Shown: piece by piece, positions 1 to 64,000 of the stretch | Numbering within the stretch: position 1 is the first letter of the stretch | Layout: each line of letters opens with the position of its first letter | Assembly: GCA_001791325.1 (NCBI GenBank) | Contig: MGEK01000039.1 | Location: forward strand, 1,175 to 65,174 | Length of the DNA stretch: 64,000 bases | Origin: Candidatus Uhrbacteria bacterium RIFCSPLOWO2_01_FULL_47_25 | Lineage (GTDB): Bacteria > Patescibacteriota > Patescibacteriia > GWA2-46-9 | Reading direction: 5' to 3' | Made by a program: the position numbers and the translations under genes | Notes under the pieces: generated by a model | Told to the model about the DNA's origin: nothing | Database searches by the model: none | Seen by the model: the letters and a program-made list of their open reading frames with translations, nothing else

Positions 1-117
1 ACCAACGTGAGCAGGCGATTCATCATAACTTATCCTAACCACATCGGTTATCTTGACTGGATATATGTATTTATTCTTTGTTTTCATGCCACATGACACT
101 TTTTATACTTATTCCCA

Positions 118-639
118 CTACCATCCAATTAGTGCATAAGCCATTGAAACAATATTTAGATTCCCGTGTTGCTTTTCTACTAAATGAGCCAACTTCTTGG
201 CAACGCCTTTATAAAGTTCAATTTTCATATTAAGCTTTTGGTCCCAATCTAACAAATTAGAAACCATATCATACAACTTTAACAATTGCGCTTCTTCACT
301 TTTCTGAAAAATTTTTTCAAGACCTTCGGTTGGAGTTTCAAAAGTAAGCTCTTGAATCAATTTTACAACTTCGTCCGATATATTACTCGGCAAAGTCGCG
401 GTAGTATCCTCCACAACATCATGCAAAAGAAGGGCTTGGGCTCCGCGCCATCTTAATTCCTCTGACAATGTTGTTTCGGTCAACAGTGTCATTGCGCACC
501 AAATTGGATGGATGCTGTATGGAGTTCGCTTATCCCAAAATCTAAAAGAATTATCTGGCTGTTTTGGATACTCCTCGTGAGCAGTAATGACAAATAGAAT
601 TAGTTCTGAAAGTTTCTTAGTGTTTATATTATCCGCCAT
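118..639 (-). CDS. HD-domain phosphohydrolase (YfbR-like nucleotidase family)
   Basis: Translation contains the H...HD metal-binding signature (LLHDVVEDT) in the context typical of HD hydrolases; full-length ORF. Confidence 0.55.
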   Translation of the reverse strand: MADNINTKKLSELILFVITAHEEYPKQPDNSFRFWDKRTPYSIHPIWCAMTLLTETTLSEELRWRGAQALLLHDVVEDTTATLPSNISDEVVKLIQELTFETPTEGLEKIFQKSEEAQLLKLYDMVSNLLDWDQKLNMKIELYKGVAKKLAHLVEKQHGNLNIVSMAYALIGW

Positions 640-738
640 AATATCCTTTTATTAATTTTTTAGATATATCATGTGGATTTATATTTTTGTTCTTATTGAT
701 CAGTTTTTGTTCTAAGAGCATATTTAAAAATGTTAGTA

Positions 739-1272
739 TTAAGGACGCAAAAATTCTTTCAGTTTATTTAGGGCGATTCTTCTCATACTGATTTCATTTT
801 TTTCTTCTCGACTCATTTCTGCGAATGTCTTTTTATGACCACTTGGCAAAAATATTGGATCCCATCCAAAGTTAATTTCTCCTTTTGGCTTGACTATCGT
901 GCCTTTTGTTACTCCTTCAAAATAATATATCTCTGCACGATTTTTTGCATATCCAATAAGCGTTTTTGCCTCTGCGCTAGTATCTCCTAATTTTTCAGCG
1001 ATTTTAGCTAATCCGTCATTTCCGACTGTTTTCAGAAACCACTTGATTAACGGACCTGGCAACCCATTTAAGCAATCAAGATACAAAGACGTGTCCTCTA
1101 CTATAAATTCTCCTTTCGAATGGTTCAGTGCTTCAAATAATTTCTTTTTTATTATTTCCTTTGCGTCAATTTCTTGAATTTCAAGCAGATCAATATCCAA
1201 CTGCCTTACTTCTGGCAGAATTGCCTTTACTTCCTCAAATTTATTCTTATTTCCAGTGATGAAGTAGATCAT
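739..1272 (-). CDS. rdgB: non-canonical purine NTP pyrophosphatase (RdgB/Ham1/ITPase family)
   Basis: N-terminus MIYFITGNKNKFEE and FGWDPIF motif are hallmarks of the Ham1/RdgB family; ~180 aa is the typical size. Confidence 0.8.
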   Translation of the reverse strand: MIYFITGNKNKFEEVKAILPEVRQLDIDLLEIQEIDAKEIIKKKLFEALNHSKGEFIVEDTSLYLDCLNGLPGPLIKWFLKTVGNDGLAKIAEKLGDTSAEAKTLIGYAKNRAEIYYFEGVTKGTIVKPKGEINFGWDPIFLPSGHKKTFAEMSREEKNEISMRRIALNKLKEFLRP

Positions 1273-1304
1273 AATTTATTTCTCCTCATACCCCATGACA
1301 CTTC

Positions 1305-1733
1305 TTATATATATTTCCGTCTCTTTAAATATTCTTCAAACACCGGCGTGAGGTTATCAATAATATTATACTTTTTATATTCCTTCGGGTCTATCCATTC
1401 ATAAGCATCATGATCGGTGCTTACTATTACTTTAGGTGACAGTGCGTAACATTCAAAAAATATTCCAACAATCTGCCACTGTTCTCCGCGAACAACCGGA
1501 CGCCACTCATTTACTGTTATTGGATTTCCAATTTGGATACTTAAACCCGTCTCTTCAAGGACTTCACGAGCCAAAGCTTCATTAAAGCGTTCGCCGGGCT
1601 TCAACCGACCACCCGGAAGATCATAACGTCCCTCGTTCGTACCATCTGCGTATAAGCTTGCCTCACGAAGAATTAGAATTTTCTCATCATGAATAATTAC
1701 AGCTTTTGTCGCAATAAAAAGTTTTAGTTCCAT
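1305..1733 (-). CDS. NUDIX hydrolase
   Basis: Nudix box GG(R)LKPGERFNEALAREVLEETGL present. Confidence 0.75.
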   Translation of the reverse strand: MELKLFIATKAVIIHDEKILILREASLYADGTNEGRYDLPGGRLKPGERFNEALAREVLEETGLSIQIGNPITVNEWRPVVRGEQWQIVGIFFECYALSPKVIVSTDHDAYEWIDPKEYKKYNIIDNLTPVFEEYLKRRKYI

Positions 1734-1883
1734 ATTATTGTAGCCCTACGCCCCGCGGCACTTCTGCTATTTATTGCCAGCCCCGTGCGCGCCTTTACGT
1801 TTGGCCAACAAGGTCATCCCGTCTTTAATGATGACCACCCCTGCTCCAACTTTTGGCACAGAATTTTCCATAGTCTATTAAAA

Positions 1884-2408
1884 TTATATTTCTTCAACTT
1901 CCTTTAATCTATACTCCAGAATAACATCCGATTTGCCAAAAAGGAACTTACCCTTAAATTTCTTCCCGCTCAAGAATAATGGCATCCAATATATATCGTC
2001 AGACCACATATTGCCAAACGGAATTTCGTCTGTATGGAACCATTGCGGTTTCATTTCGTCGCTTTCAATTGGCTCTCCTAAAAAATTATCTGCCTTGAAA
2101 ATATGAACCTCTAAAATTTCAGGATTACCATTAAATTCAAAATTTATAATTCCCCTACGTTCTATTCCAGTGGCAATAACCCCAACCTCTTCTTTAGTTT
2201 CCCTCAAGACCGCTTCTTCAATGGGTTCTCCTTCTTTCACCTTTCCGCCAAATCCATTCCATCGTCCCGCTCCAAGTCCGCGTTTTTTCATTCCGAGTAA
2301 AATCTTGGGGTGCTGATGAATTATGCAGAGTGTAAATAGATTTTTCATAATCTTTTGATCCTTATGCCCATGACCCTCCTTCGCTAAAGCTTCGAACAGG
2401 CACAGCAC
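1884..2408 (-). CDS. NUDIX hydrolase (MutT-like)
   Basis: Nudix box GFGGKVKEGEPIEEAVLRETKEEVGV present. Confidence 0.7.
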   Translation of the reverse strand: MLCLFEALAKEGHGHKDQKIMKNLFTLCIIHQHPKILLGMKKRGLGAGRWNGFGGKVKEGEPIEEAVLRETKEEVGVIATGIERRGIINFEFNGNPEILEVHIFKADNFLGEPIESDEMKPQWFHTDEIPFGNMWSDDIYWMPLFLSGKKFKGKFLFGKSDVILEYRLKEVEEI

Positions 2409-2457
2409 TTTTTATCCCAGTAGTAGAAGCTTCGCTTCACTACGGGATTGCGCGTTG

Positions 2458-5202
2458 TCATGCGCCATGACAACGCTTATATTTCTTGCCTGATCCGCAC
2501 GGACAGGGTTCATTGCGGCCTATTTTTTGATGCCGTACGGTTCCACCACCAGACACTTCCTGTCCACCTTCTGGCATATCGGCGTTCATACCCGCTGATC
2601 GCTCGGACATTGTTTTAGCTGGCGCGCTAAATGTTAAATTACGACGCTGCATTGAAGGAGCCATATCCACAGCCACGCTTATTTTATAGATGCTGTAAAC
2701 CACTTGCTTTCTGATAAGATCCAGCAACTCTTGAAACAAACGATAGGCCTCTCGCTTGTATTCCACCAAAGGATCGCGCTGACCGTATCCGCGAAGCCCA
2801 ATCCCCTGCCGCAGATGATCAATAGCTTCCAAATGCTCAATCCAAAGCGTATCAATGGCTCGGAGCATCATGGAGCGCTCAATTGACAAAAAAGCGGCTG
2901 GGTCATTAATTTTGCGCTTAATATTTTCGCGCAAAGCGCCGTAAGCATTTTTAGCGTCATCAATAATTGCCTCAATAAGTTTAGTGCGCTCAACCGCCCC
3001 CAAGGCGCGGTCAGAACCGGCTGAAGATATTTCCTTTAGAGCCGTTTCTGTATTGGCTGAAACCGGATAAATTGTCCGCAAAACTTCAATAATTTCCGGT
3101 ATATTCCAATCGCCGTCCCCTTCTAAATGAGTGTGAAACCCAACAACTTGCTCTATTTCTTGCTCAATCATGCCCAAAATTTCCTCCTCCAAAATATCCG
3201 CTTCGCCATTTTTACTCTCGCTAAATTTTTCTAAAATTCTACGACGCAATCCGTAAACTACTTCCCGATGCTTATTTATTACATCATCGTATTCCACCAA
3301 GTATTTTCTGATATCAAAGTTGTGTCCTTCAACTTTGTGCTGGGCTGATTCAAGGGCTTTAGAAACCATTCTATTCTCAATTGGCATATCTTCTGGCACG
3401 CCCAAGCGCTCCATCATGTTTCTTATGCGCTCGGAGCCAAAAATGCGCATTAAGTCATCGTCTAAAGAAACATAAAACTGCGATGAGCCCGGGTCGCCCT
3501 GTCGGCCGGCGCGACCTCGCAACTGATTATCAATACGCCGCGACTCATGGCGCTCTGTACCAATAACATGAAGACCGCCCAAAGCGACGACTGCTTCATG
3601 GTCTTTTTGCCATTGCTCTTGCGCTGTATGGTCAGCAATGGCCTCACCACCTTCTGAACTTGTCAGAGGCGGCGGCGTACCCCCCAAGATAATGTCCACA
3701 CCGCGACCGGCCATGTTGGTGGCTAAGGTAACCGCGCCTCGACGTCCGGCTTCAGTAATAATCTGCGCTTCACGTTCATGGTTTTTAGCGTTTAAGACTT
3801 CATGCGGAATACCTTCAGTCTCTAAAAGCGCGCTTAATGTTTCATTTTTCTCAATGGAAATAGTGCCAATAAGCACGGGCTGTCCTCGTTCATGCCGCTC
3901 TTTTACTTCACGCATCACCGCCGTGAATTTCCCCATTTCAGTTTTATAAATTCTGTCCGCTAAATCAGCGCGGATCATGGGTTTGTGCGTTGGAATCACC
4001 ACTACTTCTAATTTGTAAATTTTATGGAATTCTTCGGCTTCGGTTTCGGCCGTACCGGTCATGCCCGCTAACTTTTCGTACAATCTGAAATAATTTTGAA
4101 AAGTAATAGTCGCCAAAGTCTGACTCTCACGCTGAATTTCCACGCCTTCTTTTGCCTCAATGGCCTGATGCAGACCCTCTGAATAGCGGCGGCCAAACAT
4201 AAGGCGGCCGGTAAATTCATCAACAATGATAATCTCTCCATCCTTAACCACATAGTCACGGTCTTTTTTGTAAAGAGTTTCCGCTCGCAGGGCCTGCTCA
4301 ATGTGATGAACCGACGAAAGGCCACTAACCGTGTAAATATTTTCAACGCCTAGCCATTTTTCCAACTTGGCGATACCTTCGGCGGTTAATGTCGCCGCGC
4401 GCATTTTTTCATCAATGTTAAAATCAGCTTTCTCCTCCAGCTTTTTTATCAAATCAGCAAACTTGTAATAAAGATCAGTTGATTCTTCAGCAGGCGCGGA
4501 AATAATGAGCGGCGTGCGCGCTTCGTCAATCAAAATACTGTCCACCTCATCAACAATAGCGTAATGCAGTTTGCGCTGAACCATATCTTCCAGCCGCGCC
4601 ACCATATTATCGCGCAAATAGTCAAAACCGAATTCGTTGTTAGTGCCGTAGGTAACATCAGCCGCGTACGCCTCACGACGAGGCACGGGAACTAATGAAC
4701 GTGTTGGATGATCATATCTAAACGCGCTATCGTGCTGAATGCAGCCAACAGTCAAACCAACCGCATCATAAACTGGCCCCATCCATTCAGCGTGAAACTT
4801 AGCCAAGTAATCGTTGACCGTGACCAAATGCGCCCCCTTACCGGTTAAAGCATTCAAATATAGCGGCGCTGTGGCGGTCAAAGTTTTTCCTTCACCAGTT
4901 CTCATCTCGGCAATTTGACCGCGATGCAAAACCGCGCCGCCAATCAACTGCACGTCAAAATGGCGCTGACCCAAAGTGCGTCGCGCCGCTTCACGAATGA
5001 CGGCAAAGGCCTCGGGCAAAAGATCATCTATAGTCTCCCCTTCTTGAAGGCGTTTTTTAAATTCGTGAGTTTTAGCGCGTAATGCTTCGCTGGTTAAGGC
5101 TGTAAACGAAGGCTCAAGCTCGTTAATTCTCTCAATAATTGGCCTAATTGACTCCACGACCTTAGCATTTGGATCACCAAAGATTTTTGTTAAAAATGAC
5201 AT
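2458..5202 (-). CDS. secA: preprotein translocase ATPase SecA
   Basis: 914 aa; DEAD-like motor motifs ([23 protein letters not shown]); C-terminal zinc-binding tail [14 protein letters not shown]. Confidence 0.95.
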
Positions 5203-5261
5203 GTAAGCAACTATAGCGGCTTCTCAATAAAATGTGAAGCACTCCACAAGCTCACCCCTAT

Positions 5262-5396
5262 GGCGTCAGCCATGTCGCGGTTTCGTGAGGCGCCTGCCTG
5301 CCGCAGGCAGGAAACCCCATACCGTCCCGATGGCCATCGGGACCGGTGCGCGAGTGAAGAAGCCCGCGATGTCATGCACCGCGGGCTTCTGTGTAG
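5262..5396. ncRNA. GC-rich structured element, copy 1 (conserved core CAGGAAACCCCAYACCGTCC flanked by covarying hairpins)
   Basis: Intergenic between secA start and the decarboxylase stop. Contains the perfect hairpins GTCCCGATGG/CCATCGGGAC and AGAAGCCCGCG...CGCGGGCTTCT. A second copy with compensatory stem changes lies at 15408-15512. Confidence 0.3.
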
Positions 5397-5417
5397 CGAA
5401 AAAAACCAAGTTAAATC

Positions 5418-6782
5418 TTACCACCCAAACAACTTCCCCACCTCCTCCGGTGTCTCGCGCCGCCGAGCCAGCGTAATATCGCCGTCTTGGACGATAATCT
5501 TGGCCGGTGAGGAAAGTAAACAGTGATGAGAAGCCAGAGCGTCTTGATAAGCTCCGGTATCAAAAATCGCTATGTATTGTTGCTCTCCATCTTCAAGCTC
5601 CTCAAGACGCGGCAAACGAATATATGTGCCCGAGGCCGTGTATTTGTCATCAGAATCGCAGGAACTACCGGTCAGCCAAACCGGTACGAGTTTTTTCGCA
5701 TCCATGTGGTTCACTGGAGCAACGTGCCACTTTTGATGAATCGCCCATGTATCAAGAAGATCATTCATAAAACTGCCGTCAATAATGTACCAAAGTTTTC
5801 TTGATCCATTAGAGACGGGTTTCGCATGGATAATTCTAAAAATAGAAATTTGCGCCGGCGCCACGGCATAACGACCCCACTCTACAATGAGATGGGGCGG
5901 GGGCACGCCGGCACGAGCGGCCATTTTCCCAATCGTCCCGACGATGCCGTTGGCCACGCTCTCAACGCTATAAAGTCTGCGGCTGCCATAGGGCACGGCA
6001 AACCCTCCCCCTAGATCAAGAGTATCAAGGCTGGGATTTGTTTTACGCAACTGGATATAGAGTTCCATCAACTTTTTGGCCGCCCGTACGAGATCACTCC
6101 CTTGTTCAATTTGCGATCCAAGATGATAATGAAGAATTTTTAAATTTCGAATACGCCCTAATTCTAAAATTTCTTCCGGGGATGTTCCGAATTGATCAAA
6201 TTTCTTGTCCCAGTGAGAGCGAACTTTTATATTGATATTAGCGCGGATACCCACATCACCCTTAAAACTTTTGAGCATCGGTATTTCTCCAAGATCTTCA
6301 ATAATGGGTGTAATGTAAACGCCGAGATTCCTAAGTTCGGTTATTAAGTCTATATATTTTGCCACTTTGGGACCATTGCAGATAACCCGAATACGCGCGT
6401 TGAAGTGATTTTGCCCCCACAATTTTTTCAACAGCCAAAGTTCATTATGAGAGGCAACTTCTAAATTTGCTCCCTCGGAAAGAAGCGGAATCACAAATTC
6501 TTTGTTCTGGTTTACCTTCATGGGGTAGTGATAGGAAAACCGACCGCGGTACTTACGGCGCCTCATAGTATTCTGAAAAACCGTAAAAAGATCCTCAACC
6601 TTTTGCTCCAAAATGTGGGGAAAAACAATTTCTAAAGGCGAACCGTATTTTTTGACTAATTCAAAAACGTTATACTGATAGTTACCCTCCTTAACGATAA
6701 GATGGCCATCCCGACTCACATCAAACCACTGCGTATTCAGCTCCGGACGTCCTAATTTCCAAAACTGGCGAACGTTTTTCAC
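5418..6782 (-). CDS. PLP-dependent arginine decarboxylase-like enzyme (SpeA family, short form)
   Basis: The N-terminal region (IVFPHILEQ...YHYPMKVNQNKEFV...ANLEVASHNEL) aligns to the SpeA/Orn-DAP-Arg decarboxylase fold-III pattern. 454 aa is shorter than E. coli SpeA. Confidence 0.6.
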   Translation of the reverse strand: MKNVRQFWKLGRPELNTQWFDVSRDGHLIVKEGNYQYNVFELVKKYGSPLEIVFPHILEQKVEDLFTVFQNTMRRRKYRGRFSYHYPMKVNQNKEFVIPLLSEGANLEVASHNELWLLKKLWGQNHFNARIRVICNGPKVAKYIDLITELRNLGVYITPIIEDLGEIPMLKSFKGDVGIRANINIKVRSHWDKKFDQFGTSPEEILELGRIRNLKILHYHLGSQIEQGSDLVRAAKKLMELYIQLRKTNPSLDTLDLGGGFAVPYGSRRLYSVESVANGIVGTIGKMAARAGVPPPHLIVEWGRYAVAPAQISIFRIIHAKPVSNGSRKLWYIIDGSFMNDLLDTWAIHQKWHVAPVNHMDAKKLVPVWLTGSSCDSDDKYTASGTYIRLPRLEELEDGEQQYIAIFDTGAYQDALASHHCLLSSPAKIIVQDGDITLARRRETPEEVGKLFGW

Positions 6783-7138
6783 GACTGTACCTCCCTTTGC
6801 CGACGGCGCGGACTGACCAACCTAGCTTGGCGAACGCTAATGCTCCGTTTCTCTTTCAGGCCATGTAATTCACGCTTTAATTCGTCTTTAACGGCATCAA
6901 CTGCCGCATAAATATCGGTAGATACAGCCTCGGCTCTAAATAAGTGCTTTGGTCCATGGAGATTGGCTTCGGCACGCCAAACATCGCCCTTATGATGGTG
7001 TTTAGTAGTCCGCTCCAGCTCTACTCTGGCGTGCGTTAAACCGGGAAAAAATTTTGCCAGAGAAAGAATTTTTTGTTCCGCGTACCTCTTTAGGGCTGGA
7101 GTAAGGTCAAGATTCGTTCCTTTGATACTAATAACCAT
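6779..7138 (-). CDS. hpf: ribosome hibernation promoting factor / RaiA (sigma-54 modulation protein family)
   Basis: 119 aa; MVISIKGTNLDLTPALKRYAEQKI...ARVELE is the typical HPF/YfiA N-terminus. Confidence 0.85.
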   Translation of the reverse strand: MVISIKGTNLDLTPALKRYAEQKILSLAKFFPGLTHARVELERTTKHHHKGDVWRAEANLHGPKHLFRAEAVSTDIYAAVDAVKDELKRELHGLKEKRSISVRQARLVSPRRRQREVQS

Positions 7139-7140
7139 AC

Positions 7141-7345
7141 CCCCGCACCTTTACGGCGTTAGCGTTCTTTGGTCAGCCCGCACTAGAGCTAGCGACCACA
7201 AAGAATCAATAGCTGAAACTGTAAGCTTATAACATTCCTGACGAACGCCTGTTACTATACCGGATTGAATTAAATGATAATGATAATTGATCATAAGTTA
7301 AGTTTTGGTTCAGCTGTGGCGTTCGTAACGCCGAAAGGTGCGGGG
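7141..7345 (-). promoter_or_regulatory. long structured 5' leader of hpf (20-bp long-range stem enclosing ~165 nt)
   Basis: CCCCGCACCTTTACGGCGTTA (7141-7161) is a near-perfect reverse complement of TAACGCCGAAAGGTGCGGGG (7326-7345). It sits immediately upstream of the hpf start codon on the coding strand. Confidence 0.3.
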
Positions 7346-7393
7346 CATATTCACAAGAATAATAACATGGTCAAATAAATAAACACAAGAAAA

Positions 7394-8458
7394 TTAGTGG
7401 ATAACTTTGACCCCGGCGAGTTCATCAACCAGGCTCTCAATAAGAGCCATAGCGCTATCATTGCCGGGGTGATGATAGGCCTCCAAGCGTTCTTCAAAAA
7501 CATCAAGATTCCGAAGGAATTCCGCTATACCATCTATCTCTGCCACGCGCAGCATTTTGCCGTAACCTAATCGCTCAAGCTCCAAGGCATTATCAATCTG
7601 CTCAAATTGACCGGCGATCGGTATCGCCAAATATGGCTTTTTTAAAACAAGACTCTCGGAAATTAAGGTAAACCCGCCAGTGCCGATAATCGCCCGACAG
7701 CCCAGAAGATCATCCAAAAATCCTTGCTCGCTAAAAGCACGAAAATCTAAATTACCCTGCCGCCCTATCGCTCCATGGCCGTAAATACGATAAAGCTGAT
7801 TGGTTTTTTGCAATATGACCGGCAAACGTTCGTTCTTAAACGAATCATAAACTAAAATATGCTCGCCGCGATGCGGCCGCGCCCCCAAAATAGACGGCCG
7901 GATAATCGGCGGCACTATATGAACATGACTTTTTTTGACTGGCTCACTGGCCAAAGTGGTAACAACATAATGATCAGCTCGCGGCACAATCAAACGTACG
8001 ACGGCCTTAGACACAAGCCAATCATGGCGATAGCGCCAAGGCACCCTTGAACCACGAAACAACACATGATGAATATTGCCTATGGAAATGATGGGCACGC
8101 CGAAGCGCAGAGCCGTCAGGGCCGTCACCGGCTCAAAGTCAGTGCAAACGACGTCTGGCCGCGTTGTTTGAAAAAGATTGGCCGCCAATTCTAAACTCTT
8201 TACCGCCTCGGGAGCTCTAATTAAATTTCTCCAAATTGTTGACAAATATCGGATCGCGTTATGCTGATAATCAAAATGCAATCCAAAAACTTCGGTGACG
8301 GAAAATTCCTCCCCCAGCAAATCCTTGCCTCGGTCATAGGTTACCACTTGCACTTCATGCCCCTCATTGATTAAATAACGAATTACTTCGCGCGAACGAA
8401 TGGCGTGGCCAGAGCCCTCTCCGGAAACTCCGTAAATAATTTTTATGTTGGCAGACAT
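7394..8458 (-). CDS. glycosyltransferase (GT1/GT28-like, uncharacterised MJ1255-type family)
   Basis: N-terminal G-rich loop YGVSGEGSGHAIRSREV, ~350 aa, two Rossmann-like halves; distinct from the MurG encoded further on. Confidence 0.5.
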   Translation of the reverse strand: MSANIKIIYGVSGEGSGHAIRSREVIRYLINEGHEVQVVTYDRGKDLLGEEFSVTEVFGLHFDYQHNAIRYLSTIWRNLIRAPEAVKSLELAANLFQTTRPDVVCTDFEPVTALTALRFGVPIISIGNIHHVLFRGSRVPWRYRHDWLVSKAVVRLIVPRADHYVVTTLASEPVKKSHVHIVPPIIRPSILGARPHRGEHILVYDSFKNERLPVILQKTNQLYRIYGHGAIGRQGNLDFRAFSEQGFLDDLLGCRAIIGTGGFTLISESLVLKKPYLAIPIAGQFEQIDNALELERLGYGKMLRVAEIDGIAEFLRNLDVFEERLEAYHHPGNDSAMALIESLVDELAGVKVIH

Positions 8459-8468
8459 ATTGCTCCGG

Positions 8469-9122
8469 TCAAATTTTTTTCAAAGTTATCTTATGACGTT
8501 CCAATGTCCCGACGTATTGCCGTAGAGAAACGTCAAATATCTGCAAGCTTATATCAAACGAATTAACCCAAAACGATTTCCCCGCGGTTTTTAGAAGATT
8601 TCTCTTTAGTTCATTAAACTGCCGCCTATCATTAAGCACAGCCAAACCAATGGTAATGTGCGGCTGAAACTGACTTTTAACCATAGGATAACCGTATTTT
8701 TTTACCATTCTAGTCTCCATGGCGGAATAAAGCCCAAGAGACAAGCGCTCGTGATCCACGGAGCGAATAAAACCATTTCTCAAACTATTAGCGGAGCGCA
8801 CAATATCATTATGCAATAAAAACAAATTTTGATTGCCTTTAATCTTCAAAAAATAATAAGGTCGTTCGGCCGTTAATCCTTTTGACGCACTTTCTATGGT
8901 TAGGGCAAAATGGCGCCTTTTCAGCTTTTGCGCGGCACGCAACAAAGCTGGCATATTGCTTCTTGGAAAACGACATAGATATAAAGTAATGTGAGGACTA
9001 AAACGATAACCCGAGAAACTAACAATACCCGCCAACTTTTTAGCGCGCATAATAATTTTAGAAAATTGCGAAGGAACTGATATTTTGATGAATAAGATTA
9101 TTTCTCTGTTAACATGAGGCAT
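8469..9122 (-). CDS. 2H phosphoesterase superfamily protein (LigT-like 2'-5' RNA ligase / cyclic phosphodiesterase)
   Basis: Two H-x-T-x motifs (SPHITLYL and QPHITIGL) at the spacing expected for the 2H fold. Confidence 0.6.
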   Translation of the reverse strand: MPHVNREIILFIKISVPSQFSKIIMRAKKLAGIVSFSGYRFSPHITLYLCRFPRSNMPALLRAAQKLKRRHFALTIESASKGLTAERPYYFLKIKGNQNLFLLHNDIVRSANSLRNGFIRSVDHERLSLGLYSAMETRMVKKYGYPMVKSQFQPHITIGLAVLNDRRQFNELKRNLLKTAGKSFWVNSFDISLQIFDVSLRQYVGTLERHKITLKKI

Positions 9123-9126
9123 AATT

Positions 9127-10251
9127 TTATGACGACTCCTTCAGCAGTTCTCCGACTGTTTTGTTAAAACCGACAAAAACTGGCTCTGGCTCAAGCACCA
9201 CTCCAAAAACATCGCGAACACGTTGACGAATTTGGCCGGCCAAAGCCACAACGTCTGATGCTTTTGCTCCGCCGCGATTGATAATGGCCAGCGTATGATT
9301 GGCGGAGATTCCAACTCGCCCAAACACGTCCCCGCGCTGAAACCCGGCTGATTCAATTAGCCAGGCGGCTGAAAGTTTTACCAATTCGCCGCCCATTGGC
9401 CAGCGCGGCATAACTTTGCTCGGGAACAAACGCGCGGACGCTCGCTGCAGCTCGTCGGACGTATCCCTGGTTACGATTGGATTTACAAAAAATGAACCAA
9501 CACCGCGGCTATTGGGATCGTCCTTATCAATTACCATAGATTTGCGACGGCGTATCGCCAAAACTGTTTGACGAACATCACCAAGCGTCGGTTTAACTAT
9601 GTGCTGTGCGCTTAACTCACGCGCCACATCGTCATATAGCACCGCCCCGTCATTAATACGAGATAAACGAAATATCACTTTCGTAATTAAATACCCTCCA
9701 GTTTTTTTAAAGCGACTCTGGCGATAGCCAAAACCACATTCTTGCCTGGAAAATTGACGCCTTGTGCCGGTCTGACAATCTATCGTTTCAACCGTCTCAA
9801 TAGTGGCAGCCGCCTCCTGACCATAACAGCCAATGTTCTGCACTGGCGCTGCGCCAACAAGCCCGGGCACGCCGCTCAAGCACTCTATCCCCGCGAGCCC
9901 CCTAGCAACAGTGGCTACCACTAAGTCATCCCAGTTAAGTCCGGCTGACGCTTCTACTATTGTATCATCGCTGTTGTGAAAAATGAGTTGACGATTCGTG
10001 TATCTCAAAACCAAACCACGCCAACCGCTATCAGCTACCACTATATTACTGCCGGCGCCCAGAACGAACACGGGCAATTTGCATTGATGCGCGTAACGTA
10101 AAATCTCCGCGGCCTCATCATCCTTATCTGTTTCAATATAATAATCAACTGGTCCGCCAATTCCCAAGGTCGTATGCGGCGCCAATGGCTCATTCTTTTT
10201 GACAAGCGAAACGAATTTTGTCCCGCTAAAAAAATTAACCGCATCTGTCAT
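9127..10251 (-). CDS. murB: UDP-N-acetylenolpyruvoylglucosamine reductase MurB
   Basis: FAD-binding N-terminus (GIGGPVDYYIE...FVLGAGSNIV) and MurB C-terminal domain; adjacent to murC/murG. Confidence 0.85.
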   Translation of the reverse strand: MTDAVNFFSGTKFVSLVKKNEPLAPHTTLGIGGPVDYYIETDKDDEAAEILRYAHQCKLPVFVLGAGSNIVVADSGWRGLVLRYTNRQLIFHNSDDTIVEASAGLNWDDLVVATVARGLAGIECLSGVPGLVGAAPVQNIGCYGQEAAATIETVETIDCQTGTRRQFSRQECGFGYRQSRFKKTGGYLITKVIFRLSRINDGAVLYDDVARELSAQHIVKPTLGDVRQTVLAIRRRKSMVIDKDDPNSRGVGSFFVNPIVTRDTSDELQRASARLFPSKVMPRWPMGGELVKLSAAWLIESAGFQRGDVFGRVGISANHTLAIINRGGAKASDVVALAGQIRQRVRDVFGVVLEPEPVFVGFNKTVGELLKESS

Positions 10252-10254
10252 ACG

Positions 10255-11643
10255 CTAACTCATTATCATCTCCGCCAAGCGCCAAATGTCCCCGGCCCCC
10301 ATCGTCACCACCACATCGCCTTCTTTTAAAACTCCGCGTAAAATGTCGGCCGCTTCTTCAAGCGTACGGACTGGACGAGCTCGAGAGGCTGTTAGTTGAT
10401 TAACGGCCTCGGCTATAATGTTGTTGTCAACTTCACCGCCCTTCTCGCGGGCTGAAGAATATATGGGGGGTAAAATTATTTGATCGGCATGATTCAGCGC
10501 CGCGGCAAAATTTTTTAAAAAAGCGGCTGTGCGGCTAAAAGTATGGGCTTGGAAAACACACCATAAACGGCGTTGAGGATAGCGCGCTCGCAAGGCGGCA
10601 ATGGTCGCGGTAATTTCCGTTGGATGATGAGCATAGTCATCAATGATAATCGCTTTATTAAATTCGCCGCGATACTCCAGGCGCCTGGCCGTGCCGCGAA
10701 AGTTAATAAGCGCCCGAGCAATGGCCTCCAGATTAACGCCAGCCGCGTCAGCCATGGCTATTGCCCCCAGAGCATTAAGAGCATAATGGAAACCGGTCGT
10801 AGGAATATTAAATTCGCCATAAGGATTGCCATTATGAATAACTTTAAAACTAGTGTTCTCCGCTAAAACCACGTCTGTTAAGCGCCAATCGTTGTTTTTG
10901 GCCGTGCCATAAGTTAAAAATTTACCACGGCAAACGGACTGTAACTTTAACCTCAAGGGTTCCTCTCCCCAAGCAATCAAAGTCCCATCTGTTGGGATTT
11001 TAGCGGCAAAGTCAAGAAATACAGTTTGATAGCTTTTAATGTCAGGAAAATAATCTGGATGGTCATAATCAACATTAGTAATAATTAGATGGCGCGGCGC
11101 ATAATATTGAAATTTATTTTGGTATTCATCGGCCTCCAGCACAAACCATGGACTAGAGCCCAAGCGGGCGTTGCCTCCCCAGTCCATAACCGTACTGCCG
11201 ACGATAGCCGTGGGATCCAGTCCGCCCTCTTCAAGCATGCGGGCAAGCATGGCCGTGGTCGTGGTTTTACCATGCGATCCGGCCACGGCAATACTGTGCG
11301 CATACATGGCCAATAAAAATCCAACAACCTCCGGGTAACTCCATTCAGAAATACCCCGCACCTGCACCGCTCGGCGTTCAATATGATCATCCGCGTAGGC
11401 CGTTGAATAAATAACAGCGGCGACTCGGGGACCAATGTTGCCAGCTTCAAATCCGTTAGCGCAGTGGATGTTGAGGCGCTTCAAAACTGAATCCGTCGTA
11501 AACACTTCAGATGTATCTGATCCGGAAATTACGTAACCCTGCCCCTGCAGAATTTCCGCCAGGGCAGTCATAGCCACTCCCTTCAAACCAATCAAATGCA
11601 AATGAGCCGGAGGATCAGGAAATTGTTTGCCGGTTTTAAGCAT
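10255..11643 (-). CDS. murC: UDP-N-acetylmuramate--L-alanine ligase MurC
   Basis: IHLIGLKGVAMTALAEIL N-terminus, Mur ligase P-loop GSHGKTTTT, 462 aa. Confidence 0.9.
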   Translation of the reverse strand: MLKTGKQFPDPPAHLHLIGLKGVAMTALAEILQGQGYVISGSDTSEVFTTDSVLKRLNIHCANGFEAGNIGPRVAAVIYSTAYADDHIERRAVQVRGISEWSYPEVVGFLLAMYAHSIAVAGSHGKTTTTAMLARMLEEGGLDPTAIVGSTVMDWGGNARLGSSPWFVLEADEYQNKFQYYAPRHLIITNVDYDHPDYFPDIKSYQTVFLDFAAKIPTDGTLIAWGEEPLRLKLQSVCRGKFLTYGTAKNNDWRLTDVVLAENTSFKVIHNGNPYGEFNIPTTGFHYALNALGAIAMADAAGVNLEAIARALINFRGTARRLEYRGEFNKAIIIDDYAHHPTEITATIAALRARYPQRRLWCVFQAHTFSRTAAFLKNFAAALNHADQIILPPIYSSAREKGGEVDNNIIAEAVNQLTASRARPVRTLEEAADILRGVLKEGDVVVTMGAGDIWRLAEMIMS

Positions 11644-11646
11644 ATT

Positions 11647-12702
11647 CTAATTTATGAAAATCGTTTCCAGATGTTCTAAGAATTGTTTAGACCCGTCAGC
11701 AATCAATTCATGAAGGGCGCGCCCGTAATGTTCCCTAATTGCTTGGTTATTGACGAGATTGAGTACTTCTTGCGCAAATTTATTTGCCGTCAAATTTATT
11801 TGCTCCAAAACTATGGCGGCTCCTCGTTGGGCTATGGCTTGGGCGTTTGCTTCCTGGTGTGAATCAGGGATTGGTATAACGATAGCGGCTTTGCCAAGAC
11901 AGGCAAGTTCTGAAATAGTGCCCATGCCGGCGCGACTAACCACCACTTCGGCGGCGGCATAGAAATCCGGCAGTTCTGCCCTGGCAAATGCTTGTTGATG
12001 ATAATAGATTGACGGCTGTACACTAATTTGTTTGCCCGCTCCGGTCAAATGAATTAATAAAACTCTTTCTGCTAAAAATGGCAGGGCCTCAATAATCAGC
12101 CGATTCAAAGCCAGAGCGCCAGTGCCGCCGCCCATAACGAGTACTAACGACAAATCAGAACCAGTCTGAAAATGCCGTCGGGCGGCCAAGGGGTTTCCGT
12201 TCAGCACTGACGGACGAACAAGATTTCCAATAACTACGGAGTTTTTATCATGACCTGGCCAAACACTTGTTTTTAAAGAGGCAAAGGGACTCATTAATTT
12301 GTTGGCCAGTCCGCGCTCTACATCCTGCTCGTGCACTGTTACCGGTATCCTCAAGCACCACGAGGCCCAAACAAGAGGTACGCTGACAAATCCGCCCGCT
12401 GTTAACACGGCGTCGGGATGCAATTTTTGCAATAACCAAATAGACTTCAAAAATCCAGCCGCCACTAAAAATGGCGCGGCCACATTGCGCCAATCCCAAT
12501 AACGACGCCACTTGCCGGCCGGCAAAATAAAAAAAATAATCCCATAATTTTCAACCATGTGCCGCTCCGGCCCATGGGCCGTGCCAGCCCAAAAAAATTC
12601 ATACGACAATTTTTTTAAGCGCGCCTGTTCTACTATTGCCAAAAGCGGCGTCACTGAACCGCCTGTTCCACCACCAGACAAAAGGAGTTTTCGTTTTTTC
12701 AT
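11647..12702 (-). CDS. murG: undecaprenyldiphospho-muramoylpentapeptide beta-N-acetylglucosaminyltransferase MurG
   Basis: LLSGGGTGGSVTPLLAI G-loop, GT28 N- and C-domains, 351 aa. Confidence 0.9.
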   Translation of the reverse strand: MKKRKLLLSGGGTGGSVTPLLAIVEQARLKKLSYEFFWAGTAHGPERHMVENYGIIFFILPAGKWRRYWDWRNVAAPFLVAAGFLKSIWLLQKLHPDAVLTAGGFVSVPLVWASWCLRIPVTVHEQDVERGLANKLMSPFASLKTSVWPGHDKNSVVIGNLVRPSVLNGNPLAARRHFQTGSDLSLVLVMGGGTGALALNRLIIEALPFLAERVLLIHLTGAGKQISVQPSIYYHQQAFARAELPDFYAAAEVVVSRAGMGTISELACLGKAAIVIPIPDSHQEANAQAIAQRGAAIVLEQINLTANKFAQEVLNLVNNQAIREHYGRALHELIADGSKQFLEHLETIFIN

Positions 12703-13802
12703 ATATCGCGCCGTCGAGTTGAGATATTAGCTAAGATGCCGGCGGCGGCCAATAAAACAACCATGGAAGAACTGCCATAGCTAAGAAAAGGTAAAGTAAT
12801 CCCGGTCAACGGCAAAAGGCCAACCATAGCTGAAACATTCACCAGAGACTGCCCTGTAATCCATAAAATAATGCCGCCGCCCAAAAGACGGCCAAAATCG
12901 TCAGGCGCCAAACGAGACACCTTAAAACCGTGAAACAAAAAATAAAGAAGTAAGGCTAGCCACAACGCTACCACGATAAATCCGAGTTCTTCGGCCACCA
13001 CCGCAAAAATTGAATCTCCATACACTTCGGGAAGATACTGAAACTTAGCGCGTGACTGCCCAAAGCCGCGACCAAAAAGGCCTCCGGAACCAATCGCCAA
13101 ATAAGCCTGATTAATGTGGTACCCGATTCCTTTTGGGTCAAGTTCTGGATGTAAAAAAATTTTAAAACGATCGGCGGCGTGAGGTTTAAATTGGATAAGG
13201 AGCATAAAAACAACCATGCCGATCAACACCAATGAAAATAAATATGCCAAACGACCGCCCGCTAAAAAATAAACACCCGAGGCAATAAGAGCGATCATAA
13301 AGGCCGTGCCAATATCTGGTTCAATAATAATTAAACCGGCCACCACCGCGATAATCGCTGTTAAAGGCAAAAATGTGAGCTTAAAATCATTGATTCTCCG
13401 TCCGCGCTTAGTTAACCACACTGAAAGATAAATCAACATGCTTAACTTAACTATTTCGCTGGGCTGAAAGGTAATGGGGCCAAGACGCACCCAACGCCTG
13501 GCGAATGTACCATACGACTGACCGATGTTCGGAATAAAAACAAGCAATAGCAACAAAAGAGACGCAATAAATAAAGGGAGGGCGAAACGCTTGAGATGCC
13601 TATAATCAAACCGTAGGAAGAAGATGAATAACAACAAGCCTATCCCCGTGGCTATTAGTTGGCGCTTCAAAAAATAATAACTATCTCCAAAACGATCAAA
13701 GCCAACTACCGCGCTGGCTGACGACAACATCACCAGCCCAAAAATTAAGAGCACGCCCAAAACGGCCAACAATCTGTAATCTGGATTCTGACGCGCCTTC
13801 AT
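12699..13802 (-). CDS. ftsW: peptidoglycan glycosyltransferase FtsW/RodA (SEDS family)
   Basis: Polytopic membrane protein with SEDS-family motifs, lying between murG and mraY. Confidence 0.85.
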   Translation of the reverse strand: MKARQNPDYRLLAVLGVLLIFGLVMLSSASAVVGFDRFGDSYYFLKRQLIATGIGLLLFIFFLRFDYRHLKRFALPLFIASLLLLLLVFIPNIGQSYGTFARRWVRLGPITFQPSEIVKLSMLIYLSVWLTKRGRRINDFKLTFLPLTAIIAVVAGLIIIEPDIGTAFMIALIASGVYFLAGGRLAYLFSLVLIGMVVFMLLIQFKPHAADRFKIFLHPELDPKGIGYHINQAYLAIGSGGLFGRGFGQSRAKFQYLPEVYGDSIFAVVAEELGFIVVALWLALLLYFLFHGFKVSRLAPDDFGRLLGGGIILWITGQSLVNVSAMVGLLPLTGITLPFLSYGSSSMVVLLAAAGILANISTRRRDI

Positions 13803-14854
13803 GTTATAAGACGATCAATCAGAAAAATAGCTAGTCCCAACATAACCATCACCCCGCTTATCACCCAAAAACGCATCACCACCTTAGGCTCCGGCCAACC
13901 GCTGGCTTCCAAATGATGATGAAGAGGGGCTGATAAAAATATCTTGCGCCCCAAAATTCTTTTAGCGCTGACTTGAAGAATCACAGACAGAGACTCAACA
14001 ACCAAAAGGAATCCAAAAATCGGCAAAAGCAAAGCAGTATTGGTGAGCATGGCCAATATCCCCAAAGTAACTCCTAGCGCCATGGCTCCGGTATCCCCCA
14101 TAAAAAAACGAGCCGGGTAAATATTAAACCAAAGAAAGGCTAAAAGGGAGCCGATAATTACCGCTGTTAAGGCCGCCAAATCAAAACGATGCAGAACAAA
14201 AGCAATAACGCTGTAAGCCCCCATAATAATCAAACTAACGCCGCCCGCTAAACCATCCAACCCGTCAATCAAATTGAGTGAATGGGCAGTTGAGATTATG
14301 ACCAGCAAAAAAAGCGGAATATACCACCAACCAATTATGATATCCCCAAATAATGGAACATGAATTGTATCCCAATCAAGTTTGAAATAGAACCACCACG
14401 CGCCAACGGCGGCAATGACCGCGTATAAAATCATCCTATGTCTTACTCTAAGGCCGCCGGTCTTGGCCCCTACTCCCCAAACATTCATCAAATCATCAAC
14501 CAGCCCAACAAGAGCGGCTGCCACCAGAGCGAAAAGTGGCAACCATGTCTCTGATCTAGATAAAAAATTCAATGTCCCAAAGATATTCGGTGCTAAATAA
14601 CCCAAAAACCAAAAGAACAAAGTTACTGATAATGTAGTTAACCATATCAACACCCCTCCCATGGTAGGAGTGCCACTTTTAGCGGCATGAAGAGTTGAAT
14701 ACACCGGTGTCTCTCCAGTATCGCGGATATTCTTGCCGAGGTTGTACTTATAAAGAAAAAAAGTAAGCACTGGAGTCCAAGCCATGGCCAGCGCAAACGC
14801 CAGAATGGCCAAAAAAAGCATTCGCAAAATTGCAAAAATAGCAACCGACTCCAT
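13799..14854 (-). CDS. mraY: phospho-N-acetylmuramoyl-pentapeptide transferase MraY
   Basis: 351-aa polytopic membrane protein with DDxxN-type motif (VDDLMNVWG) and the HHHLE-like segment typical of MraY. Confidence 0.9.
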   Translation of the reverse strand: MESVAIFAILRMLFLAILAFALAMAWTPVLTFFLYKYNLGKNIRDTGETPVYSTLHAAKSGTPTMGGVLIWLTTLSVTLFFWFLGYLAPNIFGTLNFLSRSETWLPLFALVAAALVGLVDDLMNVWGVGAKTGGLRVRHRMILYAVIAAVGAWWFYFKLDWDTIHVPLFGDIIIGWWYIPLFLLVIISTAHSLNLIDGLDGLAGGVSLIIMGAYSVIAFVLHRFDLAALTAVIIGSLLAFLWFNIYPARFFMGDTGAMALGVTLGILAMLTNTALLLPIFGFLLVVESLSVILQVSAKRILGRKIFLSAPLHHHLEASGWPEPKVVMRFWVISGVMVMLGLAIFLIDRLIT

Positions 14855-14857
14855 AAC

Positions 14858-15220
14858 TTAACGGTTAAGGTAAACCAGTAGTGAGGTCGCAACAATAACT
14901 ACAAACGATAAAATTACTGTACCAAAGCCCAATAGATAACTAATGACCCTATCTCGCCTCCACACAAAACTACCAACAACCGCATTCAAAATAACAAGAA
15001 TTAAACCCGCCAGGGGAATAAATAAAACCTCGTACCAATTGCCTAATAAATCTATGCCGAAATAAATATTGTAATGAAGAACGAGGTTTTCTTCACGAGG
15101 CATTATAAAGACAATAAGACCGACTGCCAACAAACACAAAATAAGAGCGGGAATGAGGGTCGCTCGCGTCCATGTATCTTTGAAATAAAGGCGAATGGCC
15201 GGGGACAAGAGAATTCTCAT
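14858..15220 (-). CDS. hypothetical small membrane protein
   Basis: Four predicted hydrophobic segments; no recognisable family. Confidence 0.35.
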   Translation of the reverse strand: MRILLSPAIRLYFKDTWTRATLIPALILCLLAVGLIVFIMPREENLVLHYNIYFGIDLLGNWYEVLFIPLAGLILVILNAVVGSFVWRRDRVISYLLGFGTVILSFVVIVATSLLVYLNR

Positions 15221-15407
15221 AAGTTATAGCCCCATCATAGCACAACCTACAATCAAGATGAATCCCGCGCCATGCTGGCCGGCAGGTAACGGATATACGC
15301 AACAATATCAACCTTCTATGTTCTCAACTCCCCACCAAGAATCAAAAAGCGCATTGTTATGCAACCAGTCGCGAATATCTTCCCAATATTGTGAAGCTCC
15401 ACGGCTT

Positions 15408-15512
15408 AACCCGCCTTGGGCGGATGGCCTCCACAGAGATTGGGGGTGGAGCGTCCGCCCGAGGCGGACAGGAAACCCCACACCGTCCGCCCTGGGTGGA
15501 CTGGTGCGTGGG
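15408..15512. ncRNA. GC-rich structured element, copy 2 (same core CAGGAAACCCCACACCGTCC as copy 1)
   Basis: Shares the ~20-nt core and flanks (GAGCGYC...YGGTGCGYG) with 5262-5396. The intervening hairpins differ but stay self-complementary (GTCCGCCCGAGGCGGAC; GTCCGCCCTGGGTGGAC). It overlaps the 3' half of ORF 15357..15704, which is therefore probably not a genuine full-length CDS. Confidence 0.3.
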
Positions 15513-15753
15513 CAATTCAGTAATGCTGCCTTTTTCTCGTGATTTTTCAATAATCTCTAAATCATCTCGAGCATATTTAGTTAGCTTGCGAAAAATTTTT
15601 TTATTACCCTTAATCTTTTCAAAAATTCCTCTAATTTGATTCACCCACTCGGGCAATCGCTCTCCGCTCGGCATTTCCCCTTCTGGCAATTTTCCGACAG
15701 ACATAAATCAATTACCCCGCCCCAAGGGGCAGGGAAAGAAATTTACATGCATA

Positions 15754-16014
15754 TCATGATTCAAGCGCGGCAATCAAACTTTTTGCGGTTTTGTGAGTAG
15801 TATAGTTACCTAAAGCATAATCAAGCCGCGCTTCATTGATGATTTCATCAAACGTTTCGGCTTCATTTACACGTCTGATGTCGTCTGTAGAAATCTCCAA
15901 TATAATCTTCTTTTCACGAGGATACCGAGAAAGATAGCGCAAAGCAGACAATGGTAAGTTTATCGTTGCCTCGTGGGTTCTTTTTGAATTAGCCTTACTT
16001 ATTTTGGTTCTCAT
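15754..16014 (-). CDS. hypothetical protein (terminal cassette-like ORF)
   Basis: 86-aa ORF at the distal end of the repeat-punctuated island; no family recognised. Confidence 0.35.
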   Translation of the reverse strand: MRTKISKANSKRTHEATINLPLSALRYLSRYPREKKIILEISTDDIRRVNEAETFDEIINEARLDYALGNYTTHKTAKSLIAALES

Positions 16015-16089
16015 ATCGAGAGTGCTTATAAAAATATCATGGCACGAAAGAAAAATTCAAGCAAATTTGGACGATGGTCTGTAAGAGCC

Positions 16090-16270
16090 AAGTCAGGTAC
16101 ACGCTGTTATGCGAAGTAGGTTACGGGATAAATTAATTAAAAATCGCCTAACGGCTCGCGGCTATGCGGAGTCCTGAAGGAATTGTATCACAATTCCTGA
16201 GGGATTACGTATACACACGCTGTTATATGATGTAATGAAAAATTCTTAATTCGCCGATAGGCGAATTATT
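16090..16270. repeat. attC-like modular palindromic repeat, copy A (short form)
   Basis: CACGCTGTTATGCGAAGTA ... CGCCTAACGGCTCGCGG-hairpin-CGTATACACACGCTGTTATATGATGTA, followed by the hairpin ATTCGCCGATAGGCGAAT. Confidence 0.6.
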
Positions 16271-17393
16271 TAATCGGGGCAATTTTTTTAAATTTTTTCA
16301 AAATTTCTCTTTCGAATTCGTCAATACCAAAAATCTTCTCAAATTCTTTTATAGTTTCTATGAGTTTCCCGTGCGGAAAAATGCCTTGCAGAAGTGGTTT
16401 ATTTTTAACTCGTGCTATCATTTCATCAGTTGGTTGCCAGTCGATTTTTGCCTTATCAAATAACTTTTTAAATTGATAACATTCTTGCTTCATTACCAAT
16501 AATTTTAACTTCTCAAAATTCATTTTGCGAATTTGTTTATAGATTTCGGTAGCTTTTATTGAAAATTCATCAACAAGGTTGTTTATTTCGTCTATTTTGA
16601 GAAATTCTCCATCGGCCCGTACAGCAAATTTTTTCATACCTGCCACAGGACTTTGTCCTTTAGAAATTGTATGACAGCCGACAAAGGATATTTTCCATAA
16701 AACATTTTCATAAATCGCGTAAATAACAACCTCTTTTACGTTTGCCAACAACTTTTCCGTCCATAATTCTTTCGGTCGGAGATTGGGGAAATGCCGGATT
16801 AATAGTACTTGATTAGATTTTAATGTGTATGGACCATAAACATCCCAACCGAGGTCAGTTACTACATCATTATAAAGCCCATGGACAAGCGAGCCAGCGG
16901 CCGTTATGAGCTGTCCAATTTTGCGAGCGCTTTGAATATCGGCTTTGTTCCATTTTATGTGAGATATGAACGTGCCAATTTCGGAGTTTGTATGACGTGG
17001 ATTCGATTTCAATGCGAAAGGATCGTCTGGACAACTTTCCTTGAGCATACGTGCGAAAAAATTTGCTACTGATTTATAATCCTTTTTATTCTCCGTTGGC
17101 TTAGCGTGGTAGGAAGGAATAAGTTTTATGAGAATTGCCCGCAGGTTAGAGGGTGGCGGGAGTATTCCTTTAATTTCACTAAAATGTTTTGATTCCAAAT
17201 CTAATTTTTTGATTGCATGCGCAATACTTGCTACCCATAAATCATACCAAAGAGGAAAAAAATGATAAAAATCAAGTGGTTGAAATCCCTCTAACACCTG
17301 CCCTTTAAAAACGTTTGAAGCGGATTTTGAAAATTCTTTAATCCAAGACATATACTTTTCCTTTTTGGCCGTCAACGCGGATGCGCATGCCAT
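16266..17393 (-). CDS. hypothetical protein (cassette ORF; 3' gene of a three-gene unit)
   Basis: 375 aa, no recognised family; its probable start (MSWIKEF) overlaps the upstream gene by a few nt. Confidence 0.45.
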   Translation of the reverse strand: MACASALTAKKEKYMSWIKEFSKSASNVFKGQVLEGFQPLDFYHFFPLWYDLWVASIAHAIKKLDLESKHFSEIKGILPPPSNLRAILIKLIPSYHAKPTENKKDYKSVANFFARMLKESCPDDPFALKSNPRHTNSEIGTFISHIKWNKADIQSARKIGQLITAAGSLVHGLYNDVVTDLGWDVYGPYTLKSNQVLLIRHFPNLRPKELWTEKLLANVKEVVIYAIYENVLWKISFVGCHTISKGQSPVAGMKKFAVRADGEFLKIDEINNLVDEFSIKATEIYKQIRKMNFEKLKLLVMKQECYQFKKLFDKAKIDWQPTDEMIARVKNKPLLQGIFPHGKLIETIKEFEKIFGIDEFEREILKKFKKIAPIK

Positions 17394-17667
17394 TTTTTAT
17401 CTTTTGGGTTGCTTCTTTGGTGTTGACAACGCAGGGAATACCCATCTCCCTGCTTAAAATAGCAGGATGTGAAGTGATGCCGCCAATATCCGTGATAATT
17501 GCCGCTGCCCTTACCATTGCGGTCACCATCGTCGGATCGGTTATCGTGGTTACTAAAATATTTCCCTCTTCAAATGAAGAAGGGTCGTCGCCAGAATAAA
17601 ATAATCTGGCGGTGCCTTCTATGTTTCCCGGGCTTGCGCCCATGCCTGTGAGTAATATTTTAGCCAT
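17338..17667 (-). CDS. stand-alone PEP-utilising enzyme mobile (swivelling phosphohistidine) domain protein
   Basis: GGITSHPAILSREMGIPCVV is the phosphohistidine swivel-domain signature of PEP synthase, PPDK and rifampin-phosphotransferase-type enzymes. Only 109 aa. Confidence 0.7.
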   Translation of the reverse strand: MAKILLTGMGASPGNIEGTARLFYSGDDPSSFEEGNILVTTITDPTMVTAMVRAAAIITDIGGITSHPAILSREMGIPCVVNTKEATQKIKNGMRIRVDGQKGKVYVLD

Positions 17668-17669
17668 AG

Positions 17670-18626
17670 TTATTGTAGTGAGTCGACTTTTTTAGGTTTT
17701 ATGTTGTTGGCTTTAATATACTCTTTTGCCAACTCAGTTAATGCGGGGATGTTCAGTTTGTATTCCTGTGTTTCTCCATTTTCACGTCGCAATATAATTG
17801 TAACTTGTTTTTCTCCTTGGTTATCGTTTTGTATCCGCAAATCCCAACTATCAAGTATTTTTAAACTCCCGCCAATTTCTTCCAAATTTTCAAAACCTAC
17901 TACGCTTTCTTTATTTTTTTCTCTTTCTATAGCATATTTCAGAAATGCTTCGGTTGATGTTTTGTGTCCCGAGCTAACCAGATTAATTGATTTACCGCCT
18001 GGCATATAATCTGGCAAATGGACAAGGCGATTAATCTTGAAAGCGACAGAAGCGGCTTGCTCCCGCGGACTCGGCGTTTCTTCATCTGGTCGCTTGTCGC
18101 CAAAAGAAAGATACCACTCTAAAGCTGGCTCTTCTGCATATTCTGCGGCTGCTTCCTGTTCATCGGGCGGTAGTTCATCAAATTTTTTTCCCGAATAATG
18201 CTCGTCGATGTATTGTTGTCTTTTTGGTAACATGATTGCATCGTACTGCTGCATAAATTTTTTGCTTGCGGCTAAGGCAGGCAGAGAAAAAAATGCCTGC
18301 GTAGTTTCTGACCTTTGTAAAATATTGGGGTTAACTTCTGCGGCTTGAAATACAGAAGTTAGTGTTTCTTTGGTTCTGTCTATTGCGGTAGCGTATGCCT
18401 TAGTAATTTTGCGACCAGCTAGTTGACTTTTTCCATAAGTTTCTGCGCGTTGTTTTCCTGTTTCTGAAATGCTTGACGTCGATAGTCCTTGAATTCCTTC
18501 CGCAAAGACTTGCCCAGACGCTTTTTGCGAATGGCGGACAAAAGTAAATCTTATTTCTGTATTATGCCCTCGTTCTTCTTTTAGTTCTTCAGGTTGTTCA
18601 ATTTGTGGTCTTCGTTCGTTAATCAT
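17670..18626 (-). CDS. hypothetical protein, possibly histidine-phosphatase (PGAM-like) superfamily
   Basis: The N-terminal RHSQ motif (FTFVRHSQKA...LSETGKQRAE) and a later SSGHKTSTEA segment resemble the RHG...H catalytic motifs of branch-1 histidine phosphatases; the similarity is weak. Confidence 0.4.
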   Translation of the reverse strand: MINERRPQIEQPEELKEERGHNTEIRFTFVRHSQKASGQVFAEGIQGLSTSSISETGKQRAETYGKSQLAGRKITKAYATAIDRTKETLTSVFQAAEVNPNILQRSETTQAFFSLPALAASKKFMQQYDAIMLPKRQQYIDEHYSGKKFDELPPDEQEAAAEYAEEPALEWYLSFGDKRPDEETPSPREQAASVAFKINRLVHLPDYMPGGKSINLVSSGHKTSTEAFLKYAIEREKNKESVVGFENLEEIGGSLKILDSWDLRIQNDNQGEKQVTIILRRENGETQEYKLNIPALTELAKEYIKANNIKPKKVDSLQ

Positions 18627-18659
18627 ATTGGTTGGTAAAAAATTTAAAAAAATTGCCCC

Positions 18660-19040
18660 GATTAATTTGCCCGATAGGGCAAAAAAAAATTTTCATTATT
18701 TCACATAACGGCTCGCGGCTATGCGGAGTCCTGAAGGAATTGTATCACAATTCCTGAGGGATTACGTATAGCCGCTGTTCGGCGATGTGCGCCGCGCGCA
18801 CGCCTGCCCGCCGAAGTATGGGGTGTTTGAATTCAGCATCTTAGTGAATAAGGAACGAAGGCGGGAGCCGAACAGCGGGAACCGCGAGCCGTTAGGCAAA
18901 ATGCGCGGCGCATTTTGCCTAACGTTCGCGTATATCTGATGTTTTGCGGAGCGTAGCGGAGCAAAATATGGGTGAGTATTTGGCGTTAGCCAAGCGCGAA
19001 CCAGATATACGCTGTTATATGATGTATGCTTTTCTTTTTG
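18660..19040. repeat. attC-like modular palindromic repeat, copy B (long form)
   Basis: TTGCCCGATAGGGCAA hairpin, then ACATAACGGCTCGCGG...GCTGTTCGGCGATGTGCGCCGCGCGCAC...GCCGAACAGCGGGAACCGCGAGCCGTTAGGCAAAATGCGCGGCGCATTTTGCCTAACGTTCGCGTATATCTGATGTTTTGCG...CAAAATATGGGTG...CCAGATATACGCTGTTATATGATGTA. Confidence 0.65.
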
Positions 19041-19145
19041 TCTCGCCTCAACGAGACCACTTTTCTATAATGAACAAATTTTATTTTTGTCTTGGCGTAG
19101 GGGCAGAGGGGCTGGGGGTGAATGCCACGAAGCCAAGACACCTTA

Positions 19146-20294
19146 TTATTCGTTGTCGGTGAATATATCAATGTAGTTCTTATACATATATGACTGCCTG
19201 TACTTCTTGCCCTTATCCTTTGGAATTAAAATACCCATTTTGATAAATCTATCAATAACTGTTTGTGCGCCAGCGCGAGTAAAGCCAGTCCATTTTTGAA
19301 TAACACTAACAGTTACAATGGGCTGCGCATATAATTTTGGTAACACCAAAGCTGCGCTTTCAGAAGCGCGTTTGCCAAGAGTTTGAATTTCGAGCAGGTC
19401 TTTCTCGCGCAAGATAGTGATTTTACCGACAGTATCTATTGCTTCGTTAGCAATTTCAATGACACCCTCAAGAAAGAAATCTATCCAATCCGATATGTTA
19501 CCATTATGGTAACTCAACAACTTTTCGTAATACAATTTTTGGTATTTTTTGAAAAAAGACGACAAAAACAAGACCGGCTTTTCCAAGTAGCCCTCTTTCC
19601 AAAGGTAAAAGGTAATCAACATTCTTCCGGTTCTGCCATTGCCATCCAAAAACGGGTGAATGGTTTCAAATTGAGCATGAATTAGTCCGGCTTTTATTAC
19701 GGTTGGTATTGCGTCGTCGGTATGAATAAACTTTTCCAAATCATTAAGCGCGCGATGCATTTCATCAACTGGCGGCGGAACAAAATTTGCGTTATCTGGG
19801 CGAGTACCGCCAATCCAATTTTGACTTTTACGGAATTCGCCCGGGTCGGAAAAATGTGTTGCGCGTGCTTTCTGCATAAGTTGCTTGTGCAGTTCACGAA
19901 TAAACCGGAGGACCATTGGAAAACCGTCTGTTCTCATTCTTTTTATTCCATAGTTGAGCGCCTTGATGTAGTGAAGAATGTCATCTACATCATCCGGTAT
20001 TTTCGTATCTATTTTTGCTTCCGCCGCGATTGCATCTATCATGGTCGCTCTCGTACCTTCAATTTGGCTGGAGGAAGCTGCGTCTTTTCGTAAATACATC
20101 AAAAGAAAAAAGTCAGCGTCCGGTAGTAATTTGGTAATGCCGTCCAATTTGCCAAGCAGGCGAGTGGCTTCATTGTTCTTTTTAAGGATATTTTGATCAA
20201 AACCAACCCCCTCCTTTGGTGGAAAGGGGTGCGGAATAAAAGCTTTAAATCCAGCAGGTTGCGCTTTGTATACGCCCATCTCAATGTTTTGCAT
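19146..20294 (-). CDS. Fic/DOC family protein (AMPylation-type Fic motif; class II with an N-terminal inhibitory motif)
   Basis: Canonical Fic motif IHPFLDGNGRTGR. An SxxxEG-type inhibitory motif (SSQIEG) lies N-terminal in the same chain. Confidence 0.85.
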   Translation of the reverse strand: MQNIEMGVYKAQPAGFKAFIPHPFPPKEGVGFDQNILKKNNEATRLLGKLDGITKLLPDADFFLLMYLRKDAASSSQIEGTRATMIDAIAAEAKIDTKIPDDVDDILHYIKALNYGIKRMRTDGFPMVLRFIRELHKQLMQKARATHFSDPGEFRKSQNWIGGTRPDNANFVPPPVDEMHRALNDLEKFIHTDDAIPTVIKAGLIHAQFETIHPFLDGNGRTGRMLITFYLWKEGYLEKPVLFLSSFFKKYQKLYYEKLLSYHNGNISDWIDFFLEGVIEIANEAIDTVGKITILREKDLLEIQTLGKRASESAALVLPKLYAQPIVTVSVIQKWTGFTRAGAQTVIDRFIKMGILIPKDKGKKYRQSYMYKNYIDIFTDNE

Positions 20295-20401
20295 AGTTTG
20301 TTTACATCTTTAGTTAATGTATACAAAGTATATCAGTTTGTATATTTTATGTCAAGTAAAGTTTACAAACTGCGAGGTGAATACCCCGAAGCCAAGACAC
20401 C

Positions 20402-21451
20402 TCATTTCGTTCTCTCAATAATTTTGACTATTCCATTATTAGCGTCTAATTCCACCAAATCGTTGTTTTGTAAAATTTTAGTGGCATTTTTTGTGCCAAC
20501 AATACAAGGAATATTTAGCTCTCTGCTGATTATAGCGGCGTGGCAGGCGATTCCGCCTTCGTTTGTTACTATACCCAAAACATTTTTCAAATAAGGCGTG
20601 AATTTTATGGAAGTCATCGGCGCCACCACTATTTTGTTGTCTAAATTATTCAGATCCGATTCTCTCAAGATCAGCCGAACTCGGCCTTTTATTAAACCCT
20701 TGTTGGCGACACTACCTTTAATAAAATCGGTTTGATTTTTTTCTTCTTTAATATTGCTTTTTAAAATTTGCTTGGCTTTTGCACCAGTTAAAATTTTTGT
20801 TTTACCGCCATTAACAGTTAAAAATAAAATAAGTTTTTTTCTTTCTCCTAAAATATTTTCTTTTATCTTTTTGTTATCTTTTAGCAAGTCAATTATTTCG
20901 TCTGGTAAGGCGTAAAATAATAGGTCGCTCTTAATTTTCTTTCTTTTTCCTATTTCTTGAAAAAAAAGTGGTAAAAAATCTTTCTGAATTTTTTCATAGT
21001 CAGCTATTCCTCTCGCTTCTCTTAATTTGTCTTTTATCGCCTGCGACAAATCATTCTCGTTTAATACCATGCCAAAATATTTTGGCAATGTAAAAAGAGG
21101 AAAATAATTTTGATAAATATTAACAAAATCAGTAAAAATTTTCAGCAGTTGTTTGTCTGTAAAATTATCTAATTTTTTACATTCTAAAAATTTTTTCAGC
21201 CTTTCGTTTTGCTTCTTCAGTTTGTCAAGTATTTTTTCAAAAATTTCAAGCTTCTTAGTTTTTAATTCATTCAGAAACTCATCATATTCGCTCTTTAAAC
21301 GCCATGAATGGACAATGCCATTTTCATGCATCATTAAAAAATTTTTCAGATTTTTTCCAATATTTTTTTTGTAATTCTTAAGATAGCCTATCATTATGCA
21401 ATAGGTTGTGAATAAATCGCATTCTCTCTCGGTAAATTTTGTCCATTCCAT
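20402..21451 (-). CDS. hypothetical protein with a C-terminal PEP-utilising enzyme mobile domain
   Basis: C-terminus NEGGIACHAAIISRELNIPCIVGTKNAT is the swivel-domain signature. The N-terminal ~240 aa is Lys/Asn-rich and unassigned. Confidence 0.6.
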   Translation of the reverse strand: MEWTKFTERECDLFTTYCIMIGYLKNYKKNIGKNLKNFLMMHENGIVHSWRLKSEYDEFLNELKTKKLEIFEKILDKLKKQNERLKKFLECKKLDNFTDKQLLKIFTDFVNIYQNYFPLFTLPKYFGMVLNENDLSQAIKDKLREARGIADYEKIQKDFLPLFFQEIGKRKKIKSDLLFYALPDEIIDLLKDNKKIKENILGERKKLILFLTVNGGKTKILTGAKAKQILKSNIKEEKNQTDFIKGSVANKGLIKGRVRLILRESDLNNLDNKIVVAPMTSIKFTPYLKNVLGIVTNEGGIACHAAIISRELNIPCIVGTKNATKILQNNDLVELDANNGIVKIIERTK

Positions 21452-21458
21452 AGGTTTG

Positions 21459-22268
21459 TTATAATTTAATTTTTTCTGTCCCGACTAGCTCTCTTTTTTT
21501 ATCAAAATGAAATTCCTCACAGAAATGTGGTACCTCATCAATTGAAAATTGACCTTGCTGTTTTTCATAGCTCATTTGGCCCAATGGGCCACTATGGCCA
21601 ACGGCAAACAAAATGATAGGCGACTGTCGCTGGTCGGATTGCGGTCTTTCAGACTTTGTAACAACGCTATGTACTAATTCCATAAACTGTTTATATCTTT
21701 CGGCCGCTTTTTTCGGCAGTTTTGTTTTTTCAAATTTAACATTGGGTTCATTCATTGCGTGAAAATATTGTAAAAGCGCTTCCATTTCGTTTATGGCATT
21801 TGGGCCCTTTGTCATTTCTGCGTACGGCTTCCAAGTGTCAGGGTGCGCGTCGGCTAGTAATTTAACTAGTTCTGTACTGTCAATTTCCAACATATCAATT
21901 CGTTTTGCATTTTTCTTGTCTTGAGATTCGCCTTGTGCTTCCAGTTGAGCCAAGCGAGCCGTGGCAAGATGTCTGGTCAGTTGCGTGCGGTCTTTTCCGC
22001 TATCCATCACAACTAAAATACTCTCTTTGGGCAATTGTGCGTAAAGATTGTCAGCTAACCGTAAACTGCGGATAATACCGTCTAATTTTAGTGGTGCTTC
22101 TCCCAATTTAACAACTTCCGGAAAATCGTTTTCCAAAACAGATATAACCAAGTTAAATTCTTTCGCCGTCAATTTTGATTTCAATTCCTCCGGATTCAAT
22201 TTCCACGTTCCTTTGTCGGCATGACGAGTGATTATAGATTCTTGATTTTCAAGAAATTTTTCAGTCAT
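21459..22268 (-). CDS. hypothetical protein (co-oriented immediately upstream of the swivel-domain protein)
   Basis: 269 aa; no confident family. Confidence 0.45.
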   Translation of the reverse strand: MTEKFLENQESIITRHADKGTWKLNPEELKSKLTAKEFNLVISVLENDFPEVVKLGEAPLKLDGIIRSLRLADNLYAQLPKESILVVMDSGKDRTQLTRHLATARLAQLEAQGESQDKKNAKRIDMLEIDSTELVKLLADAHPDTWKPYAEMTKGPNAINEMEALLQYFHAMNEPNVKFEKTKLPKKAAERYKQFMELVHSVVTKSERPQSDQRQSPIILFAVGHSGPLGQMSYEKQQGQFSIDEVPHFCEEFHFDKKRELVGTEKIKL

Positions 22269-22384
22269 ATTTTTGAGTTAGTAATATTTATAAAATCGTT
22301 TTCTGAGCGACGAGAGGAGCGAAGAAAACACCATATACCCCCCTCTTAAAAAATAAAAATAAAATTTATTCATTATAGAAAAGT

Positions 22385-22580
22385 GTTAGGCGTTAGCCGT
22401 AAAAAGAAAAGCATATTTCGTATAACGTTTAAGTGTATGCGAAGTTGAAAAACCCCGCTGCCTTGATTTAATTGTATCAAAAAAAGCGGGGTTTTTCAAC
22501 TTGGGTGAAAGACATGGCACAATTCTTTAGTTACATTAAAAAGTGTGCCAGTCCTAAACCGCATACACTTTGTTAGGCGA
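22385..22580. repeat. attC-like repeat, diverged copy H
   Basis: GTGTTAGGCGTTAGCC ... CGTATAACGTT-GTGTATGCGAAGT-[16-bp perfect stem AGTTGAAAAACCCCGC/GCGGGGTTTTTCAACT]-TGGGTGAAAG ... CCGCATACACTTTGTTAGGCGATGTA. Confidence 0.5.
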
Positions 22581-22626
22581 TGTAAAAACAAGTTCTTTCC
22601 TTAATTCGGGAATAAGGAAAATTATA

Positions 22627-22884
22627 TTAAGCGCCCTTCTCAGCAAGTCTTTTTATTACTGCTTTGTCAATAACATCCCTCACTACGGAGTGTATTTTTT
22701 TCCCGCCATCTTCAGTGAACAATGCTTCGACTTTGGGGAACCATGGCTTGTCTTCGCACATTTTTCTTGCATCACCAGACTCCCATCCCAAAAAATTATT
22801 AAATGCCGCTAGCTCACCATCAGTTAATTGATTAAGAGCCATGTTCGCAGCAGCCTCCAACTGCGGTGGTTGTTCTCTGTTCAT
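22627..22884 (-). CDS. hypothetical protein (cassette ORF)
   Basis: 85-aa ORF bounded by attC-like repeats on both sides. Confidence 0.4.
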   Translation of the reverse strand: MNREQPPQLEAAANMALNQLTDGELAAFNNFLGWESGDARKMCEDKPWFPKVEALFTEDGGKKIHSVVRDVIDKAVIKRLAEKGA

Positions 22885-22974
22885 AGGTTTGTATGATTAA
22901 AATTTATAAGTGTCTTTTGTATAAATAGCTTAATATAATTTTCGTTAAAATTCAATAGAACTTGTTTTTATTTC

Positions 22975-23330
22975 ACCTAAGGTCCGCGGCATATCCCTGC
23001 AGTGACGCGAGCCCCGCCCTACGGGGCGAGTGGCATTGCGGATATGCCGCTGTTATGCGATGTGCGCCGCGCGCACGCCTGCCCGCCGAAGTATGGGGTG
23101 TTTGAATTCAGCATCTTAGTGAATAAGGAACGAAGGCGGGAGCAGAACAGCGGGAACCGCGGACCTTATGCAAAATGCACGGCGCATTTTGCATAACGTT
23201 TCGGCATATCTGATGTTTGCCGTAGCGTAGCGAAGGCAAATATGGGTGAATAAATTTTGCATTCCTTAGCATTATTATAGCGCAAAATTTATGAACCAGA
23301 TATGCCGTGTTATGCGATGCTGCAAAAATA
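22975..23330. repeat. attC-like modular palindromic repeat, copy C (long form)
   Basis: AAGGTCCGCGG...GCTGTTATGCGATGTGCGCCGCGCGCAC...CAGAACAGCGGGAACCGCGGACCTTATGCAAAATGCACGGCGCATTTTGCATAACGTTTCGGCATATCTGATGTTTGCCG...CAAATATGGGTG...CCAGATATGCCGTGTTATGCGATGC. The outer stem is the covariant GGTCCGCGG/CCGCGGACC. Confidence 0.65.
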
Positions 23331-23336
23331 TTTTAT

Positions 23337-24110
23337 TTATTTGTAAAGATAACCTACTCCTAGAATCATTGATTGTCCAAATTTTTTCTTATCTTTATTA
23401 TCGACAAACGTTAGCAACGGTACCCCCTTCTTTTTACACTCCTCATGTTGATAAATGTTTTGACCCAAAATTATTTTTTTCCACGCTTTATTTACTTCCT
23501 CGTATGCGATAATGTCGTGAAATGCGGCCAGCCCATTTTTATCCAAAAAATAATTATAGTTTTTCCAATCATTTAATACCGACTTACATGTATGATCTCC
23601 ATCAATAAATAAAAAATCCACCTTCCTATTGCCCAAATACTCTTTTAGGTCTTCTCGTGCTTTTTTAGAGGTAGACTTCCTTCTAATATGCAAATAGTTA
23701 TTTTTTAGATAAAAATGCCTAAGTTTATTAATCGTGTCTTCATATGTATAGAACTGTTTTTCATATTTAGATCCCGTTATATAAGGATCAATAGTGATGA
23801 AGGTTGTTCCCGAATTACCAAGAGCTGCAGATAATAGGTAAATAAAGCCACCACGTGCCGATCCTATTTCTAAAATAATTTTGGGTCTTCTTCTTCTTAT
23901 TTTTTCTAAGGTGTGAACAATCTCAAGCGGGGTTTGCCCCACGTCTGGACACTCAAAATTTGGACAATCAATTCTTAGTTTTTCTGTAATGTATTTTATT
24001 CTTTTGTTCATAATTAAATATTTTTGCAGTTTCACATAACGTCCGGGTATCATGCGCTCGTACTCGTATGGCGCATATACCCTGTTAGGCGATGTAAATA
24101 TTTTGCTCAA
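23337..24110 (-). CDS. class I SAM-dependent methyltransferase (TylF/MycF-like Methyltransf_24-type family)
   Basis: Motif I ILEIGSARGG and LFIDGDHT. The track ORF begins with TTG and overlaps attC-like copy D, so the true start is probably an internal ATG (MIPGRY or MNKRIK). Confidence 0.6.
   Translation of the reverse strand: MSKIFTSPNRVYAPYEYERMIPGRYVKLQKYLIMNKRIKYITEKLRIDCPNFECPDVGQTPLEIVHTLEKIRRRRPKIILEIGSARGGFIYLLSAALGNSGTTFITIDPYITGSKYEKQFYTYEDTINKLRHFYLKNNYLHIRRKSTSKKAREDLKEYLGNRKVDFLFIDGDHTCKSVLNDWKNYNYFLDKNGLAAFHDIIAYEEVNKAWKKIILGQNIYQHEECKKKGVPLLTFVDNKDKKKFGQSMILGVGYLYK
24030..24100. repeat. attC-like repeat, copy D (minimal ~70-bp form)
   Basis: CACATAACG-TCCGGGTATCATGCGC-loop-GCGCATATACCC-TGTTAGGCGATGTA. 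Confidence 0.55.
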
Positions 24111-24177
24111 TGAGATAAAAAATGAGAGTTGGGCGAGAGGGTTGGGTTTCCTCTCGCGCCCGTGAGCTGATTGTACA

Positions 24178-24411
24178 CTACGCAGATTGATCGAGGCGAC
24201 GCAAGCTCTTCACGGTAACGCCATGGGAGACCGTTTCGCCATCCCAGACGATCGGTACCTCCCAAGGATCGTAGAGACATTTCGGGCCTCCGAATGCTGC
24301 TTGCACCGTCCCGATTTTCTTCGCGTCGACGTGCTGAACTCGAAGCCCCGCAGGAAAATCATCGTCGATTTGTGCCATGAGTGACTCCTTACTGTCTGTG
24401 GTGGTGCCCAA
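24178..24411 (-). CDS. hypothetical protein (visibly GC-richer cassette ORF)
   Basis: 77-aa ORF whose composition differs from the AT-rich neighbours; flanked by attC-like repeats. Confidence 0.35.
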   Translation of the reverse strand: MGTTTDSKESLMAQIDDDFPAGLRVQHVDAKKIGTVQAAFGGPKCLYDPWEVPIVWDGETVSHGVTVKSLRRLDQSA

Positions 24412-24439
24412 CTCTCATTTTTTATCAATATCAATGGAC

Positions 24440-24745
24440 AAAATATTTATTTCGCCTAACGGCTCGCGGCTATGCGGAGTCCTGAAGGAATTGTATCACA
24501 ATTCCTGAAGGATTACGTATAGCCGCTGTTAGGCGATGTGCGCCGCGCGCACAAGCATAACAGCGGGAACCGCGAGCCGTTATGCAAAATGCGCGGCGCA
24601 TTTTGCCTAACGTTCGCGCATATCTGATGTTTGCGGCTGGTATAATATAACGCCGATAGGCGTTTTACCAGCCGCAAATATGGGTGGAGGCTTGGCGTCA
24701 GCCAAGCCGTAGCCAGATATGCGCTGTTATATGATGTAACAATAC
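24440..24745. repeat. attC-like modular palindromic repeat, copy E (long form)
   Basis: CGCCTAACGGCTCGCGG-hairpin-GCTGTTAGGCGATGTGCGCCGCGCGCAC-AAGCATAACAGCGGGAACCGCGAGCCGTTATGCAAAATGCGCGGCGCATTTTGCCTAACGTTCGCGCATATCTGATGTTTGCGGCTGG...CCAGCCGCAAATATGGGTG...CCAGATATGCGCTGTTATATGATGTA. Confidence 0.65.
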
Positions 24746-24793
24746 ATTCTTAACTCCGACCGAAGAGAGGAGTTATGGAAATCAGGGTAATTT

Positions 24794-25288
24794 TTAATCA
24801 AAAAATTCGCAACGTTTATTGTACAGTAGCTCATTAACCTCAACCATAATTGCTTTTAACTCCGCAAAAAGTGCAAGGATGGGATGACCGTCGGAAACCT
24901 CGTAATGAGGGTAACCACTGGCAGGTGTTATTAGTGTGAGGCTTTTTGCGGCTTCCTGTATTTGTTTGTGAAGAGCATCGGCCCTGTCAGCTAGTTGATT
25001 GTATCTTTCTCCTTTTTCTTTTTGCTCTGCCTCCAAAGCGTCTATATCAACCTTTGGAATGAGGCGAGCTATTTTAACTTGCTCCACCTCCGCATATGTG
25101 TGCTTGCCTCTAACTTCTTTTAATTCTTCTGGTGTTGTGTTTTGATGACCACGCCTTCTGCTAGGTTCAAGCGCATAAATTAGATCACCTGCTGTCCCGA
25201 TCCAGTCATTCCAAAGGTGGCCTGAAAATTGTTTCCGTTTGAATGGTTCGTAATATTCTGGTGGCGGTTTAAGGTCTTCTGTAGACAT
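24794..25288 (-). CDS. hypothetical protein (cassette ORF)
   Basis: 164 aa, no family recognised; bounded by repeats. Confidence 0.45.
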   Translation of the reverse strand: MSTEDLKPPPEYYEPFKRKQFSGHLWNDWIGTAGDLIYALEPSRRRGHQNTTPEELKEVRGKHTYAEVEQVKIARLIPKVDIDALEAEQKEKGERYNQLADRADALHKQIQEAAKSLTLITPASGYPHYEVSDGHPILALFAELKAIMVEVNELLYNKRCEFFD

Positions 25289-25354
25289 ATTTTTTGATTA
25301 CAATAAAATTGCCCTGATTTCCAGCCGCCGCGTCAGCGGCGGAAAGAATGTATT

Positions 25355-25460
25355 GTTATTTCATATAACGTTCGCATATATCTGATGTTGCGACTGAAAG
25401 GAGCGATATGGACAAAACGAAGCGGAGCCAGATATACGCTTGTTGTGCGATGTTAGCGAG
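25355..25460. repeat. attC-like repeat, copy F (partial: 3' modules only)
   Basis: CATATAACGTTCGCATATATCTGATGTTGCG...GAGCCAGATATACGCTTGTTGTGCGATGTTAG. Confidence 0.5.
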
Positions 25461-25463
25461 CAT

Positions 25464-25745
25464 TCATCGATAGACGCACGGATAGCACCGACTCGTTTCC
25501 GTATTGCAGGAGTGCGACACTTTTTCTCCCGGAATGAATTTTGCCCCCGTAAAAGAGGCACACCAGCAGTCATCATCTGATTGACACACCGTGTTTTCAT
25601 TAGTTTCTGAAATTTCCACATTCACTGCCTCGGGCTGAGGCTGTACGAATTGAAATCTAAGAAAAAGTGCCGCTCCGATTGCTACCACAATCAGAATCAC
25701 TATTCCTAACGCCGTTTTAATTATCATAGTGTTTATATAATGCAA
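25464..25745 (-). CDS. hypothetical small Cys-rich membrane-anchored/secreted protein (cassette ORF)
   Basis: N-terminal hydrophobic anchor followed by a Cys-rich C-terminal domain (CQSDDDCWC...CNTETSRCYPC). Confidence 0.4.
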   Translation of the reverse strand: MHYINTMIIKTALGIVILIVVAIGAALFLRFQFVQPQPEAVNVEISETNENTVCQSDDDCWCASFTGAKFIPGEKVSHSCNTETSRCYPCVYR

Positions 25746-25784
25746 AACCTTTTTAAATCAGCAGAACAAGCTCGCCAATTTCGT

Positions 25785-26075
25785 ACAAGGTCCGCGGCAT
25801 ATCCTTGCAGTGACGCGAGAGCGCGTACGCTCGAGCGGCATTGCGGATATGCCGCTGTTATGCGATGTGCGCCGCGCGCACGAGCAGAACAGCGGGAACC
25901 GCGGACCTTATGCAAAATGCGCGGCGCATTTTGCATAACGTATCGGGATAAGCGAAGTTTTTACGAAGTGAAACGAAGTAAAAATTTGGGTGAAGGGCAA
26001 ATGCAACTCATTAATGTAAGTAATAAATCGCATTTGCCCTGAACCGCTTATCCCGTGTTAGGCGATGAATTTTTG
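25785..26075. repeat. attC-like modular palindromic repeat, copy G
   Basis: CAAGGTCCGCGG...GCTGTTATGCGATGTGCGCCGCGCGCACGAGCAGAACAGCGGGAACCGCGGACCTTATGCAAAATGCGCGGCGCATTTTGCATAACGTATCGGGATAAGCG...CGCTTATCCCGTGTTAGGCGATGAA. Confidence 0.6.
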
Positions 26076-26081
26076 AAACTA

Positions 26082-26390
26082 TTAGACGGGTAATTTTTTA
26101 ATATCGTTGTGCGGATGTAGATTGATACGAATTGCATCAACTATATCAATTTTACTCTCGTCGATACCACCGACATCTGGAAGGCTGCTTAATTCATGTT
26201 CTATATCTGTTTGTGTCAATTCGTCCTTTTCTAATTTTTTTAAAAGACGCTTTTTTGCTTGTTCCGCCACGCCCAAAGTAATGGATAGTCTATGCTCTAA
26301 TTTTGGAGGCGGAAGTTCTCTCAATATTTTGTCTAAAATTGGCGTGGCGGAAGCAGCCTGCTCCCTTCCTTCGTGTCCCATATTTTCCAT
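26082..26390 (-). CDS. hypothetical protein (integrase-proximal cassette ORF)
   Basis: 102 aa; first minus-strand ORF next to the divergently transcribed recombinase. Confidence 0.4.
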   Translation of the reverse strand: MENMGHEGREQAASATPILDKILRELPPPKLEHRLSITLGVAEQAKKRLLKKLEKDELTQTDIEHELSSLPDVGGIDESKIDIVDAIRINLHPHNDIKKLPV

Positions 26391-26538
26391 ATGATTTATG
26401 TTAGAAATTAGTTAATAGTTTCAAAAATTTTTCGCCTAACTCGTTTATATGCGACGTGTTTTCGTATATGATACACAATATTGCTTAATGAACGAATATC
26501 GTTTATAATGACAATATGTCATTATAATATCACTAAAA
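26391..26538. promoter_or_regulatory. divergent intergenic region between first cassette and recombinase (candidate attI / cassette promoter region)
   Basis: AT-rich. Contains GCCTAACTCG and CGTGTT boxes resembling the repeat cores, plus -10-like TATAAT/TATGAT hexamers on both strands. Confidence 0.3.
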
Positions 26539-27354
26539 ATGATAGATGCATATTTAAAAAGAACGGAAGACGAATTGAGATTGCGCAATTACAGCCCCAA
26601 GACTATAAAAAGCTACCTAGCCTGCCTCGCTGGTTACCTGCGCGCGAAGAAGAGCAATTTAGAATCCATTGACACTGATTTTATCAAGCGGTTTTTGTTG
26701 AGTAAAAAGGACGCGGGAAAATCCCCACGAACGATCAATCAGAGCTTGCAAGCAATTAATTTCTTCTGTCGCAATGTTTTAAAAAGTCATTGCGATATAG
26801 ATATTAAATTCGCCAAAACCCCTAGCAAGTTGCCGATAGTATTATCGCGCGATGAGATAAAGTTGATCATTGATTCCATTAGCAACGAGAAACATTGTTT
26901 AATGATCGCACTGGCTTATGCTGGTGGATTGCGGGTAAGCGAGATCATCAATCTAAGAATTAAAGATTTGAATATAAACGAGCTGACGATCCACATTAAA
27001 GGCGCCAAGGGGAATCGCGACCGTCTTACTATATTATCTGATAAGTATAAAAATAGGCTTGAAAAAATCATTATCGGCGGGAACCCCAATGATTATGTTT
27101 TCGCGAGCGAACGCGGCGGTAAACTAACAGAGCGCACGGCCCAAAAGATTTTTGAAAATGCGCGGCGAAAAGCGAATATAACCAAAGACGCGACGTTTCA
27201 CTCCTTGCGGCACAGTTTTGCCACCCATTTATTGGAGAACGGCGTGGATGTGCGCTATGTGCAGGAATTATTGGGGCATCAAAATATCAGAACGACCCAG
27301 CTTTACACGCAAGTCACGAATCCACAGCTTAAAAATATCAAGAGTCCGCTATAA
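26539..27354 (+). CDS. tyrosine site-specific recombinase (Xer-like; no IntI-specific insertion)
   Basis: Catalytic residues are present: R in LAYAGGLRVSE, K in KGAKGNRDR, HxxR in HSLRHSFATHLL, H in LLGH, and the Y nucleophile in TTQLYTQV. The spacing between the catalytic K and the HxxR box is ~64 aa, so the ~35-aa IntI-specific insertion is absent. Confidence 0.85.
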   Translation: MIDAYLKRTEDELRLRNYSPKTIKSYLACLAGYLRAKKSNLESIDTDFIKRFLLSKKDAGKSPRTINQSLQAINFFCRNVLKSHCDIDIKFAKTPSKLPIVLSRDEIKLIIDSISNEKHCLMIALAYAGGLRVSEIINLRIKDLNINELTIHIKGAKGNRDRLTILSDKYKNRLEKIIIGGNPNDYVFASERGGKLTERTAQKIFENARRKANITKDATFHSLRHSFATHLLENGVDVRYVQELLGHQNIRTTQLYTQVTNPQLKNIKSPL

Positions 27355-27458
27355 TGATAAAAGTTACGGCGAGCCAAAAATATCATTAAACAACTGGAAC
27401 TGTAAACTGTTACCTATGCAAATTTCCTCAAATATCAAAAATATGATATAATAACTGC

Positions 27459-29201
27459 ATGTTTACACAGCGACAACTTGAACACATTTTAATTGGTTCT
27501 AAGACCTTCTCTCCTGAAGATTTTAAGAAGCACGTAGCGGCGGCGGAAGCCAAAAAACAAGAGATGGAAGACTATTTGACTTCCGAACACATCCTCTCGG
27601 AGGATAATTTATATGAAACAGCGGCCAGTCTTTTTCAGTTGCCATTTGTTAAAATTAAAAATCAACCGATCAGAAAAGACGTTTTATTCCTGATCCCAGA
27701 GCCGCTCGCTCAACATTACCAAATAGCAGCCATTGACACAGAAGGTGATAATATTTTAAAAATCATAACCACTGACCCAGAAAATTTACAAGCCTTTGAA
27801 TTTCTCAAAAAAAAGACTGGCCGCGACCTTTCCATATCCATTACCACGCCGAGCGCCTTCAAAGAAATAATGAAGCAATACCACAAGAGCCTGCAGGCAG
27901 AATTTCAGGCATTCACTAACATTGACAAGGCCAAAAGTGAAGGAAAGGCCGGTGGAGAAAAAAATCTTCAGGAATTGGCTGAAGATCTCCCGATCATACG
28001 CATCGTTGATACAATGATGGAATACGCAATTTTTGAAGGAGCGTCAGATATACATATTGAGCCGGAAGAACAGCAAATTGACATACGCTACCGCCTTGAT
28101 GGAATACTAAAAAGCGTAATGACGCTTCCCAAGGCGGTACAATCTGGCGTTATAGCCAGAATTAAGGTTTTATCAAATCTAAAGCTGGATGAACATCGTT
28201 TGCCCCAAGATGGACGCTTTAAAATACAAACGCGCGATTACAACATTGCTTTTAGGGTTTCTATAATCCCCGCTTTTGATGGTGAAAAGATAGTGCTGCG
28301 TTTGCTCAATGAAAGCGCACAAGTGCGTTCACTTGAACAAATTAGCATGCAGTCTAATCAATTCGCGATTCTCAAAAAAAATATTCACAAACCGCACGGC
28401 ATGATTCTGGTCACCGGTCCCACTGGTTCGGGAAAAACAACTACTCTCTATACGATCCTGAATGTTCTCAACGTTCCTGAAGTCAATATTTCAACCATTG
28501 AAGACCCCATTGAATACCGCATGCCGCACGTCAATCAAAGCCAAGTTAATCCCAAAATAGGCTACACTTTTTCTATCGGCCTAAGAGCGCTCCTGCGTCA
28601 AGATCCTAATATTATCATGGTTGGTGAAATACGCGATACGGAAACCGCCGAAATAGCGGTGAACGCCGCCATGACCGGACACCTCTTATTGTCCACCCTG
28701 CACACCAATGACGCCGTGACGGCCATTCCACGACTTTTCGATATGGGCATTCCTCCGTTCCTGGTGGCCTCCACAACCAATATGATTATGGCCCAACGGC
28801 TAGTTCGCAAAATCTGCCCCTATTGCATTACCAGCTATAATCTTGGCAAGGCGGCGCTTGAAGAATTAACCCGCCAATTTGATCTCAAAACTATCTTGGG
28901 CATGCTTATTCAACAAGGCAGTGTCACAAAAAACATAAAATCATTTGAGACTCTTCTATTTTACAGGGGCAAGGGCTGCAAACAATGCAACAATGACGGC
29001 TATCGTGGCCGAGCCGGCATCTATGAAGTGTTGGATATCTCTAAGGAATTAAACGATGCCATTGTCAAAAAAGCCACTCGCGAAGACTTAATGACCATTG
29101 CCCGACAACAAGGCATGCTCACAATGGTTGAAGACGGATTCCTGAAGGCCAAGGCTGGCATCACAACAATTGAGGAAGTGCTTCGCGTTACGCAGGAATA
29201 G
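27459..29201 (+). CDS. pilB: type IV pilus assembly / type II secretion ATPase PilB/GspE
   Basis: Walker A GPTGSGKTTTLY, Asp/His boxes, and the C-terminal tetracysteine motif (CPYC...CKQC). Confidence 0.9.
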   Translation: MFTQRQLEHILIGSKTFSPEDFKKHVAAAEAKKQEMEDYLTSEHILSEDNLYETAASLFQLPFVKIKNQPIRKDVLFLIPEPLAQHYQIAAIDTEGDNILKIITTDPENLQAFEFLKKKTGRDLSISITTPSAFKEIMKQYHKSLQAEFQAFTNIDKAKSEGKAGGEKNLQELAEDLPIIRIVDTMMEYAIFEGASDIHIEPEEQQIDIRYRLDGILKSVMTLPKAVQSGVIARIKVLSNLKLDEHRLPQDGRFKIQTRDYNIAFRVSIIPAFDGEKIVLRLLNESAQVRSLEQISMQSNQFAILKKNIHKPHGMILVTGPTGSGKTTTLYTILNVLNVPEVNISTIEDPIEYRMPHVNQSQVNPKIGYTFSIGLRALLRQDPNIIMVGEIRDTETAEIAVNAAMTGHLLLSTLHTNDAVTAIPRLFDMGIPPFLVASTTNMIMAQRLVRKICPYCITSYNLGKAALEELTRQFDLKTILGMLIQQGSVTKNIKSFETLLFYRGKGCKQCNNDGYRGRAGIYEVLDISKELNDAIVKKATREDLMTIARQQGMLTMVEDGFLKAKAGITTIEEVLRVTQE

Positions 29202-29207
29202 TTCTCT

Positions 29208-30290
29208 ATGCCCATTTTAACCATGCCGTCTATTAATTTTCGCATTTTAAAAAGACGAGTTAAGACGACACAAAAAATATTCTTGATGCAGCAAATGCGG
29301 ATTATGGCCAGGGCTGGCGTACCCCTGACCACCACCATCCGAACCCTGCAAGCCCAAACTGGCTCTCGCCGTCTCAAAACAATTCTCACTAATGTCGCTG
29401 ATAAGATAGAAAAGGGGCAAACTCTGTCGCAAGCTCTATTGCCATATATCTCTGATTTTGGTGAATTGATGATCAATATGATCGCCGCCGGCGAGGCCAG
29501 TGGTCGTCTGGAGGAAGTATTTGGACAAATTTATTTACAAATGAAAAAAGATCATGAAATCATCTCGCGAGTACGCGGAGCTCTTATGTATCCAGCCATT
29601 GTAGTATTAGCCATGATCGGCATCGGTATAGGCATGATTGTTTTTGTGATTCCTAAATTAACGGATATTTTTAAAGAATCTAATGTTGCCCTACCCTTGC
29701 CGACAGTCATTCTAATATCCGTGAGTGATTTTATTGTGAACAATGGCTTGCTGGTAGGCATTGGCACAGTCGCTATAATCAGTGCGTTCATCTGGACCAT
29801 TCATCGTCCAAAAGGAAAATACGTTTGGCATTGGTTTTTGCTAAGGTTACCCATTGTGGGTTCAATTATACAAGAAATTAATTTGGCTCGCTTTGCCCGA
29901 ACAACTAGCTCTTTTTTAAAAACTGACATTCCTATAGTCAAAACTTTGACAACTACCGCTCATGTTTTGAGCAATGTTCATTACCAAAATGCCTTGTTGG
30001 CCGCCTCTGAACGCATCGTTAAGGGAGTCACTTTAAAAGAGGCGCTGGAACCATACCCAAATTTATTTAATCCAACTATAATGCAGATGATCGCAGTGGG
30101 TGAACAATCCGGATCATTGGATGATATTCTTGCTGAAGCGGCGGAATTTTATGAAACAGAAGTGTCGCAAACTATGACTACCCTCCCCTCCCTCCTTGAA
30201 CCGGTCTTAATGGTGATATTGGGCATTGGAGTAGGCGGCATGGCCGTAGCCATTATGATGCCCCTTTATACTCTGACTCAAGCTTTTTAA
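29208..30290 (+). CDS. pilC: type IV pilus inner-membrane platform protein PilC/GspF
   Basis: 360 aa with two T2SS-F repeats and three TM segments, immediately downstream of pilB. Confidence 0.85.
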   Translation: MPILTMPSINFRILKRRVKTTQKIFLMQQMRIMARAGVPLTTTIRTLQAQTGSRRLKTILTNVADKIEKGQTLSQALLPYISDFGELMINMIAAGEASGRLEEVFGQIYLQMKKDHEIISRVRGALMYPAIVVLAMIGIGIGMIVFVIPKLTDIFKESNVALPLPTVILISVSDFIVNNGLLVGIGTVAIISAFIWTIHRPKGKYVWHWFLLRLPIVGSIIQEINLARFARTTSSFLKTDIPIVKTLTTTAHVLSNVHYQNALLAASERIVKGVTLKEALEPYPNLFNPTIMQMIAVGEQSGSLDDILAEAAEFYETEVSQTMTTLPSLLEPVLMVILGIGVGGMAVAIMMPLYTLTQAF

Positions 30291-30295
30291 ACGAT

Positions 30296-31351
30296 ATGTT
30301 GTTCGCCCTAAAAAATGCACCCATAGCGTTTGGCCTTGATATTTCAGACACCACGGTCAAAATTGCCCAGTTGCGTCGCTCTGGACGATCTTTTGTTGCC
30401 GAACTTATAAAAGAAATTATTATTCCTCAAGGACTTGTTAAAAACGGAGAGATACAAAATGTCCAACAACTGGCATCGGAATTAACAAAATTACTTTCTC
30501 CGTTCAGAAAACAACTCACAGATGGGGTGATAGCCTCTTTGCCAGAATCAAAAACATTCATTCAAACAATCATCATTCCCAAGGGCAATGAATCAACTCT
30601 GCCCGTGCAACTAGCGGAATCTCTGCCGGAATACTTGCCTCTGCCGCTTGAAGAAATGTACCAAGATAACGCAATGATTAGTGAAACAAATAATAATTGG
30701 CAAATTGTTATTGGCGCAGCTCCCAAAACAATCGTTGATAACTATATTCAGCTACTGGAAAGTATGCATTTAATTCCGGTTGCTTTAGATATTCAAGCCA
30801 TGGCCATGGCCAGAACATTGCTGCCCGTCAAGGAGCCGCAATACCGCACACGGGCCATAATAGATATTGGACGGCATCACGCTAGTCTCATCGTACATGA
30901 CCAGAATACAATCCAGTTTACTATGAGCCTGCCAATCTCGGGCGATCAAATTACAGACAACATCGCCAAGGAGTTAAATTTATCCAGCGATCAGGCCGAA
31001 AAAGCAAAAATTATTTGCGGCCTTGACCCAAATAAATGTGAGGGTGTCCTGCGCACCGTACTGGAAGGTATAATTGACAACCTTGTTAAAAAAATCAGCG
31101 AGGCGCTAGATTTTTATCAAGATCACTTTATAAATTCGCGCGACATTGAAGAAATAATTCTCACCGGAGGAGGCGCTTACTTATTAAATCTTGATCAAGT
31201 GCTTTCGGAAATTCTTAGAGTGCCCACAAAATTGGGTGATCCCTGGGAAAATACGCATATCACGTCATTCCCCAACCTAAAGGCGCCGCTGCAATATTCC
31301 ACGGTTATTGGCTTGGCCTTAAGGGGAGCTAATGGAGAAGAGACTGTATGA
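30296..31351 (+). CDS. pilM: type IV pilus assembly protein PilM (actin-like ATPase fold)
   Basis: 351 aa; FGLDISDTTVKIAQL N-terminus typical of PilM; position in the operon. Confidence 0.75.
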   Translation: MLFALKNAPIAFGLDISDTTVKIAQLRRSGRSFVAELIKEIIIPQGLVKNGEIQNVQQLASELTKLLSPFRKQLTDGVIASLPESKTFIQTIIIPKGNESTLPVQLAESLPEYLPLPLEEMYQDNAMISETNNNWQIVIGAAPKTIVDNYIQLLESMHLIPVALDIQAMAMARTLLPVKEPQYRTRAIIDIGRHHASLIVHDQNTIQFTMSLPISGDQITDNIAKELNLSSDQAEKAKIICGLDPNKCEGVLRTVLEGIIDNLVKKISEALDFYQDHFINSRDIEEIILTGGGAYLLNLDQVLSEILRVPTKLGDPWENTHITSFPNLKAPLQYSTVIGLALRGANGEETV

Positions 31352-31893
31352 AGAATCTAAATCTTATTCCGCCAGCCTTTAAAGACCGACTGCGCTTACG
31401 ACGCGTCTACGCCCTGTTGCGAGAAATGATAATGGCCATAATGCTTTACACAATTTTTCTTGGCATCACGCTGCTGATTGCCCGTCTTGTGCTCGTCAAT
31501 AATTTTACCCGTATTGTTAATGAGACTACGCTGGTAACAAGAGAGAATCGCGCAGTTGAACAGCAAATAGCAAATATGAACAAACAAATCAGCGCGGCTC
31601 AAACAATCCAAAAAACGGTTGTTCCGTGGGCGGAATTTCTGGTCGCTTTTTCAAAAATCGTGCCCGAAGGCGTGGTAATTAATTCTATGCAACTGGAGAC
31701 GGATGCCAATGAGCGCTCAACCATTAATGGCAAAGCTAGTACCAGAGAAGCTCTCTTGGACTTTGAAAGTAAATTAGTAGAAACTCCCTTCATAGAAAAG
31801 GTTAATTTACCGTTTAAAAACAAGCTAGATAAAACAAACGCTTATTTTACCATTACCTTAAGCGTGAGATTTGAAAAGGTTCCATTATTTTGA
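31348..31893 (+). CDS. pilN: PilN-like fimbrial assembly protein
   Basis: Single N-terminal TM followed by a coiled-coil; overlaps the pilM stop by 4 nt. Confidence 0.55.
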   Translation: MKNLNLIPPAFKDRLRLRRVYALLREMIMAIMLYTIFLGITLLIARLVLVNNFTRIVNETTLVTRENRAVEQQIANMNKQISAAQTIQKTVVPWAEFLVAFSKIVPEGVVINSMQLETDANERSTINGKASTREALLDFESKLVETPFIEKVNLPFKNKLDKTNAYFTITLSVRFEKVPLF

Positions 31894-31902
31894 TTTAGCG
31901 TC

Positions 31903-32466
31903 ATGACCATACAACGCGTCCCATTTTTAATAATAGTTTTTCTTGTCATCATTGTGGTGGTGCCATTAGGTATTATTTGGCCAAGCGTGAAACAAATTCG
32001 CTCAACCAGCCAAATGATTTATCAAGAATACCAATTTTTAGAGGATCGCAGTCAGCGCAGCAAAAACATCAAGCAGGCCAAAAAAGAATATGAGGAATTG
32101 CGTACGCATCTGCCAGCTTTAAGAGCCCTGGCAATTGAGCCCAATGAAGAGCTGAAATTTATTACCGCCGTTGAGGCTTTGGCCGAAGCAAATCGCGTGA
32201 CCGAAAAAATCAATCTTGATGTTGATAAACCAAGGCCAGCCGGCAATTACAACGCTCTGCCCATGGAACTGACTATCAGCGGCTCATACCGCGATGTTGT
32301 CAAATACTTGGCCGCCCTGCGTAATATCCAAATAGTAACAACCTTGAGTAACATTTCGCTTGTCAGTGGACGGACGACAGACGCGCTCGGCGTCATCGGT
32401 CAAAACTCCGACATCAAGATTGAAGCCCGCCTCACTGGCGTTGTTTACGAACACAAAAACAATTAA
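31903..32466 (+). CDS. pilO: PilO-like pilus assembly protein
   Basis: N-terminal TM, coiled-coil segment, and position after pilN. Confidence 0.5.
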   Translation: MTIQRVPFLIIVFLVIIVVVPLGIIWPSVKQIRSTSQMIYQEYQFLEDRSQRSKNIKQAKKEYEELRTHLPALRALAIEPNEELKFITAVEALAEANRVTEKINLDVDKPRPAGNYNALPMELTISGSYRDVVKYLAALRNIQIVTTLSNISLVSGRTTDALGVIGQNSDIKIEARLTGVVYEHKNN

Positions 32467-32469
32467 TTT

Positions 32470-32832
32470 ATGCCCAATCAAGCAAATTTTTCCGTTATCT
32501 TGGCAGTTCGCTACGCCAAAATTACAATCGCTCTTTTGATGCTGGTGGGTGTTATCTGGGTTGCTTTTTTTCTTTACGACAATTTGTATAAACCAATAAC
32601 TCAAGCTATGGTCACTGCCGAACTAAAGGCAAAGGTAGTTCTTACTAATGTAAATAAAAAAGAGCTGACTGAGGTAATAGACTTAATTGAGAAAAACACA
32701 AAATTGCCCACCCTTGACTGGTCGTCATTGGCGGATCCATTTGCCGGCAACCGTCTGCCGCCATCTTCGTCGAGCTCCTCAACTAATAATAAAGCGCCCA
32801 CTACTTCGCCAGCAGTTACGGCACCGCAATAA
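32470..32832 (+). CDS. hypothetical membrane protein (pilus-operon associated)
   Basis: N-terminal TM helix and a Ser/Thr-rich C-terminus; last gene of the pil operon. Confidence 0.3.
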   Translation: MPNQANFSVILAVRYAKITIALLMLVGVIWVAFFLYDNLYKPITQAMVTAELKAKVVLTNVNKKELTEVIDLIEKNTKLPTLDWSSLADPFAGNRLPPSSSSSSTNNKAPTTSPAVTAPQ

Positions 32833-33052
32833 CTTCTTGAACCTCTGACAGATGTTCTTTGAGAGTTGCCTCAACTCCCATTTTAAGCGTTAACTCGGCA
32901 AAACCGCATCCCCGGCACATACCCTTGAACCGCACTTCAACCACCCCAGTTTTTTCATCAAAACTGACAAACTCAATATCTCCACGATCGCGAAGAAATG
33001 CCGGCCGCATGTCTGCCATCAATTCCTGAATTTTAACAACCGTATTATCCAT
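32816..33052 (-). CDS. NifU-like Fe-S cluster scaffold domain protein (Nfu-type)
   Basis: 78 aa with the GMCRGCGFAELTLKMGVE CxxC motif of NifU C-terminal domains. Confidence 0.7.
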   Translation of the reverse strand: MDNTVVKIQELMADMRPAFLRDRGDIEFVSFDEKTGVVEVRFKGMCRGCGFAELTLKMGVEATLKEHLSEVQEVIAVP

Positions 33053-33127
33053 AGCTATTGACTAAATATATCAATAAAAATATAATATTGCTAATCAGCT
33101 AATAAGCTAATCCCTAATTCCTAACTT

Positions 33128-33412
33128 ATGGCCCATAAAAAAGCGGGCGGCTCCACAGCCCTCGGGCGAGAATCTCAATCAAAACGATTGGGCGTCAAAA
33201 TTACGCACGGCGGCTATGCCAAAGCCGGCAGTATTATTGTGCGCCAGCGAGGCACGAAATTTCGCCCTAGCGATAATGTCGGCCGCGGTAGTGATGATAC
33301 ACTCTTTGCTCTGACAACTGGCGTTGTTCAATTTGCCACCAAAAAAGTCCGCCGCTACACCGGTGTCCTAAAACCAGCAACATACGTGAGCGTCGCACCG
33401 ACTGTGAGTTAA
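33128..33412 (+). CDS. rpmA: 50S ribosomal protein L27
   Basis: [10 protein letters not shown]...KRLGVK...[12 protein letters not shown] matches the L27 consensus. Confidence 0.9.
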
Positions 33413-33499
33413 ACAATAAAATGAGGGGGTCGCCACCGCAACCCCCTTGAGCTAGTCTTCTACCGTGACTCAATCGTCACGGTAATGGTCGGCGCTGTA

Positions 33500-33679
33500 T
33501 CAGTAGTCGTAGTTGACGTAGACTATGTGACGGCGCAAAACGTAACGCCAGATGAGCATTACCATGGCGACGCCGCAGATGACGAGGTCAACGACAAGAC
33601 GCCCTCCCGTCAAAAGATCGGCGACCAAGGACAGCCACCCGAACGCCAAGACAATCCACGGAATAAATCTGAAAAACAT
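33500..33679 (-). CDS. possible 59-aa two-TM small membrane protein (below the ORF-track threshold)
   Basis: Translation by eye: MFFRFIPWIVLAFGWLSLVADLLTGGRLVVDLVICGVAMVMLIWRYVLRRHIVYVNYDY. It is antisense to track ORF 33485..33700 and GC-rich, with no RBS checked. Confidence 0.2.
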   Translation of the reverse strand: MFFRFIPWIVLAFGWLSLVADLLTGGRLVVDLVICGVAMVMLIWRYVLRRHIVYVNYDY

Positions 33680-33796
33680 CGTTCGCCCCTCCTGTTTTAG
33701 ACCAGGTTATCAAATAATCGACCCTCCTTGCAGGTAAAACTACACCCGTCCTCTGATAGGTGCAAGAGCAAACTCACCTTACTACACGAGTTTTAG

Positions 33797-35425
33797 CTAG
33801 TCTTTCTGTCGTTTTGTTGATGCCGCTTTAGCAAACGCCAAAAATAACGGATGCGGCGCGAGGGGCCGAGACTTAAATTCGGGATGAAACTGAACGCCAA
33901 CAAAGAATGGGTGGTCTTTAAGCTCAATAATCTCCACGAGCTCTCCATCGGGCGAGGTGCCAGAAAAACGCATTCCTTTTTTCTCAAAGCGCGCGCGATA
34001 ATCATTGTTAAACTCGTAGCGATGGCGATGACGTTCTGAAACTCTAGTGACGCCATAAGCCTTGGCCACAAGCGAATCTTTTTCCAGCTTGGCCGGATAA
34101 GCCCCCAGCCGCATAGTGGCGCCATAAAGTTTGCGAGCAAGGTGCTTTAATTGTTCGGGCATCAAATGAATAACCGGGTACCTGGTTTTAGGATTAATTT
34201 CAGTAGTATGCGCGTCTTTAAGGCCGCAAACATTACGGGCAAACTCCACTGCCGCGAGCTGCATGCCATAGCAGAGCCCAAAATATGGAATTTTTTTCTC
34301 CCGCGCGTACTGAATAGCTCTAATTTTGCCTTCTATTCCCCTACTACCAAAACCACCGGGCACAATAATACCCTGAAAATTATCAAGCTCTTTCAGAGCC
34401 CGGCGATCTTTCTCATAGGCTTCGGAATTTAGCCAGGTAATCTCCGGCCGGCGGCCCAGAGCGGCCGCGGCGTGACGAATTGATTCAATGACAGAGATAT
34501 ATGAGTCAGCCAGCGTAAAGTCCCCTGTGCCAAAATATTTGCCAACAATACCTATTTTTAAGGGCTCGGCCGCTCCTCTAATGCGGCGAGCAAGCTTTTG
34601 CCAATTTTTAAGATCACGCTCTCTGGGCTTTAAGAAAAGTTTTTTCAAAAGTTTGTCCGAAAGATTTTCGCGTTCAAAATTAATTGGAATTTCATAAATT
34701 GACTCAACGTCAGACGCCGAAATTATTGCCCATTCCTCAAGACCACAGTTAATGGCTAGCTTACGGCGGCGAGGCGCGTCAATTGGTCGCTCGGCCCGGC
34801 AAAGAATAAAATCAGCCTGCAACCCGGCGGCATTGAGCGAGCGAGCCGCGTATTGGGTGGGCTTGGTCTTCATCTCGCCAACAGATTTTGGTATTGGCAA
34901 ATAACTCACTAAAACAAGAGCAACATCCTCGGGATGTTTCAGCTTCATCATACGAATAGCTTCCAGAAAAAGAATGTTTTGATATTCCCCCACCGTGCCG
35001 CCGATCTCTATGATGACTACCTCTGCCTTACCCTTGCGAGCGGCTATATTAATGCGGCGAATAATCTCGTTCGGAATATCAGGAACTACTTCCACGTTTG
35101 CTCCGGCAAACTCAAGATTACGCTCTCGCTCAATAATGCTTTGATAAACCTGGCCGGTAGTAATGTAATTATCGCGAGTGGTCGTAATATCGGTGAAACG
35201 TTCATAGTTGCCTAAATCCTGATCTGCTTCTATTCCATCTTCGCCTACAAAAACCTCGCCATGTTCGGTCGGCCTCATAGTTCCGGCGTCAATGTTGACG
35301 TACATATCACACTTAACAAGCTGAACGCGATAACCGCGGCTCTGCAGAATGCGACCAATAGAGGCGGTGGAGACGCCCTTGCCAACGCTAGACATCACTC
35401 CGCCAGTAACAAAAATGTACTTCAT
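33797..35425 (-). CDS. pyrG: CTP synthase
   Basis: MKYIFVTGGVMSSVGKG synthetase N-terminus and a GATase C-domain (GLCYGMQL, HPEF). The track ORF extends 49 codons upstream, so the start is set at MKYIF. Confidence 0.9.
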   Translation of the reverse strand: MKYIFVTGGVMSSVGKGVSTASIGRILQSRGYRVQLVKCDMYVNIDAGTMRPTEHGEVFVGEDGIEADQDLGNYERFTDITTTRDNYITTGQVYQSIIERERNLEFAGANVEVVPDIPNEIIRRINIAARKGKAEVVIIEIGGTVGEYQNILFLEAIRMMKLKHPEDVALVLVSYLPIPKSVGEMKTKPTQYAARSLNAAGLQADFILCRAERPIDAPRRRKLAINCGLEEWAIISASDVESIYEIPINFERENLSDKLLKKLFLKPRERDLKNWQKLARRIRGAAEPLKIGIVGKYFGTGDFTLADSYISVIESIRHAAAALGRRPEITWLNSEAYEKDRRALKELDNFQGIIVPGGFGSRGIEGKIRAIQYAREKKIPYFGLCYGMQLAAVEFARNVCGLKDAHTTEINPKTRYPVIHLMPEQLKHLARKLYGATMRLGAYPAKLEKDSLVAKAYGVTRVSERHRHRYEFNNDYRARFEKKGMRFSGTSPDGELVEIIELKDHPFFVGVQFHPEFKSRPLAPHPLFLAFAKAASTKRQKD

Positions 35426-35459
35426 AGATAACTCAAAATTCAAAAGGCAAAATTCAAAA

Positions 35460-35912
35460 CTAATGATCGCGCAAAGGAATAATGGAAATCGTAATGACGG
35501 CTCGTTTCTGATCGCCAAAATCAATGGCGACCTTGTGGTCACCAGTGTGTTTGAGGGGCTGGGGTAATTCAATCATACTTGGCTGAATTTCATATCCCTT
35601 AGTCTTGAGTATATCAGAGATGGCGGAGGCCGTCACGCCAGCAAACAAAGTCCCTTGCGCGTTGGCCATGGCCTTAAGCGTGAATAGCCTGCCATCTAGC
35701 GCCTGTTTAGTTTGTTTGGCTGACAACAATGATTTACGCGCCAACCGTTCTTGCCGTGATTTATCAGACTGGAGTTCCACCAGCCTCTGTTGAGTTACCA
35801 ATGAGGCCAGCTGGTTTGGCAGTAAATAATTTCTGGCATAGCCATCGGATACGTCTTTAACTTCGCCGGCCTGCCCAAGCTTTGACACTGATTTTAATAA
35901 AATCACTTTCAT
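35460..35912 (-). CDS. rplI: 50S ribosomal protein L9
   Basis: MKVILLKSVSKLGQAGEVKDVSDGYARNYLLP matches the L9 N-domain. Confidence 0.85.
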   Translation of the reverse strand: MKVILLKSVSKLGQAGEVKDVSDGYARNYLLPNQLASLVTQQRLVELQSDKSRQERLARKSLLSAKQTKQALDGRLFTLKAMANAQGTLFAGVTASAISDILKTKGYEIQPSMIELPQPLKHTGDHKVAIDFGDQKRAVITISIIPLRDH

Positions 35913-36023
35913 TGATTGATGAATTAAGAATTATGAATAGCGAATTACGAATCTTGAATATGCGATTTGATTAAGAAGGTAATCAACCCAATTCCTACTT
36001 CCTGATTCATGATTCTTGCTTCA

Positions 36024-37292
36024 TCACTTCAACAGCTCCAATGCTCTCTCTAGCACCGGATCTTTCCCATCATCCAACTTGGCACGATCCACCGTCACAA
36101 CGATATCAGGTTCAATACCCTCTCCTTCAATGCTTCTACCTTTTGGCGTAAACCACTTGGCAACAGTTATCTTCACGGCTGAACCGTCTGGCAAGCTCTG
36201 CAACTCCTGCACTGACCCTTTACCGAAAGTCTTTTCGCCTATCACGGTGGCCAAATTATAATCCTGCAGCGCTCCGGCCACAATCTCCGAAGCGCTGGCG
36301 CTTCCAGCGTTTACTAACACGATTGTTTTCTGACCCTTCAATGGGGATTTGCCGCGAGCTGGAAATTCCGTGCGCTCCTCACTGTGCGTCTGCTGAAGAA
36401 CCACTGGATTATTGGCGACCCAATAGCTCGCCACATCTACCGCTGTTTCTAAAAAACCGCCCGGGTTATTCTGAAGATCAAGAATGATGGCTCTGGGATT
36501 TTCATTTAATGCCTTGTTTACAGCTGCAGAAAAATTACTCAACGTGTCTTCATTGAAATGACTGATTTTGATATAAGCAATATCGGCTTGCTTGGAATCT
36601 GACGCCGACTTCATGGAAAATTCAACGCTTTTGATAGAGATTTTATCCCTAACAATTTTCACTTCAAATGGCTCGCTAATTCCCTCTCTAATTATTTTTA
36701 AAGTTACTTCGGTTCCGCGCTTCCCGCGAATAGCCGCCACCGCCGACTCTAAAGTCATGCCACTTGTGTCCCTGCCATTAATAACAATAATGCGATCTTT
36801 TGGTTTTAAACCAGCTTTTTCTGCCGGTGTGCCGGGCAACGGAGCAATAATAACAATTTGAGAATCCCTCAAGCCAATTTCCGCGCCAATCCCCTCAAAG
36901 CTCCCGGCCAATTCTTGATTAAAATCAGCAGCGGTTTTTGGGTCAAGAAAAACCGTATAGGGATCACCGATGCCAGCCACCAAACCGCTTAAGGCTCCGT
37001 AAAAGAGTTTGGTTTCGGCTATGGGACGATCAACATACTGCTCCTGTAATAATTTCCAGACCTGCCAAAAAAGGCTAAAATTCACATCTGATTTGAGGTA
37101 ACCGGCTGGTGGATCACTTTCCTTGCCAAAAACTTGACCACTGCCAATAGCTTTCTGTAAGCCGCTTTCTTCGCCCGCATAGTAACCCGCACCAAAAGAA
37201 AAAATGACTACAAGCAAAAGGCCGACCAGCGGCAAAATTTTCCGCCGACGAGGCGGTGATGGAATTGTATTAAATTCTTCCATGTACGCCAT
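36024..37292 (-). CDS. ctpA: carboxyl-terminal processing protease (S41 family, PDZ-containing)
   Basis: N-terminal TM, PDZ segment, and the S41 catalytic region (VLVNAGSASASEI ... K). Confidence 0.85.
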   Translation of the reverse strand: MAYMEEFNTIPSPPRRRKILPLVGLLLVVIFSFGAGYYAGEESGLQKAIGSGQVFGKESDPPAGYLKSDVNFSLFWQVWKLLQEQYVDRPIAETKLFYGALSGLVAGIGDPYTVFLDPKTAADFNQELAGSFEGIGAEIGLRDSQIVIIAPLPGTPAEKAGLKPKDRIIVINGRDTSGMTLESAVAAIRGKRGTEVTLKIIREGISEPFEVKIVRDKISIKSVEFSMKSASDSKQADIAYIKISHFNEDTLSNFSAAVNKALNENPRAIILDLQNNPGGFLETAVDVASYWVANNPVVLQQTHSEERTEFPARGKSPLKGQKTIVLVNAGSASASEIVAGALQDYNLATVIGEKTFGKGSVQELQSLPDGSAVKITVAKWFTPKGRSIEGEGIEPDIVVTVDRAKLDDGKDPVLERALELLK

Positions 37293-37378
37293 TGTATCAA
37301 ATCATACACAAAATCGTCAAAAAAGAGACTCAAGATTGCTTAATTAACCTTGTTTTGCTATTATAACTGCCAATCGCT

Positions 37379-38650
37379 ATGAATTCGCATGCCACATTCG
37401 TTATTCGCGGCGGCCGTGAACTTAAGGGGGAAATAGAAGTGAAGGGCGCAAAAAACGCGGCTTTAAAAATATTAGCGGCGGCGGTGCTGTCTCGTGAACC
37501 ATGCGTGATTAAGAATTTGCCGGACATAGAAGATGTGCAACGCATGGAAGAATTACTTCGTTCAATTGGCGTAAAAATCTCAAAAACAAAACAGCATACC
37601 ACCATTGAAACAAGCGAAGTGCAAGCTGGTCCGTTGGATAGAAGCTTGGTAGAAAGTATTCGTGCCTCAATATTGCTCGCTGGTCCGTTATTGGCGCGCC
37701 ACGGTGAAGTAATTATGCCGCATCCGGGCGGAGACAAAATTGGACAGCGACCAATTGACATATTTCTTGATGGATTCAAGGCCTTAGGAGTCACAGTAGA
37801 AGTGCGGGACAGGAGCTATCGTCTGACTACAAAAAAACTGACTGGCGGCGTCATACTACTGCCGCGGGTCAGTGTCACGGTTACTGAAGAAATGATTATG
37901 ACCGCGGTTCTGGCCGAAGGCGAAACGATCATTAAAAACGCGGCGATGGAACCAGAAATAATAGCTCTCGCTGATTATCTTAACGCCCAAGGGGCGCGCA
38001 TTAGGGGCGCCGGTACGCCAACAATCATCATTAACGGTGTCAAACAAATTAGTGGCGGCACATATACGGTCATACCTGATAGAATTGAGGCCGGCACGTT
38101 CATTATCCTCGGCCTCCTCACCAACAGCGAAATCAAAGTCACGAGATGCAACCCAAGTCATCTGGAAAGTCTGCTCTGGCATCTTGAGAAAGCTGGTGCG
38201 GTTGTTGAGGTAGGCTCTGATTTTGTTGTTACGCGCCGCCATCAAACACTAAAAGCCCAAAGCATGATTACTCACGAATACCCCGGATTCACAACCGACC
38301 TGCAGCCACCCTATACCGTGCTTATGACCCAAGCAGAAGGGCCGTCCATTATTCATGATCCAATACATCAGGGCGGACGGCTTTTCTATACTGACCTTTT
38401 AAATAGCATGGGCGCGAATATCATTATGTGCGATCCCTATCGCGTGGTGGTCAACGGGCCGACAATTCTGCGCGGACGTTATTTAACCAGTCCGGATATA
38501 CGCGCCGGCATGGCCCTCATACTCGCCGCCCTAATCGCCGAGGGTGAAACAATTATTGACAATGTATATCAAGTTGACCGCGGCTACGAACACATAGCGG
38601 AAAGATTAGCTGGCCTGGGAGCTGATATCAAAAGGTCTGAAGGAGAATAG
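37379..38650 (+). CDS. murA: UDP-N-acetylglucosamine 1-carboxyvinyltransferase MurA
   Basis: 423 aa; FVIRGGRELKGEIEVKGAKNAALKIL N-terminus; EPSP-synthase-like fold. Confidence 0.9.
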   Translation: MNSHATFVIRGGRELKGEIEVKGAKNAALKILAAAVLSREPCVIKNLPDIEDVQRMEELLRSIGVKISKTKQHTTIETSEVQAGPLDRSLVESIRASILLAGPLLARHGEVIMPHPGGDKIGQRPIDIFLDGFKALGVTVEVRDRSYRLTTKKLTGGVILLPRVSVTVTEEMIMTAVLAEGETIIKNAAMEPEIIALADYLNAQGARIRGAGTPTIIINGVKQISGGTYTVIPDRIEAGTFIILGLLTNSEIKVTRCNPSHLESLLWHLEKAGAVVEVGSDFVVTRRHQTLKAQSMITHEYPGFTTDLQPPYTVLMTQAEGPSIIHDPIHQGGRLFYTDLLNSMGANIIMCDPYRVVVNGPTILRGRYLTSPDIRAGMALILAALIAEGETIIDNVYQVDRGYEHIAERLAGLGADIKRSEGE

Positions 38651-38656
38651 CCATTT

Positions 38657-40024
38657 ATGACCTTAAGAGCGAGGCGAATAGTTTATTCGCTCTTTATCGC
38701 CGCCTTTATAGTTACTGCGCCGCTAGTTATTATTTACACGCAGGGCTATCGCTATAACCTGAAGCATCAACGACTTGAGCCAACGGGCACCCTGGTATTG
38801 TCAACTATACCAAAGGGGGCGACAATCTCGCTGAATGGTCAAGTCATAAAATTTTTAACTCCCAAAACTTTGCAGGCTGTGCTGCCGGGCACGTATACAA
38901 TACGCCTAAGCAAAGATAGTTATAAAACCTGGGAGAAACGCTTGAAAGTCAAAGCTGGCGAAGCTATCTTTGTAAGCAATGTCCGCTTATGGCGCGAGAC
39001 AATGCCAAAAAGACTCTCTCAAGCCATCTATCAAATTTTTTCTCCAAATCCAGACACCACCGCGATTCTTCTTACTACCTGGAGCGCTAACAAAGAGCAA
39101 CTCCTGCTCTTTGATAAATTATCAGGCAAACCGCCAACGGTGATCGCCGAAAGGCCAATGCGTAATCCCTCCGATCAAATCATCTGGTCAGCGCAAGCCA
39201 CCAGAGCTCTTGTCGCAGGGCCTGACGAAACTGCTATAGTAGAGCTTAACCAAAACCCCTCCTGGCAATCTCTTTCCAGTTTTGTACCAAAAACGATCAG
39301 CGATTTTCGTTGGGATCCTGAATACGATGATTTACTTTATGGAAGCGACGGGGCTAGTGTCTATCGCCTTGATTTATCCTCTAAAAAAATTACCCCCCTC
39401 GTCCCTCTTACTAACGTTAAACAGAGCAAACAAACATTGACGGGCTACTGGATAGAAAATAATACCCTCTATGAACTGATTCAACGCGATGATGATCATT
39501 CCATTTTGCGCTCAACGCCGCTCCTCACCACAAATTCAGGGCGAGAGATGATCTTGCCGACGAACTACCCCTACAAACTGCTTGACCAAAAAGATGACTT
39601 AATCGCTCTTATTGACTCGGCTAAGACCATGTCTCTTTGGCGGCTAGCTGGAGAATCCCTGCTGCCGGTCTTCAGCGCGCCCAACGTCAAACAAGCTATT
39701 TTTCTCAAAACTACCGGCGATTTGCTATATTCATCACCGTTTGAATTATGGACTTATAGTCCAAAAACAGGCGCTCAAACCCTCCTCACCCGTATCGCCG
39801 CTGAAGTGGACCAGGCGGCTTGGTTCCCTGATGGTTCACATGTAATATTTGCGTCTAACCACGCTGTCTTTTTTCTGGAGAGAGACGAACGCGATATTAG
39901 AAATCAATGGATGATGATGCCGTTTCAAGATCTTGTAGGATATGCTGTAAGTCAAGACGGTAAGGAGATGTACTTTGCCGGGACTATCGGTTCAGATTCC
40001 GGCCTCTGGCGCCTTGATTTATGA
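38657..40024 (+). CDS. hypothetical membrane-anchored protein with PEGA-like domain and beta-propeller-like C-region
   Basis: N-terminal TM; the PEGA-type segment (LSTIPKGATISLNGQ...TPKTL..LPGTYTIRLSKDSYKTWE) followed by WD/TolB-like repeats. Confidence 0.5.
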   Translation: MTLRARRIVYSLFIAAFIVTAPLVIIYTQGYRYNLKHQRLEPTGTLVLSTIPKGATISLNGQVIKFLTPKTLQAVLPGTYTIRLSKDSYKTWEKRLKVKAGEAIFVSNVRLWRETMPKRLSQAIYQIFSPNPDTTAILLTTWSANKEQLLLFDKLSGKPPTVIAERPMRNPSDQIIWSAQATRALVAGPDETAIVELNQNPSWQSLSSFVPKTISDFRWDPEYDDLLYGSDGASVYRLDLSSKKITPLVPLTNVKQSKQTLTGYWIENNTLYELIQRDDDHSILRSTPLLTTNSGREMILPTNYPYKLLDQKDDLIALIDSAKTMSLWRLAGESLLPVFSAPNVKQAIFLKTTGDLLYSSPFELWTYSPKTGAQTLLTRIAAEVDQAAWFPDGSHVIFASNHAVFFLERDERDIRNQWMMMPFQDLVGYAVSQDGKEMYFAGTIGSDSGLWRLDL

Positions 40025-40038
40025 CCTCCGCACCCTTT

Positions 40039-40767
40039 CTAGGCGGATAACTTGTGGGCCACTAGATTACCGGCTTTCAGTAATGATTCAAAAGTGCCGG
40101 CGTCAGTCCATTCGCCAGCCACAATTTCAAAAGTCATTGTTCCGGCGGCGATATAAGCGTTATTGACATCGGTTATTTCTAATTCGCCACGGCCTGACGG
40201 ACGCAGGGTTTTTATGATATCAAAAACATGACGGTCGTAGAAATATAGACCAGTTACTATTAAATTGCTTTTTGGATGTTTTGGTTTTTCTTCAATCCCA
40301 ATAATTTTCTGTCCCACCACCTCAGCAACTCCAAAACGCTCTGGGTCGCGAACTTCTTTGAGCATAATCTTGGAGCCTCTTTCCTGGGCGATAAAATCTT
40401 TAGCGGCTTTGATAATTTGTTGATGATCTTCAAAGATATTATCCCCTAAAATTACGGCTAGTTTACCGCCATCAGCAAAATCTTCGGCGAGCCCTAAAGC
40501 TTCGGCAATACCACCAGCCTCTTCCTGCACTTCATAAGATAGACGCACGCCAAAATCTTTGCCCGACCCCAAGAGGTGCAAAAAATGCCCGGCATGCTCG
40601 CGGCCGGATACAATCAAAATGTCTTTGAGCCCCATGCCTATGAGCGTTTCCAGAGGATAATAAATCATCGGTTTGTTATAAACCGGCAAAAGATGCTTGT
40701 TGGTCACCAAAGTAAGCGGGCGAAGACGCGTACCATTTCCCCCCGCCAAAATAACTCCTTTAATCAT
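40039..40767 (-). CDS. rfbA: glucose-1-phosphate thymidylyltransferase (sugar nucleotidyltransferase)
   Basis: MIKGVILAGGNGTRLRPLT...NKPMIYYPL signature; first gene of the rfbABCD set. Confidence 0.8.
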   Translation of the reverse strand: MIKGVILAGGNGTRLRPLTLVTNKHLLPVYNKPMIYYPLETLIGMGLKDILIVSGREHAGHFLHLLGSGKDFGVRLSYEVQEEAGGIAEALGLAEDFADGGKLAVILGDNIFEDHQQIIKAAKDFIAQERGSKIMLKEVRDPERFGVAEVVGQKIIGIEEKPKHPKSNLIVTGLYFYDRHVFDIIKTLRPSGRGELEITDVNNAYIAAGTMTFEIVAGEWTDAGTFESLLKAGNLVAHKLSA

Positions 40768-41654
40768 AAATGATTGGATATTATATATTCACGCAAGGCC
40801 TCACGCCAATGGCGCAAAGGCGCGAGTTTAGTAGATTGTAACACGGAATAAGCCGGACGTCTTGCTGGTCGCGGCAAATCCTTGCTGGCTATCGGCCGAA
40901 GATTGATATATTTACGATCAGGTGTGGCATGATTAATAGAATAAGCACCACTCTCATTTAAAACTGTTTTGGCAAGCTCATACCAACTGCAATATCCGTC
41001 GTTAGTGCGATGATAAACACCAAAGGCAGGCCGACTCATTAGCATCTCTTTTACGGCCATAGCCAAATCACTAACAAAGGTTGGGCTGGCAATTTCGTCG
41101 TCAATAAATTGCAGTTCACTTTTTTGAGCGGCGGCCTCAAGCACAATATCAACGAATGTTTTCTTGCCGGCGCCAGAAGATTTTCCAAAAAGACGCGAAG
41201 TACGAATTATATAATATTTAAGACCATGCTCTGCTAAGCGCAAAATAGCCTCCTCGCCTCCGAGCTTAGAGCGGCCATAGACACTGATTGGCTTTGGGTG
41301 ATCGGCTTCAATATAAGGCGAGTCCTTGGCGCCATCAAAAACATAATCAGTGCTAAAATGAATTAAAAGCGCTTTGTTCTCAATACTGGCTTTAGCCAAA
41401 TAGCCAACTGCTTCAGCATTAATCACAAAAGCCTGCTTCGCCGCTTCGTCATTTTTTTCTATCTCATCAACGGCATTATACGCCGCCGCATTAACAACGA
41501 TTTCTGGGCGAACCTCATGGCAAAATTTCTGCAGAGCTACCTTGTCGGTAATATCAATAACGTCACGATCTACGGCCACCAAATCTTCTGTGGAAAAAGT
41601 CGCTGCCAGCGCTTGACCCAATAGACCCTTAGCGCCAATCAAAAGAACACGCAT
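40764..41654 (-). CDS. rfbD: dTDP-4-dehydrorhamnose reductase
   Basis: MRVLLIGAKGLLGQALA Rossmann N-terminus; ~296 aa. Confidence 0.85.
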   Translation of the reverse strand: MRVLLIGAKGLLGQALAATFSTEDLVAVDRDVIDITDKVALQKFCHEVRPEIVVNAAAYNAVDEIEKNDEAAKQAFVINAEAVGYLAKASIENKALLIHFSTDYVFDGAKDSPYIEADHPKPISVYGRSKLGGEEAILRLAEHGLKYYIIRTSRLFGKSSGAGKKTFVDIVLEAAAQKSELQFIDDEIASPTFVSDLAMAVKEMLMSRPAFGVYHRTNDGYCSWYELAKTVLNESGAYSINHATPDRKYINLRPIASKDLPRPARRPAYSVLQSTKLAPLRHWREALREYIISNHL

Positions 41655-41663
41655 TGGTCAAAA

Positions 41664-41697
41664 AGTATTCTCATATTCTTAAGAATATGAGAATACT
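41664..41697 (-). terminator. 34-bp perfect palindrome (AGTATTCTCATATTCTTAAGAATATGAGAATACT) between rfbC and rfbD
   Basis: A perfect inverted repeat followed on the coding (minus) strand by TTTTGACC. It is an intercistronic hairpin or intrinsic terminator/attenuator candidate. Confidence 0.4.
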
Positions 41698-41706
41698 ACT
41701 AGATAA

Positions 41707-42243
41707 TCAAATAGTAATGCCATATGATTTAAGTAAATTACTAACATCGGGCACTTCATCTGGGCGAAGCCGCACATAATCGGCATTATCGTGCGGCGTG
41801 GTGGCTACACATACAACACGCACCGGTGTATCAGTTAAGGCCCAATAAACGTGATAGACGCCGTGCGGCACAATCACATAGGGCATACCTGACTCTCCCA
41901 CGCGATATACTGGGGCCGGACCATCAGGTTTTGCCTCATCAGTAAAGACCATCGCCTGCAGGGCGCCGAATGTTTTTGAACCTTCACGGTAATCTCTAAA
42001 AGCCCAAAGCGCCGTGCCGGTGATGGTGAAAAAAAGTTCAGACTGCCGATAATGATAGTGCCCGGCGCGCGCGATATTTTTTCCGACAGCCACAGAAAGA
42101 TAGATATTCCCTAAACCATCTTTAACATCAGAATTAGAAACGCCACCCGGCACTAATTCGCCAAGCCACCCGCGCTCGTCTCCGATGGCGCGATTCATAA
42201 CAATCGTGAGGCCGTCAATCGCAGTGGAAATTCGTTCAGTCAT
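41707..42243 (-). CDS. rfbC: dTDP-4-dehydrorhamnose 3,5-epimerase (cupin)
   Basis: ~178-aa cupin between rfbB and rfbD; assignment rests on the fold and gene context. Confidence 0.65.
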   Translation of the reverse strand: MTERISTAIDGLTIVMNRAIGDERGWLGELVPGGVSNSDVKDGLGNIYLSVAVGKNIARAGHYHYRQSELFFTITGTALWAFRDYREGSKTFGALQAMVFTDEAKPDGPAPVYRVGESGMPYVIVPHGVYHVYWALTDTPVRVVCVATTPHDNADYVRLRPDEVPDVSNLLKSYGITI

Positions 42244-42285
42244 AGCTCTAAAATTCAGAAGATCAGAATCAACGATTTTCTATCC

Positions 42286-42325
42286 AACCAAAAGTATCAT
42301 ACTATATAGTATGATACTTTTGGTT
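42286..42325. repeat. 40-bp palindrome AACCAAAAGTATCATACTATATAGTATGATACTTTTGGTT (core shared with 63955-63982)
   Basis: Perfect inverted repeat between the rfbB stop and the rfbC start; a candidate operator/terminator motif family. Confidence 0.45.
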
Positions 42326-42379
42326 AAAATGTCACAAGAGGATAGCCATCTCATAAAATCATAAACTATCAATCATCAA

Positions 42380-43387
42380 CTATACAAGATGCGCGTTGAT
42401 GCCCTTAGCGCGGGCTTTGATTCTATTCACCCAGTCCTGATTGTCGCGATACCACTGAATAGTTTCTTTAACCGCCTCGGAAAAATGATATCTCGGCTTC
42501 CAGCCAAGTTCTTTGGCAATTTTACTCGCGTCAATGGCATAACGTCGATCATGCCCCGGACGGTCTGTCACAAAAGTAATAAGAGATTCCGGCTTGCCCA
42601 AAGCCTTCAAAATTAATCGGGCAATTTCTAAATTAGGCCTCTCAAAGTGCCCGCCGATATTATAAACCTCTCCGGCCTTGCCTTGGCGTAAAACTAAGTC
42701 AATCGCTTCACAATGATCGCGAACATACAGCCAATCACGCACATTCTTGCCATCACCATAGAGCGGCAGAGGCTGGTCGTTCATCGCTCTATCAATAAAA
42801 AATGGTATAAGTTTTTCGGGATATTGATACGGACCATAGTTGTTAGAACAGTGAGTGACGACAACATCCAAGCCAAAAGTTTTGAAAAAAGCGCGACACA
42901 AAAGATCTCCGCCGGCTTTAGCCGCGGCATAGGGCACATTTGGCTGGAATGGCCAATTCTCGTGGAATTGCCGAGCGTCTTCCAGCTCTAATGAGCCATA
43001 TACTTCATCAGTAGAAATTTGCACGTGCCTTTTGATTGTCCCGAGCTGACGTTCTGCATCCAATAAAGTTTGCACGCCAAGCGTATTGGTCAGAACAAAA
43101 TCACGCGAGCCGATATGAATACTTCGGTCAACATGGGTCTCGGCCGCAAAGTTGACTACGACGTCAATTCCTTGCTTAAGTACTTTTTCAACAGCCTCTG
43201 AGTCGGCGATGTCGCCCTTGACGAACGAATATCGCGCGTTACCAGCAAGATCCTTAAGATTCTCAAGATTGCCAGCATACGTAAGTTTATCAAAATTCAC
43301 TACCTCGTCCTCCAGATAGTTTTCAATCAGGTAATGAATAAAATTGGAGCCAATGAACCCCGCCCCACCGGCAACGAGTATTTTCAT
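42380..43387 (-). CDS. rfbB: dTDP-glucose 4,6-dehydratase
   Basis: MKILVAGGAGFIGSNF, the YxxxK SDR motif, 335 aa from the MKIL start. The track ORF has a 14-codon upstream extension. Confidence 0.9.
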   Translation of the reverse strand: MKILVAGGAGFIGSNFIHYLIENYLEDEVVNFDKLTYAGNLENLKDLAGNARYSFVKGDIADSEAVEKVLKQGIDVVVNFAAETHVDRSIHIGSRDFVLTNTLGVQTLLDAERQLGTIKRHVQISTDEVYGSLELEDARQFHENWPFQPNVPYAAAKAGGDLLCRAFFKTFGLDVVVTHCSNNYGPYQYPEKLIPFFIDRAMNDQPLPLYGDGKNVRDWLYVRDHCEAIDLVLRQGKAGEVYNIGGHFERPNLEIARLILKALGKPESLITFVTDRPGHDRRYAIDASKIAKELGWKPRYHFSEAVKETIQWYRDNQDWVNRIKARAKGINAHLV

Positions 43388-43549
43388 AAAATCAGCATAA
43401 CGGAAAATTTCACTTAAAACAAGATTCATAACGAACGGAGAGTGAAACCGAAAATAATGAAACGCGTTTAAAAAATTATATCGTGAAAAAGGAAAACGGC
43501 CGCACTTCGCGTACGGCCGTCGTCCCTCCTTATTCTTATCGCCACCTCC

Positions 43550-46500
43550 TTACCACTGCTCGCACCAGGTACGAGCGTTCTGAACCATTTGTAAGTATGG
43601 GCTTACCTCTAGCCATGTCCACTCCGATGAAACGTAAGCCCCTTGCCACATTCTAAAGCCTCGGTCCACTGCGTGAGGCATCATGAAGAATTTCCGTCCG
43701 TCCGGTGAACAAAGTGCCGTTATACCACCCGGACTTCCGTTGGGGTTGAACGGGTATTCTTCCGTTGGCTCACCGTCTGGCCCCACGTAAAAGATAGGCG
43801 CCAGGTCGTTCGTGAGCACAAATTGCAACACTTCTGGGTCGGGGAAGGTGAGGCGACCTTCTTTGTGGGCGACCCAGGCTCCGAAGATAGAGCCTTCCAT
43901 GCCGCGGAGCATGATCGCTGGGCTTTTCCGGAAACCCAATGTTACGAAGCGGCATTCAAATCGGCCCGAGACATTTTCCGTAAACCACGGCAGTTTTTCC
44001 TCGGGGAAAAGATGACCGAGAGTGAGTCCGAGACTGGCGTCGACTTGCGCACCATTGCAGACGCCGAAAGTGAAAGTATCCGGTCGCGAACAAAATTCCA
44101 GATACTGATCGGCTAGCGCGGGTCCTTTCATGACGGCCGCCCAGCCCTGACCAGCGCCAAAAACATCACGGAACGACCAGCCCCCCGGAAGAACCCTTCC
44201 GCGGAATCCATGGAGAGTGATTTTTCCACGTTCGAGGTCGTCTGTGGCCACATCAACCGGATCAAAACCGCCATCATAGAAAGCGGCGGCCATTTCCGGT
44301 TCTCCTCGCGTCCCTTCTTCGCGAAGCATGGCGATGCGAATTTTGCTTTTGGCGGTCAGGATGGCGGTCGGTGTCGGTTTGGGAGTAAACGTAAGTTTGT
44401 ATGGAGGCGAGGTGAGCATCTTGCGCCGCGCCCTACTTTCAGCGTCAACGCAGGCGGAATTTGCCTTCATCTTGTCGATGATGCTGCTGAGCTCCTCCCA
44501 TTTTGCCCGAAGATCGACCATCTGCTCATCGAGCACGATTGAGCCATTTACCGATACCTTGATCTCCGGGGTTGACAAGGAGTGACCGATGGTCTGGGCC
44601 GTCACGCCATGACGATGAAGAACTTCCTGAACTGCGTCTATCCTGACGCATTCCACGATGGCGCCCGGTTCTTGTGCAAACAACGTGGCCCGCGCTTCGT
44701 GCTGACTCCGGAAGTCGAGATCAAGTCCAAGATTTGCCGCGAAGGCCATTTCGAGCGCTGTCACCAGGGAGCCATCACCGGCCGTGTCATGATAGGCGGA
44801 AATGAGACCCAAGTCGACAAGTTCTTGCGCGGCCTCAAACAGGTGCTTGAGATCGGCCGCTTTGACGTCCGGACACTCGTCGCCGATTTGACCATGCCCC
44901 TGAGCTAAAGCTGATCCGCCCAAGCGGTGTTGATGAGGATTACACTCCAGCCAGAGCAGCTCTCTCCCAGCCTCTTTCAGGTCGGGAGTGACTTTGACGG
45001 TAATGTCCGGGACCGGTGCGTTGGTTGAAATAACGATTTCCCGCGGCGCCCTAACTTCTTGAAGCTGACCGTCGGGGTTTACGCGGAGGTCGAACATGGC
45101 GCTTGAATCCTTGCCTCCATCCGGTTCGCAGCCCTGAAATTCGGCGAGGAATTGGCGTAATGCCTGCATAGCCTCTTCAAGCCAAATGCCTTCGCCAGGG
45201 AGTTTGGTGGCCAACATGGCGTTAAGCGAACACTTGACGTCTCCGAGGCCGATGATTTTCACGCCACCCAGGTTGAGAATGGCTTCGGCTGCCGCTAGGC
45301 GGACGCTCGCTCCTGGTGAGATGAGACTAGAGAGCGGTTGTTCCCCAATACTATGGGCCGTGCCACGCAGGCTGAAATGGCTAGCGGCCTTGATTGAGCA
45401 GTCGGCTATCGGCGCTTGGTACGGACCGACATCCTGTTGTTGGGCTACCAGGCCACCCACACTGCGGTCGCCTTCAATGGTCGTCCACCGCTTGCTGCAA
45501 ACGGAAAGAAGACCGAAAACGAGATCAAGACTTTCCCGAATTGTTTCTTCGGGCGGCATAGAAAGCGGTTGGCGCCTCTCTTTCTTCGGTGTGAGAACGA
45601 AAGTCTTTTGTCGCTCGGTGCCGAGCATAGGTTCAAGCGGCGCGTTGACGATGACCTGTCCGCGACTTTTCATGACGAGCCGTCCGTCGCCGGTCACCGT
45701 TCCGATCACGGCGCAAGGCAAATGCTCGCGTTGGCAGATGGCCTGGATGAGCGGCCAATCTGTGGGCCAGGCAAGCATCACAGCCGATTCCTGGCTTTCA
45801 TTACCTACTCTTTCAACATCACTCAAGGTATCGTCTCCCCACGGCACCTGGTCAAGGTCGAACACCGCTCCGGCCGGATACACTATTTCTGGTGGACCGT
45901 TGCTTAAGCCGCCCGCCCCCAAATCGCTAGACTTTTGTACAGGATTGCGCCGGCCAAGCCAGAAGCACGTTCGGAAGAAGTTACCGAAACAGCGTCGCAT
46001 CAAAGCGTCGCCGCGCTGTACCGAACGAAGAAGGATGGCCATATCGACATCATAGCCGATGGCCGATGACGAAGCGGTTCCTCCGCCAATGCCGAGACGG
46101 AAACGCGGACCGCCAACGTAACCAACGAGCATGCCCGCTTGTGGTTCAACTGGCGCGACATCTTCATGGTTCATGACACCGGCGCCAACCGTGAAAAGGA
46201 TCGGCTTTTCCCACCCCCAAGCTTGTCCGTCTGGGGTCACAACAAAGAGGGTGCGAACGAAGCCATAGGTGAGCGCTTCGCCCGAAGCATTGCCGTAACG
46301 ACGGGTGCCATGGCTGGCTCCCAGCATTATTTGGAGAGGCGTTGGATATCCTGGTCGGGACGACCATCCATCCTTTTCCCACGGTTGCAGGTGGCCCGGG
46401 ATACAGAGATTGCCAGTACAATATCCTGCCCCCGCTACTCCCAAATCTGCGCCACGTCGGGTGACATAATTGTCCGCCTGTCGTCCACCGACGCCGGTAT

Positions 46501-47458
46501 CCGCGCCAGCTGGGGGGGAGATGCGGCAGGGGTGGTTGTGGGTTTCTGCCGTCAACGTGTCATCAAGGTCGCGCGTAACAATAACCCATGAGCTTGGCTC
46601 GCCCGGTTTTTCCGGAATGAGCATTTCGGTCAAGCCACCCCGAATGGCAGAACTATCACAGTCGAAGGCCACGGTTGAGTTGCTTCGATGAAGTATTAGC
46701 GGATCCTTGATGATTTGCATCAGGGTTTGTAGAAGTAGCCGGCCGTTGCGTGTTCTCTTACCTTTGTAGTAACCGTGCCTTGAGTGTTCCGAAATCAATT
46801 GAGCCACGATCATTAAAAAGGCGTCGGTTGGATTCTCGTCGCGCTCCAACGACAGTTCAAATGCCAGGGCTTCGTCGTACTCGTCCCACTTGATGCCCCA
46901 GTCTCTTTCGAACTCGCGTAGTGCTTCTACACCACGTTCGCGCACCGCATACACTTTGGTGGCTTGTCGAACTAAGCCATGGTCGAAGCTCTTGAGCGGT
47001 TCACGATACGGCATTTCCAACATGGGATCGTACAAGGCGGCGGCAAAACGTTCGGCTGTCTCCGGATCAAGTGCTCGGTTCAAGGCGAACCGATGCGAGA
47101 GCTCAACGCGATGAATTTTGCCAAGTCCGCAGCGCTGACAGATCCTGACGGCTTGACTTGAGTAGGGCGTATCGAAGTTTAGTCTGGGACCAAACTCGAA
47201 TACCCAAGGGAAGCTGGACAGCCAGCTCGTATCCGGCGTTCGAGCAATTTCTCTAAACAGACGGACGGGCAGTTTAGTGAAAGCGAGTACTTCCTCTGTT
47301 GTCAACGCCTCCGTCGCTCCAATGTTGAAACATGACTCGGTGTGTATTACTTCCTCCTGGAGGCCTGCAGCTTCAAGGGCTAGGGTCAGGACTTGTACGG
47401 GGAACTCAGCGGGATAGGCGTAAAGATGATGCAGGGTGGTTATTGTCGAGATAGCCAT
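43550..47458 (-). CDS. purL: phosphoribosylformylglycinamidine synthase, large single-chain type (FGAM synthase)
   Basis: 1302 aa with AIRS-like repeats (AETHNHP core, DLGAGGLSN, GNESQES) and a C-terminal glutaminase domain (GVCNGAQ). Visibly GC-richer than the flanks. Confidence 0.9.
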   Translation of the reverse strand: MAISTITTLHHLYAYPAEFPVQVLTLALEAAGLQEEVIHTESCFNIGATEALTTEEVLAFTKLPVRLFREIARTPDTSWLSSFPWVFEFGPRLNFDTPYSSQAVRICQRCGLGKIHRVELSHRFALNRALDPETAERFAAALYDPMLEMPYREPLKSFDHGLVRQATKVYAVRERGVEALREFERDWGIKWDEYDEALAFELSLERDENPTDAFLMIVAQLISEHSRHGYYKGKRTRNGRLLLQTLMQIIKDPLILHRSNSTVAFDCDSSAIRGGLTEMLIPEKPGEPSSWVIVTRDLDDTLTAETHNHPCRISPPAGADTGVGGRQADNYVTRRGADLGVAGAGYCTGNLCIPGHLQPWEKDGWSSRPGYPTPLQIMLGASHGTRRYGNASGEALTYGFVRTLFVVTPDGQAWGWEKPILFTVGAGVMNHEDVAPVEPQAGMLVGYVGGPRFRLGIGGGTASSSAIGYDVDMAILLRSVQRGDALMRRCFGNFFRTCFWLGRRNPVQKSSDLGAGGLSNGPPEIVYPAGAVFDLDQVPWGDDTLSDVERVGNESQESAVMLAWPTDWPLIQAICQREHLPCAVIGTVTGDGRLVMKSRGQVIVNAPLEPMLGTERQKTFVLTPKKERRQPLSMPPEETIRESLDLVFGLLSVCSKRWTTIEGDRSVGGLVAQQQDVGPYQAPIADCSIKAASHFSLRGTAHSIGEQPLSSLISPGASVRLAAAEAILNLGGVKIIGLGDVKCSLNAMLATKLPGEGIWLEEAMQALRQFLAEFQGCEPDGGKDSSAMFDLRVNPDGQLQEVRAPREIVISTNAPVPDITVKVTPDLKEAGRELLWLECNPHQHRLGGSALAQGHGQIGDECPDVKAADLKHLFEAAQELVDLGLISAYHDTAGDGSLVTALEMAFAANLGLDLDFRSQHEARATLFAQEPGAIVECVRIDAVQEVLHRHGVTAQTIGHSLSTPEIKVSVNGSIVLDEQMVDLRAKWEELSSIIDKMKANSACVDAESRARRKMLTSPPYKLTFTPKPTPTAILTAKSKIRIAMLREEGTRGEPEMAAAFYDGGFDPVDVATDDLERGKITLHGFRGRVLPGGWSFRDVFGAGQGWAAVMKGPALADQYLEFCSRPDTFTFGVCNGAQVDASLGLTLGHLFPEEKLPWFTENVSGRFECRFVTLGFRKSPAIMLRGMEGSIFGAWVAHKEGRLTFPDPEVLQFVLTNDLAPIFYVGPDGEPTEEYPFNPNGSPGGITALCSPDGRKFFMMPHAVDRGFRMWQGAYVSSEWTWLEVSPYLQMVQNARTWCEQW

Positions 47459-47583
47459 GTTGTCTGTCTCCTCTCTTTCGTTTTGGTTTCTGGTTTACGT
47501 TATAAAAATGTTAAGGCGCGAGCCTTGTCTACTGGGTTTTCCGGTTTACAGCACGCCTACTTTACTATTTTTTAAAGAAAATT

Positions 47584-47660
47584 ACAACCTCAAATCCAAA
47601 ATAGCTTATCTAACACTTTCCAAAATGCCCCATAGTAAAAATGTTGAACCCACCTCTCAA
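47584..47660. repeat. direct repeat R1 (~75% identical to 48257-48332), promoter-like region upstream of purL
   Basis: ACAACCTCAAATCCAAAATAGCTTATCTAACACTTTCCAAAATGCCCCATAGTAAAAATGTTGAACCCACC aligns with ACAACCCCAAATCTAAAATAGTTTATCCAGCACCTTCCCAAATACCCGATGGTGAAAATGTTGAATCCACT. Confidence 0.5.
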
Positions 47661-47682
47661 TACATCTCTCGTCTCTATATCA

Positions 47683-47704
47683 CCATACTAGTATACTAGT
47701 ATGG
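47683..47704. repeat. 22-bp perfect palindrome CCATACTAGTATACTAGTATGG upstream of purL
   Basis: Related to the CATACTATATAGTATG palindrome family at 42286 and 63955. Confidence 0.4.
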
Positions 47705-47843
47705 TAGTAGATAATGCAACCAGCTCTAAATATCAAACAGGACGACATTAACCAGCCAAGCGTATAATTTCAACGCTCAACGGCAACGTCGTCCTATTAC
47801 TCCCCTCCCATCTCCTCCACGTTATGGGAAAAACTCTCCCATC

Positions 47844-48149
47844 TTACCCGACGAGGCCGACCGCCGCCCGGCTTGGCCCAGCGCACGGAATCCGAAGCTC
47901 GACCAAACGATTGGCCAAACCATCAGCCAATGGTTTCTCTGGGCCAACCACCACGAGATCGGGCCCCAGACTAGCTGCCAGTGCTATCAAACCGACTACG
48001 TCAGATGCCTCGACTGGATAGAGCACGGCATTCCGCGCGATACCGGGGTTGCCAGGAGCCCAGTAGAGTTCTCCACAATTCGACGAACTCACAATCGCTA
48101 GCGCCATCGCAGCCTCACGTCCACCGCCACCAATTCCTAACACTTTCAT
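47844..48149 (-). pseudogene. purD: truncated phosphoribosylamine--glycine ligase (purD) N-terminal fragment
   Basis: The 101 aa MKVLGIGGGGREAAMALA...APGNPG...DLVVVGPEKPLADGLANRL...PCAGPS match the PurD N-domain. A stop follows where ~320 aa of ATP-grasp domain should be, and the fragment is GC-rich. Confidence 0.65.
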
Positions 48150-48256
48150 TAGTCTCTCCTTTTTTCTTTTGCTGTATGTGGTTGTGACTGTTCATTCCAA
48201 ACTGAAAGAAATACTAAATCAGAACGGCAATACTTTATCACCCCGACACGATATTG

Positions 48257-48332
48257 ACAACCCCAAATCTAAAATAGTTTATCCAGCACCTTCCCAAATA
48301 CCCGATGGTGAAAATGTTGAATCCACTAAATT
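48257..48332. repeat. direct repeat R2 (partner of 47584-47660), upstream of the purD remnant
   Basis: See R1; each copy lies ~100 nt upstream of an RBS+ATG (AAGGAGAG-ATG for the purD remnant, GAGGAGACAGA-ATG for purL). Confidence 0.5.
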
Positions 48333-48334
48333 GT

Positions 48335-48799
48335 TTAATTAATTGTTCTTGAATTTTCCACCGATGTCCTAATGCGTTCGGCAATTTTCAACGCCTCGCC
48401 CTCACCATACTTTCGATGACCCCATGATTTATAACCGTCACCGCTCAAACGAGGAATCACGTGAAAATGCATATGCGGCACAATTTGCCCCGCCGCCGCT
48501 CCGTTATTGACGCCTATATTAAAACCATCGGCGCCAACGGCCCACATAATGGCTTTAGCAATCTTGGGCAAGACCTTGACCACGACGATCAAAGAACTCT
48601 CGGTAGTATCAAGGAAGTCGCTGGAATGTGTTTTTGGTATCACTAAAGTATGGCCAGGATTAACCGGCGCAATATCCAAGAAAGCCAGAACATGTTCATC
48701 TTCGTACACTTTTTCGGACGGTATCTCCCCGGCTATAATTTTGCAAAAAATGCAATCGCTCATATTACCTCTAATTTTAAAATCACAAAATGAAGGCAA
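48335..48799 (-). CDS. HIT family (histidine triad) nucleotide hydrolase
   Basis: HTLVIPKTH and the HxHxHxx triad HMHFHVIPR. Confidence 0.85.
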   Translation of the reverse strand: MPSFCDFKIRGNMSDCIFCKIIAGEIPSEKVYEDEHVLAFLDIAPVNPGHTLVIPKTHSSDFLDTTESSLIVVVKVLPKIAKAIMWAVGADGFNIGVNNGAAAGQIVPHMHFHVIPRLSGDGYKSWGHRKYGEGEALKIAERIRTSVENSRTIN

Positions 48800-49127
48800 A
48801 AAACAGCATGGCCGCGAAACTAACTATCCCTAAAATAAATCTCTCCAACGGCGCGACCGCAGAAATTGTCATTATTATAACACTGATAAGAAGCGCCGCC
48901 AATATAAACAGCGAGCGCGGCAAACGATGGTTAGACTGACCATTAGCTAACGCCAAAATCAAACTCAAACCAATGCTTATAATAAACAGCAAAAAAATAT
49001 TTATGGCCGAGCTGATTGACCCCGGGCGAACAAGTTCAATCAAAACAAAGCTAAGGGTCGTTAAAAATAACGCGGCAAAAACGTCATTAACGATTTCTTT
49101 CCAAGAATAATTATGGCTGTCTAACAT
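48783..49127 (-). CDS. hypothetical small membrane protein
   Basis: Three hydrophobic helices; no family. Confidence 0.35.
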   Translation of the reverse strand: MLDSHNYSWKEIVNDVFAALFLTTLSFVLIELVRPGSISSAINIFLLFIISIGLSLILALANGQSNHRLPRSLFILAALLISVIIMTISAVAPLERFILGIVSFAAMLFFAFIL

Positions 49128-49854
49128 ACTGGATGAAACGTTCCGCCTTGCGCCCGATGATGCCCCTCAAATCTGCCAACTGCAAGGGTTGATCAATCAG
49201 TGTTACTTCAACACGCCTAACCTCCAACATGATTCCTTGGTCATTTACAGTCGGAGCAGAAATCATAAAACGCAGACTGCCGTCTTCAACCGCAGCTCCC
49301 GCCAATCTAAATATGACCTCGCCAGCCGTCCAGTTATCAGCCATGGAAATGGTTGATAGTGATTGTAAATCATAAGACCAATTACCGATTTGTCCGATTT
49401 TTAAACCCAGGCGCGGCGAAGGACCATTAGTCTGATACAGCAATCGCACTCTTGCCTGCTCCATTCGGCGCGGCAACCTAACGTCAAAATACACGGGCTC
49501 GGCGTTGACTTGCCGTTTCCACACGCCCTCAATCGCCACTGGCTCGCCTAAACGACCCAAAGGATACAACGATGAAATATAAGGGTGATAATGCTTAAGA
49601 TCGTTCGCCACAAACAATTGTCCATTCGGAGCAAAATCGCGCCATATTAACCAAGCTACGACTGCGACTGGCGTGAGCACAAGTAAACCCCGCACCACGA
49701 TTTTAAACCAGTGGCCTTGGGGTATTGCTCTTTGGGTTTGATTTTCCAATTCATCCATGGTTTTATCTCTGCCCGCCGGCTGATGTGGCACCTCGGACGG
49801 ATGGCTTTCTGTGGTGCGGGGTAAACTTCTAATAACAATCTTTTTGGACAACAC
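49111..49854 (-). CDS. hypothetical membrane-anchored protein
   Basis: N-terminal TM after a proline-rich leader; no family recognised. Confidence 0.4.
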   Translation of the reverse strand: MLSKKIVIRSLPRTTESHPSEVPHQPAGRDKTMDELENQTQRAIPQGHWFKIVVRGLLVLTPVAVVAWLIWRDFAPNGQLFVANDLKHYHPYISSLYPLGRLGEPVAIEGVWKRQVNAEPVYFDVRLPRRMEQARVRLLYQTNGPSPRLGLKIGQIGNWSYDLQSLSTISMADNWTAGEVIFRLAGAAVEDGSLRFMISAPTVNDQGIMLEVRRVEVTLIDQPLQLADLRGIIGRKAERFIQYVRQP

Positions 49855-49857
49855 AAT

Positions 49858-51450
49858 TTATAGGCGAATTAACCGATAGAGAAAGGCACCATCCGGCAGC
49901 ATTATCGGCGAGCGTAAATTAAATCGCCATTGTTGTAATTTCTGCCTAAGCTCTAAATTCGGCTGCTCAACCGTATAAAAATAAACCGGCACAACCTCAA
50001 CCAAGCGGACAACGGCCTCCAATACTGGCGGAATGGAAAAAACTGGACGGCCGTCTGAAATGATTACCCGACGTTCAGGGGAAAAAACTTTATCAGCGCG
50101 GTCGCCAATAATAACAGAGCTAGGAGCAACCACGCTCTCGGTAGTAATTATAGCGCGGCGGTATTTTTGCAAACGTTCAGCCACATAAGTCAAACCTTCC
50201 GGGTAGTCAAAAAATACTTGGGTAAAGCTTGCACCGGCCAAAAGTAAAATCACGACGGCGAGCCAAATCCGACCGGTAAGGCCTTTAAGATATCGCTGAA
50301 TGGCCAAAAGCGCTAAGGCGGCATAGGGCAGCCAGATAGCGTAAAGCGGCAACCAATAACGAACATAGGAAGAGCCTACTGTTATACCACCCGCCCCAAC
50401 CGTATCTGAAATATTCCAACTTCCGTAATAAATAGCCAGCCAAAGCGTCACCCAACCGGCCGCTAAAACATATGAACGATTAATCTTTTGGTCACGATTA
50501 TATAAAAATCCACCCACAACCAATAACCAAAAAGGTAAAAATAAAACTACCACATAACGCAAAAAATTACTGGCAATATTAAAGAGCGAAAAGCCAAACG
50601 GTACCACCACCCAAAGCGATGTCTTTATAAATAAAGGCAATTTAGAAGAAATTATGTTTTGTCCATTCGCCACTTGATAACCCAACGGCCAAACTTGACC
50701 GTAAACAGAGATGGCCAGCCAAAACCAAAATATGATTAACAGTCCGCCCGTAAGCAAAGCAGTAAATAAATGCGCCGGGCGTAACTCGCGACGATCAATG
50801 ATAATCGCGGCGCCAACAATAGGCAAAACCCATAAAGCTTCCGATGTGCGAACGAATAAAGCCGCGGCCAAAGCAAACAAACAAAATACCAACCATCCTT
50901 GAGGCCACTTAGATTCTCGCCAGCGCCAATATCCCCACCAAGTAAAAATAAGAAAATCAAAAAAAAGCGCGTTATGATAAAAACCGCGACTGGCGTAATA
51001 CCACACAGCCGGATGAATGGCCAAAAGAGTAGTCGCCAATAATGCCGTCGCCGACCCAAATAATCGCCGCCAGCACGCATAAGCCGCCAAGAGCGCCAAG
51101 ACTGTAAATAATGGCGTTAGAAACGACAATATGGCGCGGCCAAAAGCTAGGCCGATAATACCGTAAATAATAGGCAGTCCGATAAAACTAACCGGCACGA
51201 TAGCGCCGTTAACCACCCTTGTTGAACGAGGATGAATAAGGTTATTTGCCAAACCGTTTAAGGGTTCAGGAACAGCTATTGGTTGAGCGTTGATAATGCG
51301 TGTTGTAAAAAAATAATTGGCCGCTTCGTCGGGGGAGTTAAAGCGTATTATCTCCCTAGTTGTTGTCGCCCAGGGGAAAAAAGAATAAGCCATAAACGCC
51401 GCGCCGGCAATAATTCCTAAAATAATTTTGTCACGTTTTGCCATCATCAT
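49858..51450 (-). CDS. polytopic membrane protein, GT39/ArnT-like (PMT_2-type) glycosyltransferase candidate
   Basis: 530 aa with >10 TM segments and the size/topology typical of dolichyl/undecaprenyl-phosphate sugar transferases. Confidence 0.45.
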   Translation of the reverse strand: MMMAKRDKIILGIIAGAAFMAYSFFPWATTTREIIRFNSPDEAANYFFTTRIINAQPIAVPEPLNGLANNLIHPRSTRVVNGAIVPVSFIGLPIIYGIIGLAFGRAILSFLTPLFTVLALLAAYACWRRLFGSATALLATTLLAIHPAVWYYASRGFYHNALFFDFLIFTWWGYWRWRESKWPQGWLVFCLFALAAALFVRTSEALWVLPIVGAAIIIDRRELRPAHLFTALLTGGLLIIFWFWLAISVYGQVWPLGYQVANGQNIISSKLPLFIKTSLWVVVPFGFSLFNIASNFLRYVVVLFLPFWLLVVGGFLYNRDQKINRSYVLAAGWVTLWLAIYYGSWNISDTVGAGGITVGSSYVRYWLPLYAIWLPYAALALLAIQRYLKGLTGRIWLAVVILLLAGASFTQVFFDYPEGLTYVAERLQKYRRAIITTESVVAPSSVIIGDRADKVFSPERRVIISDGRPVFSIPPVLEAVVRLVEVVPVYFYTVEQPNLELRQKLQQWRFNLRSPIMLPDGAFLYRLIRL

Positions 51451-51519
51451 ATTTGATTATACATTTTTTAATGCACCGAGAACTAGCAATAAATTAAATA
51501 ATACTGGTACAATGAAAAT

Positions 51520-53706
51520 ATGTATATAACTTTCGTCTTCTTGGCCTTGGGGCTAAGCGGTTTTATCGCGATAAACCATTTCTTTTGGCAATCAGCGATT
51601 CTGGGGGCAGTGCTTGGCTCATGCTACTTAGTTGGAGGTGGGTGGTATTTAGGCAAACAAATAATATCCACTCAATCAATAATCATTAAAACAATAGCGG
51701 GAGCCCTTCTCTGGGTCGCCTTTCTTGCTGGATTTAGCGGACTTGTCTATCGCTTATGGAATCTGGAATCCATCACTGTTATGGTGATCATTGCGCTAGC
51801 GCCGCTTATAGTAATCTCTTTAGCGTCCCTAAAACCCGCCCCACTAACTGCGCCCTCGCGGCCAGACAATGACAGTATAACACAGGAAATACCTGCGCCC
51901 GAAAGCGACCCCCACTCCACACTTAACGGGCCTAGCGCGTGGATCAATTACTTCTTAATCATCGCTGTAGTTGCCATTTTAACAATTACTGTAGCGCTTC
52001 TTTTTATATCCCAAACTAATGAAGCTCTGCGCTCCCCTTGGACAATCGTGCCGCCAGCGTTTTTTCCACTAATTTTTCTTGCCAATCTTCTAGCGTTGGC
52101 CTTCGGCTTTGGCGCCATTATCAAACGCTCCTCATCCAACCATTGGATAATTCTCGTGCTGCTGACCGCCATTTCTTTAATCGTCGCTGTAATTATTTAC
52201 GAAGTCGGCTATGGCTTTGATCCATTTGTGCATCAAGCCACGGAATTACTAATTAAAAAGAATGGAATCGTTCTGCCAAGACAATGGTATTATTTGGGTC
52301 AATACGGTTTGGTGGTTAGTTTGTCCTATATCTTTCAAAATAATGTCATCTTCCTTGACAAACTACTCTTGCCCGTCATAGCCGCTATCACTCTGCCGAC
52401 AATTTTATTTTTATCATTAAGCAAATTATCTAACGATTGCAAAGTCGTTTTTTTGTCTAGTCTCGCTCTTTTAACCATACCCCTTAGGTGGTTTATCAAC
52501 ACGACACCGCAGGGTCTGGGCAATCTAGCGCTGTTAGCCATCATCTTCATTGGTTTTGCTTGGCCAAGCGATGAAAGGAGAAATATTAAATGGCTGCTCT
52601 GGGGGCTGGCATTCGTGGCCGCCACTATTCATCCTCTGGCTGGCCTGCCAGCTATAATATTTCTCACCCTAAGTGCTATTCTCAAAGAACGAAGAGCATA
52701 CTCACGATATTTAACCGCCGTTCTCCCCGTCGTTCTTGGCGCTATAATACCGTTGCTTTTCTGGATTCAAGAAAGAAAAAATTTGAACGCCATACCCGAT
52801 ATAATTTCGGTATTCAATCAAGGCGTCGTACCGATGTTCTCTGGCTGGATTTACTTTGAACAACGGTTCAACCTAATACTTGACGCTGTTTATCATTTTG
52901 AGTTCAATCTACCAATTATCATTCTGGTTCTTGCCGCCATAGGTATTATCTTAAGCTATCGCCCCAAACAATTGAGGGTGGCCTGGCCACACCTATTAAC
53001 AGCCGCCATTCTCGCTATTGACGGATTGATCCTCAATAATTTTTTGTCCTTTCGTTATCTCATTGACTACGAGAGAACGTGGTATGGCAACCGTCTTTGG
53101 GAAATGGCTATGTTTTTTCTTCTGCCCTACGCCGCCCTTGCTTTAATCGCATTTTTCAATAAGCTTTTGAAAGCTTCGCCCATGGTAATAATATTTTGGG
53201 CGCTCGTTCTAGCAACTCTCCGCACGGCTAGCGTCTATCTCACCTATCCGCGTTTTGACGGCTACGCTTATGATCGCGGATATAGCCCCAGCGTTCACGA
53301 CATTAAGGCCGTCCGCGCCATAGAAAACAAAGCCAAAGAGCCATATATAGTGCTGGCCAATCAGGCGACAAGCGCCGCGGCCTTGCGAGAACTTGGCTTC
53401 AAGAAATATTTCACGAGACGTGACGCGGAAAGCGCGGAACAAATATTTTTTTATCCAATCCCCACGGGCGGCAGTCTTTATCAATACTATTTAAAAATGG
53501 TATATGAGGAACCAAGCCGTAAAAATGTAGAAGTAGCCATGAATATGGTCGGCGTTAAGGAAGCGTATTTTGTTCTTAACGATTATTGGACTGATTCGCA
53601 AAAGATCGCGGTCTCGGCAAAGCAGGAAGCCGACAGCTGGGAAATTATTGATGGCGGAAAAATTTACATCTTCAAATACCAGCGGTCAAATTCAACATCT
53701 GACTAA
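51520..53706 (+). CDS. large polytopic membrane protein (glycan-assembly associated; unassigned)
   Basis: 728 aa, many TM segments plus a C-terminal soluble domain; lies within the glycosyltransferase cluster. Confidence 0.45.
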   Translation: MYITFVFLALGLSGFIAINHFFWQSAILGAVLGSCYLVGGGWYLGKQIISTQSIIIKTIAGALLWVAFLAGFSGLVYRLWNLESITVMVIIALAPLIVISLASLKPAPLTAPSRPDNDSITQEIPAPESDPHSTLNGPSAWINYFLIIAVVAILTITVALLFISQTNEALRSPWTIVPPAFFPLIFLANLLALAFGFGAIIKRSSSNHWIILVLLTAISLIVAVIIYEVGYGFDPFVHQATELLIKKNGIVLPRQWYYLGQYGLVVSLSYIFQNNVIFLDKLLLPVIAAITLPTILFLSLSKLSNDCKVVFLSSLALLTIPLRWFINTTPQGLGNLALLAIIFIGFAWPSDERRNIKWLLWGLAFVAATIHPLAGLPAIIFLTLSAILKERRAYSRYLTAVLPVVLGAIIPLLFWIQERKNLNAIPDIISVFNQGVVPMFSGWIYFEQRFNLILDAVYHFEFNLPIIILVLAAIGIILSYRPKQLRVAWPHLLTAAILAIDGLILNNFLSFRYLIDYERTWYGNRLWEMAMFFLLPYAALALIAFFNKLLKASPMVIIFWALVLATLRTASVYLTYPRFDGYAYDRGYSPSVHDIKAVRAIENKAKEPYIVLANQATSAAALRELGFKKYFTRRDAESAEQIFFYPIPTGGSLYQYYLKMVYEEPSRKNVEVAMNMVGVKEAYFVLNDYWTDSQKIAVSAKQEADSWEIIDGGKIYIFKYQRSNSTSD

Positions 53707-53840
53707 AAACTTATACCATCTCTAATTAACCGCTTCGCAATGGATACACGCTAACCCAAGATTTTGAGCCAAAAAATACAGGGTTAAGAGAAAGAGATCG
53801 TTTAAAGATGGTATTACTTAACAATTTAATCATAAAAATT

Positions 53841-53882
53841 TATATATACAAATTGTGACGATCGTCACGTTTTGTATATATG
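53841..53882. terminator. imperfect ~40-bp palindrome (TATATATACAAATTGTGACGATCGTCACGTTTTGTATATA) between convergent genes
   Basis: Contains the perfect 14-bp core GTGACGATCGTCAC and lies between the convergent 51520..53706 (+) and 54008..55240 (-); a bidirectional terminator candidate. Confidence 0.3.
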
Positions 53883-54007
53883 AAAAAATATCCATGATCT
53901 ACTACTTACAAGCAAAATCAATGGTATGGACCCCCAGGCAATCCTCGGATCCCGTTTTCTAAGCGGTATCCCCGCGGCAAGCCGCGGGGTATAACGGTTA
54001 ATAACGG

Positions 54008-55240
54008 TTAATTAATTAATGATTGATATACTTTCATTACCTCATCATGATATTGCTCTGTTGAAAAAATTGGAGCGGATTTTCGAGCTCCCTCTTGAAG
54101 CTGTCGGTAATCCACCGATACCGCCTCCTCCATAGCGGCCAGCAGCGCCGAGAGATCGGCTGGCGTAAACAGGAAACCGTTAACGCCACTCTTGATTAAT
54201 TCGGGGATTCCCCCTATTCGAGAAGCAATTACCGGCACGCCGGCTACAAAACTTTCACCGATACTGGTTGGAGAATTTTCATAAGCTAGGCTTGGTAATA
54301 CTAAATAATGAACGGCGGATAATATTTCATCTTTTTGCACAACGTCAACAAAACCGACATAGCGCACATTGCGGAGAGTTTTGGCGGCTTTTTCTACCTC
54401 TAATTTCAGACTGCCATCACCAGCAATAACCAATTCAGCGTCTTTGTGCGTAGCTGAAAATTTTTTCCAAACCTCAAGCAATAGCCGTACACCCTTGTAT
54501 ACTTCCATCTGACCTAAATATAAAAAATTAAAAGGCGGAGGAGGTTGCTTAGTTGACAATGAAACTATTTCAGAAATTACTGGATTGCGAATAATAGCAG
54601 TTTTTGACTTTGGGAAAAAGCCTTTGTCTTGATATTCCTTTAGCAAAAATTCAGAAGGTGAAATGATAACATCTGGCGAGCCGAATAACCAAGCGTTAAG
54701 ACGAGCATAAACGCTAACGAGTAGCATTTTTTGCGTAAACGAATTCTCTTGCCCGTATATTTTAAGGCCGGTTGGATGCAGAGCGCCAAGATCGTGAACA
54801 GTATGAAACCAAAGAGGTCTATGTGTTTTATTTTTGCTATGCTGAATCGCCGCCGGAACTGTATAGCCTAATCCTTTAAGATTATGAGTTAAAATCAAAT
54901 CTGGTTTCTCGCGCTTCAAAATACTACGCACTACAAAATAGGTATGCAAATTAAACATATCCAACCCGTGCCACAATAATCTGACTATGGCGTTATGTTT
55001 AGAAATGTTGAAAATTGCAAAGAGATTGATGGGCGCAAAGCGAAATACCCTCAAAGAACGGCTTTTGCCCCTTGTCAAATTGCCCCACCGCCCCCAGATG
55101 CTGTGCCAGCCACCAAATGGCTCCGCGCTAATAGCAAAGACTTCGTGTTCAGAAAAAGCCTGCATAGAAACAAAAGCCACGCTTTCGGCTCCACCGCGAC
55201 TATAGGGCGGCAAAATAGCGCTAATGACACAAATCTTCAT
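54008..55240 (-). CDS. glycosyltransferase family 4 (GT-B, 'glycos_transf_1')
   Basis: 410 aa with the C-terminal EX7E-type GT4 region (GFVDVVQKDEILSAVHYLVLPS...E). Confidence 0.75.
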   Translation of the reverse strand: MKICVISAILPPYSRGGAESVAFVSMQAFSEHEVFAISAEPFGGWHSIWGRWGNLTRGKSRSLRVFRFAPINLFAIFNISKHNAIVRLLWHGLDMFNLHTYFVVRSILKREKPDLILTHNLKGLGYTVPAAIQHSKNKTHRPLWFHTVHDLGALHPTGLKIYGQENSFTQKMLLVSVYARLNAWLFGSPDVIISPSEFLLKEYQDKGFFPKSKTAIIRNPVISEIVSLSTKQPPPPFNFLYLGQMEVYKGVRLLLEVWKKFSATHKDAELVIAGDGSLKLEVEKAAKTLRNVRYVGFVDVVQKDEILSAVHYLVLPSLAYENSPTSIGESFVAGVPVIASRIGGIPELIKSGVNGFLFTPADLSALLAAMEEAVSVDYRQLQEGARKSAPIFSTEQYHDEVMKVYQSLIN

Positions 55241-55294
55241 ATCAACAGAATAATTTCTAAATTCTAAGCACTAAATTAGCTGAATAAAGAATAA

Positions 55295-56132
55295 GGTAAT
55301 TAGTGTGTTTCGTAACCACGAGGTGTTAGAATACCCTTATGGTTACTGGGCAAAAGAATGTTTTCAACTGTGCGGCCAACTTTTTGAGGGGCAGAAAGTG
55401 CATATTCTGCGGTTCTTTTCACGTCTGTAAAACTCAGCGCGGCTATGTGAAGTGCCGGCACGCGGCTTGTGGAAAACAGAAGTCGCTCAAACGCCTGCGC
55501 AAAGAGATTGGCATTATCACCGGCTTCTACCAACAGCAGCCGGCCTATCGCGTGGCGAGCGATCTCGGCCTTGATTATCAGGTGGTGAGCCGCGTCTATC
55601 AACGCTTGCGCGAAGCGATCTATCATGTGGCTGAATTGGAAGCAGGCAAGCTCAAGGGAGAGATTGAGATTGATGAGGCTTACTTCGGCGGCAGAAGGAA
55701 GGGGAAGCGCGGCAGAGGCGCCGTCGGGAAAAGCATTGTTTTCGGCCTTTTGGAGCGCGATGGACGAGTTTATACCAAAGTTGTGGAACGGGTAACGGCC
55801 GATGAATTGATGGCCCATATTAGGAAGCATACGAGAAAGGGGTCGGTCTATTACACGGATACCTTTCGTAGCTACAACTCCTTGAAGCGCTGGGGCAAAC
55901 ACCACCGCTTGAACCACGGCAAGGTCTTTGCCCACAAAGGCCAGAACCACATCAACGGCATTGAGGGATTTTGGAGTTATGCCAAGCATATCCTGTACAA
56001 CTACCGAGGAGTTTCCAAATACCATTTTCCGATGTATCTTAAAGAGGTGGAATATCGTTTTAACCATAGACATGATAATTTATTCAAACTGTTTATGAAC
56101 ATCTATTTTGGTTACGTTTCGCACTAATTACC
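55295..56132 (+). mobile_element. IS1595-family insertion sequence with 24-bp terminal inverted repeats and an 8-bp target-site duplication
   Basis: IRL GGTAATTAGTGTGTTTCGTAACCA (55295-55318) and IRR (reverse complement of 56109-56132) GGTAATTAGTGCGAAACGTAACCA match 20/24. The direct repeat AAGAATAA sits at 55287-55294 and again at 56133-56140. A single transposase ORF lies inside. Confidence 0.8.
55339..56127 (+). CDS. IS1595-family (ISXO2-like) DDE transposase
   Basis: N-terminal Cys-rich zinc-finger region, then EIDEAYFGG...GRG...SVYYTDTFRSYNSL...HHRLNHG...NHINGIEGFWSYAKH, typical of ISXO2-like transposases. Confidence 0.8.
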   Translation: MVTGQKNVFNCAANFLRGRKCIFCGSFHVCKTQRGYVKCRHAACGKQKSLKRLRKEIGIITGFYQQQPAYRVASDLGLDYQVVSRVYQRLREAIYHVAELEAGKLKGEIEIDEAYFGGRRKGKRGRGAVGKSIVFGLLERDGRVYTKVVERVTADELMAHIRKHTRKGSVYYTDTFRSYNSLKRWGKHHRLNHGKVFAHKGQNHINGIEGFWSYAKHILYNYRGVSKYHFPMYLKEVEYRFNHRHDNLFKLFMNIYFGYVSH

Positions 56133-56180
56133 AAGAATAATGAATAGAGAATAATGCATAATTCTTTCTTCCCTCATAAT

Positions 56181-57446
56181 TCATGATTCGTATGGAATTA
56201 GTTTTCTATAAATCTCATCTAGCTTGCGCCCCACCACTTCCCAATCGTATTTTTGCACCATTCGTTCTCGCCCCCTGACTCCCATATCTTCACGTAATTT
56301 AGTGTCTTGGAGCAATGTGGCGAGTTTTTCCGTTAAATCCTTAATATCGCCCGGCCGTACTCTAAAACCAGTAACTCTGTCTTCAATAGTAACTCTGACT
56401 CCAGGAAAATCAGACACAATGGCCGGCAGTCCGCACGCCTGTGCTTCGGCCGCGGCGATGCAAAAAGATTCCACTCTGGCGGTTGAAGGCATAACAAAGA
56501 TATCCGCTGAACAATAATAATCCGGTAATTTTTCGTTCGGCACAAGCCCACCAAAGATTACCGCTCCTTCCAGCAATCCCAGCTTACCTGCTAGTGTCTC
56601 ATAATCTTTTTTCATATCTCCTCCGCCAACAATCAGACAGCGAAATTTCAATCCCTTTTTTCTTAATATTTCTAAGGATCGCAGCAATACTGGAATTCCT
56701 TTAAAATAATGTGCCCGATCAAGCCCGCCGACAAAAATGATGGCTTGCACATCATGATTCTTTTTCTCGGCTGGTTGAAATAAATTCGTGTCAACTCCCA
56801 GAGGCAAAAAATCCATAGGCACTTCAGCCCAAAGTTTTCGTGTTGCCCCAAAATCACTGCCCCGAAAAAAATCTTCTGACATATCCAGCACTAAATCGCT
56901 GTGGCGCAAAATGGTTGGCAGAAGATATCGGCGATGCCATGAAAAAAATTTACCGAGCCAACCTTCGGCCACGGCATCCATAATGTGATGAACAATAATT
57001 TTTGCCTTAGTCGTTCGCCTTATAATTGGTAAAAGCTCTGCCGCGCCAAAAAATGGATAAAACAAATGGATAATATCAAACGAACGCATTCGCCAAATTA
57101 ACTGCGGTAAAATTGCCGAATTGCCATATCTAACTAACGGAACAAGTTCGGTCGTCTTGACCACGCCGCGGAGTTGGGCGTCCGCCGCCATTTTTTCCCC
57201 CGCACCTTTCTCATTGGCATGAACCAATCGGAAATTATTAATTTTTACTCTTTCATTACCGTGATACGGCCGTGGCATATTTGTAACAAGGTGCGGGGCA
57301 AAAACCTCAACCTCATAGCCATGCCTTAGCGCCTCTTCAGCCATTCCTTTAGCGGCCATGCCCATACCGCCCGGATAAGGCGGATAAACGCAAGTTAAAA
57401 AGGCGACACGCGTTACCATACGATAAACAAACGAACTATGCGCCAA
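56181..57446 (-). CDS. glycosyltransferase family 4
   Basis: GT-B fold with GT4 C-terminal motif (FVMPSTARVESFCIAAAEAQACGLPAIVSD). Confidence 0.75.
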   Translation of the reverse strand: MAHSSFVYRMVTRVAFLTCVYPPYPGGMGMAAKGMAEEALRHGYEVEVFAPHLVTNMPRPYHGNERVKINNFRLVHANEKGAGEKMAADAQLRGVVKTTELVPLVRYGNSAILPQLIWRMRSFDIIHLFYPFFGAAELLPIIRRTTKAKIIVHHIMDAVAEGWLGKFFSWHRRYLLPTILRHSDLVLDMSEDFFRGSDFGATRKLWAEVPMDFLPLGVDTNLFQPAEKKNHDVQAIIFVGGLDRAHYFKGIPVLLRSLEILRKKGLKFRCLIVGGGDMKKDYETLAGKLGLLEGAVIFGGLVPNEKLPDYYCSADIFVMPSTARVESFCIAAAEAQACGLPAIVSDFPGVRVTIEDRVTGFRVRPGDIKDLTEKLATLLQDTKLREDMGVRGRERMVQKYDWEVVGRKLDEIYRKLIPYES

Positions 57447-58492
57447 TACAAGTTAAATATAGGATTTACAGCCCGCAGCAATAATGAAGGCTCCTCTTGG
57501 TAAGCGATAACTCCCGAAAAACCAGCCACCACTGCCCGCTCTTTGACAGTACGCATTGCTTGATGAAGTTTTCTGGTTTTCAGTATGGCTGATAAATTTT
57601 TAATAACATATAAATACCCGCTAATCTTTTCTGCCCACCAACCTTTGAGTAAGCTCATTGTAACGACGCCAATTTCCATCAACAACCAAGCTGGCAATAT
57701 CATAAACAAAGTCAAAATATGATAATTTTCTAACAAAACAATTAATCTGTTTCTTTCACCGTATTCATACTTAATTTTACTGGAACGATGAAACTCATAA
57801 CGGTGGTAAACACGGCTCTCCGGCACCAGCACGCTTTTATATCCGGCCAGACGCACTCGCCAGCCAAAATCCAAATCCTCGTGATACATAAAAAAATCAT
57901 CCTGAAATAAGCTCAACTCTTCTATGGCGGCCATTCTTATCATTGCCGCCGCGCCAGAGGCATAAGTAATTTCCACGGGTCCGCGCAAAAATTTTTGTAC
58001 CCGTGAATCGCCAAGCGAGCGACCATCACCTTCAGTGTAACCAAACCCTAAAAAATGAATACGATTGCCCGCGCTGTTAATTTTGCGACCGTCTGCCCTA
58101 AGAAGTAAAGACTGGACAGCCGCAACTTCGGCGTGATTTTCCAGATATTCCACCAGCGGTTCGGCCCAGCGCGGGTGAACAGTAGTATCTTGATTAAGAA
58201 GCATGACATATTTAACCTTCATCTTTCTTAATTCACTGACTCCCCTATTACAGGCGCGCGCAAAACCAGTATTAGTAGACTGTTCAATCAATAATATATT
58301 TGGCCAATGGGAACGCACATAACCGGCCGCACCGTCGCCAGAAGCATTGTCAACCACGATCATGGACAAATTTGAATAGGTGGAAAATTTTAGGCTGCCG
58401 AGACACGATTCAAGATCACTACGACTGTTATATGACGGTATCACCACTCCGACTTTTGGAACATCATTATCTTTGGTCTGGTTCGTGATCAT
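57413..58492 (-). CDS. glycosyltransferase family 2
   Basis: VVIPSYNSRSDLESCL...VVDNASGDG and DxD-type motifs of GT-A GT2 enzymes. Confidence 0.75.
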   Translation of the reverse strand: MITNQTKDNDVPKVGVVIPSYNSRSDLESCLGSLKFSTYSNLSMIVVDNASGDGAAGYVRSHWPNILLIEQSTNTGFARACNRGVSELRKMKVKYVMLLNQDTTVHPRWAEPLVEYLENHAEVAAVQSLLLRADGRKINSAGNRIHFLGFGYTEGDGRSLGDSRVQKFLRGPVEITYASGAAAMIRMAAIEELSLFQDDFFMYHEDLDFGWRVRLAGYKSVLVPESRVYHRYEFHRSSKIKYEYGERNRLIVLLENYHILTLFMILPAWLLMEIGVVTMSLLKGWWAEKISGYLYVIKNLSAILKTRKLHQAMRTVKERAVVAGFSGVIAYQEEPSLLLRAVNPIFNLYWRIVRLFIVW

Positions 58493-58814
58493 GTTTGGCG
58501 TTCTTCAAAGCAATCTCTCTTACTAAATCCGTTAAACTCTTTTCTAGTCTATCCACCTTACGCGACATCGCAAACAAAACGTAAAAAAGGACAACCACTG
58601 AAATATATAAAGCCAAATCAACGCCCCGCCCAACGCCAAGTATATTGGCTAAAAGGGTGGCCGTCTGCGGCAATAAAATAACGACCGCCGCGGCCAGCCA
58701 AAAAACTGTCCACCATAACAGCTTGCGCCTGTCTAATCCACCACCCGCGTAAGCTCGCCAAGCTTTAAAAATGGCGAACAGGATGAAGACGATGATAATC
58801 CATTGGATGGGCAT
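58467..58814 (-). CDS. small membrane protein (DUF2304-like, GT2-associated)
   Basis: 115 aa with two or three TM helices, co-operonic with GT2 genes as such small proteins often are. Confidence 0.4.
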   Translation of the reverse strand: MPIQWIIIVFILFAIFKAWRAYAGGGLDRRKLLWWTVFWLAAAVVILLPQTATLLANILGVGRGVDLALYISVVVLFYVLFAMSRKVDRLEKSLTDLVREIALKNAKHDHEPDQR

Positions 58815-58990
58815 ACCCCGTTAGAAAGCCTCCTCAGCCCCCCGCTTGGCGGGGCGGGGCTGAATAAGATAAGTAGCTAGATAAATAATCATAAAAGCGT
58901 TGGCGATTAAGGAGATGGAATTAACACATTCGGACGGCTTTCTAATGGGGTATAATTCAAAACGCAAAATTTAAAAGTCAATTACCGCTG

Positions 58991-59671
58991 TTAAAAAAAT
59001 TTGTTTATCAAAAGCCGCCACACAATTTGTACAGCATTGCCACTCCCCTGCCCCCGGCCGAGCGAATAAGCAGTGTAATGAATCGTCACTGGTACTTCCA
59101 CGTATCTTAAATTTTTGTCGGCGATAATATCTAAAATCTCTGAAGCGTGAGCCATGCCATCATGAGTCAAACTTATTTGCATAGCGGCCGCTCTGGAAAA
59201 CGCTCGAAAGCCATTATGTACATCAGTAAGTTTGAGTCCGGAGAAAAAGCAAGTAAACAAAATACCTAAGTGCAAAATAAGACGTCGACCAATCGGCAAA
59301 GAAACAGCTTTACCCAAAAAGCGCGATCCTAATACCACATCCATTTGCCTCTCAGTAATCGGCGCTATCATAGCGGCAATATCTTTAGAGTCATGCTGGC
59401 CATCAGCGTCAAAATGTATAATTACATCAGCACCAAAATCAAGAGCAAGACGCGTACCGGTTTCCAAGGCCGCGCCCTGCCCGCGATTTATCAAATGACG
59501 TACAACAAACGCTCCGGCTCGTTTAGCTAAATCGCCCGTACTATCACTTGAGCCGTCGTCAACCACCACCACCCGATCAACAAACGCATTAAGCCGGGCA
59601 ATCACATCGCTGATTACCGCTGCTTCATTGTAGGCCGGCAGAACCGCTATAACTTTCATATTTTTCCACAA
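58991..59671 (-). CDS. glycosyltransferase family 2 (polyprenol-phosphate sugar synthase-like, DPM1-type)
   Basis: MKVIAVLPAYNEAAVISDVI...VVVVDDGSSDST and the DAD motif; 226 aa. Confidence 0.8.
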   Translation of the reverse strand: MWKNMKVIAVLPAYNEAAVISDVIARLNAFVDRVVVVDDGSSDSTGDLAKRAGAFVVRHLINRGQGAALETGTRLALDFGADVIIHFDADGQHDSKDIAAMIAPITERQMDVVLGSRFLGKAVSLPIGRRLILHLGILFTCFFSGLKLTDVHNGFRAFSRAAAMQISLTHDGMAHASEILDIIADKNLRYVEVPVTIHYTAYSLGRGQGSGNAVQIVWRLLINKFF

Positions 59672-59701
59672 TGCCCCAAGTGGCCAGCCGGATATCTGCT
59701 G

Positions 59702-60730
59702 TTATGCTCCTTTTTCTAAATCAATCAAACCTTTACTCGCCTCAAGAAATTCCACCGTATGTCCAAGGCCATCTTTCAAAAGAGTAATGGGGAACCACCC
59801 CAATTTATCTTTAGCCAAACTGATATCCGGCAAATGCTGGCGATAATAATTGACCGGCAATTCTTCTTTAACTTCAACAGTTGAGTGGGAACCAATCAAC
59901 TCCACTATCTGGCGTGCCAAATCCACGATCGGCACTTCTTGTTCTTGCCCCAAATTAACAGGTGAGGCGTCGCCTTGTTCCATCAGCTTGACTAAGCCCT
60001 TTACTATATCATCAACAAAACAGTATGAACCCTTTGATTCAGCCCCGCCATAAACTATAATTGGTTCACTATTTATAGCCCGGCGGGTAAATTCAACAAT
60101 TAATCGCGTATCAGTGAATCTCATCCGCGGCCCAAAGGTATTAAAAACTCTAGCAATACGAACATTAAGATTATGCTTGCGATGATAGGCGGTAACCAAT
60201 GTTTCACCAAACCTTTTACCTTCAATATATTGGCTGCGCGGCCCCAAGGGATCAACGATGCCTAATCGCCCCTCATGCATACGCCAATTGCCATCAGTCG
60301 GTTCGCCATACACTAAATCACTGGAAGCATATAGTAATTTAGCCTGATTATTTTTCGCTAACTCCAAGGCATGATAAAGCCCTACTGAATTGACTAGCAA
60401 AGTTTCAATTGGATATTTTTGAAAATCCCCTTCAGCCGTCGGCGAAGCAAGATAATAAATTTCCTGAATTCCCTGCCACGCTACTTTAAATTTTTCTAGT
60501 CCTGCCTCTTTGTCTGTCAAGGCTAAAGATTCGGTAATATCTTGCCTGACAAATTCAAAATTTGGATTCATCAGTAAATGATCTATATTATGTTCACTGC
60601 CAGTAATAAAATTATCAAGACAGATGACCTTGTGGTCGCGCACCAATTCATCGCAAAGATGCGAGCCAATGAACCCCGCACCACCCACCACTAAAATATT
60701 TTTCTTGTCAAAAATAGGTTTGGCTGACAT
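59702..60730 (-). CDS. UDP-glucuronate decarboxylase / NAD-dependent sugar epimerase-dehydratase (UXS-like SDR)
   Basis: ILVVGGAGFIGSHLCDEL Rossmann motif, the YxxxK motif, 342 aa. Confidence 0.8.
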   Translation of the reverse strand: MSAKPIFDKKNILVVGGAGFIGSHLCDELVRDHKVICLDNFITGSEHNIDHLLMNPNFEFVRQDITESLALTDKEAGLEKFKVAWQGIQEIYYLASPTAEGDFQKYPIETLLVNSVGLYHALELAKNNQAKLLYASSDLVYGEPTDGNWRMHEGRLGIVDPLGPRSQYIEGKRFGETLVTAYHRKHNLNVRIARVFNTFGPRMRFTDTRLIVEFTRRAINSEPIIVYGGAESKGSYCFVDDIVKGLVKLMEQGDASPVNLGQEQEVPIVDLARQIVELIGSHSTVEVKEELPVNYYRQHLPDISLAKDKLGWFPITLLKDGLGHTVEFLEASKGLIDLEKGA

Positions 60731-60742
60731 AAATAGACAATA

Positions 60743-60829
60743 CTAATAAGGTACGATCAGGTAGTACGGGGCAGGCCCCGCAACGCTAACTATTAAAATA
60801 TTTTTCTTGTCAAAAATTGGTTTAGACAT
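60743..60829 (-). pseudogene. decayed duplicate of the 5' end of the adjacent UXS gene
   Basis: ATGTCTAAACCAATTTTTGACAAGAAAAATATTTTA encodes MSKPIFDKKNIL, against MSAKPIFDKKNIL in the real gene. The frame then diverges and stops after 26 codons. Confidence 0.5.
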
Positions 60830-60840
60830 AATAAAAATTA

Positions 60841-60938
60841 CATACGAAAGTACGAAAAATTACGAACGTACGAAATTGCGTTTAGTATGAGAACAATTCA
60901 TTTTTCGTACCTTTCGTATAATTTCGTAATTTCGTAAG
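60841..60938. promoter_or_regulatory. inverted arrays of ~8-bp TACGAAA(N) repeats upstream of the UXS/GT2 operon
   Basis: CATACGAAAGTACGAAAAATTACGAACGTACGAAATT ... spacer ... TTTTCGTACCTTTCGTATAATTTCGTAATTTCGTAAG, i.e. four units and then four reverse-complement units. Confidence 0.4.
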
Positions 60939-60986
60939 AGTATTTGATATTGTCAGCCCACGGCTGATCGGCCTAGGGCCGAGGAT

Positions 60987-61409
60987 TTAGTCATTGGGAT
61001 TTTCAATGACTCTATTATATCCAAAAACCCAAAATTTAGCCAGCATGAAATTCCAGCCATAGCCGACAATTAGCACGGCCAAAACCTTGGCTATTAAGTC
61101 GTGAATATTGGCCGCTTCTACAAAAATAACCAAAAGACTGTTGTGCCAAAGCACGCCGAGGCCGTAAACCGTAAAATATTTACTATATTGGCGGATTGAT
61201 ATACCGCTCTGGTCATTGAAAGTCCAGCGCCTATTAATAAGATAATTTACGGCAATAGCGCCAATTGAGCTCAAAATACTGGCGGCTACATAGTAAGTGC
61301 GAAAAACCGGCACTCCCCGTGTCAGCGTGAAATAAACGCTAAAATCAATAACAGCTGAAATTCCCCCCACAAACGAGAATTTAATAATTTGCTTTAAAAA
61401 ATTTATCAT
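60987..61409 (-). CDS. GtrA-family polysaccharide biosynthesis membrane protein
   Basis: 140 aa with four TM helices; FSFVGGISAVIDFSVYF N-terminus typical of GtrA-like proteins. Confidence 0.7.
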   Translation of the reverse strand: MINFLKQIIKFSFVGGISAVIDFSVYFTLTRGVPVFRTYYVAASILSSIGAIAVNYLINRRWTFNDQSGISIRQYSKYFTVYGLGVLWHNSLLVIFVEAANIHDLIAKVLAVLIVGYGWNFMLAKFWVFGYNRVIENPND

Positions 61410-61410
61410 A

Positions 61411-61543
61411 CCCCGTTAGAAGTCCTGGGAAGATAAAATTCTTAAGAGAATTTTATCTTCTGCGGTAATTATAGTATTCAATTGGTTAATGAATTGTATC
61501 ATGGATAAAAGATTGAACATTGTGCTGAATCAGACTTCTAACG
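61411..61543 (-). promoter_or_regulatory. structured leader of gtrA-like gene: 14-bp long-range inverted repeat that includes the 12 nt preceding the start codon
   Basis: CCCCGTTAGAAGTC (61411-61424, directly upstream of the ATG on the coding strand) is the perfect reverse complement of GACTTCTAACGGGG (61530-61543, directly after the peptidase stop codon). The perfect hairpin GATAAAATTCT-TAAG-AGAATTTTATC lies inside. The same 15-mer CATACCCCGTTAGAA also precedes the start of ORF 58467..58814. Confidence 0.4.
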
Positions 61544-61546
61544 GGG

Positions 61547-63829
61547 TTATCGCATTATCGCCAAACGCACGCCGCCGCGAAATTTTTCGTCATAGACTAA
61601 AAATTGACCAAGCAACTTGCCGCGCGGTGTGAACAGCCGCACCTGCGGTCCGCCCCGCGAAGCGGGGCCAATGGCAATTTCGCCCTTACCATCTCCATCT
61701 GTATCACCAATGGCTAAATTAATACCGCCGCGAAACTTGCTGTCCAAAACCATAAACTGACCGAGCAAATGACCCACGCCGTCAAAAATCATAATCTGCG
61801 GCCCTCCAAAGACGACTGGGGCGGTCACTATATTAGCTATGCCGCTGCCATCAAGATCGCCGGCGGCTACATTGATTCCTCCTTTGAATGTCGGATAAGG
61901 AAACCATTCAGAGACTAATTCTCCGCCATTTTTAAACACACGTACTGGTAAGTACTGGGTCGTACTACTTACGATAATTTCCGATTTTTTGTCCCCATCT
62001 ATGTCAGCCACGGCCACACTAAACCCACCGCGTAATTTTTTATCATAAGCAAAAAACTGCCCGCGCAAGCGTCCCCCTTTTTCAAAAATTCTGATCTGCG
62101 GTCCGCCTTGAGACATTGGCGCGACAACGACACTGCTCTCTCCTGTGCCATAAATATCCCCAGCCGCCACGATTACGCCGCCCTTAAACGGTTCGTCAAA
62201 AGCATACCATTGCGACTGCACGTTCCCAGCCACATCAAAAGTGCGCACTCTCCCCCGCCCGCCAGAACCCTCGCCAACCACAATTGTTTGTTCGCCACGA
62301 ATAATACCGCTTAATTTTACTTTCCGATTATCCTCCGGCTTCAAACGCGCCGCTTCACTGATAGCCACTGATCCACCGACACGACCGCGCTCATCAAATG
62401 ATAACCATTTAGATTTTATTTCTCCACGAAGAGTAAAAATGCGTACCTCCGGCACCATAACGCTGGCGGGCATGGTTATTAAACGGCTACCTTCGGCGAC
62501 GTTTTCTTGTGGCGGTTTTATACCCGGCGTAGACGCTCCCTTAAGGGCGCGAGCAACGTTCAAGCGACCGCGTCCCATTAATTTAGCCGCTGAGCGATTA
62601 ACTCCCACAATGCTGTCAGCGCTATCCATCAGAACCACCGCGACTTCAGCTGGCGATAGCTTGCGATTTTGCGCCCTGACTAAAGCCGCGGTTCCGGCAA
62701 CCATTGGAGCGGCGAGTGATGTGCCGGACCAGCCACCGCCATAAGCCTCACTTAAATTTTTTGCCAAATCGTAAACTTGCGTGCTGAAAATAGAATAGCC
62801 TGGAGCTGAAATATCAACACAATTTTCTCCATAATTAGCAAAGGGCGCTCTCTGATCTAATGTATCGGTTGCCGTCACCCCCAAAATCCAGTTGGAGCGG
62901 CTGTTAACGTCGTAACAAATTGGATAACGCGGCGATGTGTCCAGGTTTAACCCCCCTGATTCATCGGAATTACCAGCCGCCACCACAATCAAAACTCCGG
63001 CGGCATAAGCGCGTGCTAGAGCCGCTTCCAAGCGCTGACTCGCGCCAGTGCCAACAAAACTCAGGTTGATTATACTCGCGCCGTTATTGGTGGCGTATTC
63101 CACGGCTCGCGCAACATCTTCAACGTCTCCCTGTCCTTGCCTGTCTAAAACCCTAAGTGGCATAATACGTGTTCGCCAAGCGACACCGGCCACACCCTCC
63201 ACGTTATTACCCACGGCCGCGATAATGCCTGCTACAACAGTGCCGTGATGCAGGGCTGTGCGACTATAAGGAGGAGCGGCATCCGGACGCGGATCGCTTA
63301 AATTGTCCACAAAATCCCATCCTTGCGTATCGTCAATATAACCATTAGCGTCATTGTCAGCCCCGTCACCGGCGATCTCGCTCGGATTTGTCCAGATATT
63401 TTGTTTCAGATCAGGATGATTAATGTCAACGCCGGAATCCAAAACCGCCACCACCACATCCGGCGAGCCGGTAGTTACTTCCCAAGCTAAAGGCGCGCCA
63501 ATCTGCCGTAAATGCCACTGCTGTGGATAATAGACGTCATTTGGCTCAAAAGCAGAGAGAGAATAAATGTAATTCGGCTCGGCATATTCCACGTCCGGAT
63601 TTTGCGAATAAGCGGCGGCAATATCTGTCACCAACACATCATCGGTAAAATTAAATTTTAAAACATCATTATTGTCCTTAAGCTTAACCAGCACTTCACC
63701 CGGACGATAGTCAACAGCATCTGTGTCCCTTGGCACCATAACTTCGCGAGCCAAAGCCAGAAAGGGCAAAGCCGCAAGTCCGCCCACAACAATCCCCGCA
63801 AAAATACGATGAAATAATAATCGCTTCAT
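61547..63829 (-). CDS. secreted S8 family serine peptidase (subtilase) with C-terminal FG-GAP/beta-propeller repeats
   Basis: Signal/TM N-terminus; Asp (VAVLDSGVDINHPDL), His (HGTVVAGIIAA) and Ser (GTSLAAPMVAG) catalytic boxes. The C-terminal ~300 aa carries repeated DxDGDGxxE-like FG-GAP motifs. Confidence 0.85.
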   Translation of the reverse strand: MKRLLFHRIFAGIVVGGLAALPFLALAREVMVPRDTDAVDYRPGEVLVKLKDNNDVLKFNFTDDVLVTDIAAAYSQNPDVEYAEPNYIYSLSAFEPNDVYYPQQWHLRQIGAPLAWEVTTGSPDVVVAVLDSGVDINHPDLKQNIWTNPSEIAGDGADNDANGYIDDTQGWDFVDNLSDPRPDAAPPYSRTALHHGTVVAGIIAAVGNNVEGVAGVAWRTRIMPLRVLDRQGQGDVEDVARAVEYATNNGASIINLSFVGTGASQRLEAALARAYAAGVLIVVAAGNSDESGGLNLDTSPRYPICYDVNSRSNWILGVTATDTLDQRAPFANYGENCVDISAPGYSIFSTQVYDLAKNLSEAYGGGWSGTSLAAPMVAGTAALVRAQNRKLSPAEVAVVLMDSADSIVGVNRSAAKLMGRGRLNVARALKGASTPGIKPPQENVAEGSRLITMPASVMVPEVRIFTLRGEIKSKWLSFDERGRVGGSVAISEAARLKPEDNRKVKLSGIIRGEQTIVVGEGSGGRGRVRTFDVAGNVQSQWYAFDEPFKGGVIVAAGDIYGTGESSVVVAPMSQGGPQIRIFEKGGRLRGQFFAYDKKLRGGFSVAVADIDGDKKSEIIVSSTTQYLPVRVFKNGGELVSEWFPYPTFKGGINVAAGDLDGSGIANIVTAPVVFGGPQIMIFDGVGHLLGQFMVLDSKFRGGINLAIGDTDGDGKGEIAIGPASRGGPQVRLFTPRGKLLGQFLVYDEKFRGGVRLAIMR

Positions 63830-63954
63830 AGATAGTTACCCTATTATACCATGTCAAAACAATATTCTTGCGATGAAGTAATTATCACGAAATATTACTT
63901 GAAACTACCCATAATAATTCATTATCGCAAAATCACAAACTAATATCAGTCAAT

Positions 63955-63982
63955 AACTATCATACTATATAGTATGATAGTT
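63955..63982. repeat. 28-bp palindrome AACTATCATACTATATAGTATGATAGTT (core shared with 42286-42325)
   Basis: Perfect inverted repeat ~130 bp upstream of the S8 peptidase start; the same TATCATACTATATAGTATGATA core appears as in the rfbB/rfbC intergenic palindrome. Confidence 0.45.
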
Positions 63983-64000
63983 TCTGTATACTAAATAATA

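Follow-up and report, generated by a model that had tools for sequence, protein, structure and literature searches.

REP/REPIN sequences, which are mobilized by the Y1/HUH enzyme RAYT (TnpA-REP), are short GC-rich palindromic units that lie mostly between genes and occur singly or as doublets forming long hairpins. The palindrome-associated elements of IS200/IS605 type have asymmetric ends with subterminal hairpins, carry no inverted repeats and leave no target-site duplication. In a 64-kb stretch of DNA (64,000 nucleotides, called the window below) from Candidatus Uhrbacteria, we analyzed a GC-rich repeat with features of both kinds. Its copies very probably represent a small family of non-autonomous, GC-rich and hairpin-rich mobile DNA elements of CPR bacteria. 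The family is modular, and its distribution is patchy. The genomes of CPR bacteria are tiny; the present host is a groundwater bacterium. A shallow search of the literature turned up neither small non-autonomous mobile elements nor REP/RAYT for CPR bacteria.

The repeat has two copies in the window, both on the + strand (Table 1), and the 20-nt core CAGGAAACCCCAYACCGTCC occurs there exactly twice, with 0 occurrences expected in 100 shuffles even when 3 mismatches are allowed. The blocks GTG(A/G)(G/A)GCG and YGGTGCG, which flank the core, are common to both copies. The initial annotation had described a real repeat with this core, visibly GC-richer than its surroundings (GC of 0.66 and 0.69 for the copies vs 0.447 for the window), in which the hairpins differ in sequence and remain self-complementary, and these points were all borne out. 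The extent it gave had to be revised, since both copies start earlier, at a conserved GTGAAGC, and copy 1 stops well before 5396, leaving the hairpin that follows outside the element.

Table 1. Positions of the two copies, their cores and the features of their insertion sites, counted from the first nucleotide of the window.
Feature	Position	Strand	Remarks
secA promoter-like site, TTCACA-17-TATAGT	5210..5238	-	same hexamers in the empty site of L032
Copy 1	5234..5353	+	120 nt; covariance model R1, 116 bits, E=7e-32
Core of copy 1, CAGGAAACCCCATACCGTCC	5308..5327	+	predicted unpaired
Target GTGAAG of copy 1	5354..5359	+	same 6 nt as at the start of the element; read from sequence; single GTGAAG in L032
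Hairpin after the decarboxylase gene, GAAGCCCGCG...CGCGGGCTTC	5359..5389	-	outside the element; conserved at the empty site
C-terminal 27 codons and stop of the interrupted gene, QYWEDIRDWLHNNALFDSWWGVENIEG*	15308..15391	-	matches the P0262 C-terminus, QYWEDIRDWLQNNAILDSWWGNINIEE
Copy 2	15391..15511	+	121 nt; R1, 134.6 bits, E=3e-37; junctions set against L038 and P0262
Core of copy 2, CAGGAAACCCCACACCGTCC	15469..15488	+	
N-terminal 64 codons of the interrupted gene (MSVGK...ITEL)	15513..15704	-	65% identical to P0262 residues 1-66

Across the family the element measures about 120-150 nt, besides a short form of 61 nt. On the + strand, the 5' module begins with GTGAAGC, followed by an outer helix P1 (CTCCAC...GTGGAG) around variable hairpins, of which copy 1 has a single one. 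The 3' module contains hairpin P2, the invariant unpaired CAGGAAACCCCAYACC, hairpin P3 and YGGTGCGYGRG. In an alignment of three sequences, 97% of the helix cells are paired and 5 of 24 pairs are altered on both sides by compensatory double changes; this is equalled in 1 of 500 shuffles, and pairing falls to 32-45% when the register is slid. Folding of the + strand gives z = -4.1 in both copies and the minus strand folds about as well, with a single internal G.T wobble favoring the + strand. The balance of G.U against A.C pairs in the three sequences points clearly to neither strand. The ends of the full form, GTGAAGC... and ...GGTGCGYGRG, are non-complementary, and no terminal inverted repeats were found in full-form copies. 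The hairpin unit GTCCGCC-N3-GGCGGAC is also found singly in related genomes.

The initial annotation could place the element in no RNA family, and this was confirmed by Rfam: it turned out that the whole window gives 0 matches at gathering thresholds, and E-value scans of both copies return chance matches only (at most 24 bits vs cut-offs of at least 40). Two other identities were considered and rejected. The copies are not repeats of a diversity-generating retroelement, for their differences are compensatory instead of adenine-specific and no reverse transcriptase is nearby. As for a dif/Xer site, the XerC arm of dif in E. coli is similar to GGTGCG, but no sequence resembling a XerD arm accompanies it.

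For copy 1, a related Uhrbacteria locus (L032; MurC 74% identical) supplies the exact empty site. Its 87-nt spacer between the decarboxylase gene and secA reads ...GGGCTTCTTCAC^ATTTTATTAAGAA... (^ marks the junction), and the window spacer without copy 1 matches it at 45 of 48 positions over the interval between the hairpin arm and the start of secA. Copy 1 is flanked on one side by the hairpin that follows the decarboxylase gene and on the other by the secA promoter, and five bases of the secA -35 hexamer now come from the terminal bases of the element. Because the target repeats the beginning of the element, the junction is ambiguous over 6 nt.

Copy 2 is located in the last cassette of an integron-like (attC-type) array, where it interrupts a gene of 91 aa. 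Excision in silico restores the 91-aa ORF, which can be aligned over its full length with an intact homologue, likewise of 91 aa (P0262), found when 1.84 billion protein representatives were searched exhaustively. The DNA encoding this homologue (L038) reads ...ACTGAACTA^CAATATTGGGAAGAC, while the window reads ...ACTGAATTG^(121 nt)^CAATATTGGGAAGAT, with an ambiguity of 1 nt (15391-15511 or 15392-15512). The insert is not a multiple of 3 and puts the last 27 codons out of frame. The ORF at 15357..15704, which had been taken for a probable artefact, is one only in its C-terminal half, which is encoded by the element, whereas its N-terminal 64 codons belong to a real conserved gene. Both copies had been assigned to non-coding DNA 5' of essential genes. 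The mraY block (MraY-FtsW-MurG-MurC-MurB, headed by a 120-aa ORF) is real, but copy 2 lies inside a gene, with 170 nt plus an island junction between it and the 120-aa ORF, and the end of a 12-kb integron-like insertion separates it from the block.

The sole homologues found come from another CPR lineage and from unrelated gene context. One CPR contig (L003/L036), whose UppS has its nearest matches among Komeilibacteria and Patescibacteria, contains two copies, one of 150 nt preceding uppS and a short one of 61 nt whose terminal inverted repeats are 12 bp long and perfect (GTGAAGCTCCAC/GTGGAGCTTCAC), and has nothing in common with the window except the element. Another contig (L037; UppS 92% identical) shows variation at strain level, carrying a different variant at the second site and breaking inside the element. 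The short form and a variant are located downstream of genes. A scan with R1 of L029-L033, L038-L043 and the rest of the window gave no further copy, and the orthologous or related DNA free of it amounts to about 150 kb. This includes the secA locus of L029, L032 and L033, the region preceding the 120-aa ORF and mraY (L029-L033 and L043), and the uppS locus of L041 (syntenic, Komeilibacteria) and L042. Metagenomes scanned for CAGGAAACCCCANACC-N(8-38)-GGTGCG gave 19 loci, none of which had the other blocks and all of which were coding or chance matches; in viral contigs the core had 0 matches and the 5' block 2 chance coding matches, and BLAST against plasmids and phages found none. From the genome scan, L001 and L004 were rejected as chance matches. 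L002 has the core with GGTGCG 36 nt downstream, yet is not recovered by R1, and its membership is unproven. Only four or five copies are known.

Compared with related sequences, each window copy is a precise insertion. Taken together, the precise empty sites, the homologues in unrelated contexts and the absence from orthologous secA, mraY and uppS loci indicate a mobile element and not a leader of secA or mraY, which agrees with the small structured mobile repeat proposed as one option by the initial annotation.

No target-site duplication was detected: copy 2 and its target share at most 1 nt, and the 6-nt repeat at copy 1 is the element's own conserved end. All five copies (5 of 5) have the same orientation relative to neighboring genes, which would happen by chance about once in 16, for a small number of sites. 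On the minus strand, the left flanks at four sites are TTCAC, TTTAC, TTGAC and TTGC (the deviant TTGC belonging to copy 2), and the right end is CTTCAC in every copy. With so few copies, both the TTNAC target and the orientation bias are weak. The lack of duplication, the lack of inverted repeats in the full form and the uniform orientation point weakly to single-strand (Y1/HUH-type) transposition in trans; absent inverted repeats, absent duplication and subterminal hairpins are the features of the IS200/IS605 or REP/RAYT type. The likeliest route would be "peel and paste" of a single strand, carried out by a Y1/HUH enzyme of IS200/IS605 or REP-RAYT type, a transposase presumably encoded elsewhere in the genome and moving the element in trans. 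This enzyme would recognize the subterminal hairpins and use a short TTNAC-like target, placing the element 3' of it on the sense strand of the local genes. The hairpins would covary because folding is needed for mobilization, and effects on secA would be incidental, because the element end rebuilds the -35 hexamer.

No Y1/HUH, RAYT or TnpB genes were found in the 64-kb window or 10 kb beyond. The only transposition or recombination genes there encode an IS1595-family DDE transposase and a Xer/IntI-like tyrosine recombinase (26539-27354). The IS1595-family element (55295-56132) was rejected as mobilizer, since its 24-nt inverted repeats are unrelated to the GC-rich repeat and this family makes 8-bp duplications. 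Besides, the + strand is favored by the G.T wobble and the minus strand is the one proposed as active, which counts against the Y1/HUH mechanism, and simple hairpin recognition offers no explanation for the invariant 20-nt unpaired core.

It is unlikely that the repeat is instead an undescribed duplication-free CPR mobile element with the core as active module, serving as a recombinase site (possibly for the neighboring Xer-like enzyme, which lacks an IntI-specific domain) or as a small RNA (catalytic or guide) directing insertion. Such an active core would explain why it is identical between Uhrbacteria and the Komeilibacteria-like lineage despite drifting hairpins.

The repeat could also be a cassette without an ORF, or serve in some other way as substrate for the neighboring Xer/IntI-like recombinase, with single-strand exchange at a GTGAAG-like core, which we consider quite unlikely. 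Copy 2 does lie in the last cassette beside this recombinase, integron-type insertion likewise makes no duplication, GTGAAGC is one mismatch away from the attC core site R' (GTTRRRY), copy 2 has a match to the inverse core site R'' (RYYYAAC) in GCTTAAC, 6 nt further downstream, and copy 1 has a 6-nt "overlap" GTGAAG in common with its target. This 6-nt identity, for which the Y1/HUH route offers no explanation, could be a recombinase overlap region, or could reflect a microhomology deletion in L032. However, GTT/AAC occurs in neither target (ATATTG^CAATTC and AAAAT^GTGAAG), and copy 2 and its target have only 1 nt in common. The attC sites of the array use CATAAC...GTTATGC/GTTAGGC cores in single long bulged hairpins unlike the element, copy 1 is 10 kb from the array, and in the 11 kb of L003 that were covered no recombinase adjoins its copies.

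A duplicated gene for a trans-acting sRNA, transcribed from the + strand antisense to its neighbors and spread by gene duplication or horizontal transfer, is very improbable. It would suit the strong folding of the + strand in both copies, the G.U pairs on that strand, the -10-like hexamers directly 5' of GTGAAGC, and the weak terminator-like stem with a T run after copy 2. But the -10-like sequence of copy 1 is already present at the empty site, no terminator was detected for copy 1, the minus strand folds about equally, and neither a base-precise landing inside another gene nor a 61-nt inverted-repeat short form is expected of such a gene.

The novel cis-regulatory RNA that the initial annotation offered as its other option, that is, a minus-strand 5'-UTR leader or riboswitch of genes for the cell envelope (secA, the mraY operon, uppS), has next to no probability left. 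The full copies are indeed all just upstream, in fixed orientation, of secA, of the 120-aa ORF with mraY, and of uppS, with conserved structure, compensatory changes and an invariant unpaired core. Relatives nevertheless lack the element in the same spacers, including the exactly matching empty site upstream of secA; copy 2 is within coding sequence, the short form and a variant follow genes, Rfam gives no family, and the better-folding strand is antisense to all neighbors. Just as remote is an ancestral element lost from relatives by microhomology deletion, to which the 6-nt direct repeat GTGAAG around copy 1 is suited, since copy 2 has a repeat of 1 nt and breaks a frame that is intact in the homologue, copy 1 is missing in several relatives, and the element occurs in unrelated contexts of another lineage.

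Base-precise empty and filled sites of the mobile element give a handle on active DNA mobility in uncultured CPR bacteria and on exchange between CPR lineages. They also call for caution, as GC-rich covarying intergenic structures should not be regarded as riboswitch candidates until empty sites have been checked. In addition, the element explains a mis-annotated hypothetical protein (the 115-aa ORF) in several public genomes, such as KKU48185.1 and OGL59204.1, and may cause assembly breaks, for L003/L036 and L037 both end in or near a copy.

Among known systems, Rickettsia palindromic elements are likewise structured repeats of about 100-150 nt found within and between genes, but they are in frame and translated in the host protein, whereas the 121-nt copy 2 frameshifts and truncates its gene, and there is no sequence similarity. 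MITEs (Correia, ERIC, Nezha) are comparable in size, lack of coding capacity and insertion near promoters to which they can supply hexamers. Their terminal inverted repeats are matched by the short form only, and full copies have neither these nor the target-site duplication, both defining for DDE-mobilized MITEs. Integron attC sites and ORF-less cassettes share a single-strand-type fold, duplication-free insertion and location in a cassette array; in contrast, the core sites of the element misfit RYYYAAC/GTTRRRY (crossover between G and TT), its targets have no GTT, and it forms three helices with an unpaired core instead of one bulged hairpin. The IS200/IS605-derived elements agree in their ends, in their hairpins and in having neither inverted repeats nor a duplication, and perhaps also in insertion 3' of a short motif (TTNAC-like here) and in a strand bias that would suit insertion into the template of the lagging strand. 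They differ in that the cognate TnpA/TnpB is not found in the window or 10 kb beyond, the target motif rests on four sites with one deviant, and the element is unlike any Rfam model, including TnpB/IscB omega-RNAs as far as Rfam covers them. Compared with REP/REPIN, the element has no RAYT gene in the same region, its full form is asymmetric with an invariant 20-nt unpaired core, one copy is inside a gene, and the host is a CPR bacterium. Nevertheless, it shares with them the short GC-rich palindromic units and mostly intergenic location, stem-keeping compensatory changes, the lack of target-site duplication and a low copy number; the 61-nt L003 copy is a long hairpin like that of a doublet, and GTCCGCC-N3-GGCGGAC corresponds to their single units.

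The window has exactly two occurrences of the core 20-mer CAGGAAACCCCAYACCGTCC (5308-5327 and 15469-15488, both on the plus strand), and none is expected in shuffled sequences even when three mismatches are allowed. GC content is 66% and 69% in the two copies against 44.7% for the window. Alignment of the two regions showed that the similarity starts at a conserved GTGAAGC (5234 and 15391), further 5' than the initial annotation had placed it, and ends shortly past YGGTGCG. When both copies were aligned with one external homologue, 97% of the cells in the hairpins paired and 5 of 24 pairs were altered on both sides, a result equaled by only 1 of 500 shuffles, while slid registers fell to 32-45% paired. 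The repeated core and the covarying hairpins of that annotation are thus borne out. Its view that no known RNA family is involved agrees with Rfam, which gave no match at gathering thresholds in the whole window, and permissive scans of each copy returned chance-level matches only.

Copy 1 lies between two minus-strand genes, a PLP-dependent decarboxylase gene (5418-6782) and secA (2458-5202). We took the orthologous regions of related Uhrbacteria via MurC homologues (58-80% identity), and it turned out that neither the core nor a match to the covariance model of the element was present in any of them. The related Uhrbacteria locus L032 has a spacer of 87 nt between its decarboxylase gene and secA, which reads ...GAAGCCC..GGGCTTCTTCAC/ATTTTATTAAGAACTCGCTATAGTTGCTTAC..., and once 5234-5353 is taken out, the window spacer agrees with it at 45 of 48 positions over the interval bounded by the hairpin arm and the start of secA. 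Copy 1 is thus an insertion of 120 nt, with the hairpin behind the decarboxylase gene on one side and the promoter of secA on the other. This empty site also assigns that hairpin, previously included in copy 1, to the flank. Since GTGAAG, the hexamer at the start of every copy, was already present in the target, the junction can be placed anywhere within a 6-nt stretch. The final bases of the element now provide five positions of the predicted secA -35 hexamer TTCACA, so the predicted promoter survives the insertion.

Downstream of copy 2, on the minus strand, are a 120-aa ORF and then mraY-ftsW-murG-murC-murB. The copy itself had been placed in non-coding DNA, and it is in fact intragenic. 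The 115-aa ORF at 15357-15704 was queried exhaustively with HMMER against 1.84 billion representatives and matched only same-species variants and P0262, a 91-aa protein with 65% identity across residues 1-66 that then continues ...ITELQYWEDIRDWLQNNAILDSWWGNINIEE. Directly past copy 2 the minus strand encodes QYWEDIRDWLHNNALFDSWWGVENIEG up to a stop codon, in a different frame. The DNA of P0262 (L038) reads ...ACTGAACTA/CAATATTGG..., the window reads ...ACTGAATTG/121 nt/CAATATTGG..., and the 91-aa ORF is restored once the 121 nt are removed. A single nucleotide is common to the junctions, and the insertion is thus without a target-site duplication. The 115-aa “hypothetical protein” (KKU48185.1, OGL59204.1 and others) is a chimera of 64 real codons and 51 codons through and past the element; the suspicion that this ORF was an artefact is therefore right for its element-derived C-terminal half, but its N-terminal 64 codons belong to a real gene split by the element. 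Three cluster variants, P0015, P0016 and P0261, seem to be assembly chimeras with break points within the element.

A core scan with one genome per species found one clear homologue, L003 4149-4298, which carries the 5' block, outer helix, P2 hairpin, core, P3 hairpin and GGTGCG as in the window copies; the element is the sole sequence shared by L003 and the window. A covariance model (R1) was built on these three copies. With filters off it recovered only the two known copies from the window, and it found a second L003 copy of 61 nt (2887-2947), which consists of the 5' module alone and is closed at its ends by a perfect inverted repeat of 12 bp, GTGAAGCTCCAC...GTGGAGCTTCAC. At this second site the related strain L037 (UppS 92% identical) has a different variant, the 3'-module end of the element with a changed P3 stem, and its contig ends within the element. 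Hairpins of the P2/P3 type, GTCCGCC-N3-GGCGGAC, also stand alone after genes of related CPR genomes (L036 1602-1618, L043 945-961, L041 13015-13031) and could represent either a REP-like unit or a widespread stem of terminator type. The short form, the L037 variant and these lone hairpins indicate that the family is modular. No further copies were found in the metagenome contigs, viral contigs, plasmids and phages scanned. In a soil MAG contig (L002 3293-3350) the core is matched exactly, its variable position being G, and CTGGTGCGC follows 36 nt on; the other blocks are absent and R1 did not recover the site. It is a chance match or a degenerate relic.

Exact protein matches to the window (e.g. 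GW2011_GWA2_46_9, GCA_001790975.1) come from Candidatus Uhrbacteria (Parcubacteria, CPR) of Rifle-type groundwater. The L003 contig (CAZQTS010000005.1, also L036) belongs to a MAG labelled “uncultured Gammaproteobacteria” (GCA_964596475.1). The nearest relatives of its UppS are proteins of Komeilibacteria, Kerfeldbacteria and Patescibacteria, and its genes are ordered as in Komeilibacteria MHKK01000015.1 (L041); the contig is therefore CPR, and was probably mis-binned or mislabelled. Identity in the 3' module is roughly 77-92% across the two CPR lineages.

The initial annotation had left a mobile repeat and a cis-regulatory RNA as alternatives, and the precise insertions decide for the former. 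Small, non-autonomous, hairpin-based mobile elements are a known general kind, and the element is a new family among them, notable for its CPR host and its invariant core. An independent small RNA gene could be a secondary property of it, but would leave the base-precise junctions and the short inverted-repeat form unexplained. A leader or riboswitch of secA, mraY or uppS is not tenable, because relatives lack the element there, as does the syntenic uppS locus of Komeilibacteria, one copy is intragenic, others are downstream of genes, and the wobble pairs are on the strand antisense to the neighbouring genes.

Copy 2 is located in the last cassette of a 12.2-kb integron-like block (15263-27435), which is missing from the relatives L029-L033, where the type IV pilus ATPase gene directly adjoins the 120-aa ORF. 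Its recombinase scores just below the NCBIfam “XerA/integron integrase” cut-off, and the integron-integrase model matches it in two pieces without the middle region, so that by sequence it appears to have no IntI-specific middle domain. Facing it divergently is an array of small minus-strand ORFs (Fic, methyltransferase, PEP-utilising domain, hypotheticals) spaced by at least 10 attC-like imperfect or bulged hairpins, from ..CATAAC.. to ..GTTATGC/GTTAGGC... In the closest relative, L043, this junction is likewise occupied by the array, whose last cassette is a different one. This block is possibly of greater interest than the element. Besides, the window contains a small IS that overlaps an antisense ORF (55300-56073) and is unrelated to the element, and two pairs of closely spaced direct repeats in the polysaccharide and glycosyltransferase region (47577-47653/48250-48326, 81% identical; 60674-60746/60776-60848, 74% identical).

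Coordinates of the element and of other features in the window
Feature	Position	Strand	Remark
Element, copy 1	5234-5353	+	120 nt
Element, copy 2	15391-15511	+	121 nt
secA promoter-like site	5210-5238	-	TTCACA-17-TATAGT; predicted; conserved in L032
Hairpin after decarboxylase gene	5359-5389		not part of element
attC-like hairpins (examples)	16139-16232, 18696-18790, 18866-18944, 22957-23077, 24447-24632, 25778-25960		
Tyrosine recombinase, Xer/IntI-like	26539-27354	+	271 aa
Small IS	55295-56132		24-nt terminal inverted repeats GGTAATTAGTGTGTTTCGTAACCA / TGGTTACGTTTCGCACTAATTACC
IS1595-family DDE transposase	55339-56127	+	262 aa; encoded by the IS

The neighbouring tyrosine recombinase is an alternative mobiliser, but GTT/AAC is missing from the targets and the element is unlike the attC sites of the array. 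We infer instead that single-strand transposition by Y1/HUH enzymes would move the element; no Y1/HUH gene was found in the window or the 10 kb beyond it. The orientation relative to local genes is identical in 5 of 5 copies. The minus strand is sense to these genes and, where they are co-directional, would serve as the template of the lagging strand. The minus-strand end of the element is always CTTCAC, and the left flanks at four sites end in TTCAC, TTGC, TTTAC and TTGAC. With one of them deviant, they hint weakly at a TTNAC-like target, which would account for the six nucleotides that copy 1 shares with its target. The insertions are precise and leave no duplication, the full form has asymmetric ends, the stems change in a compensatory way, variants are modular, the orientation is shared by all copies, and the distribution over two CPR lineages is patchy. 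Together these features are the marks of Y1/HUH single-strand transposition in IS200/IS605-derived elements and in REP/REPIN elements with RAYT, in contrast to those of DDE-mobilised MITEs.

Follow-up and report, generated by a model that had tools for sequence, protein, structure and literature searches.

A probable integron-like platform in CPR bacteria: gene modules, folded palindromic sites and a XerA-like recombinase

In integrons, the I2 helix of the integrase reads the folded attC site, and crossover in a canonical attC takes place at one point only. We analysed a 64,000-nt stretch of Candidatus Uhrbacteria DNA (contig MGEK01000039.1; hereafter, the window), in which a tyrosine recombinase without this helix stands beside an array of gene modules and palindromic elements with breakpoints at both of their boxes. 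A sequence-only reading had proposed an integron-like array with a minimal Xer-like recombinase, possibly undescribed, and our analysis supports it, as the recombinase lacks the IntI insertion and full-text searches of the literature found no description of this system.

The array, its recombinase and the attI-like region

The array extends over about 10.5 kb and, as already recognized, lies between cell-wall genes (MraY, FtsW, MurG and a Mur ligase) on the left and a pilus operon (PilB/C/M/N/O) on the right. From 15754 to 26390, every plausible ORF reads on the minus strand, bearing out the reported co-orientation. The content amounts to nine gene-bearing modules with 13 ORFs rather than ten or more ORF units, and the description of the block as AT-rich fits 16–24 kb (GC 0.35–0.41) but not 24–26 kb (0.46–0.48, with flanks at about 0.43–0.48).

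The intact recombinase gene (26539..27354, plus strand) reads away from the array and encodes a 271-aa protein with the catalytic motifs GLR132, K154/K157, H221xxR224, H247 and Y256. Its identification as IntI was rejected: the ~40-aa IntI-specific insertion (I2) is absent, and the score against the integron integrase family TIGR02249, with a match split in two stretches, is 207 bits, under the cut-off of 265. Recombinase residues 183–194 stand opposite IntI4 187–240 in the PDB alignment, and BLASTP against IntI1 (30% identity) leaves gaps opposite IntI1 ~194–250. The NCBIfam XerA_Arch score is 216 bits (cut-off 220), and PDB matches reach 142 and 138 bits for XerA and 137 bits for IntI4. The protein belongs to a CPR-wide 'Cand'/XerA-like clade with more than 7,600 homologues and is related to IntI, with IntI and archaeal XerA equally near to it. 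Many assemblies break off 100–300 nt ahead of this gene, a behaviour that repeat arrays would be expected to cause.

The gene is preceded by an attI-like or dif-like region (26427..26538, plus strand) with a layout common to other loci. The left arm and box, ATTTTTCGCCTAAC, end at 26440, with the candidate crossover point after or within AAC (26438–26440). The spacer TCGTTT separates this box from the right arm ATATGCGACGTG (26447–26458), which is followed by an inverted arm TCGTATATGAT (26462–26472), a weaker direct arm repeat near 26487–26499, and TATAAT boxes at 26504–26509 and 26523–26528. Nearly all CPR homologues examined have a dif-like TAAC/TCGTTwTTATrCGAAGT (here and below, a slash within a motif marks the junction) ~100 nt upstream of the gene, the conserved core comprising a left arm ATTTCnnnTAA, a spacer of ~7 nt, a right arm TTATrCGAAGT and extra arm copies. 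With a strict pattern, 42 of 57 loci show the layout 60–179 nt before the recombinase gene, always on the gene's own strand, and most of the other CPR loci have recognizable variants of it.

Palindromic sites of the array

A covariance model built from the array palindromes yields 13 matches in the window, all on the plus strand within 16005–26069 and none outside this interval, confirming the modular repeat for which at least 8 copies had been claimed. The motif GTTAKRYGAWG occurs 11 times, only on the plus strand and only within 16106–26067 (0.41 expected from shuffles; 0 of 100 shuffles reach 11). Each such site, or V element, runs from a start box ending in TAAC to an end box beginning with GTTA, these boxes being the inner ends of 11–12-nt Xer-type arms; inside, an asymmetric internal loop (4–5 nt vs 1 nt) leads to an 11–18-bp stem resembling the attI right arm, usually with two further hairpins that produce a three-way junction.

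From the recombinase outward, V1 (25927..26069; type 1, three-way junction; 98 bits, E=2e-20), with boxes GCATAAC (25933–25939) and GTTAGGC (26057–26063), folds as DNA at -29.4 kcal/mol on the plus strand and -26.1 on the minus strand (z=-6.8). V4 (25357..25454; short type 1; 61.9 bits, E=5e-12; boxes ATATAAC, 25363–25369, and GTTGTGC, 25442–25448) has only a weak fold when taken alone (z=-0.6), and V5 (24599..24738; type 1; 89 bits; boxes GCCTAAC, 24605–24611, and GTTATAT, 24726–24732) folds at -42.4 kcal/mol (z=-8.5). The shortest simple form, V8 (24028..24096; 38 bits, E=2e-6), measures 57 nt box to box (ACATAAC, 24034–24040, to GTTAGGC, 24084–24090; z=-3.2). V9 (23185..23321; type 1; 112 bits, E=1e-23; boxes GCATAAC, 23191–23197, and GTTATGC, 23309–23315) belongs to a family also present in loci L013, L041, L042 and L044. 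V12 (22414..22584; 78.5 bits, also in the stem scan) is a type 1 variant of 159 nt from GTATAAC (22420–22426) to GTTAGGC (22572–22578).

The nested long forms of ~330 bp inferred earlier are real, with four copies (18697–19026, 22969–23321, 24448–24738 and 25777–26069), and involve an ORF-less plus-strand composite, X. Copy 4 (25777..25939; 26.5 bits, E=9e-4; repeat families D1, D3, D7 and D15) consists of a type-2 palindrome with boxes GTACAAG (25783–25789) and GTTATGC (25857–25863), a short hairpin, a 29-nt mini palindrome (GCAGAAC, 25885–25891, to CTTATGC, 25907–25913) and a hairpin AAAATGCGC..GCGCATTTT with its GCATAAC end at 25939. Copy 3 (24448..24611; 39.7 bits; D1 and D2) combines an A-family type-2 palindrome (24454–24534), a short hairpin, a mini palindrome (24555–24585) and a hairpin leading to GCCTAAC at 24611, and folds at -32.2 kcal/mol on the plus strand and -25.6 on the minus strand (z=-10.7). 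Copy 2 (22969..23197; 28 bits; D4) contains a B-family type-2 palindrome in which AAG replaces AAC at 22979–22981, a long inner segment of 95 nt and a mini palindrome at 23142–23171; its D4 repeat (23046–23161) is 97% identical to that of copy 1 (18771–18886). Copy 1, followed by the type 1 element V13 (together 18697..19026; 37.5 and 104.7 bits; D1, D2, D4 and D11), comprises a type-2 palindrome (18703–18783), a mini palindrome (18867–18897) and a hairpin to 18923, with V13 at 18917–19020. The distal array end is degenerate (16005..16234, plus strand; 19.3 and 20.5 bits, E=0.04 and 0.02), consisting of the 3' half of a type-1 site, truncated and with its box GTTATGC at 16106–16112, and a degenerate type-2 site (16146–16228).

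The palindrome structure is under selection, its stems showing strong covariation. Among the aligned elements, 95.4% of the cells are paired, compared with 77% after shuffling and 33–48% after sliding, and double changes affect 128 cells vs 43 after shuffling. Because the main stem served to select these elements, its pairing is partly by construction; helices unused for sequence picking also covary, an example being columns 30/90, where 13 sequences have UA and 12 have AU. The elements fold better on the plus, that is, TAAC-bearing strand, which was the more stable in 5 of 5 DNA folds (z down to -10.7). Box pairs flanking a module agree at 3.06 of 4 variable positions and those within one V at 1.63 of 4; boxes that match over the module rather than over the palindrome are the classical signature of cassettes.

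The repeats are rightly called attC-like, being imperfect palindromes, structured and covarying, with AAC/GTT boxes, but the canonical attC layout ascribed to the simplest copies does not apply. Unlike attC, V sites form a three-way junction, have Xer-type arms of 11–12 nt and show an asymmetric internal loop in place of extrahelical bases, and this asymmetry is on the arm opposite to the extrahelical bases of canonical attC. Scanning a class 1 integron with the covariance model of V sites gave no match.

Modules and cargo

The modules, all read on the minus strand, carry their own terminal inverted repeats. U1 (26057..26440; ORF 26082–26390, 102 aa, no family match) adjoins attI, as it does in every retrieved contig of this Uhrbacteria species; its boxes GTTAGGC and GCCTAAC agree at 7/7 positions, and its inverted ends are module-specific (I13, 31 nt, 90% complementary). 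U4 (25442..25789) encodes a Cys-rich 93-aa protein with one hydrophobic helix (25464–25745) and is missing in strain variant L085. U5 (24726..25369; ORF 24794–25288, 164 aa, no family match; boxes GTTATAT and ATATAAC agreeing 7/7; inverted ends I12, 33 nt, 85%) is the last module common to the window and strains L084 and L086. U8 (24084..24460) has a 77-aa ORF (24178–24411) and inverted ends I14 and I22 (21 nt, 100%), and U12 (22572..22981; I23) an 85-aa ORF (22627–22884). Between them, U9 (23309..24040; I15) carries a methyltransferase ORF (23337–24011, ATG start; Pfam Methyltransf_24, 1e-13), of which an alternative TTG form of 257 aa runs past the box.

Two modules have three genes each. 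U13 (19014..22426; ~130-nt inverted ends, I8 and I19) encodes a SoFic-type Fic protein (19146–20294; PADLOC SoFic, 363 bits; Pfam), a 349-aa protein with a PEP-utiliser swivel domain (20402–21451) and an unknown protein of 269 aa (21459–22268); both ends of this module are kept in locus L053, where the cargo is CBASS and a type II RM system. U16 (16222..18709; I11, 29 nt, 100% complementary ends) encodes an unknown protein of 375 aa (16266–17393), a 109-aa PEP-utiliser 'swivel'-domain protein (17338–17667) and a His-phosphatase-like protein of 318 aa (17670–18626). Left of the degenerate last site lies an outermost small ORF (15754..16014, minus strand, 86 aa), present in every left-flank contig that extends to its position; it could represent the oldest module, or the array may already have ended before it.

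Several cargo ORFs are without a family match, and the cargo is accessory, largely defence-like. The Fic protein, swivel proteins, small Cys-rich protein and unknowns recognized earlier all stand, but the TylF-like methyltransferase does not: no TylF-family match was reported for the U9 protein, whose top Pfam families were Methyltransf_24 and CmcI.

Variation between strains and movement between genomes

Module content varies from strain to strain, and modules also pass between distant genomes; in both cases the breakpoints lie at the boxes. Three different arrays occur among at least 24 contigs in which the recombinase and the right flank are identical, and the strain breakpoints (T/GTTATAT, GCCGCT/GTTATGC and TAAC/GTCAGG) fall exactly at boxes. 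Identity of L086 to the window begins exactly at the GTTATAT of V5 (T/GTTATAT, 24726); in L084, an N run masks the sequence up to 24744, so that this breakpoint is unresolved there. Within the Uhrbacteria species, the modules adjoining attI do not vary, and the differences lie in the distal ones. Across greater distances, loci L047 and L050, with recombinases sharing 61% of residues, have in common a 1,326-bp module (81% identical) and no other DNA. This module has TAAC at both ends and lies beside attI in L047, where its homology stops at the junction TAAC/TCGTT, and three modules away in L050.

Cassette gain or loss between strains had been set beforehand as decisive, and the content indeed differs, with junctions at boxes. 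The expectation of junctions at the GTT of the R' box was borne out in part, as the GTT box is a breakpoint but not the sole one, both boxes breaking. A predicted empty junction was looked for and not found, and the contig sets with identical recombinase from one Wolfebacteria and one Moranbacteria species showed no array variation (partly from gene maps only).

Linkage of sites and recombinase across CPR

In many lineages, V elements keep one orientation and occur only at the recombinase locus. When 64 other loci were surveyed (833 kb, both strands, E<=0.01), 79/79 matches lay upstream of the recombinase gene and on its strand, and 7/7 matches (E<=0.05) at a Moranbacteria locus outside the training set did so too, giving 86/86 overall over the 44 other loci with a match. 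An independent stem scan found 48 matches upstream on the plus strand vs 3, 7 and 7 in three control compartments, and 3 with mirrored offsets. The proposed pairing of the recombinase with the repeat array is, accordingly, a linkage conserved across CPR.

Mechanism and implications

Action of the recombinase on V and attI sites is inferred from position only, without direct evidence, and a folded-strand, single-strand exchange is likewise an inference. The V would be folded, either as single-stranded DNA or as a cruciform, and the recombinase would bind its paired outer arms and its inner stem; one strand would be exchanged at TAA/C with attI or another V. The junction would then be resolved by replication, a proposed parallel to attC x attI and CTX-phage/Xer reactions. 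Since a single recombinase would serve two near-symmetric arms, exchange may start at either, which could explain breakpoints at either box. A double-strand, pdif-like mechanism is not excluded, because breakpoints occur at both boxes, whereas canonical attC has only one crossover point.

Against the reading as an integron-like platform stand the absent I2 helix, the loop asymmetry on the arm opposite to that of canonical attC, the invariance of the attI-adjoining modules, the missing empty junction, the unvarying arrays of the Wolfebacteria and Moranbacteria species and the mixed ORF orientation in some arrays (L001 and L003). The integron-like system recurs in dozens of CPR lineages, and we consider it likely that it is a chromosomal gene-capture and gene-exchange platform specific to CPR/Patescibacteria, one that is so far undescribed.

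A simple tyrosine recombinase of candidate phyla

The gene that diverges from the array (26539-27354, + strand) encodes a tyrosine recombinase of 271 aa in which, on a check of the sequence, the RKHRHY catalytic residues and motifs are intact. The protein consists of the Pfam domains Phage_int_SAM_4 and Phage_integrase, with no further domains, and is thus a simple tyrosine recombinase. The top NCBIfam model was XerA_Arch, at 216.4 bits just below its cut-off of 220, followed by the integron integrase model TIGR02249, which matched in two stretches at 206.7 bits against a cut-off of 265; PRK15417 scored 117.5 against a cut-off of 435. Comparison with solved structures in the PDB gave XerA (142 and 138 bits), Vibrio IntI4 (137 bits) and E. 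coli XerD (90 bits). The alignment with IntI4 is split, with recombinase residues 183-194 lying opposite IntI4 187-240, and BLASTP against IntI1 of the class 1 integron (30% identity) leaves gaps opposite IntI1 ~194-250. Judging by these alignments, the IntI-specific insertion, or I2 helix, is absent; the protein is correspondingly short, compared with the 320-337 aa of IntI4 and IntI1, with which it has the C-terminal ...SPL motif in common. In two papers on the subject, an integron integrase is defined by this additional domain around patch III (PMC9668308; PMC7790495).

More than 7,600 database proteins are homologous to the recombinase at E<=1e-20. The best 120 of these are 266-298 aa long (nearly all 270-273 aa) and 69-87% identical to it, and their informative organism names are Pacebacteria, Moranbacteria, Wolfebacteria, Magasanikbacteria or Patescibacteria group. 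The identical protein is annotated in four metagenome-recovered genomes of Candidatus Uhrbacteria, which places the window in a bacterium of the candidate phyla radiation. No close relative was found on viral contigs, in a search whose reach was limited, its patterns being taken from one sequence alone. A 'Cand' subgroup of Xer-related simple tyrosine recombinases of candidate phyla, which may, like other class-specific recombinases, stand in for Xer, has been catalogued (Smyshlyaev et al. 2021, PMC8138268) in a paper that classifies proteins only and describes no sites, arrays or cassettes. The clade of the window recombinase is probably this subgroup.

A dif-like site adjoins the recombinase gene

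Just upstream of the gene lies an attI-like region (26427-26538, + strand). The sequence kept 60-179 nt upstream of the recombinase gene reads ATTTCnnnTAAC|TCGTTwTTATrCGAAGTGTTTTCGTATA, then a direct arm copy (TATATTATGCGAA), then TATAAT. By a strict pattern it is present in 42 of 57 loci, always on the gene's strand, and variant forms are visible in most loci of the candidate phyla radiation (CPR, Patescibacteria) that fail this pattern; the same upstream scan did not find it at the loci of five distant non-CPR homologues. The layout of left arm, ~7-nt spacer and right arm (about 11-7-11) is that of a dif-type core site, and extra arm copies lie on the gene side, as they do in attI1. A primary site thus adjoins the recombinase gene at the head of the array, satisfying one criterion for an integron. 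The same arms form the box ends of the structured palindromic sites of the array (V elements, which start with a TAAC box and end with a GTTA box), and V has an inner stem similar to the attI right arm (e.g. ATATGCGAAGTT). Many contigs recovered in a GTDB scan end 100-300 nt upstream of the recombinase gene, as expected where repeats break assemblies.

An arrangement of this kind could belong to a housekeeping system, in which the recombinase would be the chromosome dimer resolvase of the CPR, the site its dif, and the array a set of hitch-hikers resembling integrative mobile elements that exploit Xer (IMEX) rather than a dedicated platform. Precedents exist, since difSL and difH adjoin xerS and xerH, and the resemblance to these and to archaeal XerA/dif extends to a simple recombinase of ~270 aa, XerA as best structural relative and top family model, and a palindromic ~11-7-11-nt core site beside the gene. 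The very high conservation of the protein across CPR classes, the presence of only one to three sites at some loci, and the suggestion that 'Cand' recombinases act as Xer stand-ins (PMC8138268) point the same way. Against this, GC skew is negative to either side of the window locus (-0.13 and -0.09) and does not change sign in at least 9 of 18 other loci with two flanks, a clean reversal being seen only in L001, a Pacebacteria locus; in most of the remaining two-flank loci the left-flank skew is near zero. Most loci therefore do not lie at a replication terminus, by a test that is indirect in that no complete replicon was read. Moreover, the housekeeping neighbours of the locus differ from lineage to lineage, and behind the site come as many as 13 structured sites and 10 kb of modules. 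These modules are not phages or plasmids and were found to carry no replication or transfer genes of their own, and the V elements have one covarying architecture common to the lineages, unlike the att sites of unrelated elements. We consider the housekeeping explanation unlikely as a whole; a dedicated dif role for the site is disfavoured, and a dual role is not excluded.

Modules are gained, lost and transferred at conserved boxes

Nine gene-bearing intervals between 15754 and 26390 of the window hold 13 plausible ORFs, without exception on the - strand; they are flanked on the left by MraY, FtsW, MurG and a Mur ligase and on the right by PilB, PilC, PilM, PilN and PilO. Left of the array, positions 15380-15520 are GC-rich and strongly self-complementary, with a direct repeat (CGTCCGCCC.GGGYGGAC at 15452-15472 and 15484-15504), implausible ORFs overlapping on both strands and no Rfam match even at E<=1; this may be an unannotated structured RNA. 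Elsewhere in the window, a 1302-aa ORF (43550-47458) has a central 3 kb with GC 0.56-0.57, compared with ~0.45 for the rest.

At least 24 contigs, which come from different samples and share one PilB-side flank, encode exactly this recombinase protein, and three arrays were distinguished among them. The window type was found in L082, L083, L089 and L090; in L084 and L086, DHFR, YdjC, asparaginase and HxlR genes take the place of everything left of 24726; and in L085 a 570-aa fn3/phosphatase-like protein is encoded left of 25857. These strain arrays are 99.3-100% identical to the window up to the breakpoints, where identity ends at GCGCT|GTTATAT and at GCCGCT|GTTATGC; L084 and L086 in turn part at TAAC|GTCAGG. 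Within this Uhrbacteria species, the modules proximal to attI are constant and the distal ones variable, and all alignments are co-linear, with no inverted segments. In a Wolfebacteria species, six contigs had identical arrays apart from minor deletions in the repeats of L004 that may stem from assembly, and the called-gene maps, the only data compared for ten contigs of a Moranbacteria species, showed no array difference. The predicted empty junction, in which the ORF-less composite element X would adjoin attI, was absent from JGI metagenome contigs. A further scan, based on the attI sequence, gave a single contig, in which the usual first module was present.

Movement between genomes is documented by loci L047 and L050, whose recombinases are 61% identical and which have no other detectable DNA similarity except that both carry a 1,326-bp segment, 81% identical, with a 345-aa ORF that, judged by eye alone, resembles an MccF/LD-carboxypeptidase. 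The homology begins right after TAAC and ends at ...ATATAAC. In L047 this end is the junction TAAC|TCGTT, with attI (TCGTT...) following directly; in L050 the interior of another V follows and then about three modules. Four further pairs of loci have their left homology boundary at AAC or a few bases away. The sequence-only reading had held that cassette gain or loss between strains, with junctions at the GTT core, would be the decisive sign of a cassette system, and both are borne out by these comparisons, with AAC boxes serving as junctions as well.

The boxes themselves indicate which units move. Within one V, the two boxes match at 1.63 of 4 variable positions (86 V elements), while those flanking the interval between successive V elements match at 3.06 of 4, perfectly in 23 of 50 cases. 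Since the boxes match across modules and not within V, they belong to the modules, as in integron cassettes. A model with boundaries only at the TAAC box is contradicted by one set of comparisons and a model with boundaries only at the GTT box by another, so that both boxes of V are breakpoints. Private inverted repeats of 24-36 nt, boxes included, form the ends of seven of the eight gene-bearing modules (~130 nt in module U13, 19014-22426); they would extend the V hairpin only on circularisation of the module. The ORFs of the array are complete genes, not alternative gene ends, and both kinds of interval can hold them; in L003, an ORF lies inside hairpin h2 of a V.

Palindromic sites form conserved, strand-biased structures

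On the + strand, a typical V element opens with ATTTCnnnTAAC, 3-5 unpaired bases and a stem of 11 bp, or of 15-18 bp in type 2 V (81-86 nt). There follow, in order, A(A/T)GTTT, hairpin h1, AAA(T/A)(T/A)TGGGTGA, hairpin h2 and GA(A/G)CC, and the element closes with the remaining stem half, a single unpaired T and GTTAnnnGATGTA. The elements form a three-way junction, with inner boxes that are not of the GTTRRRY-type L box. The AAC and GTT boxes were called invariant, the exception being AAG in place of AAC in both B-family type-2 palindromes (22979-22981 and 25787-25789); these may be inactivated crossover points.

In the alignment of V elements (A1), pairing was present in 95.4% of cells, compared with 77.1% after shuffling (0 of 500 shuffles reached the observed value) and 33-48% with partners slid, and double-sided changes affected 128 cells as against 43 after shuffling. 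Pairing of the long stem is partly by construction, because this stem served to pick the elements; the h1 closing stem, the GG/CC pairs and the h2 stem covary too, although they were not used in selection. At columns 30/90, for instance, 13 sequences have UA and 12 have AU. On the opposite strand, two conserved G-T pairs would turn into C-A mismatches, and DNA folds of the + strand were more stable than those of the - strand in five of five elements (e.g. -32.2 vs -25.6 kcal/mol), with fold z-scores of -3.2 to -10.7 except for one weak element. All 48 elements recovered by an independent stem scan show one asymmetry, in that the R and L stems are separated by a 4-5 x 1 internal loop whose longer side belongs to the 5' arm of the strand that folds better; the mirrored geometry gave only 3 matches. 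Extrahelical L'' bases, which mark the recombinogenic bottom strand of attC and which the sequence-only reading had proposed to look for by folding both strands, did not materialise in canonical form, their place being taken by this loop. The structure of V is under selection and strand-biased.

The nested long forms of ~330 bp with tandem palindromes that had been described from the sequence resolve into four copies of X, each followed by a type-1 V. X comprises a type-2 V, a short hairpin, a mini palindrome of 29-31 nt and an AAAATG...CATTTT hairpin, and its copies in the window (18697-18923, 22969-23197, 24448-24611 and 25777-25939) are mosaics of two V families and two inner-segment lengths (repeat families D1-D4). 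X is also present in L003 (7717-7918, 8500-8700 and 9700-9896) and in L042, which has five type-2 V copies; it recurs within arrays and directly adjoins attI in at least nine genomes. Separately, a motif (GGGTGAAT / AAATATGGGTGA) recurs just 3' of ORF stops (19117-19147 and 20376-20406 in the window; also L003 8900-8945, L041, L042, L051 and L052) and in the single-stranded joint of V (e.g. 24676-24688).

Folding could be incidental if each end of V were a complete double-stranded core site (arm, 6-8 nt, arm), in alternating orientation, and modules were swapped by ordinary Xer-type recombination between duplexes, as with the pdif modules of Acinetobacter. Those modules are likewise discrete gene modules found in varied contexts with Xer-type sites in alternating orientation, and both ends of V do read arm-spacer-arm, e.g. 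ATTACGTATA-GCCGCTG-TTAGGCGATGT in type-2 V. Breakpoints at both boxes, ORFs in both kinds of interval and a recombinase without the domain that IntI uses for single-stranded sites also speak for such an exchange. However, the spacers of the two V ends differ in length (8 vs 6 nt) and in sequence, and they also differ among V elements and from attI, so that there is no overlap homology for a full duplex exchange. Nor does a duplex mechanism need stems of 11-18 bp, two inner hairpins and a fixed 4-5 x 1 loop, all of which covary or are conserved, or G-T pairs that favour one strand. The pdif sites of Acinetobacter are plain 28-bp duplex plasmid sites served by the chromosomal XerC/XerD, and the modules lack a linked recombinase gene, a primary site and structured palindromes, in contrast to the covarying hairpins and linked gene described here. 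We therefore regard duplex exchange of this type as decidedly improbable.

Structured sites are confined to the recombinase locus and differ from canonical attC

Repeat finding in the window yielded families of 27-116 nt with many inverted pairs. The extended box GTTAKRYGAWG has 11 copies in the window, all on the + strand and within 16106-26067, where shuffles lead one to expect 0.41. Simple regular-expression scans for boxes were dropped because they are too noisy in AT-rich genomes, and were replaced by a stem-aware scan and a covariance model (R1) trained on 26 elements, 21 of them from 17 other genomes and 5 from the window. R1 gave 13 matches in the 64-kb window, all on the + strand and within 16005-26069. 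Across 64 other loci (833 kb, both strands, E<=0.01), all 79 matches lay upstream of the recombinase gene and on its strand, and a Moranbacteria locus outside the training set had seven matches (E<=0.05) among nine - strand ORFs over 8.5 kb. Searches for known elements returned no Rfam family at gathering thresholds over the window, only one chance-level sRNA match at E<=1 over 15-27.4 kb, and no tRNA genes in the window. Promoter and terminator scans gave background-level counts, so nothing can be said about a Pc-like promoter.

Copies of the recombinase also appear under other labels. A 1.39-Mb contig that bears the name Candidatus Altiarchaeales archaeon IMC4 (MCBF01000001.1, L012) has a 66% identical one at 9656-10810, preceded by the same attI motif, and gave one weak V match; either the copy results from cross-domain transfer or the contig is chimeric or misbinned. 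CPR-type recombinases further occur in metagenome-recovered genomes labelled Gammaproteobacteria, Bdellovibrionales or Actinomycetota (L007, L011, L015, L017, L020, L022, L025, L033, L046 and others), mostly on short contigs, and these labels probably reflect binning contamination.

The system shares much with sedentary chromosomal integrons such as the Vibrio superintegron, namely, a divergent recombinase gene with an adjacent primary site, a long array in which imperfect palindromes, conserved in structure but not in sequence, separate accessory ORFs that are mostly co-oriented, terminal boxes that end in AAC or begin with GTT and match at both cassette ends, strain-variable cassette content, cassette movement between genomes, and anti-phage defence cargo. 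The recombinase has IntI-like features at its N- and C-termini, including the ...SPL end seen in IntI1 and IntI4. The V elements, at 57-159 nt box to box in the window, with AAC/GTT boxes and strong covariation, agree only in part with the criterion for attC (roughly 57-141 nt, R''=RYYYAAC, R'=GTTRRRY), given their inner boxes and three-way junction. It could thus be asked whether this is simply an ordinary integron, with IntI and canonical attC, within reach of existing tools and surveys. To this we give very little credence. The TIGR02249 score of 207 bits and the PRK15417 score both fall below the integron-integrase cut-offs, the IntI insertion is missing, and a class 1 integron gave no R1 match, even at E<=10 without filters. 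Unlike attC, V has Xer-type arms of 11-12 nt and a three-way junction; where attC has extrahelical bases it has an internal loop, the longer side of which falls on the other arm than in canonical attC; both of its boxes act as breakpoints, the modules have private terminal inverted repeats, and an ORF-less composite recurs. The host range, too, is different, being the CPR. In the literature searched on integrons, attC taxonomy, archaeal integrons and Patescibacteria gene transfer, including IntegronFinder 2.0, no integron-like arrays of CPR are described, nor do the integron papers among it mention CPR. The CPR platform works like an integron but fails the tests that define membership.

That the repeats have nothing to do with the recombinase, being REP/MITE-like selfish palindromes, terminators, small structured RNA genes or an inversion shufflon, is scarcely tenable despite their strong structure, conserved single-stranded motifs such as AAATATGGGTGA and the inverted boxes around every module, given that in 44 other loci with a match the elements are restricted to the upstream side and the strand of the recombinase, that the Rfam, promoter and terminator searches came back empty or at background, that the best fold is on the strand antisense to the window ORFs, and that a shufflon is contradicted by strain alignments that are all co-linear and by ORFs that are complete genes.

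Modules carry defense and other accessory genes

The Fic protein of the window matches the PADLOC SoFic defense model (363 bits). The other cargo consists of two PEP-utiliser swivel proteins, a His-phosphatase-like protein, a Methyltransf_24/CmcI-type methyltransferase and a Cys-rich 93-aa protein, and several ORFs of the array have no family match. In L053, CBASS (cyclase, 305 bits, and a 2TM effector) occurs together with a type II methyltransferase and a putative restriction enzyme. U13, the SoFic module, has ~130-nt inverted ends (19014-19147 and 22293-22447) that are conserved in L053 (250-480 and 4233-4380); there the same 'chassis' bears a different defense cargo.

Both three-gene modules of the window (16266-18626, in module U16, 16222-18709; and 19146-22268, in U13) encode a PEP-utiliser swivel-domain protein. 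U16 also carries the His-phosphatase-like protein, and the corresponding position in U13 holds a 269-aa ORF without family match; apart from SoFic, PADLOC found no match in either module. The pair might represent an unrecognised defense or phosphotransfer system. Bro-N or KilA-N genes recur in the arrays of at least five unrelated CPR genomes (L005 7904-8734 and 13871-14716; L042, L044, L045 and L058; L103 6221-7057), and in L001 an IS200/IS605-type Y1 transposase gene lies inside the array (6547-7218).

A putative integron analogue of the CPR

A more far-reaching reading, to which we give about even odds, is that the CPR/Patescibacteria as a whole have an integron analogue of their own, in which a recombinase intermediate between Xer and IntI and without the I2 helix captures and shuffles box-delimited, largely defense modules via folded-DNA sites. 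Cassette recombination at structured sites would then proceed without the domain supposed to have created integrons, the platform would be either ancestral to IntI integrons or an independent invention, and it would be a main route of gene exchange in a radiation that makes up much of bacterial diversity.

Mechanistically, the folded + strand of V would present two duplex arm sites, one formed by the paired outer boxes and the other by the paired inner stem, around a mismatched loop and would thereby imitate the attI core site as a hairpin. The better fit is one strand exchange, at TAA|C, with replication to follow, as is known of attC x attI and of CTX phage with Xer. CTX phage, an IMEX, integrates through a folded single-stranded hairpin with a mismatched centre by a single strand exchange, the type of reaction that we infer for V. 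With one recombinase and near-symmetric arms, exchange might begin at either arm and leave its breakpoint at either box. Duplex exchange in two complete steps is unlikely because no usable homology is shared by the spacers of attI, of the two V ends and of different V elements. This folded-site, single-strand mechanism is inferred, not shown.

Integron integrases are held to have moved from double- to single-strand recombination by gaining the I2 helix (PMC7790495). Here, a close relative without that helix lies beside strand-biased structured sites that act as cassette boundaries, and the CPR platform offers a natural system in which to test the need for the I2 helix and the pre-integron state. 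The compact recombinase and well-defined sites of ~60-130 nt also make it a candidate tool. An integron survey that makes the IntI-specific domain a requirement cannot recognise these loci as complete integrons, since the recombinase lacks it, and a whole radiation may have been scored as integron-free. The platform would explain a recurrent assembly break in metagenome-recovered CPR genomes and would give these small-genome, epibiotic bacteria a defined mechanism for the exchange of defense (SoFic, CBASS, restriction-modification) and other accessory genes.

Follow-up and report, generated by a model that had tools for sequence, protein, structure and literature searches.

Two gene units in a 64-kb stretch of DNA (the window) from an uncultured groundwater patescibacterium each carry a PEP-utilising swivel phosphohistidine domain, and the evidence supports that both are detached phosphocarrier modules of the type seen in PEP synthase, PPDK and rifampin phosphotransferase (RPH, the enzyme that inactivates rifampin). 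They are best read as versions of the known RPH, PpsAB and HpeHI dikinases that have been split further, are charged in trans and are paired with a phosphatase. The fuller proposal, to which we give roughly even chances, is that a small-molecule dikinase (of the PEP-synthase/RPH/PpsAB–HpeHI kind) has been split and that each unit would supply its phosphocarrier half together with a phosphatase. All five open reading frames of the two units are present on the minus strand.

Cassette A (about 2.6 kb, minus strand) holds three genes, A1, A2 and A3. The stand-alone swivel domain that the first-pass annotation had recognised is A2 (17338..17667, minus strand, 109 aa): residues 32–103 (nt 17359–17574) match PF00391 with 93.4 bits (gathering cutoff 23.1), and the catalytic motif T/SxxGGxxxH is kept as TDIGGITSH67, with His67 of GGITSH as the predicted phospho-acceptor. 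A gap of 2 nt separates A1 from A2, whereas A2 shares 14 nt with A3, i.e., the overlapping ends ascribed to the three-gene unit are real for the second junction and absent from the first. A1 (17670..18626, minus strand, 318 aa) is probably a diverged member of branch 1 of the histidine-phosphatase superfamily, in line with its earlier description as possibly histidine-phosphatase-like. It barely clears the Pfam His_Phos_1 model (23.0 bits against a cutoff of 21.7, residues 28–101), and its family (53 clusters, 12 with a precomputed PF00300 match) keeps R31-H32 in at least 90% of the sequences and R84 and H221 without exception. The family profile reaches the phosphoglycerate mutase 3r7a with an E-value of 0.0097, and a large conserved insertion of about 115 aa occupies approximately residues 100–215.

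The third gene, A3 (16266..17351, minus strand), encodes 361 residues, or 375 if the alternative upstream start at 17393 is used. Met15 of the longer frame is the most likely start: it is where the homologues start and where the two parts of a natural swivel–A3 fusion meet, and other gene calls likewise arrive at 361 aa. A3 appears to be a Patescibacteria-specific protein, judging from the 119 clusters of its family, of which every source-named one comes from Patescibacteria or an unclassified “bacterium”; 17 residues are invariant in the alignment of 85 sequences. The AF2 model is confident (pLDDT 94.5, pTM 0.92), and Foldseek returned nothing for it at E ≤ 0.001 from the PDB and BFVD, just as sequence and profile searches of Pfam, NCBIfam, PADLOC and the PDB gave zero matches. 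In these comparisons, A3 resembled no known substrate-binding domain, contrary to the expectation that a partner would show such a fold, and its proposed role as the acceptor- or substrate-binding partner of the swivel is thus drawn from linkage alone. The conserved surface of A3 comprises D27, D110, Y160-N161-D162, D166, H227 and K283.

This linkage is strict. In all 30 Patescibacteria loci that have upstream sequence, a swivel shares the operon of A3 and is directly upstream of it, fused to it or one gene apart, and they are an obligate pair across Patescibacteria; fusions of the two occur in three loci, namely L009/P0092, L024 and L031 (there in a paralogue). Most often the pair comes with a phosphatase-type gene: it belongs to the A1 family in 14 loci and to an “ARRH” family in about nine, with a His_Phos_1 protein in L024, a HAD protein in L010 and a weak Metallophos match in L034. 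Three genomes have a PPDK_N ATP-grasp gene beside the operon or close to it. The order in L017 is A1–swivel–A3–ATP-grasp, with the PPDK_N gene (333 bits) overlapping the end of A3; in L007 it begins at the A3 stop (339 bits), and in L024 it is 2 kb away. Together with the natural swivel–A3 fusions, these neighbours support the earlier notion of a modular phosphotransfer system.

Cassette B (about 3.5 kb) also has three genes, B1, B2 and a SoFic gene. B2 (20402..21451, minus strand, 349 aa) ends in the second swivel domain, as had been noted: PF00391 matches residues 272–340 (nt 20432–20638) with 82.7 bits against the same gathering cutoff of 23.1, and the motif is kept as TNEGGIACH304, with His304 in GGIACH. 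The N-terminal 240 residues, previously left as unknown, are related to the rifampin-binding domain of RPH and form a reduced RPH-like domain (nt 20732–21451). Residues 103–346 align to positions 670–890 of the 891 in NCBIfam PRK06241, i.e., the match begins 170 residues ahead of the swivel, and the AF2 model (pLDDT 89.9) finds RPH structures as its best Foldseek matches (5fbu, 5fbt and 5hv1; E-values from 7.6e-12, for 5fbu, to 8.7e-11, over 282–320 columns). In its predicted structure, B2 is a fragment of RPH consisting of part of its substrate-binding region and the swivel. Residues 130–348 also share 34% identity with a “module+swivel” repeat of a giant protein in L007, in which such repeats follow a PPDK_N domain.

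The 269-aa frame next to it, B1 (21459..22268, minus strand), had likewise been listed as unknown and is probably a second, very diverged histidine-phosphatase-type protein. It has just 26 relatives among 1.84 billion cluster representatives. His_Phos_1 is the sole Pfam family that recurs among 19 family members and is matched by four of them (best E-value 3.2e-6), the B1 of the window itself falling below the Pfam cutoff. R15-H16 (RHADKG) is kept in at least 90% of the family, R67, R94 and G224-H225 (GHSG) are invariant, and an insertion separates the RH motif from the following core element. For both A1 and B1, the phosphatase fold is thus suggested by marginal Pfam scores and motifs. In another genome (L012), a B1 homologue overlaps a B2 homologue, a further instance of the recurring phosphatase-type partners. 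The B1–B2 pair at 20402..22268 is real, but the cassette extends further, to a SoFic-type Fic protein (19146..20294, minus strand; PADLOC SoFic 363.4 bits, with both Fic_N and Fic matched in Pfam): the interval between B2 and this gene contains a hairpin followed by a promoter-like TTGACA-17-TATACT and zero attC sites. The partner proteins of A and B have no detectable homology to each other, which does not fit the earlier description of the swivel units as duplicated, and nothing connects either unit to an antibiotic, a link that had also been raised, or points to any other substrate.

In the split-dikinase reading, a PPDK_N-type ATP-grasp protein encoded outside the window would phosphorylate the swivel histidine (A2 His67 or B2 His304) using ATP, and the swivel would ferry the phosphoryl group to whatever acceptor is held by the partner domain, i.e., the separate orphan-fold A3 in cassette A and the RPH-like N-domain fused to the swivel in cassette B. 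A1 and B1 might later strip the phosphate, either from the phosphorylated product, in which case the phosphate would be a temporary handle like that of the Hpe pathway, or from the phospho-swivel itself in a SixA-like reset. A phosphatase beside a kinase could equally serve regulation or form a futile cycle. Counting against this reading, the 64-kb window contains no ATP-grasp gene and its partner frames no ATP-grasp or PEP-binding fold, although such folds had been anticipated; among the 30 A-type loci, 27 likewise have no ATP-grasp gene closer than about 10 kb. The movement of a three-gene unit as a self-contained cassette also argues for autonomy.

Known systems offer partial precedents. 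In the two-component dikinases HpeHI, CreHI and PpsAB (phenylphosphate synthase), the ATP-grasp protein is a separate subunit, and in the Hpe pathway dephosphorylation comes later (PMC12167813). These enzymes and their single-chain relative RPH share with our units the swivel His carrier with T/SxxGGxxxH; the separate ATP-grasp protein is seen here in the relatives L017 and L024, and the dephosphorylation step of the Hpe pathway is a further likeness. B2 has the RPH order, substrate-binding domain and then swivel, and matches it structurally over nearly its full length, but with 349 aa it is about half as large as HpeH (71 kDa), and its RIF-binding-like domain is incomplete. Cassette A is split further than any of these systems, its swivel being a free protein of 109 aa; A3, the presumed acceptor domain, has an unrelated and unmatched fold, the histidine-phosphatase-type gene is an integral operon member, and the units sit in integron-type cassettes of a CPR host. 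As to PEP synthase and PPDK, A2 is closest to the central domain of the former (NCBIfam PRK06464, 119.8 bits, model positions 355–461) and has a PPDK-like GGxTSH motif, and the PPDK_N genes near the relatives belong to the same family. However, neither unit has the PEP/pyruvate-binding TIM-barrel (PF02896), whose logical place would be taken by A3 with its different fold. A1 and B1 keep the branch 1 RH...R...H core of SixA and other His_Phos_1 proteins (dPGM, PhoE, GpgP) but are far more diverged, and both have insertions. That this fold can act on phospho-His carrier proteins and remove their phosphate is clear from SixA; we know of no demonstration of such an activity on a swivel domain.

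The travel of each unit as a complete cassette that has no ATP-grasp gene, like the scarcity of such genes near the A-type loci, is what a self-contained His-to-His phosphorelay would explain, an account that we hold to be rather unlikely. Here, the unit would be an ATP-grasp-independent transphosphorylase needing no further component, with phosphate passing from a phosphometabolite to the catalytic His of A1/B1, then to the swivel His (or in reverse) and to an acceptor on A3 or the B2 N-domain. His_Phos_1 enzymes act via a phospho-His intermediate, which fits, as does the retention of the nucleophile RH motif by the “ARRH” partners although their second His is apparently lost. HpeH alone carries out ATP-independent phosphotransfer between phospho-product and acceptor (PMC12167813). 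On the other hand, the operon includes the ATP-grasp gene in L017 and L007, and the phosphatase-type partner is not universal: its replacement by the non-homologous HAD protein and weak Metallophos match fits a generic hydrolytic role better than that of a specific relay partner. A His_Phos_1-to-swivel transfer was not found described in the literature searched, and to our knowledge none is known.

That both units lie in an integron-like array, one of them with SoFic, could also suggest an anti-phage or stress module that runs a futile cycle (ATP to AMP and 2 Pi) or phosphorylates a phage or host molecule, in which B1–B2 might cooperate with SoFic; defence systems are abundant among integron cassettes (bioRxiv 10.1101/2024.07.02.601686; 10.1101/2024.07.02.601719). 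This is improbable: PADLOC was blank for all five proteins, SoFic has its own promoter-like site, B2 homologues in other genomes are not beside Fic, and the viral contigs of IMG/VR yielded no relatives. Elsewhere, both families sit among housekeeping genes, and the recurrent neighbours are a TrmB-family regulator and glycosyltransferases rather than defence genes. These neighbours lead to a further reading that we consider similarly improbable, in which a carbohydrate-directed dikinase and phosphatase would reversibly phosphorylate a sugar or glycan under a sugar-sensing TrmB regulator, analogous perhaps to the dikinase-plus-phosphatase logic of plant glucan-water dikinase with the phosphoglucan phosphatases SEX4/LSF2. 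Of the 27 loci scanned, 6 have a divergent TrmB-family gene two genes upstream; next in frequency among the neighbours come GT2 and GT1 glycosyltransferases, and in L009 a xylose-isomerase-like gene (AP_endonuc_2) overlaps the swivel–A3 fusion gene at its end. Yet TrmB is confined to loci with the “ARRH” partner, a carbohydrate-binding module or other recognisable sugar-binding signature is missing from A3, and in compact patescibacterial genomes many neighbours are coincidental. The resemblance of B2 to the C-terminal 40% of an RPH-type protein, and of A2 to an excised PEP synthase central domain, might finally indicate decayed fragments caught in cassettes. Such debris is effectively refuted, with hardly any probability left to it, by the conservation data: all families persist as full-length frames over many genomes (119, 53, 27 and 26 clusters), with invariant catalytic residues, confident AF2 models, conserved gene order and fusions.

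The two units are mobile cassettes, as had been suspected, and this is supported by flanking attC-like sites with covarying stems and by a divergent tyrosine recombinase that heads the array. On the minus strand, cassette A is closed on its 3′ side by a site of the 106-nt type at 16139..16244 (CATATAAC ... GCCGTTAGGC, with an internal hairpin) and has another of this type on its 5′ side at 18696..18801. The B1–B2–SoFic cassette is closed by a site at 18912..19030 (R'' CATATAAC, L'' GCGTATATCTG ... L' CAGATATACGC, bulge GAAC, R' GTTAGGC), with a further one on its 5′ side at 22421..22583 (R'' GCCTAAC, L'' AAAGTGTATGCG ... L' CGCATACACTT, bulge AAAC, R' GTTATAC), both also on the minus strand. 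The attC boundary motif occurs eight times in the window, against 0.02 expected. The recombinase (26539..27354, plus strand, 271 aa) is Xer/IntI-like and scores 216.4 bits with NCBIfam recomb_XerA_Arch (“tyrosine recombinase/integron integrase”; cutoff 220) and 206.7 with the integron integrase TIGR02249 (cutoff 265), the latter in two stretches that skip model positions ~176–250. The array resembles a sedentary chromosomal integron in being unidirectional with the recombinase at one end, and in its imperfect-palindrome sites of R''-L''...L'-R' layout with TAAC/GTTA cores. It differs in its short recombinase, which has no IntI-specific insertion and stays under the cutoffs of both integron-integrase models, in the unusually large cassettes, in certain sites placed back to back and in its patescibacterial host. 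The 106-nt sites form a direct-repeat family (D2), whose reference copy at 18696–18801 is 96% identical to a third copy at 24447–24552 and 71% identical to the one at 16139–16244.

Swivel-domain dikinases are textbook examples of domain motion in catalysis; they include PEP synthase, PPDK, rifampin phosphotransferase (RPH) and, more recently, the two-component phenol kinases. The RPH-type enzymes among them form a family of small-molecule and antibiotic kinases that is poorly charted. The gene content of CPR bacteria is largely unannotated. The two minus-strand cassettes in the Uhrbacteria window are best read as a further-split form of these known small-molecule dikinases, with an orphan partner and an integral putative phosphatase. 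Cassette A encodes A1 (17670..18626, 318 aa), a putative histidine-phosphatase-type protein, A2 (17338..17667, 109 aa), a stand-alone swivel, and A3 (16266..17393, 375 aa), an orphan protein. Cassette B encodes B1 (21459..22268, 269 aa), also putatively of the histidine-phosphatase type, and B2 (20402..21451, 349 aa), in which an RPH-like N-terminal domain precedes a C-terminal swivel. All of the ORFs listed by the first-pass annotation exist on the minus strand, and the PEP-utilising swivel domain (PF00391) that it saw in each unit is confirmed by the catalytic loop and by Pfam, where A2 scores 93.4 bits and B2 (residues 272-340) scores 82.7 bits, the gathering cutoff being 23.1. The T/SxxGGxxxH loop, the catalytic-histidine motif of the enzyme class (PMC12167813), reads T59-DIGGITS-H67 in A2 and T296-NEGGIAC-H304 in B2, with T296, G299, G300 and H304 invariant in the B2 family; His67 and His304 are the predicted phospho-acceptors. 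The central domain of PEP synthase is closest to A2 (NCBIfam PRK06464, 119.8 bits, model positions 355-461), and the modelled C-terminal domain of B2 resembles, by Foldseek, the swivels of pyruvate kinase 2e28 (rmsd 3.7 Å, 108 columns), PPDK and Enzyme I.

The remainder of B2 had been described as an unknown protein joined to a swivel, a description that gives way to that of an RPH fragment. An AlphaFold2 model made with 24 homologues as input (pLDDT 89.9, pTM 0.86) found its best Foldseek matches in the PDB among the RPH structures 5fbu, 5fbt and 5hv1 (E 7.6e-12 to 8.7e-11, 282-320 columns), which span almost the entire protein, and swivel-only proteins ranked next with about 100-135 columns. 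The same is seen at the level of the NCBIfam alignments, where residues 103-346 correspond to positions 670-890 of 891 in the RPH-like “PEP synthase” models, and residues 178-344 to positions 701-863 of RIF_Ptrans_rph. Because the RPH match is near full-length, B2 is read as a subunit of the HpeH/PpsA type, i.e., a substrate-binding domain plus a swivel; it has the same parts as these subunits of the two-component dikinases, but is about half the size. A homologue of the RIF-binding domain joined to a swivel is thus present in B2 and, according to Foldseek and profile comparison, absent from A3. B2 is identical to an NCBI protein of Candidatus Uhrbacteria bacterium RIFCSPHIGHO2_12_FULL_46_13, and the window locus recurs on more than 24 groundwater metagenome contigs.

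The A3 gene is probably 16266..17351, encoding 361 aa, because its homologues begin at the equivalent of Met15. The family comprises 119 clusters at 90% identity, and all those with a named source are Patescibacteria or an unclassified “bacterium”. Among 85 sequences that are 38-86% identical to the window protein, 17 residues are invariant, including D27, D110, Y160-N161-D162, D166, H227, K283 and Q289. The AF2 model (pLDDT 94.5, pTM 0.92) has a helical N-terminal half, a six-to-seven-stranded antiparallel sheet and C-terminal helices. No match to A3 was found in Pfam, NCBIfam or PADLOC, nor in the PDB with either the single sequence or a profile, and Foldseek searches of the PDB and BFVD returned nothing at E<=0.001 (best PDB E 0.02, TM 0.14-0.21). 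The low-probability top hits were helix-grip or lipid-binding cups (MlaC-like proteins, Aster, StAR, an SRPBCC cyclase and the catalytic domains of Rieske oxygenases), a possible resemblance of the model that, at a TM of 0.1-0.2, is only a lead. By its model, the obligate partner of the carrier domain has a fold that is predicted with confidence and that neither solved nor viral structures match, and A3 is a candidate for a new substrate-binding fold. PEP synthase and PPDK have a TIM barrel, whereas the A3 model is a helical bundle with an antiparallel sheet and no alpha/beta barrel, and the PEP/pyruvate-binding barrel PF02896 had no Pfam match in A1, A2, A3, B1 or B2. By profile comparison, A3 is also unrelated to the N-terminal domain of B2 and to the modules of giant proteins encoded at locus L007 (see below). 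Relatives of A3 and B2 were not found on IMG/VR viral contigs.

Motifs and marginal Pfam scores suggest that A1 and B1 are histidine-phosphatase-type proteins of branch 1, and the catalytic core of that branch (an RHG-type Arg-His, a second Arg and a C-terminal His) is present in both. The A1 alignment keeps R31-H32 (RHSQK) in at least 90% of sequences, with R84 and H221 (GHKTS) invariant. Its Pfam His_Phos_1 (PF00300) match scores 23.0 bits vs a cutoff of 21.7, over the N-terminal third only, and precomputed PF00300 assignments exist for 12 of the 53 homologue clusters. The A1 family profile matched phosphoglycerate mutases weakly (E 0.0097), and single-sequence and profile searches of the PDB with A1 and B1 gave nothing else of use. 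For B1, a search of 1.84 billion cluster representatives yielded only 26 relatives; R15-H16 (RHADKG) is kept in at least 90% of sequences, R67, R94 and H225 (GH225SG) are invariant, and the canonical “pL..G..q/r..la ... S...R..lT” spacing can be seen. His_Phos_1 does not match the window B1 itself, but it matches 4 of 19 family members (best E 3.2e-6) and is the sole recurring Pfam family among the relatives. The idea that cassettes A and B are paralogues was rejected since only the swivels are homologous between them: BLASTP was empty for both A1-B1 and A3-B2, and the profile-profile comparisons were not significant.

Comparison with other genomes was made using 28 A3 loci from GTDB species representatives and three found through exact-protein look-ups, which were annotated with custom HMMs; loci are numbered with the prefix L. 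The swivel gene shares the A3 operon in all 30 loci with upstream sequence, the window included, and usually lies directly upstream of A3 with overlapping ends; in L037 it is one gene further off. The two are fused in L009 (protein P0092) and L024, and a fused paralogue precedes the separate pair in L031 (6774-8213). Strongly diverged second pairs, swivel-A3′, stand in tandem with the first in L027 (11040-12448), L038 (11071-12445) and, as the fused paralogue, L031, and another protein, P0029, is a 648-aa A3-A3′ tandem, which together suggest a family expansion with changing specificity. Three loci adjoin an ATP-grasp gene (PPDK_N, PF01326). L017 has an A1-swivel-A3-PPDK_N operon, the last gene of which overlaps the A3 stop (333 bits), and in L024 a stand-alone PPDK_N lies 2 kb away. 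In L007, from a complete 1.2-Mb Candidatus Moraniibacteriota genome (CP064975.1), a 1521-aa ORF begins at the A3 stop and has PPDK_N (339 bits) with two “module+swivel” units behind it; next comes a 1128-aa ORF carrying another three swivels. Over 220 residues B2 shares 34% identity with these L007 repeats, and it is for this reason regarded as a free-standing copy of the “module+swivel” unit. The two adjacent giant ORFs (L007 9077-16872) thus carry one PPDK_N and five swivels with RPH-like modules between them, directly downstream of the A1-swivel-A3 operon; the recorded gene calls split both into pieces, and no description of such multi-swivel proteins was found in the literature searched.

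The phosphatase-type partner varies among the A-type operons. The A1 family is found in 14 loci, and a second family of ~232 aa (“ARRH...”), with the same N-terminal motif pattern, in about nine; these ARRH proteins have apparently replaced the core's second catalytic His (LFDLNFEQ). The partner in L024 is a clear His_Phos_1 (36 bits), and that in L034, a truncated ORF, gave a weak match to calcineurin-type Metallophos (20.4 bits vs a cutoff of 21.5). Among the B-type relatives, the B1 homologue of L012 overlaps the B2 homologue, which His_Phos_1 and DHH genes also precede, a HAD hydrolase gene precedes the B2 homologue of L010, and a second swivel protein follows that of L011. The replacement of one phosphatase type by another, non-homologous one points to a hydrolytic role for this partner.

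The most economical reading of these data is a scheme with an ATP-grasp-charged swivel, an acceptor and a phosphatase. An ATP-grasp protein, supplied in trans here and from the operon elsewhere, would charge the swivel histidine, the swivel would pass the phosphoryl group on to an acceptor bound either to A3 or to the RPH-like part of B2, and A1 or B1 might afterwards hydrolyse the phospho-product or the phospho-swivel. The part given to A3 is read from linkage alone. There is precedent for such a division of labor in HpeHI, CreHI and PpsAB, where the ATP-grasp is a separate subunit; HpeH by itself shifts phosphate between product and acceptor, and in the Hpe pathway the substrate is phosphorylated, transformed and then dephosphorylated (PMC12167813). 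The weak points are that PPDK_N is absent from every ORF of both units (Pfam) and from the 64-kb window (tblastn with the PPDK_N domain), and that ATP-grasp is absent within about 10 kb in 27 of the 30 loci. RPH/PpsAB/HpeHI-type dikinases, which move the beta-phosphate of ATP by way of phospho-His onto the hydroxyl of a small molecule, have an ATP-grasp domain or subunit; both window units are without one, and the relatives L017, L024 and L007 adjoin one. The proposal in the first-pass annotation of a modular phosphotransfer system on mobile cassettes hence stands as to the modular swivel parts and the mobility, but an ATP-grasp or PEP-binding partner is missing from the window. The chief alternative is that the phosphatase-fold protein and the swivel form an autonomous relay from His to His, which would agree with the self-contained nature of the cassette but not with the interchangeable phosphatase types or with the existence of operonic ATP-grasp genes. 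In its boldest form, A1-A2-A3 would be a new kind of autonomous phosphotransfer machine exchanging phosphate from His to His without ATP-grasp, A3 would provide a phospho-acceptor or -donor site of a new class, the whole could spread as a plug-in among the ultra-small CPR bacteria, and the multi-swivel giants of L007 would be a chained relay; this is considered improbable.

A role in defence is possible but weakly supported. PADLOC-DB v2 gave no defence match for A1, A2, A3, B1 or B2, the neighbouring SoFic gene alone being matched, no swivel domains in defence systems were found described in the literature searched, and the context outside the lineage of the window is not defence-like. When the 102 closest neighbouring genes at 27 A3 loci were assigned to Pfam families (L019 was omitted as a duplicate of L008), the commonest was a TrmB sugar-type regulator, in six loci, always divergent and two genes upstream, followed by DNA gyrase A (3), GT2 glycosyltransferases (3) and GT1 glycosyltransferases (2), the remainder being mostly housekeeping genes. 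Glycan phosphorylation is likewise a possible reading with weak support, and a pseudogene or debris is ruled out by the conservation data. In the TrmB loci (L008, L009, L027, L029, L030 and L036) some 1-1.5 kb separates the regulator from the swivel gene downstream, and it accompanies swivel-A3 operons with the ~232-aa “ARRH” partner. The mur/MraY flank of the window shows no synteny with A-type loci elsewhere; only L023 has homologues of FtsW and orf120, which lie a few kb upstream.

The system is confined to Patescibacteria/CPR, and its architecture, with a free 109-aa carrier domain, is more dismantled than any described so far; the literature searched contained no account of a histidine phosphatase together with a stand-alone swivel. 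It offers a compact, dissectable case for following how a swivel recognises its docking partners, and a way into the accessory metabolism of CPR bacteria or their modification of small molecules. Depending on the substrate, it may serve resistance, catabolism, glycan turnover or defence.

In the lineage of the window, the system was taken up by an integron-like element, and this cassette capture is lineage-specific. Repeated elements flank each gene unit over about 16-26 kb of the window. In cassette orientation, the sites consist of R″ (..TAAC), L″, a variable hairpin region, L′, a 3-4-nt bulge and R′ (GTTAkGC), so that, as in attC sites, an imperfect R″-L″...L′-R′ palindrome is conserved in structure and variable in sequence. 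The L″/L′ stems covary between copies (GCGTATATCTG / CAGATATACGC; GCGCATATCTG / CAGATATGCGC; CGGCATATCTG / CAGATATGCCG; and further CGGGATAAGCG / CGCTTATCCCG; AAGTGTATGCG / CGCATACACTT), and single-strand folds of the sites reach z-scores down to -7.3. For the boundary motif, 8 occurrences in the window compare with 0.02 expected, and among the fetched loci it is seen in same-lineage strains only. Cassette A (about 2.6 kb) is bounded by two 106-nt sites, one at 18696-18801 and the other at 16139-16244, and cassette B extends from the site at 22421-22583 to that at 18912-19030. Divergent from the array is a gene for a 271-aa Xer/IntI-like tyrosine recombinase (26539..27354), and with the flanking sites, the covarying stems and the boundary motif it bears out the mobility of the cassettes. 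The recombinase scored 216.4 vs a cutoff of 220 for XerA/integron integrase and 206.7 vs 265 for TIGR02249, and is without the IntI-specific insertion; its alignment to TIGR02249 passes over model positions from about 176 to 250. The array is for these reasons called integron-like rather than a proven integron.

Cassette B also contains the SoFic-type Fic defence gene (19146-20294, minus strand, PADLOC 363 bits). The gap between B2 and SoFic (20295-20401) contains only a hairpin and a near-consensus promoter-like TTGACA-17-TATACT (20355..20327), and a scan for promoters and terminators gave no more sites than shuffled sequence did. A 31-nt element, in two copies 90% identical, lies over the stop codons of B2 (20376-20406) and SoFic (19117-19147).

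As a whole, 15700-27354 is an array of about 8-10 units, all on the minus strand, with attC-like palindromes of two sequence types between them and back-to-back sites at 18889-18925, 23163-23199, 24577-24613 and 25905-25941. Between the mur/MraY cluster and the last cassette, the stretch 15220-15750 is relatively GC-rich (48% at 15.0-15.5 kb), with ORFs overlapping on both strands, including a 115-aa ORF reported by gene callers, and has no Rfam, tRNA or tmRNA match. There is no island boundary of the tRNA type, as the entire window is without tRNA or tmRNA genes and Rfam families. The other cassettes (23337-24110, 24794-25288, 25464-25745, 22627-22884, 24178-24411 and 15754-16014) code for a methyltransferase of the Methyltransf_24 family and for several small proteins of 77-164 aa that match no family, among them one with an N-terminal transmembrane segment. 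The small ORFs differ between the gene tables of the strain variants L001-L006, which suggests cassette turnover.
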